Origin: Nitrospinota bacterium
GTDB taxonomy: Bacteria > UBA8248
Assembly: GCA_011523725.1 (NCBI GenBank)
Contig: WTGD01000348.1
Coordinates: 1-33,599, forward strand
Direction: 5' to 3'
Length of the DNA: 33,599 bases
Part shown: in pieces, positions 1 through 33,599 of the stretch
Position numbering within the stretch: position 1 is the first letter of the stretch
How the letters are laid out: the number at the start of each line of letters is the position of its first letter
The notes under the pieces: model-generated
What the model saw: only the letters and a program-made list of their open reading frames with translations
The model's database searches: none
Told to the model about the DNA's origin: nothing
Translations under genes and position numbers: made by a program

Positions 1-321
1 GCCCGGTTCTGCGGGAGAGTCCGGCTCACGGCCCGAAACGCTGCGATTCGCATACCGTCCGCCGATCGCAACGACCACGTTCATCTTTTCGCGCAATTTT
101 ATTTCGCTCGTCTTCCAGGCGTCTTCCGTTCCCTGGAGGACTCCGAGTGTTTCCAGGCGGTCGATCGGCGCATTCTCGGGCGCGGCGACGACTTCACCCA
201 GCGCGATTCCGTTCGAGGGAACAGGCCCGGGGTCGGGCGTGAAATCCGTCTCAAACGCATACGGGCTTTCAGGAGACAGGAACAATCCTCGGGCGGTAGT
301 TGCGAAATGATCGGTTTGCAA
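1..321 (-). CDS. hypothetical protein, truncated by the window edge; start uncertain (TTG at 321 or ATG at 84)
   Basis: The minus-strand frame is open from the stop at 325-327 to position 1, with mostly G/C third positions. Hand translation ends ...TEDAWKTSEIKLREKMNVVVAIGGRYANRSVSGREPDLPAEPG. It is absent from the ORF track because it runs off the edge. It lies 14 nt downstream of the ATP-grasp gene on the same strand. No family recognised. Confidence 0.35.
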   Translation of the reverse strand, partial: MQTDHFATTARGLFLSPESPYAFETDFTPDPGPVPSNGIALGEVVAAPENAPIDRLETLGVLQGTEDAWKTSEIKLREKMNVVVAIGGRYANRSVSGREPDSPAEPG

Positions 322-334
322 TTGTCACCTTGTC

Positions 335-1801
335 CTAAGCGGGAGAAAGAGCAAGACGGCGCGTGAAAATATCTATCATTTCCCGGGCGGCGGGGGATAT
401 CTGCTCCTCCCCCCCTTCATAGATGGATGAGACGCCCTCGAGCTTACAGAACGCTCCCCTCGGCTCTACTATGGTGCCTTTCGCCGGGGGAGAGCAAGTG
501 ACAAGCACCTCGTCCTGGTCTTGAACGTCGCTCAGGCGATAACCCCGCCGGATGAATTCGGGCCTCCCGTTTTGGATGGCGTAGATGCCGGGTTCCAGCG
601 AGTCGCCGATTCGCACTCTTGAAAGACTCGTGTTTCGAATCAAAAGCTGGAAACCGGACAAATCCGGTCGGCTGAGATCGGCGGGCAAATCCTGATGCGC
701 GTCGAGCGCGGCGCCCGGCTTCAGGAATTCGGCCAAATGCCAAAATGTGGTGGTGGGTGCGCTGCCCTGGATTTCCTCGAGTTCGGTCATCAGTTGCGTG
801 GTTCCCAGCACGCGGGGGTTGAGTTCGAGAGCGTAGGGTTCGTCTCGATGGACGATGAAATCGACGCCGTATATTCCCCGGTAGCCCGCCTCGGCGATCC
901 ATTCTCCGATTTTCAGCGTGAATTCCTCGATTTTTCGCCGGCTCTCCAATGAAACCAGCCGATACGCCGCATAGTCGCTGCCTGCATAATCGAATCGGTG
1001 CATGGAGCAGCCGGGAATGCCCGTGAACATCACCGAAGGGTGGGACATCCAGGGCTTGCCGTTATAAATCAGCCCCGCCGTGCCGACGGCGGGACCGCTC
1101 AGAAACGTGCTCACGATCACCGGCGCATCAGGGCCCAGTGTTTCGATGAGTTCATCGCGTTTATTCGCGAGCGCCTCGGCCGAGTCGATGAGATGCGTCT
1201 GGTTGCCCGAGGAGCCGATTCGCTCCGAAATGATCATGACCGGCCCGAATTCTTCCAGATGCTTGAGTCCAAGATCGCCCAACGCCGCCACGTCGCCCGG
1301 GGGAACGTCGAACCCCGTTTCGACCGCCTGGCGCCGGAACGCTATCTTGTCGTCGAACCTCGTCTTGATTTCCACCGGGTTCGCCAGGATGCGGAGCCTG
1401 CCCTCGGCTTGTTCTGCGAGTTTGCCGAGGAATTCCGTGGAGCGGTAGGGGATGACGTACCGGGGCGTATCCCCTTGCGAGAGATATTGGCGAATCTGCT
1501 CACCCAGCGCGCCTTCGTAGGCCTCTACGAGCGATGAATGCGTCCATACGATTCGCCTGTTTCTCCCGCGCTCCACGGCGAAATAGCGCAGGCGCCTGTC
1601 CCATTCGGGCCCGTCGAGCCCGTAGTCGCAGGCGATGAGGAAATCGAGGGGGACGATGTTTTCCACCGTAATCGAATCGACCGCGCGCAGGCCCTGGAAA
1701 CCGAACGTCGCGCCGTCCGGAACGGCGGATATCAGGATGTCGTTGAAATCATTTTTCGTGTGAGAAGGCAAGGAAGGTGTTCCTTCACCGAGAATCATCA
1801 C
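335..1801 (-). CDS. ATP-grasp domain ligase (carboxylate-amine/peptide ligase type), substrate unknown
   Basis: 488-aa ORF. It carries the ATP-grasp core signature ...AGYRGIYGVDFIVHRDEPYALELNPRVLGTT..., preceded by a glycine-rich segment (ERIGSSGNQTHLI). It also has a ~130-aa N-terminal pre-ATP-grasp-like region and a ~120-aa C-terminal extension. Confidence 0.75.
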   Translation of the reverse strand: MMILGEGTPSLPSHTKNDFNDILISAVPDGATFGFQGLRAVDSITVENIVPLDFLIACDYGLDGPEWDRRLRYFAVERGRNRRIVWTHSSLVEAYEGALGEQIRQYLSQGDTPRYVIPYRSTEFLGKLAEQAEGRLRILANPVEIKTRFDDKIAFRRQAVETGFDVPPGDVAALGDLGLKHLEEFGPVMIISERIGSSGNQTHLIDSAEALANKRDELIETLGPDAPVIVSTFLSGPAVGTAGLIYNGKPWMSHPSVMFTGIPGCSMHRFDYAGSDYAAYRLVSLESRRKIEEFTLKIGEWIAEAGYRGIYGVDFIVHRDEPYALELNPRVLGTTQLMTELEEIQGSAPTTTFWHLAEFLKPGAALDAHQDLPADLSRPDLSGFQLLIRNTSLSRVRIGDSLEPGIYAIQNGRPEFIRRGYRLSDVQDQDEVLVTCSPPAKGTIVEPRGAFCKLEGVSSIYEGGEEQISPAAREMIDIFTRRLALSPA

Positions 1802-1995
1802 AAGTGTCCATGCGGCCCCGAAATCGAAAAACAGGCGATTCTAATTCGATAACCTCACGGATATCAAGGCAATTCGACGATTCGGGAAACGGCGATTTCA
1901 CTCCTCGGGAGTTTCTGCAACCTACCGTGCGCTATGCTAGGATACGGGGCGTCCCGACTCACGAAATATTGGCACCTTGGCGCGAGAACAGGTGA

Positions 1996-2928
1996 ATGTC
2001 CGAAGATAGAAAAATGTCCGAATCTGCTTTTGGTGCGGATGAATACCCCATGATGTCGGAATCGGAACTCAGGTGGGAGATATTCCGCCGGAGCCTGATG
2101 CGCGCCAAACCGGCGATGCTCGGCGGCGTTTTTCTCATTCTGCTGGTGGTCGTTTCTCTTACCGCCCCTCTCATCGCGCCGCAAGACCCGGGCATGGTGG
2201 ACGTCAACCTGCGCCTGAAGCCTCCCGTCTGGGTGGAGGGAGGGAGCGCGAGCTACATGCTGGGAACCGACGCGCTGGGCCGGGACATTCTGAGCCGGCT
2301 CATGTACGGGGGCCGCGTCTCCATTCTGGTGGGCTTGAGTTCGGTGGTGATTTCAGGAGTCATCGGCATCGTCCTGGGTCTGGTCTCGGGCTTTTTCGGC
2401 GGGAAAATCGACGATCTCATCAGCGGATTCTCCGAAATCCAACTGGCGTTTCCCTTCATTCTCCTGGCCATCACGATCATGGCGGTCGTCGGGCCGGGGC
2501 TGCTGAACATCATCGTGGTGCTGGGGATCAGCCGGTGGGTGGCGTACGGCCGCGTGGTGAGAGGGCAGGTCATCTCGATCAGGGAGCGCGAATTCGTGGA
2601 GGCCACCCGCGCCCTGGGCTATCCGTTGTACCGCATATTGTTCATGCAGATTCTGCCCAACACCCTCTCGCCTCTCATCGTCATCGCCACCTTCGCCGTG
2701 GCGGGAAACATCATTTCCGAATCATCCTTAAGTTTCCTGGGTCTCGGTGTCCCGCCCTCGGTCGTCACCTGGGGGGGCATGCTCTCCGAAGGACGCGAAT
2801 ATCTGCGCGGCGCCTGGTGGATGGCGACTTTTCCGGGTCTCGCCATCATGGCGACGGTTTTGAGCATCAACCTCATCGGCGACTGGCTGCGGGACTACAT
2901 GGACCCCCGCCTCGGCGATGATATGTAG
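1996..2928 (+). CDS. ABC transporter permease, dipeptide/oligopeptide DppC/OppC type
   Basis: 310 aa with multiple hydrophobic spans. N-terminal ...LTAPLIAPQDP... and the EAA-loop region ...REFVEATRALGYPLYRILFMQILPNTLSPL... are typical of peptide-type binding-protein-dependent permeases. AGGTGA lies upstream of the ATG. Confidence 0.9.
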   Translation: MSEDRKMSESAFGADEYPMMSESELRWEIFRRSLMRAKPAMLGGVFLILLVVVSLTAPLIAPQDPGMVDVNLRLKPPVWVEGGSASYMLGTDALGRDILSRLMYGGRVSILVGLSSVVISGVIGIVLGLVSGFFGGKIDDLISGFSEIQLAFPFILLAITIMAVVGPGLLNIIVVLGISRWVAYGRVVRGQVISIREREFVEATRALGYPLYRILFMQILPNTLSPLIVIATFAVAGNIISESSLSFLGLGVPPSVVTWGGMLSEGREYLRGAWWMATFPGLAIMATVLSINLIGDWLRDYMDPRLGDDM

Positions 2929-2958
2929 GTGTTTCGTTTTTCTGAAGGGAATTTGCGC

Positions 2959-4506
2959 ATGAAAAGGGCCTTGTTGTGCGGATTTTGCCTGCTGCTCGTG
3001 GCGCTCGCCGCCTGCGGCCGCGAAGCGAAAGAAGGGCCCTTTACGGTTCTCCTCTCGGTGGAAGCCAACACGCTCGACCCCCATTTCGCCACGGCCACCA
3101 TCGAGTGGAGCATATTGATGAACATGTTCGACCCGCTCATCGAGCGGCGCGCAGACATGACGCTGGGCCCCGCTCTGGCCGAACGCTGGGAGGTGGACGA
3201 GACGAAAAAGGTCTGGACGTTTCATCTCCGCAAGGGGGTGAAGTTTCATAACGGCGAGCCGTTCGACGCCGAATCCGTGCGCTACACGTTCGAGCGGATG
3301 CGCGACAAGAAGCTCAAGCCCCGCATCACGGTTTACCGGAGGATTTTCCTGGAAAGGATAGAAAAGGTGGACTCCCACACCGTGAAGATTCACACGAAGC
3401 GCCCGGTCGCCACCCTGCCTGTGTGGATGGTGAACGCGTTCATGTTGCCGCCAAAGTATTATTCATCGACCCCGCCCAAGGAGCTGCTGAAAAAACCCGT
3501 GGGCACGGGGCCATACAGGCTGGTGCAATGGATCAAGGACGACCGCATCGAGATGAAGGCCAACGAGGGCTGGTGGCGGGGCAGGCCCGCGATAGAAAAG
3601 GTGATCTGGCGACCGGTGTCGGAGGCTTCGGCCCGCATCGCGGAGCTTGAAACCGGCGGGGCCGACGTCATCATGAACATCTCGCCCGATCAGTCGAAAG
3701 CCATCATCAACAGCCAAGAGGGTCTCCAGTTCAAGGGGGCTCGGGGTGGACGCAGGATCTATCTGGGGATTCGCACGGACCATGCGGTGCTCGGCGACCC
3801 CCGCGTCCGACGGGCGCTGAACCACGCGATTGATTTCGAGGCCATCGTCAAGAACGTATTTCTGGGCCATGGATCGCGGATGAGGAGCATCGTCAACGCC
3901 CCGAACGCCGACCCGGACATCAAGGCGTACGCATACGATCCCCAAAAGGCCAAAGCGCTCCTCACCGAGGCCGGCCTCAAGGACACGAATGGGGACGGTG
4001 TGCTGGAAGCGAACGGAAAACCGTTTGATGTAAAACTTGAAGTACCATCTTCCAGATATCTGAAAGGAAAGGAGATGGCGGAATTTTTAGCGGCTTATTT
4101 CCGTGACGTGGGCGTCCATGTGGAGGTCATTCCCCTGGAGTGGTCCGTTTTCCTCGCCAGAAGAAGGAAAAAGACGCTCGCGCCCTTGTATTTTCACGGG
4201 TTCAGCTCCGCCTTCAACGAAGAACTCGACCTGGGCGTGTTGAGGCCCAACCTTTTTGCGAACCTCACCGCCTGGAGAAACCGCGAGTTCATTCAAAGTT
4301 ACAAGTTGCTCGGCCAGACGTTCGACCCCGCCGGGCGCAGGCGGATCAGTTACCGGATGCAGCGCATCGTTCGTGAGGAAAGCCCGTGGGTGTTCCTCTG
4401 GAACCAGTATGATTTTTTCGGGCTAAGCGCGAGGACGCAGTGGACGCCGAGGCCGGATGAGAGAATCTACCTGCCCACGATTCGCTTGAAAGAGGCGAAA
4501 GAATAG
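2959..4506 (+). CDS. ABC transporter substrate-binding lipoprotein, family 5 (peptide/nickel/opine type)
   Basis: The track ORF is 2929..4506. I place the start at ATG 2959 (GAAGGGA 8 nt upstream), which gives the lipoprotein signal MKRALLCGFCLLLVALAAC. The family-5 signature is present: ...LDPHFATATIEWSILMNMFDPLIER...ERWEVDETKKVWTFHLRKGVKFHNGEPF... Confidence 0.9.
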   Translation: MKRALLCGFCLLLVALAACGREAKEGPFTVLLSVEANTLDPHFATATIEWSILMNMFDPLIERRADMTLGPALAERWEVDETKKVWTFHLRKGVKFHNGEPFDAESVRYTFERMRDKKLKPRITVYRRIFLERIEKVDSHTVKIHTKRPVATLPVWMVNAFMLPPKYYSSTPPKELLKKPVGTGPYRLVQWIKDDRIEMKANEGWWRGRPAIEKVIWRPVSEASARIAELETGGADVIMNISPDQSKAIINSQEGLQFKGARGGRRIYLGIRTDHAVLGDPRVRRALNHAIDFEAIVKNVFLGHGSRMRSIVNAPNADPDIKAYAYDPQKAKALLTEAGLKDTNGDGVLEANGKPFDVKLEVPSSRYLKGKEMAEFLAAYFRDVGVHVEVIPLEWSVFLARRRKKTLAPLYFHGFSSAFNEELDLGVLRPNLFANLTAWRNREFIQSYKLLGQTFDPAGRRRISYRMQRIVREESPWVFLWNQYDFFGLSARTQWTPRPDERIYLPTIRLKEAKE

Positions 4507-4509
4507 ACG

Positions 4510-5427
4510 ATGGGCGCTTATCTTTTCAGACGATTTCTCCGGGCCATCGTGGTCGTAGTCGGCGTGAGCTTCATCTCGTTCGCCGTCTTGTTTCTATCGG
4601 GCGACCCGACCGACACCATGGTGGGTGAAGACTGGACGGTCGAGGAGGTCCAGAAGCTCAAAGAAGATTTGGGGCTGGACAAGCCCTGGTTCGTCCAGTA
4701 CGCGCTCTATGTGGGCCGCGCGGTGCAGGGGGACTTTGGAGAAAGCCTGCGCTACCGCCAGCCCGCGTTCGAACTCATCATGGAGCGTCTGCCGGCGACT
4801 CTGGAACTCGCCCTCGTGGCGCTGGTTCTCTCGATTATCCTGGCGTTTCCGGTAGGGGTCATCAGCGCGACGAAACGCGGTTCCCCGTATGACCACGGGG
4901 GGATGCTGTTCGCGCTCCTGGGGCAATCCATGCCCGTTTTCTGGCTCGGTTTGATGCTCATCCTCGTCTTCGGGGTGAGTCTGCGGTGGCTGCCCGTCAG
5001 CGGAAGGAGCGGCTGGGAGCATCTGGTCCTGCCCGCCATCGCGCTTTCCACCTACTCGATCGCGAGAAATGCGAGGGTGGTCCGAAGCTCCATGCTGGAG
5101 GTTCTGCGCCATGAATACGTGAAGACCGCCCGCGCGAAGGGACTCTCCGAGTGGATCGTCATCAACCTGCACGTGCTCAGAAATTCCATGATTCCGGTGA
5201 TCACGATCATCGGCCTGGAATTCGGGCATTTGCTGGGGGGTGCGGTGATCGTCGAGACAATTTTCTCCTGGCCGGGGGTGGGCAGGCTCCTGATTCAGGC
5301 CGTCTACGCCAAGGATTTCCCCCTGGTGCAGGCCTCGGTGACCATCACCGCCCTGATTTTCGTGTCCTTGAACCTCATTGTTGACTTGATGTATTCCGTC
5401 CTCGACCCAAGGGTGAGACTCCATTGA
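4510..5427 (+). CDS. ABC transporter permease, DppB/OppB type
   Basis: 305 aa. The N-terminus MGAYLFRRFLRAIVVVVGVSFISFAVLFLSGDP is the classic DppB/OppB start. The EAA-like region is ...EYVKTARAKGLSEWIVINLHVLRNSMIPV... It starts 3 nt after the binding-protein stop. Confidence 0.9.
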   Translation: MGAYLFRRFLRAIVVVVGVSFISFAVLFLSGDPTDTMVGEDWTVEEVQKLKEDLGLDKPWFVQYALYVGRAVQGDFGESLRYRQPAFELIMERLPATLELALVALVLSIILAFPVGVISATKRGSPYDHGGMLFALLGQSMPVFWLGLMLILVFGVSLRWLPVSGRSGWEHLVLPAIALSTYSIARNARVVRSSMLEVLRHEYVKTARAKGLSEWIVINLHVLRNSMIPVITIIGLEFGHLLGGAVIVETIFSWPGVGRLLIQAVYAKDFPLVQASVTITALIFVSLNLIVDLMYSVLDPRVRLH

Positions 5428-6362
5428 GCAGAACAGCCTATTTCTGGACGCCCGAATCTCTCATGCACGACAACGGCCGGCATGTGGAGAACGTGGAGCG
5501 CGCCAGACGCTTGACGCCCGAGAGAATTCTCCCCCAGGTCCCTTCGCTCAGACGCATGGAAATCATGCCCCACGATGCGAGTGAGTGGGTATTGCGGGTG
5601 CATGAGGAATCGCACCACAGTTTCGTGCGCGAGGCGTGCGCCGGCGGCAGGTGCATTCTGGATGGCGGGGACACGCTGGCCGGCCCCGGAAGCTATGAGG
5701 CCGCCCTGGCCTCCGTGGATGCGGCCCTGAGTGCGGCGGATACCGTCATGACCGGTGAAGTGGATAACGCCTTTTGCGCCGCCAGACCGCCGGGACACCA
5801 CGCCTTGCCCTTTCAGTCGATGGGTTTTTGCCTGTTCGCCACCGCCTCCATCCTGGTTCGGTATCTACAGGAAAAACATGGGCTCCGGAGAATCGCCGTG
5901 GTGGATTGGGACGTGCACCACGGAAACGGCACGCAGCATATCTTCTGGCGCGACGCGGACGTGTTTTTCGTCTCCCTGCATCAGCATCCCCACTACCCCG
6001 GAACGGGCCTTTCGGGCGAGACGGGAGAAGGCGCCGGGGAGGGTACGACGCTGAACATTCCCGTTGCGGCGGGAATGCCCGAGGAGGAATACCTGGCGAG
6101 GTTTCAAGAGACCGTCATCCCCGCCATCGAGGCGCACGGGCCCGAGGCGGTCGTCGTATCGGCGGGCTTCGACGCGCACCGAGACGACCCGCTCGGGGGG
6201 CTGATGATCACGGAAGCCGGGTTCGCCCGCCTGACCGGGTGGGTGAAGGCGCTTGCCGAGAGCCTTTGCGAAGGGCGGCTCATCTGTCTGCTCGAGGGTG
6301 GGTACAACCTCGACGCATTAGAACGCTCCGTCGTCGCACACTTGCGGGAACTCTCCGCATAA
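5424..6362 (+). CDS. histone deacetylase-family (arginase-fold) deacylase, AcuC / acetylpolyamine amidohydrolase-like
   Basis: 312 aa. Catalytic and metal-site motifs are ...CAARPPGHHA..., ...VDWDVHHGNGTQ... and ...VVSAGFDAHRDDPLG... The TTG start overlaps the permease stop (TTGA at 5424-5427). Confidence 0.85.
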   Translation: MSRTAYFWTPESLMHDNGRHVENVERARRLTPERILPQVPSLRRMEIMPHDASEWVLRVHEESHHSFVREACAGGRCILDGGDTLAGPGSYEAALASVDAALSAADTVMTGEVDNAFCAARPPGHHALPFQSMGFCLFATASILVRYLQEKHGLRRIAVVDWDVHHGNGTQHIFWRDADVFFVSLHQHPHYPGTGLSGETGEGAGEGTTLNIPVAAGMPEEEYLARFQETVIPAIEAHGPEAVVVSAGFDAHRDDPLGGLMITEAGFARLTGWVKALAESLCEGRLICLLEGGYNLDALERSVVAHLRELSA

Positions 6363-6398
6363 CGGGTTTCAGACTTGTTTCAAGGATAGATCAGAAAT

Positions 6399-6414
6399 TT
6401 AGTTGACTAACTAA
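6399..6414. promoter_or_regulatory. inverted repeat TTAGTT-GACT-AACTAA, candidate TetR operator
   Basis: 6-bp perfect arms separated by 4 nt. It overlaps the -35 hexamer of the promoter in front of the TetR gene. It is short, so chance occurrence in this AT-rich spacer is possible. Confidence 0.3.
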
Positions 6415-6431
6415 CTAATAAATTTTATACT
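6403..6431 (+). promoter_or_regulatory. sigma70-type promoter, TTGACT - 17 nt - TATACT
   Basis: -35 TTGACT at 6403-6408, a 17-nt spacer, and -10 TATACT at 6426-6431. It sits in the AT-rich 143-nt gap upstream of the TetR/HtrA/CopA/CopZ genes. Confidence 0.6.
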
Positions 6432-6505
6432 TGCCTCGTGTATCGCTTTACGGCCGACTCAGGAGTTTCGGCGCTGCGAAGCAATTTTTCAATTTACCGA
6501 GACGG

Positions 6506-7135
6506 ATGATGATAGAAACAGCAACGGCGACGCCCAAGGCGTCCGCGACAAAGCGCAAAATCATCGAAGCGGCCGCGAGGCTCGTCTATCACAAAGGGTT
6601 TCACGCCACCTCGCTCGATATGGTGGCGCAGGCCGCCCGGGTGAACCGGGGGAGTCTGTACTATTTTTTCCGCTCCAAGAAGAACCTGGGCCTCGCCGTC
6701 ATCAATCACTATGAATCGCTTCTACATCAGAATTACCTCTCCCCCTCGTTTGATATCGAATCGAGCGGGCGCGAGAAAATCAGGCGTCTGGCGGAATCCT
6801 ACGCCCGTATGCCGATTCAGGACTCCCCATGCTGCGGATGCCCCATCGGCAACCTTTCGCTGGAGTTGAGCGCTTTGGACGAGGAGATGCGCTTGCGGTT
6901 GAAAAGGGTGTGGGACGGGGTTTTCGAGAGAATCGCCCTCGTATTGGCGCAGTCCAAAGAGGAGGGAGATCTTCCAGAGGAGCTTGAACCGCTCGCGCAT
7001 GCGCGCGCTTTTTTCTCTCAGATTCAGGGCGCGCATATCATCGCGAGGTGTTCGCAGGATGAGGCGTTTTTGCGCGAAGACTGCGAGCGTGCTTTCATGG
7101 GCCTGCCCTGGGCGCAAAACGGGGAGTCGAAATGA
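6506..7135 (+). CDS. TetR/AcrR family transcriptional regulator
   Basis: The track ORF starts at TTG 6431, but that codon sits inside the predicted -10. I use the in-frame ATG at 6506 (MMIETATA...). The TetR HTH is ...RKIIEAAARLVYHKGFHATSLDMVAQAARVNRGSLYYFF... The ligand domain contains CCGCPIGNL. Confidence 0.85.
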   Translation: MMIETATATPKASATKRKIIEAAARLVYHKGFHATSLDMVAQAARVNRGSLYYFFRSKKNLGLAVINHYESLLHQNYLSPSFDIESSGREKIRRLAESYARMPIQDSPCCGCPIGNLSLELSALDEEMRLRLKRVWDGVFERIALVLAQSKEEGDLPEELEPLAHARAFFSQIQGAHIIARCSQDEAFLREDCERAFMGLPWAQNGESK

Positions 7136-8280
7136 ACGGGGGAGGTCGTGAATTCAGGCGTGCAGGCCCCACCTATTCCAGCGGATGGCGGTGGATCGTC
7201 TGGTGTGTTTTCGTGCTGGGCGTCGTTCTCGCATGGCTTTTCGCAAGGGGTTATTTCGACACCCTTCACGACCCCGATGCCGTGCCCCGCGTCGTCACCC
7301 CGCGCGGAGACCTCGCTGCCGAGGAAAAATCCAACATCGAGCTGTTCCGACTCTCTTCCCCGTCTGTCGTCTACATCACGAAGCTGGCGATGCGGCGCGA
7401 TGGGTTCAGCCTCAATTTATTCGAGATCCCCCAAGGAACGGGTTCGGGCTTCTTCTGGAACGATCAGGGCCACGTCATCACGAATTTTCACGTCATCCGG
7501 GGGGCGAGCGCCCTGCGCGTCACCCTCGCCGATAATTCCGAGTGGGATGCGCGCGTGGTGGGGGTGTCGCCGGATCAGGATTTGGCGGTTTTGTTCATCA
7601 ATGCGCCGAAAAACCGGCTCAAGCCGATCGCCATCGGGCAGTCCTCCAACCTGCAGGTGGGCCAGAGGGTGTTCGCCATCGGCAACCCCTTCGGGCTGGA
7701 CCAGACGCTCACGACGGGGATCATCAGCGCACTGGGACGCGAGATCAACAGCGTGTCGGGCCGCAAGATCAGCGGCGTCATCCAGACCGATGCCGCGATC
7801 AATCCGGGCAATTCCGGGGGGCCTCTGCTGGACAGCGCCGGGCGCCTCATCGGCGTGAACACCGCTATTTTCAGCCCCTCCGGCTCCAACGCGGGCATCG
7901 GCTTCGCGGTTCCCGTGGATACCGTGAACAGGGTGGTGCCTGAGTTGATCCGTCACGGCCGCGTCATCAGGCCCGGGCTCGGCATTCACGTGGCCGACAG
8001 GGGGACGGCGGAGCGCTTCGGGGTGCGGGGCGTGTTGATCCTTCGCGTGCAAAAAGGCAGCGCGGCCGAAGGGGCGGGGCTGCGCGGCACCGGGAGGAAC
8101 CGGGGGGGCCGCCTCGTGCTCGGAGATGTGATCGTGGGCGTGGGGGAGAAATCCGTGTCCTCGCTCGATGATTTGCTGGACGCCCTCGATGCGCACAAGG
8201 TGGGTGACGTCGTGGAGGTTCATCTGACGCGCGACGGGAACCGGATGAGCGTGAGCGTAAAACTTCAGGCCCTGGGCTAG
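7132..8280 (+). CDS. S1C (HtrA/DegP/DegS-like) trypsin-type serine protease with one PDZ domain, membrane-anchored
   Basis: 382 aa with an N-terminal hydrophobic anchor (WRWIVWCVFVLGVVLAWLF). Catalytic His (VITNFHVI), Asp (DQDLAVL) and Ser (TDAAINPGNSGGPLLD) are present. A C-terminal PDZ-like segment is present (GVLILRVQKGSAAEGAGLR...GDVIVGV). The ATG overlaps the TetR stop (ATGA). Confidence 0.9.
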   Translation: MNGGGREFRRAGPTYSSGWRWIVWCVFVLGVVLAWLFARGYFDTLHDPDAVPRVVTPRGDLAAEEKSNIELFRLSSPSVVYITKLAMRRDGFSLNLFEIPQGTGSGFFWNDQGHVITNFHVIRGASALRVTLADNSEWDARVVGVSPDQDLAVLFINAPKNRLKPIAIGQSSNLQVGQRVFAIGNPFGLDQTLTTGIISALGREINSVSGRKISGVIQTDAAINPGNSGGPLLDSAGRLIGVNTAIFSPSGSNAGIGFAVPVDTVNRVVPELIRHGRVIRPGLGIHVADRGTAERFGVRGVLILRVQKGSAAEGAGLRGTGRNRGGRLVLGDVIVGVGEKSVSSLDDLLDALDAHKVGDVVEVHLTRDGNRMSVSVKLQALG

Positions 8281-8289
8281 GGGTGTGAC

Positions 8290-10701
8290 ATGTCCATAAA
8301 TTCCATTCCCGAAATGCTGGAGATTCCGGTCGAGGGCATGTCGTGCGCGGCGTGTTCCGCGAGGCTGGAAAAACGACTCGGCGCGCTCGACGGCGTTTTG
8401 CGCGCGAACGTGAATCTGGCCCTCGCGCGCGCGCAGGTCGAGTTCGTTCCCGCCCAGGTGACGCCCGCCGACATCACCAGGAGGGTGGAAAAAACGGGGT
8501 TTCGCGTTCCGCACGCTCACGTCGAGTTCACGATAGAGGGGATGGAGGCGGCGGCGGACGCCACGGGCCTGGAAGAGCGATTGAGCGGGTTGGACGGCGT
8601 CATGTCCGCCGACGTGAACCTTGCAAGCGGCCGCGGTCATGTGGAATTCCAGCCGGCTCTGGCTCGCGCCGATGAGATTGTTGATTACGCGGCCAGAGCG
8701 GGGTATTCGCTCCGGCCCGTGATCGATGAGGAACAGGATGCGGAAAAAATCAAATGGGAGCGCGAATTCAGGAAAAGTGTGCGTCTGCTCGTGCTCTCCG
8801 CGGTTTTGTCCGCGCCTCTTCTCATACAGATGGCGGGGATGTTCCCCGGCGCGGGGGGCTGGGAGTTGCCCAGATGGTGGCAGTTCGCGCTCGCCACGCC
8901 CGTGCAGTTCATCGTGGGCCGTCGGTTTTACCAGGGCGCGTATCATTCGCTCATGGGCGGCGGCGCGAACATGGACGTTCTCGTCGCCCTGGGTACGAGT
9001 GCGGCCTGGCTGCACAGCAGCGTGGTGACGCTGTGGGGTCTGAGCGGGCATCACGTGTATTTCGAGGCGTCCGCGGTTCTGATCACGCTCATCGTGCTCG
9101 GGAAAGTGCTCGAAGAGCGCGCCATGGGCAGAACCTCGGAAGCCATCAAGAAGCTCATGGGCCTTCAGGCGAAGACGGCTCGTGTGCTCCGCGACGGGGA
9201 AGAACGCGAGGTTCCCGTGGGCGAGGTCCGCGTAGACGACGTCGTAATGGTGCGCCCGGGCGAGAAATACCCCGTCGACGGAGTCATCCTGGAAGGCGCG
9301 ACTTCCGTGGATGAGTCGATGCTGACGGGCGAGAGCGTTCCCGTGGCGAAAGGCGTGGGAGACGCCGTTACCGGGGCCACGATCAACATCGACGGGGCGG
9401 TAAAGTTCCGTGCCTTGAGGGTGGGGAAGGAAACGGTGCTCGCGCAGATCATCCGCATGGTGGAGCAGGCGCAGGGCTCCAAGGCGCCGATTCAGCGCAC
9501 CGCGGACAGGGTGTCGGGCATATTCGTGCCCATCGTCCTGGGAATCGCTCTCCTCACATACATTCTTTGGGACTTTACGGGGCCGTTCACGCCCGCGCTC
9601 ATCAACGCCGTCGCCGTTCTGGTCATCGCCTGCCCGTGCGCCTTGGGACTGGCGACGCCTACGGCCATCATGGTGGGCACGGGGAAGGGGGCCGAGGTCG
9701 GGGTTCTCATCAAGGGCGGCGAGGCACTCGAGACGGCCCACAGGCTCGACGCGGTCATTCTGGACAAGACGGGCACGCTCACGAAGGGGACGCCCGCCGT
9801 AACCGACCTGTTGCCGCTGGGTGGACTCTCCCAGGAGGAGTTGCTCACGCTCGCGGCGAGTGCGGAGCGGGGTTCCGAACATCCCCTGGGAAAGGCGATA
9901 GTGGATGAGGCCAAAGCGCGCGGCGCGGAATTGCTCGATATGCGCGATTTCCGCGCCTTTCCGGGGCATGGCCTGGAAGCGAATGTGGGTGGGCGGAAAA
10001 TCTATCTGGGCAACGAGAAGTTCATGGCGGAGCGGGGCGTGGACGCGCCTGAGCATATTGATGAGATTCGTCGCCTGGAATCGCAGGGGAAAACCGTAAT
10101 CTTCATCGCGGATGGAGATAGCCTGCTGGGCGTCATCGGCGTCGCTGATACCCTGAGGGAGAATTCTGCGGAAGCGGTTGCGGCTCTCCAGAACATGGGA
10201 ATCGAAGTCTACATGATGACGGGCGACAACGAGCGCACGGCGCAGGCCATAGCGGCGGAAGCGGGAGTTTCTCACGTGATGGCGGAGGTGATGCCGGATG
10301 AAAAGGCAGATATGGTGCAGCGGCTCAGGAGAGAGGGGAAAAAGGTGGGCATGGTGGGCGACGGCATCAACGACGCTCCCGCACTGGCCGCCGCGGACGT
10401 GGGCTTCGCCATCGGCACGGGCACGGACATCGCGATGGAAGCGTCGGACATCACGCTGATGCAGGGCGATCTGACGGGCGTCGTATCGGGAATTCACCTC
10501 TCGAAGACCGTGTTGCGGAAAATCCGCCAGAACCTTTTCTGGGCGTTTTTCTACAACATTCTCGGCATCCCCTTGGCGGCGTTCGGGTTCTTGAGCCCCA
10601 TCGTCGCGGGGGCGGCCATGGCGTTCAGTTCCGTTTCCGTCGTCTCGAACACCCTGTTGCTCAGAAACTGGAAGCCCCCTCGTTCGGGGAGTGTGAGCTA
10701 G
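8290..10701 (+). CDS. copA: copper-translocating P1B-type ATPase
   Basis: 803 aa. Features: an N-terminal HMA domain with [14 protein letters not shown], the transmembrane CPC motif ([12 protein letters not shown]), phosphorylation site DKTGTLT, MTGDN and GDGINDAP. Confidence 0.95.
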
Positions 10702-10758
10702 ATACGGGATGCGGGCTTAAGCACTCAGCGATTCGATTTTTTCTTGGAGAGACATGAA

Positions 10759-10965
10759 ATGGCTAAAGTGGAAATAGTCGTAGGCGGAATGAGTTGCGGG
10801 ATGTGCCAAACCGCAGTGGAAGAGGCGCTAAGCGGTGTGGAAGGGGTGGCCGAGGCCGCCGTCGACTTGGAAGGAGGCAGGGCGACGGTGGTTTTCGATG
10901 AGGGGGCGACGAACCTCGACACCTTGCGCACCGCCGTTGAGGACGCCGGATTTGATATGGAATAA
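10759..10965 (+). CDS. copZ: heavy-metal-associated (HMA) copper chaperone
   Basis: 68 aa from ATG 10759, with GGAGAG 7 nt upstream (the track ORF starts at TTG 10744). Sequence MAKVEIVVGGMSCGMCQTAVEEAL... carries the GMxCxxC metal-binding loop and a ferredoxin-like HMA length. Confidence 0.85.
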   Translation: MAKVEIVVGGMSCGMCQTAVEEALSGVEGVAEAAVDLEGGRATVVFDEGATNLDTLRTAVEDAGFDME

Positions 10966-11036
10966 GGTACAAGTTAACAGATAGTTATATGCTATATATC
11001 AAGTAAATTCTCGATTCTTTCAGATCGTTCTTAGCC

Positions 11037-11663
11037 CTATCTCGGTTGTCCGTCCTCGAAACTTCTCTCCAGAAACTCCCCGAGCGTGCACTGCCAGAAG
11101 CCATTCAGGCGACCGATGGGTTCGAGCTTTTTCATGTCGATATAGGCACCCGTCATGACGTCCGGGTTGACGTGGAAATAGACGACTTCCCCGATCAGGA
11201 GCGGGTGCTTGTTCGGTCCCAGTTCGAACACATTGTGGGTCTTGCACTCGAAGTGAATGGGCGCGTCCTTGATGCGCGGCGCCTTCACCTTCTTTGCGGG
11301 TATCGGCTCGAGGCCTGTGGCGTCGAATTCGCTCTCCTCCGCCGGGATGCCGTTCGCCGTGTCCACCATCTGCTCCCAATGGCGGTGGGTGACGACGTTG
11401 AAGCAGAATTCCCCGGTTTCCTGCGCGTTGATGAGGGTGTGCTTCTTGGTGCCGTCGGGGTTTCTCGCCACGGTGAGCGATATCATCGGCGGCGCCACGC
11501 AGACGCAGGTGAAGAAGCTGAAGGGCGCGATGTTGTGGATCCCCTCCTTGCTGATGGATGACGCCCAGCCGATGGGGCGGGGGACGATGGAGCCCGTGAG
11601 CAGGCGGTAAATCTCGCGCCGCTCTATCTCGTCGGGGTCGAATTCCAGGTATTCGCTCATCAA
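11037..11663 (-). CDS. flavin reductase-like FMN-binding domain protein
   Basis: 208 aa. The N-terminal region ...YRLLTGSIVPRPIGWASSISKEGIHNIAPFSFFT... is typical of the flavin reductase-like (split-barrel) domain family. Confidence 0.8.
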   Translation of the reverse strand: MMSEYLEFDPDEIERREIYRLLTGSIVPRPIGWASSISKEGIHNIAPFSFFTCVCVAPPMISLTVARNPDGTKKHTLINAQETGEFCFNVVTHRHWEQMVDTANGIPAEESEFDATGLEPIPAKKVKAPRIKDAPIHFECKTHNVFELGPNKHPLLIGEVVYFHVNPDVMTGAYIDMKKLEPIGRLNGFWQCTLGEFLERSFEDGQPR

Positions 11664-11706
11664 GAAAGTCCTCGAAATGGCTGTAGGCGCTTACGAATTA
11701 TCGCAA

Positions 11707-12474
11707 TTACGACATGTAGCGTCCCGCGTTCACGGCGATAGTCTGGCCCGTGAGGTAGGCGGATTCGCGCGAGGCCAGCATGAGCACCCAGCCCACCATG
11801 TCCTCCACATCGGCGATGCGGCCCAAAAGCGTGCCCTTGCCGATCATCTCGCGCTGCTCTTCGGAGCGCACCGCGATGACGCGCTCCGTCGCCGTCGTTC
11901 CCGGCGCGATGGCGTTCACGCGCACGTTGTATTTCCCCAGATCGTAGGCGAGCACGCGGGTCAGGGCGTGGACGCCCGCCTTGGCCGCCGCATAGGGCGG
12001 GGATGAGGGCTGGAGCGTCGTGATGCCCGACATGGAGCCCAGGTTGATCACGCAGCCGCTGTTTTGCTTCTCGAAAACGGGCGTGAGGTATTTCGAGGTC
12101 AGGAACACGCTTTTCAAGTTCCTGTCCACCACGGCGTCCCATTCGTCTTCGGAAGTATCGCCCATGGAGAGCTGCTGGTGAAAACCGCCAGCGGAATTGA
12201 CGAAAATGTCGATGGCGCCCGCCTCGCTCGCGATGCGCCCTATCATCTGTTTCACGGCCACCGAATCCGTGAGGTCGCAGTCGATGAAAGTGGCGTCGCC
12301 TCCACCCTCGCGGATGGCGGCCGCGGCCGCTTCTCCGGGTTCGACGTCGATGTCGACGAGATACACTTTGGCGCCCGCCTCGGCGAACCGCTCCGCCGAT
12401 CCTTTGCCGATGCCGCGCGACGCGCCCGTGATGACGGCGACCTGTCCGGAAAAATCAAAACTCGTCTTGCCCAT
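11707..12474 (-). CDS. SDR family NAD(P)-dependent oxidoreductase (FabG-like)
   Basis: 255 aa. It has TGxxxGIG (VAVITGASRGIGKG), NSAG, and the catalytic Ser...YAAAK (GSMSG...PPYAAAKAGV), followed by the PG motif (IAPGTTAT). Confidence 0.9.
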   Translation of the reverse strand: MGKTSFDFSGQVAVITGASRGIGKGSAERFAEAGAKVYLVDIDVEPGEAAAAAIREGGGDATFIDCDLTDSVAVKQMIGRIASEAGAIDIFVNSAGGFHQQLSMGDTSEDEWDAVVDRNLKSVFLTSKYLTPVFEKQNSGCVINLGSMSGITTLQPSSPPYAAAKAGVHALTRVLAYDLGKYNVRVNAIAPGTTATERVIAVRSEEQREMIGKGTLLGRIADVEDMVGWVLMLASRESAYLTGQTIAVNAGRYMS

Positions 12475-12503
12475 GAATCGTTCTCCTCAGGGATGATGAA
12501 TCT

Positions 12504-13424
12504 TTAAGATCTCAAGAATTTCAATACGCGCTCGTTGAAAATATCGGGTTGCTCCCACTGGGCCATGTGCCCGGCGCCCGGAATGATTTCCAGTTCTGCA
12601 TGGGGGGCGGCTTTTTGGCAAGCGCTGCGGCGTTCTTCGAGCGTAGGGTAGGCGATGACGTCGGCGTCTCCCCACAATATGAGCAACGGCATGGAGCACG
12701 CCGGAAGCAGATCGGGCAGGTAGGGCTCGCGGTTCATGGCGTAGATGTTCATCCTCGAGTTTTTGAGGTTCGCCCATGCCTGGGAGAGGTACGCCTCATC
12801 GGCGCACTCCGGGTTCTTGAACATCAACGCCTTTTGGTTGTGAACGAACACCGCGTGCTTCTCCTCCGGGCTCATCTCCCTGGTGGCGCGGCGCTCATCG
12901 CCGAGCTTGACGTCGCCCGTGATCCCCAGACCCCCCGGACCCAGCAGAACGAGTTTTTGGAATCGCGAGGCGTTTTCCTGGCAATACGTCGCGCTCATCG
13001 TCGCACCGAACGAAAATGCCACGCAGGCGCATTTCTTGATTCCAAGCCCGTCGAGCAGCCGCCCGATGCCCCGCGTGACGGAGGCTGCCGTGTGCGGTTT
13101 CGGCGGCGCGTAGCTCTCGCCGAAGGCGGGCAGGTCGACCGCCAAAGTGCGGTAATGCGCGGCGAAGAAGGCCTGGTTTTTTGCCCAGTGGTTCGCCGCC
13201 CCGAAGCCGCCATGAACGAGGAGGAGGGGTTCTTTGCCGCCGTCCCCCGCCTCAGTATAGGCGAGCGGGCCGTCGGGGGTTTGCAGTGCTTTGGATATGA
13301 GACGAGCCAATGAGGATCCTCTGATGGTTGCGATTTGGTGGAGGCTATCACTTTTCGCCCGAAGCTGTGTAGCCGGTTCGGGATTTTCGCCCGCCGGATT
13401 TTGTTTGTTCCGAATCCATGACAT
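12504..13424 (-). CDS. alpha/beta fold hydrolase (meta-cleavage-product/ester hydrolase-like)
   Basis: 306 aa. It has the oxyanion region LLLVHGGFGAANHW, a nucleophile elbow (VAFSFGA), and a C-terminal ...IPGAGHMAQWEQPDIF... His motif. Confidence 0.85.
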   Translation of the reverse strand: MSWIRNKQNPAGENPEPATQLRAKSDSLHQIATIRGSSLARLISKALQTPDGPLAYTEAGDGGKEPLLLVHGGFGAANHWAKNQAFFAAHYRTLAVDLPAFGESYAPPKPHTAASVTRGIGRLLDGLGIKKCACVAFSFGATMSATYCQENASRFQKLVLLGPGGLGITGDVKLGDERRATREMSPEEKHAVFVHNQKALMFKNPECADEAYLSQAWANLKNSRMNIYAMNREPYLPDLLPACSMPLLILWGDADVIAYPTLEERRSACQKAAPHAELEIIPGAGHMAQWEQPDIFNERVLKFLRS

Positions 13425-13518
13425 AGCGATTCGTTCGTTTGCATATGATACGTCGAATTGCAGAAGGAACCTGCGGACCTTGCGAGAGAGTGAGCGCGAT
13501 TCTCAAGCGCATGGTGCG

Positions 13519-13680
13519 CTAGAAAGCGCCTTTGATGAGTTCGATGAACGTGTCGATGATTCCGTTGTCATAGAGCGTCCACGCCGTCACCACGACGACG
13601 AGCAGGAGAACGCTCAGGAGCAGATATTCGAGAAAGCCGTGCTTGACGGCGGCGGGTTTTGGGGGATTTCTTTTCGCCAT
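13519..13680 (-). CDS. small single-pass membrane protein (53 aa), hypothetical
   Basis: Not in the ORF track. Hand translation: MAKRNPPKPAAVKHGFLEYLLLSVLLLVVVVTAWTLYDNGIIDTFIELIKGAF. It has a basic N-terminus, one hydrophobic helix and GC-rich third positions. It lies upstream of, and on the same strand as, the hydrolase/SDR/flavin reductase genes. The RBS is weak (GGGAAA). Confidence 0.4.
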   Translation of the reverse strand: MAKRNPPKPAAVKHGFLEYLLLSVLLLVVVVTAWTLYDNGIIDTFIELIKGAF

Positions 13681-13867
13681 ACGGTGGTTTCCCGGCGCTT
13701 GGATGAAATGCTGGGCGGGCTGTTTGCTGAATTATAGACGCAATTTCCCGCCGATGAAACCTGAATCGCGCGTGAGGAAAGTTTGAATAGACAAGGGTGG
13801 GACATCCGTTTATGGTATACACATCACGAGCCGTCTCATCTTCGAATCGCGGAGTTTTATATCGCAC

Positions 13868-14446
13868 ATGGATTCTGCCAAACATAATTTCGGCGAAGTC
13901 AAACAAATCAGAACCGAAGCGATCGGCGTCGCGGGAAAGAGGATTTTCCGCATCCTGATCGATTGTCCCACGAAGGCGGCCGCCACGCTCTGGCTGGAGA
14001 AGGAACAGGTCTACGGCCTTTCGATGGCGATGAAAAAAATGGTGGAGGCGAAAGGGCAAGGGGAACGCTCGGACGAAGAACCGGATTTTCCCGACATTGC
14101 CGAGGTCGGCTCCACCCCGGTGAGTTCTGAAGGGTTGCTCGAATTCAAGGTGAGCCGATTGGGGCTGGCGTATGGCCCGGGCAAGAGCCACGTCACGGTC
14201 TTTTTCTACGATGAACGCGACGAGGTTGCTTCGGAGAGTGGTTCTTCCGAAACAGAGGAATACGAAGAAGAAACCGTCGGCCCCGCCGCGCTGCAGGTGA
14301 GTCTCGAACATGCGCAGTTGGATGACTTCATCACCCAGAGCCTCGATGAATGCTCCTCCGGGCGGGGTACGGATGCGCTCTCTCGTCATGCCATGGTGGC
14401 CACCGGTAAGGTCGACCCCAATACGAACGGGCATTTTCGTCACTAA
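13868..14446 (+). CDS. DUF3090-like protein (TIGR03847-type), function unknown
   Basis: 192 aa. As I recall the family, three segments match: the N-terminal half ...AIGVAGKRIFRILID....ATLWLEKEQVYGL..., the middle EFKVSRLGLAY, and the C-terminus ending ...DPNTNGH. The acidic linker is SESGSSETEEYEEE. The assignment is from memory and needs an HMM check. Confidence 0.7.
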   Translation: MDSAKHNFGEVKQIRTEAIGVAGKRIFRILIDCPTKAAATLWLEKEQVYGLSMAMKKMVEAKGQGERSDEEPDFPDIAEVGSTPVSSEGLLEFKVSRLGLAYGPGKSHVTVFFYDERDEVASESGSSETEEYEEETVGPAALQVSLEHAQLDDFITQSLDECSSGRGTDALSRHAMVATGKVDPNTNGHFRH

Positions 14447-14478
14447 ATCGCCCTTATTCTATTCGACAGGAATATCTC

Positions 14479-15264
14479 GTGGCCCGGAAATTTTCTCCTC
14501 CTGAAGGCCCCGAAACGGTGGATGCGGCCGAATCGCAGGCCTATCGCTTCGAGCCGGCGGAAATCGAGAACCTTTTGCTCAACTCGGAAATTCTGGGCGG
14601 CGAGTTGGTGCCGCAAGGCTCGAACTACACGTTCGCCGTGAGGATGGGCGCGGAGGATTTCCAGTTCTGGGGGATATACAAGCCCGCGAGCGGGGAGCGC
14701 CCCCTTTGGGATTTTCCCTACGGAACGCTCCATTTCAGGGAGCGGTGCTCTTTTCTGGTGAGTCATCATCTGGGATGGCACCTGGTTCCCCCGACGGTGA
14801 TTCGCGAGGGCCCGCACGGGGAGGGCTCCATGCAGCTGTGCGTGCCCTATGACGGGAAATCGAACTATTTCACGCTCCGGGCGGAAGGCCGACCGGAACT
14901 GGTGCTGATCGCTGCGTTTGACATCATGGTGAACAATACGGACCGCAAGGGAGGGCACTGCTTCCAGTCTGAAGACGGCCGCGTCTGGGGAATCGATCAC
15001 GGCCTCACGTTTCATGCAGAGCCCAAGCTGCGCACCGTCATCTGGGACTATGCGGGCGTTTCCCTGCCCGAGGCGCAGTTGAGCGACGTCAAAAGACTGG
15101 AGGCCGGCTTGCGCGATAGCGATAGCTCTTTGAGGCGTGAAATGGACGAGCTCCTGGAACCCGAGGAAGTGGAAATTTTTCTGGAAAGGGTGATCCGCTT
15201 CCGGAAGAATCCGTGCCTGCCGACGCCCGAGGAATACCGGCGACTGCACTGGCATTTCGAATAG
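14479..15264 (+). CDS. SCO1664-family protein (TIGR03843-type), PI3/PI4-kinase-like catalytic domain
   Basis: 261 aa with a GTG start. Family-like segments are ...PQGSNYTFAV....YKPASGERPLWDFPYGTLHFRERCSFLVSHHLGWHLVPPTV.REGPHGEGSMQ... The kinase-like catalytic loop is NNTDRKGGH and the metal-binding motif is GIDHGLTF (a DFG equivalent). Confidence 0.7.
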   Translation: MARKFSPPEGPETVDAAESQAYRFEPAEIENLLLNSEILGGELVPQGSNYTFAVRMGAEDFQFWGIYKPASGERPLWDFPYGTLHFRERCSFLVSHHLGWHLVPPTVIREGPHGEGSMQLCVPYDGKSNYFTLRAEGRPELVLIAAFDIMVNNTDRKGGHCFQSEDGRVWGIDHGLTFHAEPKLRTVIWDYAGVSLPEAQLSDVKRLEAGLRDSDSSLRREMDELLEPEEVEIFLERVIRFRKNPCLPTPEEYRRLHWHFE

Positions 15265-15309
15265 TTTCGAAAACGCCCGGGAAAACGGTGAGACGCTGAG
15301 GTGTAGGCG

Positions 15310-16626
15310 ATGCGCGCCCATACGAGCCTGACCGGGAATCGGCTGATTTCCTTTCTTATCTGCTTCGTTCTAAGCTCGACTCTCGTCGGGTGCCTGGAGA
15401 CTTCGCGCGTGCGCAGGAGGCCGCCGCGCGATATTATGAACGAAAAACGCTGGTTCGTTCACGACAACCCCGCTCATCCACAATCCAAGGTGTTTCTGGC
15501 GGAACTCGACGAGTTCGATTTTCAGCGAGCGAAACGGACACATTCGTCCCGCGCGTATAAGGAGTATCTGGAATATCATTTTACCGGCAAATACTTCCGC
15601 CGGGCGCGCTACTGGCGGGAGCAACTCCTGTATCAGGAAGCGCTCGGATCGAAAAAACCCGGCGTTCTCGAAGAGTTCCTGAAGCGCTTTCCCGAAGGCT
15701 GGTTCGAGACGCCCTCCGACATAGATACCCAAAAGAGTGAATATGAAGTTTTGAGAGGAAAAGACGAGGTCGCATCCTACAGGGTCTTTATTGAAAAATA
15801 CAAAAAGGCACGGAGCGAGTGGACCGAAGCGGCGACCCAGCGTCTCGAAAGACTCCTGCTCGATGCGGCGAAAGCCTCGGGCGATGTTCTCGGCCTCGAA
15901 AGGTTTGTCTTCGACAATCCCTTCAGCCCGTATCTTGAAGAGGCGAAGGACGCTTTGCGCGCGGCGGGATTCGAGAGGGCGATGCGATCCGGCAAGGAGG
16001 CGGACTGGAAGGCCTTCATTCGCAGATTCGAAGGCTCGAAAGAGGCGGCTCTCATGCAGCAACACATGGAGGCGCGGGCCCTTGCAGGAGCCAAGCGTTC
16101 GGGGCGAGTCGCGGCGCTGGAGCAGTTTCTCGTGCGCTACCCCGGTTCGGCGCACAAAGGGCGAATCCTCTCCTCCATCAACAAGATGGCGCAGGAGAGG
16201 AACCAACAGGTTCATCGGTGGGTGCGCGTGGAGAACGCCGAAGTCGAGGTGTTCCGGAAACCCAGATGCAAATCCTGCAGGCCCTATCTGCGCGCCCAGG
16301 GCGCTCTGCTCAATACGGACTCCGATTTTGCCTTCGACGTAGGCTTGCAGGTCGAACTCATCCGGAGCGGGAAAAAATGCTGCCGCACCAGGTACTGGCT
16401 CAGAGGTTTGAGACCCGGGGAGAGTCGTCCGTTTTCATTCCCGATACGCGGGAAATCTCCCAAAAGAGGCAGTCCTGCTCCCCGCTACGAAATCGAAGTG
16501 ATATCGGGCTCCGCGTATCGCAATCCACAGGAGGAGCGAATCATGGAAATCGAGGGTTTGGGCGGGAGAGGCAAGGGTCCCCAAAGCGATCGATTCGCGC
16601 CGGTACGAGTTCCCAATCTGAATTAG
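15310..16626 (+). CDS. lipoprotein with about six degenerate helical repeats (TPR/YbgF-like) and a Cys-containing C-terminal domain
   Basis: 438 aa. The signal peptide plus lipobox is ...FLICFVLSSTLVGC. The recurring ~35-aa motif is x-(Y/L)-x-x-F-(L/I)-x-x-(Y/F)-(P/x): AYKEYLEYHF, LEEFLKRFPEG, YRVFIEKYKK, LERFVFDNPFSPY, WKAFIRRFEGS, LEQFLVRYPGS. The C-terminal ~150 aa contains CKSC and CC. Confidence 0.7.
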   Translation: MRAHTSLTGNRLISFLICFVLSSTLVGCLETSRVRRRPPRDIMNEKRWFVHDNPAHPQSKVFLAELDEFDFQRAKRTHSSRAYKEYLEYHFTGKYFRRARYWREQLLYQEALGSKKPGVLEEFLKRFPEGWFETPSDIDTQKSEYEVLRGKDEVASYRVFIEKYKKARSEWTEAATQRLERLLLDAAKASGDVLGLERFVFDNPFSPYLEEAKDALRAAGFERAMRSGKEADWKAFIRRFEGSKEAALMQQHMEARALAGAKRSGRVAALEQFLVRYPGSAHKGRILSSINKMAQERNQQVHRWVRVENAEVEVFRKPRCKSCRPYLRAQGALLNTDSDFAFDVGLQVELIRSGKKCCRTRYWLRGLRPGESRPFSFPIRGKSPKRGSPAPRYEIEVISGSAYRNPQEERIMEIEGLGGRGKGPQSDRFAPVRVPNLN

Positions 16627-16703
16627 AATCTTTTTATATATCAGTGTGTTATGTAGCTTTATTGAAGTAATATAGAGATAATCATCCCGGTTCTCAGGGG
16701 ATG

Positions 16704-17606
16704 TTAGCGATTCTTTCGTTTGAGTCTGCGCCGGTTCACTTTCTTGATGTGTTTCGCGATGTAATTCACGAGAGCGGGGTTGCCGATAAGCAGGGATTGT
16801 CGCCATTTGCGCGCGGCGTCCAGGTCTTTGGGCGTGTTCTCCCCGGAGAAGAAGCTATCCAGTTCGCTCCACCTGTTCGTGCGGTCCCGCCGGGCGAGTG
16901 TGACGCCCCCCGCTTCTTTCACGATGACCGCGCCCGCCGCCACATCCCAGATGCTGGGAACGCCGAAGAGCGTATAGTGCAGGCCGCCGCGCGCCACGAG
17001 AGCCTGCTCGTAGCACATCGAGCCCGTGGCGCGCACCTCACCCAGGTTTTTCTTGAGCGGCCCCGTGGGGCGAAATTGCGTCCAGTATGAGCCGGGGAGC
17101 GCAACGATGCGCTTTCCCGTGGGCTTGTCCTCTCCCGCCACCTCGATTCGGTGATCGTTGCGATACGCTCCGCCCCCCTCAAAAGCGTGGTAGATGGTGC
17201 CTTTCTCCTCCGGCGTGAAAATCGCGCCCGCAATCGAGCGTCCGCGCTGCAGGACTCCCACGGAACACCCCCAGACGTGCAGGCCGTTCAGAAAATTCTT
17301 CGTGCCGTCCAGAGGGTCCAGAACCCAGAGATACTCGGGCACTTCGCGCGCGCCCTGCGCTTTGGCTTCTGCTTCGTCTTCGGGTTTTTCCTCGCCCAAA
17401 ACGCCATGCGCCGGAAATTTTTCGTTTATCGCTTTGGTCAGAAACTCCTGGCTCGCGCGGTCGGCTTCGCTCACCGGGTCGGTTTTGGCCTTGTTCTTGT
17501 AGTCCACCTCCACCTGCTTCCCGAAAAGCCCCATCAGGATTTCTCCCGCCTCGCGGGCGAATCTGGAAGCGGCTTCGGCCAACTCGCGGGGAGCAGGGTC
17601 GTTCAT
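16704..17606 (-). CDS. inositol monophosphatase family protein (SuhB/CysQ-like phosphatase)
   Basis: 300 aa. IMPase motifs are ...DPVSEADRASQ..., ...LWVLDPLDGTKNFLNG... and ...WDVAAGAVIVKEAGG... It has an unusually basic C-terminal tail, KKVNRRRLKRKNR. The start overlaps the upstream stop (ATGA). Confidence 0.9.
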   Translation of the reverse strand: MNDPAPRELAEAASRFAREAGEILMGLFGKQVEVDYKNKAKTDPVSEADRASQEFLTKAINEKFPAHGVLGEEKPEDEAEAKAQGAREVPEYLWVLDPLDGTKNFLNGLHVWGCSVGVLQRGRSIAGAIFTPEEKGTIYHAFEGGGAYRNDHRIEVAGEDKPTGKRIVALPGSYWTQFRPTGPLKKNLGEVRATGSMCYEQALVARGGLHYTLFGVPSIWDVAAGAVIVKEAGGVTLARRDRTNRWSELDSFFSGENTPKDLDAARKWRQSLLIGNPALVNYIAKHIKKVNRRRLKRKNR

Positions 17607-18652
17607 TGTCCACGCTCCAGCGGAGGGAGGTCGAGCCTTCGGGCGATTTCATCGAGTTCCGCAAGCCGCTCGGGCGAGAGTTCGAACCCGTTTTCCCTGC
17701 GTTCTATCTCGCTTTGATGCTCGATTTCGCCGGGCATGAAAATCGTCTCCACACCCGCGGCTTTGGGCGTCGCCTTGATGACGGAGATGAAGGCGCCTGC
17801 GGCGGCCCGGAACTCAGATATCGGAAGCAGCGCTTCGACGTTGATGGCGGCGAAAACGCTCGTGACGCGGCTTTTCCCGTGAAACTCGTTGATGCCCACG
17901 ATCTCGTGGCTGTGGCCTCCGCCCGCGAGGGAACCCAGAATGGCGTCGATCGCGATGGAAAGCCCGCTGCCCTTATACCCCGCAATCGGGGAGAGCAGGG
18001 AGCTTTCGAGAACTTGATGGGGGTCGGTGGTGGGTCTTCCCTCCTTGTCCAGTCCCCAGCCCTCGGGAATGAGTTCGCCCGCGCGCGCCGCCTCGATGAT
18101 GTAGCCTCGCGCCACGACGGAGAGCGCCATGTCCAGCACCATGGGCGGGTCGCTCGGCAGGGCGATAGAGACGGGATTGTTGCCGATTCTGGGTTCCTTG
18201 CCTCCTGCCGGGGGCAGGACGCGCAGCGTGTTCGTCGTGACGAGACCGACCATGCCCGCTTCGGGAGCCATGGCCGCGTACGTCGCGGCGGCGCCGAAAT
18301 GGTTGCTCTCCTTGAGCAGGACGACGCCCACGTTGTGGGTTCGGGCGCGGGCGATGGCCTCTTCCATCGCGCGTTTGGAGACCACCTGGCCCATGCCGTT
18401 GTCGCCGTCTGCGAGCGCGAGTGCGCCTGCATCCTTGACGATGCGGAAATCAGGCGCCGGATTCGCCAGCTTGACCTCCAGACGCCTGGCGTAGTGCGGC
18501 ATGCGGATCACGCCGTGGCTGGTGACGCCACGCAACTCGGCCGTCACGAGCGTATCCGCCGTCCATGCCGCGTCCCCTTCCGGCATGCCCAGCTTGGTGA
18601 ATACCCGGTTCAAAAAAACTTGGAGTTTCTCGCCTGTCGTATGTCCGCTCAT
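17603..18652 (-). CDS. Ldh_2 family (malate/L-lactate/sulfolactate dehydrogenase type 2) oxidoreductase
   Basis: 349 aa. The N-terminal hallmark ...TADTLVTAELRGVTSHGVIRMPHYARRL... and ...SNHFGAAATYA... are typical of the Ldh_2 family. Confidence 0.9.
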   Translation of the reverse strand: MSGHTTGEKLQVFLNRVFTKLGMPEGDAAWTADTLVTAELRGVTSHGVIRMPHYARRLEVKLANPAPDFRIVKDAGALALADGDNGMGQVVSKRAMEEAIARARTHNVGVVLLKESNHFGAAATYAAMAPEAGMVGLVTTNTLRVLPPAGGKEPRIGNNPVSIALPSDPPMVLDMALSVVARGYIIEAARAGELIPEGWGLDKEGRPTTDPHQVLESSLLSPIAGYKGSGLSIAIDAILGSLAGGGHSHEIVGINEFHGKSRVTSVFAAINVEALLPISEFRAAAGAFISVIKATPKAAGVETIFMPGEIEHQSEIERRENGFELSPERLAELDEIARRLDLPPLERGQ

Positions 18653-19225
18653 TCACTCCTCACGCGTGAACAGATAGGCCATTCCGTGCCGGACGTGCTC
18701 GCCCGAGTCGACTTCGCTCAGAAAATCAGACCGCGAAACCGACCAGCGGTTCACCTCGTTTAATTCCCGCACGCTCCAGCCGGGCGCTTCCCAAAGCGCT
18801 TCGCTCCCGGCGTAGCCCGGCCCCCCCTGCACCACCGCCAGATACCAACGGATGCTCCTCGCACCCAATATCTGTCGCTCGGCGCCTGAATCATACGGCA
18901 GCCAGCAGGAGAACACGAAATCGGGTGCGTGAGCGATGAGCGCATCCCGCGCGTCCAGGGCTTCGGTTCCATCGCTTCCGGCGGGGTCGGTGAGTTTCAG
19001 GTTCACGCCGCGCGCCTTGAGCGCTTTTCCGATCGCCCCGTCGCCGGCTGCCACTTCCAGGGGCGATTCGGGAGCAAGGGCCAGGATTTCCTCCCCAAGC
19101 GCATTCAGCCACTCGACCACGGGAAGCTGGTAGAGGTTTTCCCTCTCGCAGTAAACGAGCCAGCCGTCCCCCCGCTCTTCTTCGGCGAGCATCGCGACCG
19201 CCTCGGCGTAGGGAAGGGGATTCAT
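18653..19225 (-). CDS. hypothetical protein with a class I SAM-methyltransferase-like fold (tentative)
   Basis: The track ORF starts at TTG 19255. I prefer ATG 19225 (AGAGG upstream), giving 190 aa. It has a motif-I-like PLEVAAGDGAIG, followed by an acidic residue after the next strand (LKLTD). Its stop directly abuts the Ldh_2 start (TGAATG). Confidence 0.55.
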   Translation of the reverse strand: MNPLPYAEAVAMLAEEERGDGWLVYCERENLYQLPVVEWLNALGEEILALAPESPLEVAAGDGAIGKALKARGVNLKLTDPAGSDGTEALDARDALIAHAPDFVFSCWLPYDSGAERQILGARSIRWYLAVVQGGPGYAGSEALWEAPGWSVRELNEVNRWSVSRSDFLSEVDSGEHVRHGMAYLFTREE

Positions 19226-19314
19226 CTTATGGCCTCTGGCAATGAACATCTGCAATGCCAGCCGCGTGAAACAAACCCCCGGAGGGCGTCCTCCGGGGGC
19301 CGGTGATGAATCTC

Positions 19315-20523
19315 CTAGACGCTGGGCCCATTCCTGTTGATGGCGAAGGCGTTGTCTTCGTGCAGAATCTCGGCTTTCGTCATCTTCCCGCTCGCGACTT
19401 CTATCACCTCGTCATAGACGCGTCGTCCCGCCACCTCGATGGGCGCGCCCTCGAAGATGTCCGTCACGTCCACGTCCGTGGTATCGGCCTGCAGCTTCGC
19501 CGAGAGCGGGTTGCCCGTGATGCGGATGGTGCTCATCAGAGGGTGGTTGATGGTATGTCCGCCGCCCGTGGAGAAGATGAGCACTTGAGAGCCGCCCGCC
19601 GCGATGCCGGTAATGGACTCTCCCCCGTGGCCCGGGGTGTCCATCACGTGGAGGCCGCTTCTGCGGTTCGCGCGCTTCGCCCACGGAATCACGTCCACGA
19701 TGGGGGCGGAGCCCGCCTTCTGGATGGCGCCCAGGGATTTCTCTTCAATCGTGGTCAGGCCGCCCTCCATGTTGTCGCCCGTGGGCTGGCTGCCCCTGAG
19801 GTCGACGCCGCAGGCGAGGATGCGTTCTTCCATCTCCTCCACCATCCTCCAGATGCGCTTGCCCAGGGCCGGCCTCACGCATTTGTCGGCCAGCACGCCC
19901 TCGCCGCCCATCATCTCCGTGGTTTCGGCCAAAAGCGCGCGTCCGCCCAGCTTGACGACCTGATCCGTCACCCAGCCGGTGGCCTTGTTGTGCGAGAGGC
20001 CCGACGTGGTGTCCGACGTTCCGCAGTTGAGCCCCAGCAGGAGCTTGCTCACCGAAACTTCCTGGCGGCGTTCGTTCGTGAGTTCTCTCAACATCTCCAT
20101 GCCGATGCGCGTGGCCTTGGCGGTGGCGTCTATCGCGCCGCCGTCCTCGCGGATGTTGATCGCCTCCACGCGTTTTCCCGTTTTGGCGATTTCATGGGCG
20201 ATCTCGTCCGCCGTGCAGCCTTCCTCGCGGTGGTGATCGATGACGATGACGGCGCCCGCGTTGGCGTTCTGTCCGTGACCGACGAGGGTCTCGAACGTGC
20301 GCTGGATGTCGGGGCCGATCTGGCAGCGGCCCAGCGGGTGGGTGAGGGCGACGCTATGGCGCAGGGTTCTGGCGACGCGCTCACACGTGGGGTTGGCGTA
20401 AAGGGTGCCGCTCAGCACGAGCAGGTAGTTTCTCGCGCCCACGTCCCCGTTTTCCCTGGGGTATCCCCACCAGGTTTTTCTCAGACGTTTCGATCTCGTA
20501 GCGCTTCCGTTTCTTCCGGCCAT
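19315..20523 (-). CDS. UxaA-family hydro-lyase, large (catalytic) subunit; SuyB / altronate-galactarate dehydratase C-terminal-domain-like
   Basis: 402 aa. ...WWGYPRENGDVGARNYLLVL....THPLGRCQ... and the rest of the protein resemble the C-terminal domain of the UxaA/GarD family. A strong SD (AAGGAGG) lies 15 nt after the small-subunit stop. Confidence 0.85.
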   Translation of the reverse strand: MAGRNGSATRSKRLRKTWWGYPRENGDVGARNYLLVLSGTLYANPTCERVARTLRHSVALTHPLGRCQIGPDIQRTFETLVGHGQNANAGAVIVIDHHREEGCTADEIAHEIAKTGKRVEAINIREDGGAIDATAKATRIGMEMLRELTNERRQEVSVSKLLLGLNCGTSDTTSGLSHNKATGWVTDQVVKLGGRALLAETTEMMGGEGVLADKCVRPALGKRIWRMVEEMEERILACGVDLRGSQPTGDNMEGGLTTIEEKSLGAIQKAGSAPIVDVIPWAKRANRRSGLHVMDTPGHGGESITGIAAGGSQVLIFSTGGGHTINHPLMSTIRITGNPLSAKLQADTTDVDVTDIFEGAPIEVAGRRVYDEVIEVASGKMTKAEILHEDNAFAINRNGPSV

Positions 20524-20538
20524 GGTGGACCTCCTTCT

Positions 20539-20832
20539 CTAAGCGAGGTCGCCGCGGCCGCGGGCGCTCTCTATGTTGTGTACGTGAATGTAGTCGCCCA
20601 CCTCGATGTCCTTGCTCGCCACGCCGATGGACAGGCCGTATTTCATGCAGTGCTCGCCCTTTTTCAGGGGCTTGATGCAGATTTTGTGGATGTAGGGAAT
20701 CGACTGATTGGCCTTGAGCGTCTTGCCCATCTTGCCGTTGAGCATGAGGCGAACCGAGCCTCCCTTCACCACCTTTTCGAGACAGGTGGCGACGTTGTCT
20801 CCTTTTTCGATGATCATGGCAGTTACCGGCAT
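20539..20832 (-). CDS. UxaA-family hydro-lyase, small SAF-domain subunit (SuyA-like)
   Basis: 97 aa. ...KGDNVATCLEKVVKGGSV....IPYIHKICIKPLKKGEHCMKYGLSIGVASKDIEVGDYIHVHN... matches the SAF/N-terminal domain of UxaA-type dehydratases, here encoded as a separate polypeptide. The SD is AAGGAGAAG. Confidence 0.85.
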   Translation of the reverse strand: MPVTAMIIEKGDNVATCLEKVVKGGSVRLMLNGKMGKTLKANQSIPYIHKICIKPLKKGEHCMKYGLSIGVASKDIEVGDYIHVHNIESARGRGDLA

Positions 20833-20968
20833 GTCTTCTCCTTCAAAAATTCAGGGCGCGAAAACCCTCGCACCCAATCACGTGACGGATAATTGAGGAA
20901 CGTCCAATCAACGAGCCATAAAACTAGCGCATGGGGGCCGACACTTCAACAAAGGCGGGGGTTTTTCA

Positions 20969-22024
20969 TTACGCCCGGCCCCTGGACAAGGGCGCCACGC
21001 CCACCTCCGCCGCTATCCGGTCCATATCCTGCGCGAGCGCTTCTTTGATCGTGATGCCCTCGGTGAGCGCAGCTTTATATCTGCGGTGAGCGCCTTCGCC
21101 GGGGATGCGAATTTCATCGAAGCCGGGTGCGAGTCCCGAAGCTTTGATGCGCGTCACGGCCTCATCCACGGCCGCCTTGTAGTCGCCGCCCAGGCATCTC
21201 TCCGGGTCTATCGCCATGGCGAACATCGGCAGTCCGAAGGGCTTGTCCGTCTCCAGCCAGTCGGGCTGATCGGCGTCGAAACCGTTGCCCGAAAGCGCGC
21301 CCGTCAGGAAGGTGAACATGAGCGCCAGACCATATCCCTTGTAATCGCCCAGGGGCAGCATCGTTCCCCTGGCGGCGAGGGCGGCGTCCGTGGTCGGGTT
21401 GCCCGCAGGGTCAAGCGCCCAGCCCTCGGGAATCGGCTCACCCGTCCTGGCGGCCAGGAGCACATAGCCTCTCGCCACCTTGGAGGTGGCGATGTCGAAG
21501 AGGATGGGATATTCCTGGTTCGAGGGTACCGCGAAGGCGACCGGGTTGTTCCCGATCATTCTCTCGAAACCGCCCCACGGGGCGAGATTTCCCACCGCGC
21601 CGCTGATGACCACCCCGATCATGCCGTGCTCGAGCGCCATCGCGGCGAAATAGCCGATGTGGCCCGTGTGTGAGGATTTGCGGATCGCGGTAGCGCCGAT
21701 GCCGCCGGCTTTCGCCTTTTCGATGGCGACCTCCATGGCGCGCCGCGCGACGACGGCGCTCATGCCGTAGTCCCCATCCAGCAGAGAAAAGGCGGGCAGA
21801 TCGGTGATTGTTCGCACATGGGGTTTCGAGTTCGCCGTTCCTTTTTTAAGACGCTCCACGAAGACCCCGAAGCGAACGCACCCATGCGAGCTTACGCCCC
21901 TCAGCTCGGCGTCCACAATCTGGGCCGCACACGCATTGGCGTCCGCCTCGGGCAAGCCGAGAGCCTGATAGACGCGCGCGAGATAGGCATGGAGGTCTTT
22001 CGCATGCACCTTGATGTCCGGCAT
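20969..22024 (-). CDS. Ldh_2 family oxidoreductase (second copy)
   Basis: The track ORF starts at TTG 22060. I use ATG 22024 (GGGGAGAAAAA upstream), giving 351 aa. The hallmark is ...AAQIVDAELRGVSSHGCVRFGVFVERL...SSHTGHIGYFA... Confidence 0.9.
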   Translation of the reverse strand: MPDIKVHAKDLHAYLARVYQALGLPEADANACAAQIVDAELRGVSSHGCVRFGVFVERLKKGTANSKPHVRTITDLPAFSLLDGDYGMSAVVARRAMEVAIEKAKAGGIGATAIRKSSHTGHIGYFAAMALEHGMIGVVISGAVGNLAPWGGFERMIGNNPVAFAVPSNQEYPILFDIATSKVARGYVLLAARTGEPIPEGWALDPAGNPTTDAALAARGTMLPLGDYKGYGLALMFTFLTGALSGNGFDADQPDWLETDKPFGLPMFAMAIDPERCLGGDYKAAVDEAVTRIKASGLAPGFDEIRIPGEGAHRRYKAALTEGITIKEALAQDMDRIAAEVGVAPLSRGRA

Positions 22025-22151
22025 TTTTTCTCCCCGCGCGGGCTTGAAAGCCGCGCGCAAACAAATCCCCGGCTTCGTCTTGGCGGATGGGGAAAAGAGT
22101 GTTAAGAGCTATTGCGGTGAGTTTGCCTTTATACATGGAGGATTCGCAAGC

Positions 22152-23240
22152 ATGAAAGCGTGGCGTTTCTACGCCTTTGGCGATATGCGATTGGATGAAG
22201 TGCCGGACCCCGTGGTGAAACCGGGCTGGGCCTTGTGCAAGGTGCGGCGGGTGCAGCCGAGCATCACCGACGTGCAGAGGTCTTTGGGAATCGGAACCAT
22301 CAATTCGGCGCTTTTGAGGGAAATGCTCGAAAAGCACGCGCCCGTCCAGTTGCTGGGGCACGAGATGAGCGCCGAAGTCGTCGAGGTGGGCGATGGCGTC
22401 GAGCATCTCAAGCCGGGTGACAGGGTGTGCACCTCGGGCCACGTCCCGTGTCTTGATTGCAGTTTCTGCCGCGAGGGTCGGGAGATGTACTGCGTCGACA
22501 AGCTGCACGTGGGCATAAACACGCCGGGCGCGTTCGCCGAATACATCTCGCTGCCGGCGCACGGCCTCGTGCGGCCGCCGCAGACGCTGGACGATTCATC
22601 CATCGCATGTCTCCAGCCGCTTTCCTCCACGGTCGCCGCCATGCGCGACGCGAAGGTTCAGCCGGGCGAGACGGTGGCCATCACCGGGCAGGGGGTCATG
22701 GGACTCTACGCCTTACAGGCCGCGCGGACCTGCGGGGCGGGGGCGGTCCACGTGAGCGACGTGAAGGATGAAGCCCTCGCCCTGAGCCGCAAGTTCGGGG
22801 CGGATGAGGTCATCGACGCGAGAGTCGACGACCCCGTCGAGAGGGTGATGGAGATAACGGAGGGCAGGGGGGTCGACCTCGTATTCGAGTGCGCCGGCGG
22901 CAACGCGGATCAGGGCCTCTCGGGCCACACCACGCTTCACCAGGCGACGCGCATGGTGCGGATCGGCGGGCGCGTCATCCAGATAGCGGGTTTGATTGGA
23001 GATGTGAAATTCGACCCGGTCTTCATGCGCGCACAGGGCATACAGTGGGTTTTCCCGGAAGGACACGGCGCGGACACCGTGGCCCTCGGCGGCAAGTGGG
23101 TAGCCAGCGGGAGGATCGACGTGAACTCTCTGATCACCCACGAGGAGCACGGGATCGAAAACCTGCCCCGCGTGATGGAGATCACCGACAAGAAGGCCGA
23201 GTACCGGGCCACGAATCCTTGCCAGCTCGTGCTGGCTTAA
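22152..23240 (+). CDS. zinc-dependent medium-chain alcohol dehydrogenase (sorbitol/threonine dehydrogenase-like)
   Basis: The track ORF starts at 22011. I use ATG 22152 (GGAGGA upstream), giving 362 aa (MKAWRFYAF...). It has the zinc-ADH signature GHEMSAEVVEVGDGVEHLKPGDRV, the structural-zinc Cys cluster CLDCSFCREGREMYC, and the Rossmann motif ITGQGVMG. Confidence 0.9.
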   Translation: MKAWRFYAFGDMRLDEVPDPVVKPGWALCKVRRVQPSITDVQRSLGIGTINSALLREMLEKHAPVQLLGHEMSAEVVEVGDGVEHLKPGDRVCTSGHVPCLDCSFCREGREMYCVDKLHVGINTPGAFAEYISLPAHGLVRPPQTLDDSSIACLQPLSSTVAAMRDAKVQPGETVAITGQGVMGLYALQAARTCGAGAVHVSDVKDEALALSRKFGADEVIDARVDDPVERVMEITEGRGVDLVFECAGGNADQGLSGHTTLHQATRMVRIGGRVIQIAGLIGDVKFDPVFMRAQGIQWVFPEGHGADTVALGGKWVASGRIDVNSLITHEEHGIENLPRVMEITDKKAEYRATNPCQLVLA

Positions 23241-23287
23241 GCAGCAGTATTTCAGCGTTTTATTCATGATTTTCTAGGGAGAAAAAG

Positions 23288-24076
23288 ATGGATCTTGGTC
23301 TGACGGGAAAAATTGCGATCGTAACGGGCGCGAGCCGCGGCATCGGACGTGAATGCGCGGTCGCGCTGGCGAGAGAAGGCGCCCGCGTGTGCGCCACGGC
23401 GCGGGATGAGGCGCTTCTGGCCGAGGTGGTCGAAGCCGTGAACGCTGCAGGGGGCGAAGGCATGTCCGTCTCCTCCGATCTGACGTCGCTCGAGGGTTGC
23501 GAGAGAGTGGTCGATGCGTGCGTCGCGAATTTCGGTGGCGTGGACATCCTCATCAACAGCGCGGGCGCAGCGCGGGGCGGAGATATACTGGCGCTCGACG
23601 CTGAGTTCATCACCGAGGCCCTCACGCTCAAGACCTACGGGTATCTGCGCCTTTCGCAGCTGGTGATTCCCCACATGAAGAAAAACGGCTGGGGCCGGAT
23701 CGTGAACATCGCGGGCGGTGCGGGGGCGAGTCCCGCGCGGGGAAACATCCCTACGAGTGCGGCGAATATCACGGTGCTCAACAACACGAGAGCGCTCTCG
23801 GACGCCGTGGCGGGGGAGGGGATTCAGGTGAACACCGTATGTCCGGGCATGACGAACACCCAGCGCGCGCGCGACCTCATGCAGGGGCCTGCGGAGAAAG
23901 CGGGCAAGGACGTGGAGGAATTCTTGAAAGAAGTCGGCGCGAGGACGCCCGCCGGCAGAATCGCCGAGCCCGAGGAGGTGGCGAACGTCGCGGCGTTCCT
24001 GGCCTCCGCCGCGTGTTCTTACGTGAACGGCAGTTCCCTCTACATGGACGGCGGCGGCCGCAGAGCGACCCCGTAA
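23288..24076 (+). CDS. SDR-fold protein with intact NAD(P) motifs but lacking the canonical Ser-Tyr-Lys triad
   Basis: 262 aa. TGASRGIG and INSAG are present. Where classical SDRs read NISS...Y-x-x-x-K, this protein reads NIAGGAGASPARGNIPTSAANITVL. The PG motif is retained (VCPGMTNT). Confidence 0.85.
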   Translation: MDLGLTGKIAIVTGASRGIGRECAVALAREGARVCATARDEALLAEVVEAVNAAGGEGMSVSSDLTSLEGCERVVDACVANFGGVDILINSAGAARGGDILALDAEFITEALTLKTYGYLRLSQLVIPHMKKNGWGRIVNIAGGAGASPARGNIPTSAANITVLNNTRALSDAVAGEGIQVNTVCPGMTNTQRARDLMQGPAEKAGKDVEEFLKEVGARTPAGRIAEPEEVANVAAFLASAACSYVNGSSLYMDGGGRRATP

Positions 24077-24096
24077 ATTGCAACTGACGCGATTTC

Positions 24097-24138
24097 TCCT
24101 CCGGGCGGGCCCTGCAGCCCGCCCGGAGGATTTTTCTT
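24097..24138 (+). terminator. Rho-independent terminator
   Basis: A perfect 14-bp GC-rich stem: TCCTCCGGGCGGGC (24097-24110) pairs with GCCCGCCCGGAGGA (24117-24130). The loop is the 6 nt CCTGCA, followed by TTTTTCTT. It begins 21 nt after the SDR stop. Confidence 0.8.
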
Positions 24139-24163
24139 GAGCTTACCAAGGATGAGAGAAAAG

Positions 24164-25237
24164 ATGGCGAAACTTTTTGATGCGTTTACTTTGCGGGGCG
24201 TCACGCTCAGGAACCGGATTTGCGTGTCCCCCATGTGTCAGTACAGCGCGGAGGACGGCAAGCTCACCGACTGGCATCTCGTTCACCTGGGCGCCCGTGC
24301 GGTGGGTGGTGCGGGCTTGGTGATGGTCGAGATGACGAACGTGGAGGCGCGGGGACGCATTACGCGCGGGTGCTCGGGCATCTGGTCGGACGATCATGTC
24401 GAGCCGCTGGCGAGGGTCGCGCGTTTCGTCTCCGGCGAAGGGGCCGTCGCCGGGATTCAGATAGGACACGCGGGCCGCAAGGGCAGTTGCGCACCCACTT
24501 GGGAAGGTGGGGGCTATCTCTCCGACGAGGAGGGCGGCTGGGAGATTGTGGCGCCAAGCGCAATTCCGTTTCACGAGAAAGCGCGCGTACCCAAGGCGCT
24601 AAGTGTCGATGAGATCGCCGGGATTCAGGAGGCGTTTCGCCAGGGTGTGAGACGGGCTGACGAGGCGGGTTTCGACTGGCTCGAAATTCACGGCGCGCAC
24701 GGATATCTCTTCCACAGCTTCCATTCTCCGGTTTCAAACCAAAGGGGGGACAACTACGGGGGCAGTTTCGAGAACCGAATCCGCTTCACGGTGGAGACTG
24801 TCCGAATCGTAAGAGAGCAATGGCCGGAGGATAAGCCGCTCGCCATCCGCCTCTCGTGCACCGATTATTTTGAGGGTGGCTGGACGCTCGATGAAACGAT
24901 AGAACTTGCCAGAATCCTCAAATCCGAGGGAGTCGACCTCATCGATTGCAGCGGGGGCGGGGGAACGCCGCTGGCGAAGATTCCCGTGGGGCCGGGCTAT
25001 CAGGTTCCGCTCTCTCACGCCGTGCGCGAGGGATCCGATATTCCAACCGCCACCGTGGGCATGATCACCCAGGCTTGGCAGGCGGATCAGATTGTTCGAA
25101 ACGGCGAGGCCGATATCGTCTTCATGGCGCGCGAGATGCTGCGCGACCCATACTGGCCGCAAAAGGCGGCAGCCGCTCTCGGCGTGAAGGATGATGCCTA
25201 TGTCGCCGACCAGTATCACCGCGCCCACGGGAGATAG
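24164..25237 (+). CDS. NADH:flavin oxidoreductase, Old Yellow Enzyme family (YqjM/NamA type)
   Basis: The start is placed at ATG 24164 (MAKLFDAFTLRGVTLRNRICVSPMCQYSA, a YqjM-like N-terminus), giving 357 aa. The OYE signature is ...EIHGAHGYLFHSFHSPVSNQRGDNYGGSFENR... Confidence 0.9.
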   Translation: MAKLFDAFTLRGVTLRNRICVSPMCQYSAEDGKLTDWHLVHLGARAVGGAGLVMVEMTNVEARGRITRGCSGIWSDDHVEPLARVARFVSGEGAVAGIQIGHAGRKGSCAPTWEGGGYLSDEEGGWEIVAPSAIPFHEKARVPKALSVDEIAGIQEAFRQGVRRADEAGFDWLEIHGAHGYLFHSFHSPVSNQRGDNYGGSFENRIRFTVETVRIVREQWPEDKPLAIRLSCTDYFEGGWTLDETIELARILKSEGVDLIDCSGGGGTPLAKIPVGPGYQVPLSHAVREGSDIPTATVGMITQAWQADQIVRNGEADIVFMAREMLRDPYWPQKAAAALGVKDDAYVADQYHRAHGR

Positions 25238-25298
25238 CTTCCGCTTCGTTGCTTATCGGGACTTCCTCCGCGTCCTTTGTCCACCTGACTTGCAAACA

Positions 25299-25327
25299 TT
25301 GACAGGGGCAATTACCGGTGTTGTAAT
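25299..25327 (+). promoter_or_regulatory. sigma70-type promoter, TTGACA - 17 nt - TGTAAT with an upstream TG (extended -10-like)
   Basis: -35 TTGACA at 25299-25304, a 17-nt spacer, and -10 TGTAAT at 25322-25327 preceded by TGT. It lies about 58 nt upstream of the Liv-type binding-protein ATG. Confidence 0.6.
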
Positions 25328-25384
25328 CTCTCCACTCTCAAACAGTTGAATTTCTGAGTCATTATCCACACGGGAGAAAAGTCG

Positions 25385-26569
25385 ATGAACCAAATCTTTT
25401 CGCGTCTTCTGAAACGTGCGTCCTTATGGGTTGCGCTCGTCGTAGCGATTGCTTTGTCAGGCGGCCCGCTCGCCGGTGACGCGCCTGCAGCCAAGAAAAA
25501 ACCGCTTCGCTTCGGGGTCGCCGACCCCCTGACGGGACCTGCCGCGATTTTCGGCAAGGACCAGATGCAGGCGGTCCGCTGGGCGGTCGAGGACATCAAC
25601 GCCAAGGGCGGCGTCAACGGCCATCCACTCGAAGCCATCATTCTGGATCACCAGGCGAAACCCGAGGTCGGCATCGCGGTGGTCAACCGGTTCGTTCACG
25701 TGGAGAAGGTGCCTGTATACATCACCGCGTTCAGCAACGTTGTCAAAGCCGTCGCGCCCATCGCCAACCGCGAGAAAGTACTGATGCTCAGCGTGGGAGC
25801 GAACGCACCTGCCATCGCGCGGCTGGGCGATTACGTCTATACGACCTTCCCGCTGGCGGACGTGGACATGAACGCGCTCGGCAAGTACGCCTATCAGAAG
25901 ATGGGCAAACGCCGCGCCGCCGTCTTGCACGTGAACCACGAGACGGGCCGGGACGGGGCCAAGGTCTTCAGCGAGAGCTTCAAGAGGGCCGGCGGCAAAA
26001 TCGTCGTTTACGAGTCCTACGAGCAGGAGCGCTCGGATTTCACCGGCCTCGTACTCAAGGTGAAAGCAGCGAACCCCGACATCATCCACATCCACAGCGT
26101 GATCCGCGATTTCACGGCAGTAGTTGCGCAGATGCGCCAGCTCGGCGTGAAGACCCAGATCACCAGCTACCAGACGGCCTTCAACCCGAAGATGATTCAG
26201 CAGTTGGGTAAGGGTGCGGAAGGCATCATCGTGACCGCGCTGGCTCCCAGTGTGGAAGACAACAAGAACCTGCCCGCCTATATCGAGCGGTGGAAAAAGG
26301 CGTACAAGCGCATGCCCATCGGGCTGCCTTATACCCAATATTTCTACGATGCGCCCTACATCGTGGCGGCGCTCTACAAGTGGGTGCTGGACAGGAAGCT
26401 GCCGATAACCGGCGAGAACATGCGCAAGGCGCTGGTGGCGATTAAGACGTTCGAGCAGCCCTTGACCAATACGGTGACCATCAACGACGACCACACGGTC
26501 AAGAAGCCGGTCTACTTCTGGCAGGTGAAGGGTGGTAAATTCACGCTGATCGGCTCCCAGAAGGATTAG
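25385..26569 (+). CDS. ABC transporter substrate-binding protein, LivK/branched-chain-amino-acid (Peripla_BP_6) type
   Basis: 394 aa with a signal peptide (LWVALVVAIALSGGPLAG). ...LRFGVADPLTGPAAIFGKDQMQAVRWAVEDINAKGGVNGHPLEAIILDHQAKPE... is the typical N-terminal lobe of this family. Confidence 0.9.
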   Translation: MNQIFSRLLKRASLWVALVVAIALSGGPLAGDAPAAKKKPLRFGVADPLTGPAAIFGKDQMQAVRWAVEDINAKGGVNGHPLEAIILDHQAKPEVGIAVVNRFVHVEKVPVYITAFSNVVKAVAPIANREKVLMLSVGANAPAIARLGDYVYTTFPLADVDMNALGKYAYQKMGKRRAAVLHVNHETGRDGAKVFSESFKRAGGKIVVYESYEQERSDFTGLVLKVKAANPDIIHIHSVIRDFTAVVAQMRQLGVKTQITSYQTAFNPKMIQQLGKGAEGIIVTALAPSVEDNKNLPAYIERWKKAYKRMPIGLPYTQYFYDAPYIVAALYKWVLDRKLPITGENMRKALVAIKTFEQPLTNTVTINDDHTVKKPVYFWQVKGGKFTLIGSQKD

Positions 26570-26587
26570 TTCCGTATGTTTTCTCTG

Positions 26588-26615
26588 GGTGGGCGCGCCG
26601 GCGGGCGCGCCCACC
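26588..26615 (+). promoter_or_regulatory. intercistronic GC-rich stem-loop (12-bp perfect stem, 4-nt loop) between the binding-protein and permease genes
   Basis: GGTGGGCGCGCC (26588-26599) pairs with GGCGCGCCCACC (26604-26615); the loop is GGCG. It is followed by GGTATTCTATCGTGTTTG, which is not a clean U-tract. It lies 19 nt after the SBP stop and 28 nt before the permease ATG. Confidence 0.6.
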
Positions 26616-26643
26616 GGTATTCTATCGTGTTTGACGTCAAGCC

Positions 26644-27591
26644 ATGCTGACCTGGGGGATAGCGGGCCAACTCCTGTGGACGGGTTTCGCCACCGCGACT
26701 TATTACTGTCTGTTTGCGGTCGCGTTCTCACTCGTTCTCAAGGTCAACAAGATATGGAATTTTGCCCAGGCCGGGATGATGGTTTTTTCCTATTACGCCC
26801 TTCTCGTTGCGTTCCGGCACTGGGGGTTGCCGCTGGTTCCCGCGCTCGCCTTCGGGCTGTTGGTGACGCTCGCCGTTTCGCTCGCACTCGAGCGCTACGC
26901 CTTCATGGTTTTCCGTGACCGCAATTCCTCGATCCTCACCCTGTTCATCTTCACTATCGTGTTTTCAGAATTCTCGGGTTATCTCATCGAGCTCTTCTTC
27001 GGGACCGAACCACAGACACTCTACCCGAGCCTGTTATGGCCAGTTGATCTTTACGGCGGCATCGCAGTGAGCCACTGGGACCTGATGGCGATCACGGTTA
27101 CAGCGGTACTGATGCTGACTCTTTACCTGTTCATCCACCGCACGCGCTACGGTCAATATCTCATCGCTGTCGCCGACAACGAGAACCTCGCGGAAATTTA
27201 CGGGATCAGCCGAAAGCGCGCCTACGCTGTTTCGATCTCGATCGCCGCCGTACTCATCACTGCCGGCATGTATATTTTTGGAACCAAGGCGGCGCTCTTT
27301 CCAACCACGCCGCTGCAGCATTTGTTGATCTTCGCCGTCATCGCGACGATTCTGGCCGGCATCGGCAACGTCTTTCGCGCTGGAATCGCAGCTATCGCAC
27401 TGGGCCTCATACAAGCGTTCAGCATTCTCGTCATCGCTTCTAAATGGCAGGCGCTGCTCGCGTATATTCTGATATTCATCGTCATCATTTTCTTCCCGCG
27501 CGGATTTGCTCTGCCGCGCCGTTTGAGCGGGCTTGTAAGGCCCTCAGGCCGTTCAGCCACCATGGAAGTGGCTGACGCCACGCGCGATTGA
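26644..27591 (+). CDS. branched-chain-amino-acid-type ABC transporter permease (LivH-like)
   Basis: 315 aa, highly hydrophobic. The LivH-type N-terminus is (GQLLWTGFATATYYCLFAVAFSLV). The conserved region is ...YGQYLIAVADNENLAEIYGIS... Confidence 0.85.
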   Translation: MLTWGIAGQLLWTGFATATYYCLFAVAFSLVLKVNKIWNFAQAGMMVFSYYALLVAFRHWGLPLVPALAFGLLVTLAVSLALERYAFMVFRDRNSSILTLFIFTIVFSEFSGYLIELFFGTEPQTLYPSLLWPVDLYGGIAVSHWDLMAITVTAVLMLTLYLFIHRTRYGQYLIAVADNENLAEIYGISRKRAYAVSISIAAVLITAGMYIFGTKAALFPTTPLQHLLIFAVIATILAGIGNVFRAGIAAIALGLIQAFSILVIASKWQALLAYILIFIVIIFFPRGFALPRRLSGLVRPSGRSATMEVADATRD

Positions 27592-27598
27592 GCTGAGA

Positions 27599-28513
27599 AT
27601 GGAATATATCCTTACAGTAATGGTGCTTATCGGGATCAACGTGATCCTCGCCACTAGCTTCAACCTCATCCTGGGGTATGGCGGGCTGATGAGTGTCGCC
27701 CACCCCATTTTCTACGCCATCGGGGCCTATTGCTCCGGTCTTCTGGCGATTCACCTGCAAATTCCGGTTCCGCTGTCGATCCTGATAGGAGCAGCGATCG
27801 CGATGGTGCTTTCGTTCGGCGTGTCGCTGCCATCGCTTCGTGTGTCGGGCGATTATCTGGTCATCGCCAGCATCGGGTTTCAACTCGGCATCCTGCACGT
27901 CATCAACAACCTGGATTTCACCGGCGCGGCTGGCGGGTTGACGAACATTCCGGTGCTCAACGAAGGCCCGTCGCGCAGTCTCGTCTTCGTCCTGCTGATT
28001 GCGGTCGTCGCCGCCTGCGCGGTTTTTCTGGTGGGCTGGATCGTCGAAGGTGACTACGGGCGGGCCATCACCGCCATGCGAAACGACGAGGAGGCCTTCA
28101 GCGCCCTGGGCCGCAACGCGATGAACATCAAAATCGTCCTGTTCGCCATCGGCTCGGGCATGGCGGGCCTTGCGGGCGCTCTCTATGCGCATTATTTCGC
28201 TTACGTCACCCCCGAGCAGTTCGGGATATTCACCTCGGCCGCCCTGTTGACGATGGTGGTCGTGGGCGGCGCCGCCACGACGTGGGGTCCCCTGGTGGGC
28301 GCGGTGCTCCTGACGACTCTCCCGCAGGCCATCACGTTTCTTGGTTTGCCTGTCTCCATCATGGCGCCGCTTCAGGGCGTCATCTACACGACGCTGGTAA
28401 TATTTTTCCTTTTCGCCCGGCCACAGGGCCTGACGGGAGGCAGCCGCGGCGGTGGGGGGCTCGAGGCATGGAGCGCGAGCGCGGCCTTCCGGGCGAGGAG
28501 GGATGCCGAATGA
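27599..28513 (+). CDS. branched-chain-amino-acid-type ABC transporter permease (LivM-like)
   Basis: 304 aa. ...NVILATSFNLILGYGGLMSVAHPIFYAIGAY... and ...YGRAITAMRNDEEAFSALG... are typical of LivM-type permeases. Confidence 0.85.
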   Translation: MEYILTVMVLIGINVILATSFNLILGYGGLMSVAHPIFYAIGAYCSGLLAIHLQIPVPLSILIGAAIAMVLSFGVSLPSLRVSGDYLVIASIGFQLGILHVINNLDFTGAAGGLTNIPVLNEGPSRSLVFVLLIAVVAACAVFLVGWIVEGDYGRAITAMRNDEEAFSALGRNAMNIKIVLFAIGSGMAGLAGALYAHYFAYVTPEQFGIFTSAALLTMVVVGGAATTWGPLVGAVLLTTLPQAITFLGLPVSIMAPLQGVIYTTLVIFFLFARPQGLTGGSRGGGGLEAWSASAAFRARRDAE

Positions 28514-29280
28514 GCGCAGTCGTCAGGATCGAGGCTCTGCACAAGAGCTTTGGAGGAATCGTAGTGGCGGACGAAGTGAACCTGAGCTTCGAGGCGGGTG
28601 AGATCGTCGGCCTCATCGGACCCAACGGCGCCGGCAAGACGTCATTGTTCAATCTGATCTCGGGCGTGATTCCCCCGGATACCGGCTCGATTATCCTCCA
28701 GGGCCGTCGGGTGGAACAGCTGCCCATGCACCACCGCGCGCGGATTGGCCTTGCCCGTACATGGCAGAACACACGCATGTTTCACTCGATGACCGTGATC
28801 GACAACTTGTTGATAGCGACGCGTCGCTACCCTGGAGAATCCCTGGCGCGCATTCTGTTTCGACGCCGTGCGGTCGACGCATTCCGCCAGGAAGCGACGG
28901 AGAAGGCCATGGTATTGCTTGAACGCGTGGGGCTTGCCGACAAGATGCACGAGATGGCAATCGAACTCTCCTACGGGCAGCAGAAGCGAATCGGCCTCGC
29001 CCGCGCGCTGATGAGCGACGCGGCGTGTCTGTTGCTGGATGAACCCATGGCGGGCGTCGAGGGACAGGCGTATGAGACGATCATCCGCGTTATACGTGAG
29101 GAGGCCCAGGCCGGACGTGCTGTATGCGTGGTTGAGCACAACATCTCGTTCATCCGCGACATCAGCGATCGCACGGTTTTCATGTTCAACGGATGTGTTC
29201 TGGCCAGCGGCTCCGTCGACGAACTGACGCGCGACTCGCAACTCACGGATCTGTATTTCGGCGGCGAACACCCGCAATAA
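28510..29280 (+). CDS. ABC transporter ATP-binding protein (LivG-like)
   Basis: The track ORF starts at 28282. I use ATG 28510, which overlaps the permease stop (ATGA), giving 256 aa. It has Walker A GPNGAGKTS, signature LSYGQQKR and Walker B LLLDEPMAG. Confidence 0.9.
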   Translation: MSAVVRIEALHKSFGGIVVADEVNLSFEAGEIVGLIGPNGAGKTSLFNLISGVIPPDTGSIILQGRRVEQLPMHHRARIGLARTWQNTRMFHSMTVIDNLLIATRRYPGESLARILFRRRAVDAFRQEATEKAMVLLERVGLADKMHEMAIELSYGQQKRIGLARALMSDAACLLLDEPMAGVEGQAYETIIRVIREEAQAGRAVCVVEHNISFIRDISDRTVFMFNGCVLASGSVDELTRDSQLTDLYFGGEHPQ

Positions 29281-29292
29281 TCGAGAGAGAAA

Positions 29293-29976
29293 ATGTTCGA
29301 AATCCAGAACCTGACAGCCCGTTACGGCCCCTTGGTCGCCGTGAATGACGTGTCGCTCTCATTCGGGACCGGTGTGCGAATGGGGATTTTTGGCCATAAC
29401 GGGTCGGGTAAATCGACGCTTCTCAAGTGCCTGGTCGGCGGCATCAAGGATGTTTCCGGCGGTGTGTCTTTTGATGGTTCACCGATTATTTCCGATCAGG
29501 TTCATCGAAACGTCATGCTGGGAATCGGCTTCGTGCCGCAAGTTCAAAACGTCTTTCCGAATCTTACGGTCGAGCAGAACCTCCACATTGCGGGTTCTAA
29601 GTCGGACTCCTCGTTTCTGGATGAGGCTTATGCCCTTTTCCCGCTGCTGCAGGAACGCCAGAGCCAACTCGCAGGCGCCATGAGCGGCGGGGAGCAGCAG
29701 ATGCTCGCCGTCGCGCTGGCCCTGATGACGAGGCCCCAAATTCTCCTGCTCGACGAGCCGACCGCCGGTCTCGCGCCTGCAATCGTAAAGAACGTACTGG
29801 GCTCGCTCTCGCGCATCAACTCGGAACTCGGCACCGGGCTGATTCTCGTCGAGCAGAACGTACTGGCCGCCCTGGACGTCGTGGAGCGCGCCATAGTGCT
29901 CAAGAGTGGGCGCATCGTGTTTGACGGCCCGAGTGAAGAACTGCGCGCAAAAGAAGATTTATGGGCCTGGTTCTAA
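29293..29976 (+). CDS. ABC transporter ATP-binding protein (LivF-like)
   Basis: 227 aa. It has Walker A GHNGSGKST, signature MSGGEQQM and Walker B LLLDEPTAGLAP. Confidence 0.9.
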   Translation: MFEIQNLTARYGPLVAVNDVSLSFGTGVRMGIFGHNGSGKSTLLKCLVGGIKDVSGGVSFDGSPIISDQVHRNVMLGIGFVPQVQNVFPNLTVEQNLHIAGSKSDSSFLDEAYALFPLLQERQSQLAGAMSGGEQQMLAVALALMTRPQILLLDEPTAGLAPAIVKNVLGSLSRINSELGTGLILVEQNVLAALDVVERAIVLKSGRIVFDGPSEELRAKEDLWAWF

Positions 29977-29994
29977 GCCCGCGAAACTTCGTAA

Positions 29995-31361
29995 CTACTT
30001 CATTCCGATGGCGTCGATCTGGACCAGCGATTCCGCGACCGGGCCGGGGCCATGCACGATTACGCACTCGAACGCGGGCAGGTCCTCTCCGATGAAGGTC
30101 TCGCGAACCGACTCGTAGATCGCGAGGTCGGCCGGGTCGGAAAGATACACCCTGGTCATCGCGATATCCGCGAGGTCCATTCCCGCGTCTGCAACACTGA
30201 CGCGCAGTTGCTCCCATGCCATCCAGCATTGCGCGGCGAGCCCCGGCTTTCGCTCCATCTCCTCGAGCGCAAGCGCAACATTCCTCCCCGACTCTGGCAA
30301 GGCGTCTGCACTCCGGACAAGCGCTCCCGCCTCGTCGACCCCCACCATACCCGAAAAGAAACAAACCGGCCCCGCCTGCGTGATGGCAGGCGCAGCAAAG
30401 GTCGCCGCTCCTTGCCATGGGAATGATTGACGGACGAGTCCGCTTTTCCGATCCATGGCGGTGATTTCGATCTCGATACGCGTGCCGCGGTGGCCTACCT
30501 CGTCGAATCCCACGACGCAAAGCGATGGCTGGACTTCGGCGAAGAAATGGGTGTGCACCCGGTGAAACGTGGAAAAATCGCGCAGGTCGCCTAGGAAAAT
30601 CGACACGTTTACGACGTCTTCCATGTCCATGCCATGACCCGCCAGCGTGCGGCGCAGTTCGTTGTAGACGTACCAGGTCTGGGACGCGATGGGGCCGTGG
30701 CGACTGTCGGGGTGGCTGCGTCCCGTCGATAGGAAACGACCCTCTTCGGGCACGTCGTCATAAGAGTTGACCAGCGGCTTTCCGGGTTCCGCGGTCTTGA
30801 TGGGAATGTGGCCCGCGAAGAAGGCGAACGGTCCCGAGCGAATCGCTTGGCAGTAGTGTGAGGCCGCAGGCAGGTCCGAGTTGTATACGTCGGTCAGAAC
30901 CTGTCGTTCACCGAACACGCCGCCGGCTTGCGTGCAGGCGGCGATGGCGTCGACCAGTGGCTGCCGCGACCAATTACGTCCGTAACGCCCAGTCCGCTGC
31001 TGGGAGCGGGCGTCGGCTGCCATTGCACCCGTACTTGTTCATAGCTGGGAAAGTAGCGCTTGTCGCGCTGCCAGATGTGCTGGCGCAGGACCTGGTCGCG
31101 GTGCGTGCCCGCTGCGACGAGAATTTTTTCGAGGCTATCGTGAACCGCCCAGGAGTCTGCAACGACGCGGCCTTCGGTGAGATCGGCGAGTGGATAGCCC
31201 TGCATCTGCTCGCGCCCCGCTTCGGGCAGGTCCGCGAATCCTGCCGGACCGTTGGGCCTTAAACCCGAGACGAATAACAGTTCACCGGCCTTGACCGCCA
31301 CCGGATAGGACGGGAAAGCGGGGGTCACATCCTCACAAACGATAGGGGTTTTCTTCATCAC
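29995..31361 (-). pseudogene. three-domain RidA/YjgF/UK114-family protein, read in two overlapping frames (apparent frameshift near 30955-30985; genuine or assembly error)
   Basis: ORF 30894..31361 encodes RidA-like domain 1 up to ...PAPSSGLGVTDVIGRGS. The expected domain end (...LVDAIAAC) is found in the other frame, inside the N-terminus of ORF 29995..31023. That second ORF then encodes two more RidA-like domains, ending ...GTRIEIEITAM and ...ESLVQIDAIGMK. Confidence 0.6.
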
Positions 31362-31442
31362 TCAATGAACCTCCGTGGGCTGATAAATCATGTTGGTATC
31401 GTATGGATGGGGGGTTTCTCTTCTTGGGAGATCACAGGCAGC

Positions 31443-32204
31443 CTACATCGCCAATGTGCCGCCATCGCACGAAATGAAGGCGCCGTTCATGAAATCGTTC
31501 TCGTCCGAAACCATGAAGAGCGAGACTTCGGCCATCTCCTCGGGAGTCGCAAAGCGGTTCACGGGTATCCGGGGCAGTTTCGCCCTGGCGCGCTCCGGGT
31601 CGTTGATGTGAATTTCCTTCACGCGCTCGCTCTCGGTGGTGCCCGGCATGAGGCAGTTGACGCGCAGCCCGAGGGGGCCGAGTTCCACGGCGAGGGCGCG
31701 CGTCAAGTTGTGCATGGAGGTCTTCGTGGCGCAGTAGAGGGCGTTGCCGGGAACCCCGCGCTCGCCGTCGATAGAGCCGATCATCAGAATTTTACCCTTG
31801 CCCTGGGGAGCCATGAGCTTGGCCGCCTCGCGTGTGGCAATGAATACGGATTTCGCGTTCACCTCGTACAACTCGTCGACCTGCTCGTCCGTGAACTCCA
31901 AAAAACTCCTGTGCGCCCGCATGGCGGCGCAGTTCACCATGATGTCGAGACCGCCCAGAAATTGCGCTCCGTCATTCATGACGTCGTTCGCTTTTCGCGC
32001 GTCCCTTAGGTCGTAGCATCGCCCGTCGATTTTAGCACCTTGTGCGCTGCTATCGGCGATGATGTCGCCCAAGCGCTCCTGATTAAAGCCGCCCGCCGCC
32101 CAGATGGATGCGCCCTCCGCGCTGAACCTTCGCGTGATGGCCGCACCGATTCCCGATGAAGCGCCCGTGACGATGACTCTTTTCCCTTCCAGCTTGCCCG
32201 GCAT
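31443..32204 (-). CDS. SDR family NAD(P)-dependent oxidoreductase
   Basis: The track ORF starts at 32276. I use ATG 32204 (GGAGAA upstream), giving 253 aa. It has TGASSGIG, the catalytic GSIDG...YCATK, and the PG motif (LMPGTTES). Confidence 0.9.
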   Translation of the reverse strand: MPGKLEGKRVIVTGASSGIGAAITRRFSAEGASIWAAGGFNQERLGDIIADSSAQGAKIDGRCYDLRDARKANDVMNDGAQFLGGLDIMVNCAAMRAHRSFLEFTDEQVDELYEVNAKSVFIATREAAKLMAPQGKGKILMIGSIDGERGVPGNALYCATKTSMHNLTRALAVELGPLGLRVNCLMPGTTESERVKEIHINDPERARAKLPRIPVNRFATPEEMAEVSLFMVSDENDFMNGAFISCDGGTLAM

Positions 32205-32226
32205 GTTTTCTCCTCGACGTGAAAAA

Positions 32227-33111
32227 CTATTCCTCATCCGGCAGCAGCGCGGATTCTCCCATCGAGAGCGGGTCACGCGCCGGCCAGCGTCCTGCGTCCA
32301 CCTCGGTGATGAACTCGAGAACGGTGCGGTTGAACATGGCGGGTTCTTCGAGGTTGATGAGGTGGCCGGCGTTGGGGAAGGTGACGAGGGCGGACGTCTG
32401 GAGGTTGCGTTTTATGAACAGCCCGGGCTCCAGGCAGGGAAAGTCTTCATCCCCCGTGAGAACGAGCGTGGGCACGGAGCAGCTCTTCATCTGCTCTCCG
32501 AGTTCATAGACCGAGGGTCTCGCGCTTTGCACCCCGCGCATGGTGTTGGCGCAGCCCAGGGGCGAGTGGCTCATGAAGTGGTCGATGAATTTCTGGTATC
32601 CGATGGCGTCTTTTCTCTTCAGTTGCATGCGCGTGGGGCCGGCGGTGTAGACGGGGCCGAATTTCTCCATGCTCTCGTTCAGGAACCGGTCGGCCACAAT
32701 TTCTGCGTCTTTTTGAAACTTCTCGCGCTGATCCATGTCGGAGCCGTAGCCGCACCCGGCCACAACGATGGAGCGGGTGAGCTCCGGGTGGCGCAGGCCT
32801 AAATGGAGGGTCGCATAGCCGCCCATCGAAAGTCCCACGACGTGGGCGGGGGCGAGGTCCAGATCTCCGATGAGGCCGGCCAGGTCGTTCACGGCGATGT
32901 CCTGGCTGTATTGTGATGCGTCTTCGGGTACTTCCGAGGGCGGGAATCCCCTGGCGTTATAGGTGATGACCCTGTATCTGCGGTTGAAGTAACGAACCTG
33001 GTCTTCCCAGCTTCGGCAGTCGCCCGCGAATTCATGAACGAAGACGATGGGCGCGCCCTCGCCGCTGGCTTCGTAATACAGGCTGACGCCGTTTGTTCTC
33101 ACTTCAGGCAT
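32227..33111 (-). CDS. alpha/beta fold hydrolase
   Basis: 294 aa. It has the oxyanion region PIVFVHEFAGDCRSW, the nucleophile elbow VVGLSMGGY, and a C-terminal ...FPNAGHLINLEEP... His motif. Confidence 0.85.
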   Translation of the reverse strand: MPEVRTNGVSLYYEASGEGAPIVFVHEFAGDCRSWEDQVRYFNRRYRVITYNARGFPPSEVPEDASQYSQDIAVNDLAGLIGDLDLAPAHVVGLSMGGYATLHLGLRHPELTRSIVVAGCGYGSDMDQREKFQKDAEIVADRFLNESMEKFGPVYTAGPTRMQLKRKDAIGYQKFIDHFMSHSPLGCANTMRGVQSARPSVYELGEQMKSCSVPTLVLTGDEDFPCLEPGLFIKRNLQTSALVTFPNAGHLINLEEPAMFNRTVLEFITEVDAGRWPARDPLSMGESALLPDEE

Positions 33112-33439
33112 GGTGTTCTCCTCGCAGGATGACGTGTGAGCATGAAATTCGTTTCTTACGGGAGAATCGGCAAAATGACAATGCGGGCGGGTGAACTCGC
33201 CGGCGTTTTAGCGACCGGCGCGCCCTCGTGGCCTGCGATGGTAAAGAGTTGAAAGAAGATTCGTCATCTCTTTTTTGGGGGACTTGATTTCTGCGTCCGC
33301 CTGGCCCATGATAAGCACGATTCATCACAGTGTTCGAGTTTGATGAAAAGTTGACTAGGCACCTCGTCTGATCGCCCGATCATATATGGAATCAAGCTCC
33401 AGGATACCCTGATAGATTACTGATAATGGGGGGGAGAAC

Positions 33440-33599
33440 TTGTCTACGGCGCCGGAGAAACCCAGCCTCGCGATTCACAGGAAAGCCGAAAGAAAACTTC
33501 AGTGGGAGACCATTTTCATCATCGGGATGATTCATCTTCTCGCCCTGATGGCTTTTGACCTGAGTTATTTCAGCGTTTCCGGCCTCGTGGTGGGAATCG
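33440..33599 (+). CDS. membrane fatty-acid (acyl-CoA/acyl-lipid delta-9 type) desaturase, 5' fragment running off the window
   Basis: The TTG start is preceded by GGGGGGGAG, and an in-frame stop at 33413 excludes longer N-termini. Translation STAPEKPSLAIHRKAERKLQWETIFIIGMIHLLALMAFDLSYFSVSGLVVGI resembles the N-terminal first-TM region of delta-9 desaturases. Only 53 codons are visible. Confidence 0.5.
   Translation, partial: MSTAPEKPSLAIHRKAERKLQWETIFIIGMIHLLALMAFDLSYFSVSGLVVGI

What the first reader, a model, noticed from the sequence alone, without database searches (positions are those of the whole stretch)
13868..16626. DUF3090-like + SCO1664-type PI3/PI4-kinase-like gene pair followed by a repeat lipoprotein: a conserved module with no assigned function
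Seen in sequence:
- Three same-strand genes are separated by gaps of 32 and 45 nt.
- The second protein keeps a lipid/protein-kinase-like catalytic loop (NNTDRKGGH) and a DFG-equivalent (IDHG), so it looks catalytically competent.
- The first is a ~190-aa two-lobed protein with an acidic linker.

Established knowledge, recalled from memory:
- The TIGR03847 (DUF3090) and TIGR03843 (SCO1664 family) proteins form a conserved dyad, mainly in Actinobacteria.
- There they usually sit with a histidine-phosphatase-type 'phosphomutase' (MSMEG_4193 family) near mshC and cysQ.
- I know of no described biochemical function for any of them.

What differs here:
- The dyad sits in what, judging by the neighbouring genes, looks like a non-mycothiol context.
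- The phosphomutase partner is absent from the window.
- A TPR-like lipoprotein follows instead.

Inference: this is a kinase plus a substrate or adaptor, possibly feeding an envelope-associated function.
Basis: partly seen in the sequence, partly recalled or inferred. Interest (0 to 1): 0.7.

Follow-up and report, generated by a model that had tools for sequence, protein, structure and literature searches.

The report
Uncharacterised kinase module, Nitrospinota variant
This is a diverged Nitrospinota copy of a widespread bacterial gene pair of unknown function (a PI4-kinase-like enzyme plus a small partner protein), and here its usual phosphatase partner is replaced by an inositol-monophosphatase-family gene next door.

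Summary
Three same-strand ORFs lie at the stated coordinates, with 32- and 45-nt gaps.

- **ORF B** is a full SCO1664-family protein: TIGR03843 scores 248 bits against a cut-off of 172. Its catalytic residues are invariant. Its model is closest to human type II PI4-kinase.
- **ORF A** is a divergent DUF3090. It passes the Pfam threshold but fails the TIGR03847 cut-off. It is an internal duplication of a four-strand-plus-helix unit and lacks the family's usual CxxC…HxC knuckle.
- **ORF C** is a basic lipoprotein with YbgF/BamD-like helical repeats and a four-cysteine C-terminal domain. Full-length relatives appear only in Nitrospinota-type contigs.

In a census of 83 loci, 46 carry the triad MSMEG_4193 histidine phosphatase–DUF3090–kinase. 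An IMPase-family gene lies convergent to the kinase in 13 of the 36 loci without that phosphatase, and in 0 of the 47 with it.

My preferred reading is a cytosolic small-molecule phosphorylation/dephosphorylation module, with DUF3090 as a ligand-binding partner. This is an inference. No substrate is known for any family member. The link to the lipoprotein and the envelope is lineage-specific and unproven.

The parts
13868..14446 (+). ORF A: divergent DUF3090 protein (192 aa, pI 4.8). It is an internal duplication of a four-strand-plus-helix unit with an acidic disordered loop (aa 116-139). It ends in a conserved Cys-less tail, SGRGTDALSRHAMVATGKVDPNTNGHFRH.
   Evidence: PF11290 scores 56.7 bits. 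TIGR03847 scores 46.9 bits, below the 117.25 cut-off. Alignment of 33 homologues. Model pLDDT 72.5. hhalign of the N-half against the C-half gives 82% probability. Family-wide invariants are G20, G23, R25, F27, E44, K45, L51, G165 and R166. C-terminal tail variants are listed.
14479..15264 (+). ORF B: SCO1664-family atypical kinase (261 aa, pI 5.2) with a type-II-PI4K-like fold. The ATP-binding lysine (K68), the catalytic loop NNTDRKGGH (152-160) and the DFG-equivalent IDHG (172-175) are all intact.
   Evidence: TIGR03843 scores 248.2 bits against a cut-off of 172.4. Invariant residues are listed. Model pLDDT 83.4. The top PDB match by Foldseek is human PI4KIIalpha 4hnd (E=3e-7, TM 0.56-0.58), followed by Fam20, CtkA and HipA. 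A profile search against PDB sequences gives FAM20A at E=0.005 and PI4K2B at E=0.12.
15310..16626 (+). ORF C: lineage-specific basic lipoprotein (438 aa, pI 9.9). It has the lipobox LVGC (C28), YbgF/BamD-like helical repeats (about aa 60-290), and a C-terminal domain (about aa 300-438) with four invariant cysteines (C320, C323, C357, C358).
   Evidence: Only 39 homologues were found, and the few that carry a source name are Nitrospinota or Nitrospinaceae. Alignment. CpoB TPR match at E=0.0015. Only about 6 full-length clusters exist among 1.84 billion representatives, but 6418 proteins share the repeat. It keeps the same position in 8 Nitrospinota-type loci.
16704..17606 (-). IMPase-family phosphomonoesterase (300 aa), convergent to ORF C. 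It is the probable phosphatase partner of the dyad in this lineage. Its start overlaps the stop of the upstream Ldh_2 gene by 4 nt.
   Evidence: PF00459 scores 164.8 bits. The best NCBIfam hits, HisN and CysQ, are far below their cut-offs. The DPLDGT and WDVAAG metal and substrate motifs are present in the translation. It is 33-43% identical to the kinase-adjacent IMPases of Dehalococcoidia loci, with BLASTP scores of 127-231 bits; the best solved IMPase scores 94 bits in a separate phmmer search. It sits next to the kinase in 13 of 36 loci without the histidine phosphatase and 0 of 47 loci with it. It is also present in L085, L086, L090 and L091.

Best explanation
**Shown.** The window carries the Nitrospinota version of the widespread DUF3090-SCO1664 module.
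- ORF B is a soluble, catalytically intact, ATP-dependent phosphotransferase with a type-II-PI4-kinase-like fold.
- ORF A lies 32 nt upstream and is probably co-translated with it. It is an internally duplicated partner protein built from two four-strand-plus-helix units.
- The only family-wide invariant polar residues of ORF A are R25, E44, K45 and R166.
- ORF A has a highly conserved tail that the model predicts with low confidence.

**Inferred.**
- The module works with a dedicated phosphomonoesterase. In most lineages this is the co-directional MSMEG_4193 histidine phosphatase. In the branch that includes this window it is the IMPase-family enzyme encoded convergently at 16704-17606.
- Two unrelated small-molecule phosphatase families occupy the partner role, and DUF3090 has no conserved hydroxyl or histidine acceptor. 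I therefore think the module most likely phosphorylates and later dephosphorylates a small hydroxyl-bearing metabolite, of sugar, inositol or nucleotide type.
- In this model DUF3090 binds or presents the substrate, or performs the intermediate step. It is not itself the phospho-acceptor.
- The lipoprotein ORF C is a Nitrospinota-specific addition to the transcription unit. Its link to the module's chemistry is unproven.
For: **Family and fold.**

**The dyad is conserved.**
- DUF3090 lies directly upstream of the kinase, on the same strand, in 62 of 85 loci.
- The loci span Chloroflexota, Actinomycetota, Dormibacterota, Rokubacteria and Nitrospinota-type genomes.

**The phosphatase partner.**
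- TIGR03848 is confirmed above its cut-off on the upstream gene.
- It is present in 47 of 83 loci.
- An orthologous IMPase subfamily is convergent to the kinase in 13 of the 36 loci lacking it and in 0 of the 47 having it. Fisher's exact p = 4e-6, without correction for phylogeny.
- In a neighbour-joining tree of the kinases, the IMPase-linked loci sit on 5-6 deep branches of the half that lacks the histidine phosphatase.
- In L086 the IMPase gene stands alone next to the kinase, so the adjacency is not a side effect of the Ldh_2 operon.
- One locus, L077, encodes a single-ORF fusion of the histidine phosphatase and DUF3090.

**DUF3090 as a binding partner.** DUF3090 has no invariant Ser, Thr, Tyr or His, and its invariants are Arg, Glu, Lys, Arg and glycines.

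**General knowledge.** IMPase-superfamily enzymes are known only as small-molecule phosphomonoesterases. This is established knowledge and was not tested here.
Against: - No substrate is known for any family member, and nothing here identifies one.
- The structural neighbours of the kinase include true protein kinases (Fam20C, CtkA, HipA) as well as lipid kinases.
- In this window the IMPase start overlaps the Ldh_2 stop by 4 nt. It is therefore transcribed with a different, convergent operon.
- The mutual exclusion of the two phosphatases may reflect only a few evolutionary events. The IMPase-linked loci come from Dehalococcoidia and Nitrospinota-type genomes only.
- 21 of 83 loci have the kinase with neither partner adjacent.
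- The DUF3090 model has only moderate confidence (pLDDT 72.5), and its fold matches are not significant.
- The phosphatase-DUF3090 fusion is a single case from a metagenome-assembled genome.
Confidence: 0.4

Rival explanations
1. Protein phospho-switch. The kinase phosphorylates DUF3090, or a client that DUF3090 recruits, and the adjacent phosphatase resets it. This would resemble the partner-switching kinase/antagonist/phosphatase triads.
For: - The self-contained three-gene order phosphatase-small protein-kinase occurs in 46 loci, with no other recurrent neighbour.
- The kinase's structural neighbours include the protein kinases Fam20C, CtkA and HipA.
- The DUF3090 tail is extremely conserved but modelled with low confidence, as expected for a segment that docks on a partner.
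- Some histidine-phosphatase-superfamily members are protein phosphatases. This is general knowledge and was not tested here.
Against: - No Ser, Thr, Tyr or His is conserved across the three tail types or elsewhere in DUF3090.
- In this lineage the partner is an IMPase-family enzyme. No protein phosphatase is known in that superfamily.
- 21 loci have the kinase without an adjacent DUF3090. In four loci a DehI-like protein occupies its place.
Confidence: 0.2
2. Inositol-lipid or inositol-headgroup kinase. ORF B phosphorylates phosphatidylinositol or a related inositol conjugate, and the IMPase or histidine phosphatase removes an inositol phosphate.
For: - The best structural match is type II PI4-kinase, and the catalytic-loop and DFG-equivalent motifs are of the PI4KII type.
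- The partner here belongs to the inositol monophosphatase family, and the closest solved relatives are IMPase, FBPase and SuhB.
- In cultured Actinobacteria the family sits next to mshC, which belongs to an inositol-containing thiol pathway (PMC4255298).
- The mycobacterial PIP phosphatase is still unidentified (bioRxiv 10.64898/2026.07.15.738315).
Against: - No inositol-phosphate synthase, CDP-alcohol phosphatidyltransferase or mycothiol gene was found among the window ORFs scanned.
- ORF B is a minimal 261-aa acidic protein. No membrane-binding insert is evident in its sequence or predicted secondary structure; this was not specifically tested.
- IMPase-family membership does not fix the substrate: HisN and CysQ score as well as IMPase does.
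- The tools used here did not let me check whether Nitrospinota make inositol lipids.
Confidence: 0.12
3. The three co-directional genes form one functional unit that feeds an envelope process through the lipoprotein.
For: - The A-B-C order, with short gaps, is kept in all 8 Nitrospinota-type loci examined, down to about 40% identity in ORF C.
- No convincing terminator was detected between ORF B and ORF C.
Against: - ORF C has full-length homologues only in this lineage.
- Elsewhere the kinase is followed directly by the IMPase gene or by unrelated genes.
- ORFs A and B have no signal peptide or transmembrane segment evident in their sequences (not run through a predictor) and are acidic, whereas ORF C is exported.
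- Conserved order inside one lineage may simply be inherited.
Confidence: 0.1
4. Nucleic-acid-directed module. DUF3090 is a PUR/Whirly-like single-strand binding platform, usually with a zinc knuckle. The kinase and phosphatase act on nucleic-acid or nucleotide ends.
For: - The only fold matches of the DUF3090 model are PUR-alpha repeats I-II (E=0.08-0.15, TM 0.42/0.53), which share the same duplicated four-strand-plus-helix topology.
- Canonical members carry a CxxC…HxC knuckle (PMC9425974).
- Occasional neighbours include PRPP synthase, a 5'-nucleotidase and a metallophosphoesterase.
Against: - The fold matches are not significant.
- The protein is acidic (pI 4.8).
- The knuckle is dispensable: it is lost in the Nitrospinota and Anaerolineae variants.
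- No nucleic-acid enzyme recurs in the neighbourhood.
Confidence: 0.06

Closest known systems
Actinobacterial/Chloroflexal triad TIGR03848 (MSMEG_4193 phosphomutase-like) - TIGR03847 (DUF3090) - TIGR03843 (SCO1664). From memory, examples are Rv2135c-Rv2134c-Rv2133c and SCO1666-1664.
   Same: - The kinase family is the same, scoring above the curated cut-off.
- The DUF3090-then-kinase order and strand are the same.
- The kinase keeps the same invariant catalytic residues.
   Different: - There is no histidine phosphatase. An IMPase-family gene lies convergent downstream instead.
- DUF3090 is only 25-30% identical to non-Nitrospinota members. It fails the TIGR03847 cut-off and has lost the CxxC…HxC knuckle.
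- A lipoprotein gene is inserted after the kinase.
- There is no mshC or mycothiol context.
- The function of the reference triad is itself unknown. Only Rv2135c has been shown to be an acid phosphatase on an artificial substrate (PMC3866925, listed).
Eukaryotic type II phosphatidylinositol 4-kinases (PI4KIIalpha/beta)
   Same: - They are the best structural match.
- The catalytic-loop (N-T-D-R) and I-D-x-G motifs are of the same type.
- Many homologues carry a weak PF00454 hit.
   Different: - Sequence identity is about 18%.
- ORF B itself has no PF00454 hit.
- ORF B is about 100 residues shorter than the PI4KII catalytic domain. From memory of PI4KII structures, it also lacks the palmitoylated membrane insert.
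- A His (H160) stands where I recall PI4KII having the loop Asn.
- The substrate is unknown.
Atypical secreted or bacterial protein kinases of the same fold group: Fam20A/C, Helicobacter pylori CtkA, HipA
   Same: The bilobal atypical-kinase fold is similar, with TM 0.39-0.59. FAM20A is the best profile-to-sequence hit in the PDB (E=0.005).
   Different: There is no signal peptide (unlike Fam20) and no toxin-antitoxin-like context (unlike HipA). The family is vertically conserved and very large: 7930 hits at E<=1e-5 among 8000 candidates.
PUR-alpha / Whirly / PC4-like duplicated four-strand-plus-helix nucleic-acid-binding fold
   Same: The duplicated four-strand-plus-helix topology is the same. 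PUR-alpha repeats are the only fold hits.
   Different: The matches are not significant (E>=0.08). The protein is acidic, and no sequence similarity is detectable.
CpoB/YbgF and BamD/YfiO TPR proteins of the Gram-negative envelope
   Same: The helical-repeat region of ORF C matches the CpoB TPR domain (E=0.0015) and BamD (E=0.46). A close homologue has weak PF13525 and PF13174 hits. ORF C carries a lipobox, as BamD does.
   Different: All matches are below the family thresholds. ORF C has an extra C-terminal four-cysteine domain. It lies in neither a Tol-Pal nor a Bam context.
IMPase superfamily enzymes (SuhB/IMPase, CysQ, HisN, archaeal FBPase/IMPase)
   Same: PF00459 scores 164.8 bits and the metal-binding motifs are intact.
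   Different: No equivalog reaches its cut-off: HisN scores 127.6 against 275, and CysQ scores 104 against 229. The protein forms its own kinase-adjacent subfamily with the Dehalococcoidia proteins.

Membership tests
SCO1664 family (NCBIfam TIGR03843) | Whole-protein HMM score above the curated cut-off of 172.4 bits | tested here: met
   248.2 bits, E=8e-74
SCO1664 family (NCBIfam TIGR03843) | Conserved kinase core: ATP-binding Lys, catalytic loop D-R-K-x-x-H, and I-D-H-G | tested here: met
   K68, D155, R156, K157, H160, D173 and G175 are invariant in 43 sequences. Motif positions are given.
SCO1664 family (NCBIfam TIGR03843) | Encoded directly downstream of a DUF3090 gene | tested here: met
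   The gap is 32 nt on the same strand. The same arrangement occurs in 62 of 85 loci.
DUF3090 (Pfam PF11290) | Score above the Pfam gathering threshold of 27 bits | tested here: met
   56.7 bits, covering residues 6-167
TIGR03847 subfamily of DUF3090 | Score above the curated cut-off of 117.25 bits | tested here: not met
   46.9 bits
TIGR03847 subfamily of DUF3090 | C-terminal CxxC…HxC putative metal knuckle (PMC9425974) | tested here: not met
   The tail is SGRGTDALSRHAMVATGKVDPNTNGHFRH and has no Cys pair. Only the G-R and N-G elements are retained.
Canonical three-gene module (TIGR03848 + TIGR03847 + TIGR03843) | MSMEG_4193-type histidine phosphatase gene directly upstream | tested here: not met
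   No hit to the phosphatase HMM anywhere in the 33.6-kb window. The upstream neighbour is a divergent alpha/beta hydrolase.
Canonical three-gene module (TIGR03848 + TIGR03847 + TIGR03843) | Linkage to mshC or mycothiol genes (PMC4255298) | tested here: not met
   No such gene was found among the window ORFs scanned. It was also not seen among nine downstream ORFs tested in actinobacterial MAG loci.
PI3/PI4-kinase catalytic domain (Pfam PF00454) | Pfam hit to the catalytic domain | tested here: not met
   No hit at E<=0.01 for ORF B. Many homologues carry precomputed hits, and at least one of these is marked weak.
PI3/PI4-kinase catalytic domain (Pfam PF00454) | Type II PI4K-like three-dimensional fold | tested here: met
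   The top Foldseek hits are 4hnd, 4hne and 4pla, with E from 3e-7 to 1e-6 and TM 0.49-0.58. The query is a predicted model, not a solved structure.
PI3/PI4-kinase catalytic domain (Pfam PF00454) | Phosphorylates the inositol ring of phosphatidylinositol | not testable with these tools
   This needs an enzyme assay.
Bacterial lipoprotein | Signal peptide ending in a lipobox L-x-x-C with a conserved Cys | tested here: met
   The N-terminus reads …SSTLVGC, and C28 is invariant in 16 homologues.
TPR (YbgF/BamD type) repeat protein | Significant hit to a TPR-clan model | tested here: inconclusive
   There is no Pfam hit for ORF C. A profile search against the PDB finds CpoB at E=0.0015. A homologue has PF13525 at 25.1 bits against a cut-off of 25. 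The repeat region recurs up to 11 times in other proteins.
IMPase family (Pfam PF00459) | Pfam hit plus the DPxDGT and WDxAAG motifs | tested here: met
   164.8 bits. The motifs LDPLDGT and IWDVAAG are in the translation.
HisN / CysQ / SuhB equivalogs | Score above the equivalog cut-off | tested here: not met
   HisN 127.6 against 275.15; CysQ 104.1 against 228.8; IMPase PRK10757 69.1 against 332.

The most novel reading that the evidence does not exclude
The SCO1664/DUF3090 pair, together with its interchangeable phosphatase (histidine-phosphatase type or IMPase type), is a still-undescribed phospho-metabolite pathway shared by Actinomycetota, Chloroflexota, Nitrospinota and their relatives. 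One possibility is a bacterial inositide or sugar-headgroup kinase/phosphatase system. In Nitrospinota it would have been rewired, through a Cys-less DUF3090 tail and a co-transcribed periplasmic lipoprotein, to act on or signal to the envelope.
Probability: 0.2. Interest if true: 0.75.

Novelty: new variant of a known kind. Interest (0 to 1): 0.45.

Why it matters
**Size of the gap.** The SCO1664 family is one of the larger kinase-fold families in bacteria with no assigned substrate.
- About 8000 relatives were recovered in a search that was capped at 8000 candidates.
- A review lists it as a signature protein of Actinobacteria (PMC4255298).
- From memory, it is also present in Mycobacterium tuberculosis as Rv2133c.

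**What this analysis adds.**
- The family splits into two architectural types that use unrelated phosphatases.
- DUF3090 is an internal duplication whose zinc knuckle is dispensable.
- The kinase can occur without an adjacent DUF3090.

**Consequences.** These points narrow the hypotheses toward small-molecule phospho-metabolism. They also give concrete experiments in tractable hosts such as M. smegmatis and Streptomyces.

**Limits.** The window itself is one more member from an uncultured lineage and does not reveal the substrate.

Tried and rejected
- **Gene calling.** A greedy longest-ORF caller on the fetched loci picked antisense ORFs in these high-GC sequences and even missed the window's own genes. 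I replaced it with HMM searches over all ORFs.
- **PDB sequence searches.** Single-sequence searches for ORFs A, B and C found nothing useful. The ORF A profile also found nothing.
- **Other libraries.** There were no PADLOC defence-system hits, no Rfam families and no tRNAs in the window.
- **Promoter and terminator scan.** The counts were no higher than in shuffled sequence, so it says nothing on co-transcription.
- **Repeats in ORF C.** Self-BLAST found no internal repeats. The repeat nature appeared only in the profile search.
- **Literature.** Searches for DUF3090, SCO1664, the TIGR numbers and Rv2133c-Rv2135c found only passing mentions and one paper on Rv2135c phosphatase activity. A search for bacterial type II PI4K homologues found nothing relevant.
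- **Upstream gene in four Dehalococcoidia loci.** I tested whether the 275-aa gene was a diverged DUF3090. It is not (hhalign probability 0.2%). It is DehI-like.
- **Apparent long DUF3090 ORFs.** L066 turned out to be an artefact of extending the ORF to the longest in-frame start. L007, L039 and L051 look like the same artefact, because their N-terminal extensions have no phosphatase-domain hit. Only L077 is a real fusion of the phosphatase and DUF3090.
- **mshC check.** I looked for mshC downstream of the kinase in actinobacterial MAG loci. None was found among the nine ORFs tested. This was not exhaustive.
- **Toxin-antitoxin reading.** I rejected a HipA-like toxin-antitoxin interpretation because the family is large, vertically conserved and lacks a TA-like context.

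Full report
**1. The observation**

The three ORFs exist as described.
- ORF A is 13868-14446 (192 aa).
- ORF B is 14479-15264 (261 aa, GTG start).
- ORF C is 15310-16626 (438 aa).

All are on the + strand. They are separated by 32 and 45 nt, and each has a Shine-Dalgarno-like sequence upstream. G+C is about 57-59% across the region, with no compositional break.

ORF B scores 248.2 bits on TIGR03843, 'SCO1664 family protein', against a cut-off of 172.4. ORF A scores 56.7 bits on PF11290 (DUF3090) against a gathering score of 27. It scores only 46.9 bits on TIGR03847, whose cut-off is 117.25. ORF C matches no Pfam or NCBIfam model.

**2. The kinase-like protein (ORF B)**

About 8000 relatives were retrieved, and 7930 of the 8000 scored candidates have E<=1e-5. 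Those that carry names come from Nitrospinota, Tectomicrobia and Chloroflexota.

In an alignment of 43 sequences going down to 43% identity, the residues expected of an active kinase are invariant:
- S48 and N49, in the GSNYTF glycine-loop equivalent;
- Y67, K68 and P69;
- G72 and E73;
- D148;
- N152, N153, D155, R156, K157 and H160;
- D173 and G175.

The AlphaFold2 model has a mean pLDDT of 83.4. Its best PDB matches are human PI4KIIalpha and PI4KIIbeta (E from 3e-7 to 1e-6, TM 0.49-0.58). Next come Fam20A/C, H. pylori CtkA, class I/III PI3Ks, Legionella MavQ and HipA. At the sequence-profile level only weak hits appear: FAM20A at E=0.005 and PI4K2B at E=0.12.

PF00454 does not hit ORF B itself, but it is recorded on many homologues.

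The conclusion is that ORF B is a catalytically competent atypical kinase of the PI4KII/Fam20/CtkA fold group. The fold does not reveal whether the substrate is a lipid, a sugar or a protein.

**3. DUF3090 (ORF A)**

Only 46 close homologues were found, all carrying PF11290.

The model has a pLDDT of 72.5 and shows two four-strand-plus-helix units:
- strands 4-43 followed by helix 45-63;
- strands 88-115 and 140-147, with helices 116-123 and 148-163.

An acidic loop at residues 116-139 and the last roughly 28 residues are predicted with low confidence.

A profile-profile comparison of the two halves over 61 family members gives 82% probability and E=1e-5. It aligns the last strand and the start of the helix, 'vtlxiEKeQ' against 'vrxwxtrxQm'. 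The protein is therefore an internal duplication. This probably explains why JGI names it a 'repeat protein'.

The only fold matches are PUR-alpha repeats I-II, with E=0.08-0.15 and TM 0.42/0.53. That is suggestive of a PC4/PUR/Whirly-like platform but is not significant.

Across 61 DUF3090 sequences from the fetched loci, the invariant residues are G20, G23, R25, F27, E44, K45, L51, G165 and R166. Q47, N187 and G188 are conserved at 90% or more. No Ser, Thr, Tyr or His is conserved family-wide.

The C-terminus comes in three forms:
- the canonical form, GRPxCPxCGxPxDPxGHxCPRxNGH, which is the CxxC…HxC motif noted in PMC9425974;
- a short Anaerolineae form, GR(A/P)DPxQNGRxxYYWT;
- the Nitrospinota form found here, SGRGTDALSRHAMVATGKVDPNxNGHFxH.

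The Nitrospinota form has no Cys pair, yet it is almost invariant within its clade. The putative zinc knuckle is therefore dispensable. Only the G-R and N-G elements are universal.

**4. The lipoprotein (ORF C)**

- Its 39 detectable homologues are unnamed or named Nitrospinota or Nitrospinaceae.
- The lipobox cysteine C28 is invariant, as are four cysteines in the C-terminal domain: C320, C323, C357 and C358.
- The protein is strongly basic (pI 9.9), whereas ORFs A and B are acidic.
- Its profile weakly matches the TPR domain of CpoB/YbgF (E=0.0015) and BamD.
- In a search of 1.84 billion representative proteins, only about six clusters match over the full length.
- In the same search, 6418 proteins match the helical region (profile positions about 60-290), often in up to 11 copies per protein.
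- A close homologue has borderline YfiO and TPR_6 hits.

'Repeat lipoprotein, TPR-like' is therefore a fair description. As a whole protein, it is lineage-specific.

**5. Synteny inside the lineage**

The window's kinase is encoded identically on a 1.53-Mb ENA contig and on one other contig (L088 and L089). A metagenome-assembled genome in GTDB carries a 97% identical copy (L005).

In eight Nitrospinota-type loci the order DUF3090-kinase-lipoprotein is kept. These loci are the window, L001, L005, L085, L088/L089, L090, L091 and L092. Across them, kinase identity falls to 56%, ORF A to 38% and ORF C to about 40%.

In seven of the eight, an IMPase-family gene follows on the opposite strand. Beyond it lies an operon of Ldh_2, a roughly 200-aa protein, an altronate/galactarate dehydratase-like gene, a roughly 97-aa protein and a second Ldh_2. 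In L091 the IMPase gene is present but split, so it was not called.

**6. Census outside the lineage**

A pattern scan of one genome per GTDB species returned 80 loci. Most are from Chloroflexota, with some from Actinomycetota, Dormibacterota and Rokubacteria.

I used HMMs built in-session over all ORFs of 83 non-redundant loci. The loci fall into these classes:

| Class | Loci |
|---|---|
| Histidine phosphatase, DUF3090 and kinase, all co-directional | 46 |
| Histidine phosphatase and kinase only | 1 |
| DUF3090 and kinase, no histidine phosphatase | 15 |
| Kinase with neither partner adjacent | 21 |

The upstream phosphatase gene scores above the TIGR03848 (MSMEG_4193 family) cut-off in all four cases tested.

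After clustering all neighbouring ORFs, only one further recurrent neighbour emerged: an IMPase-family gene convergent to the kinase.
- It is present in 13 of the 36 loci without the histidine phosphatase and in 0 of the 47 with it.
- Fisher's exact p is 4e-6, without correction for relatedness.
- Outside Nitrospinota these loci are from Dehalococcoidia or unclassified Chloroflexota. There the two genes are 2-172 nt apart in most cases, with no lipoprotein between them.
- The window's IMPase is 33-43% identical to these proteins, with BLASTP scores of 127-231 bits. The best solved IMPase scores 94 bits in a separate phmmer search. They therefore form a distinct subfamily.
- No equivalog (HisN, CysQ or SuhB) reaches its cut-off.

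In a crude neighbour-joining tree of the kinases, the histidine-phosphatase triads form one large clade. The IMPase-linked loci are spread over five or six deep branches of the remainder, and the Nitrospinota group is one of those branches.

Other loci add detail:
- In L086, from a 2.9-Mb genome, the order is PRPP synthase (overlapping the next gene), DUF3090, kinase, and then a convergent stand-alone IMPase gene.
- L087 shows the classical histidine-phosphatase triad followed by a 5'-nucleotidase.
- L077 encodes a single ORF that joins a complete MSMEG_4193-type domain (residues 1-203) to a complete DUF3090 (residues 226-386).
- In four Dehalococcoidia loci, a DehI-like 275-aa protein unrelated to DUF3090 occupies the slot upstream of the kinase.

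**7. What it most likely is and does**

*Shown:*
- a catalytically intact PI4KII-fold kinase;
- a tightly linked, duplicated partner protein with a conserved Arg/Glu/Lys/Arg set;
- a phosphatase partner that differs between two ancient architectural types.

*Inferred:* the module phosphorylates, and at another step dephosphorylates, a small metabolite. DUF3090 would bind or present the substrate, or perform the intermediate step.

The reasons for this inference are as follows.
- Replacement of one phosphomonoesterase family by an unrelated one is typical of metabolic pathways.
- No IMPase-superfamily enzyme is known to act on proteins. This is general knowledge and was not tested here.
- DUF3090 has no conserved phospho-acceptor residue.
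- The kinase can occur without an adjacent DUF3090.

The weaknesses are as follows.
- The fold group includes true protein kinases.
- The start of the window's IMPase gene overlaps the stop of the Ldh_2 gene by 4 nt (16704-17606 against 17603-18652). It therefore belongs to the convergent operon's transcript.
- The mutual-exclusion pattern may rest on only a few evolutionary events.
- No substrate can be named.

I put this reading at about 0.4. The rivals are:

| Rival | Confidence |
|---|---|
| Protein phospho-switch | 0.2 |
| Inositol-lipid or inositol-headgroup kinase | 0.12 |
| Nucleic-acid-directed module | 0.06 |

**8. Comparison with what is known**

The families are catalogued, but no function is assigned in anything I could find.
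- PMC4255298 notes only that SCO1664 is always next to mshC in the actinobacterial genomes surveyed.
- PMC9425974 notes the CxxC…HxC motif.
- PMC3866925 studies Rv2135c as a histidine-phosphatase-superfamily enzyme.
- A July 2026 preprint still calls the mycobacterial PIP phosphatase 'long-sought' and proposes a different protein, EphE.

The window ORFs scanned include no mycothiol or inositol-lipid genes. One Tectimicrobiota locus has a solo kinase 3.6 kb from a PIG-L protein. That protein just reaches the MshB cut-off, scoring 225.1 against 224.35. A thiol-pathway link outside Actinobacteria therefore cannot be excluded, although it is not seen here.

**9. Verdict**

The locus is a new variant of a known but uncharacterised module. 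It has three distinguishing features:
- a Cys-less DUF3090;
- an IMPase-type phosphatase partner in place of the histidine-phosphatase type;
- a lineage-specific lipoprotein.

It does not reveal the function of the family. The two-architecture pattern is nevertheless a usable lead for experiments in model Actinobacteria.

Noticed in passing
window 13519-13680 (-): A 53-aa ORF, MAKRNPPKPAAVKHGFLEYLLLSVLLLVVVVTAWTLYDNGIIDTFIELIKGAF, has one hydrophobic helix. It lies in the 440-nt spacer upstream of DUF3090. A 50-57-aa minus-strand gene is called at the same place in L002, L088, L089, L090 and L092.
   Followed up: partly
window 16704-22060 (-): A conserved minus-strand operon runs Ldh_2, a 97-aa protein, an altronate/galactarate-dehydratase-like gene (GD_AH), a 200-aa protein with no family, a second Ldh_2, and the IMPase gene. 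The best NCBIfam hit for the IMPase-proximal Ldh_2 (17603-18652) is L-sulfolactate dehydrogenase at 269 bits, below its cut-off of 500. The IMPase start overlaps the Ldh_2 stop by 4 nt. The same operon is present in L001, L085, L088 and L090.
   Followed up: partly
window 15310-16626, residues about 300-438 of ORF C: The C-terminal domain of the lipoprotein has four invariant cysteines, arranged as CxxC and then CC (C320, C323, C357, C358). It matches no family. It could be a periplasmic metal-binding or disulfide domain. A copper P-type ATPase and an HMA chaperone lie about 3.2-5.6 kb upstream.
   Followed up: no
L077 6714-7895 (+), Candidatus Aquidulcis sp. MAG: A single 393-aa ORF fuses a complete MSMEG_4193-type histidine phosphatase (residues 1-203) to a complete DUF3090 (residues 226-386). 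It is a possible Rosetta-stone fusion. Only one example was found.
   Followed up: partly
L036, L057, L072 and L081, directly upstream of the kinase: In four Dehalococcoidia loci a 275-300-aa DehI-like protein (PF10778, 39.5 bits) sits where DUF3090 normally is. The IMPase gene is still convergent downstream. The protein is not homologous to DUF3090.
   Followed up: partly
L010-L016, L023, L025, L027, L031, L035, L041, L055 and L075 (mostly Anaerolineae and other Chloroflexota): A third DUF3090 tail type is found in these loci. It is short and Cys-less, reading GR(A/P)DPxQNGRxxYYWT, and it occurs together with the histidine phosphatase.
   Followed up: no
L003 1786-8777 (Candidatus Tectimicrobiota MAG): A solo SCO1664 kinase lies 13 nt after a class-V aminotransferase. 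Upstream are a PIG-L deacetylase, a HIT-family protein and a two-domain GNAT. The PIG-L protein scores 225.1 on TIGR03445 (MshB, cut-off 224.35) and 243.9 on Mca. This hints at a mycothiol-like thiol pathway outside Actinobacteria.
   Followed up: partly
L086 5555-8852: A PRPP synthase gene overlaps the start of DUF3090 by 8 nt. Downstream are the kinase and a stand-alone convergent IMPase gene. The locus comes from a 2.9-Mb genome of unknown taxon.
   Followed up: no
window 16627-16703: The 77-nt convergent spacer between the lipoprotein and IMPase genes is strikingly AT-rich in a genome of about 59% G+C. It is probably a bidirectional termination region. The simple scan called no terminator there.
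   Followed up: no
window 29995-31023 (-) and 335-1801 (-): A 342-aa protein has two RidA/L-PSP stretches. A 488-aa protein has a weak ATP-grasp_3 hit. Both are unrelated to the finding.
   Followed up: no
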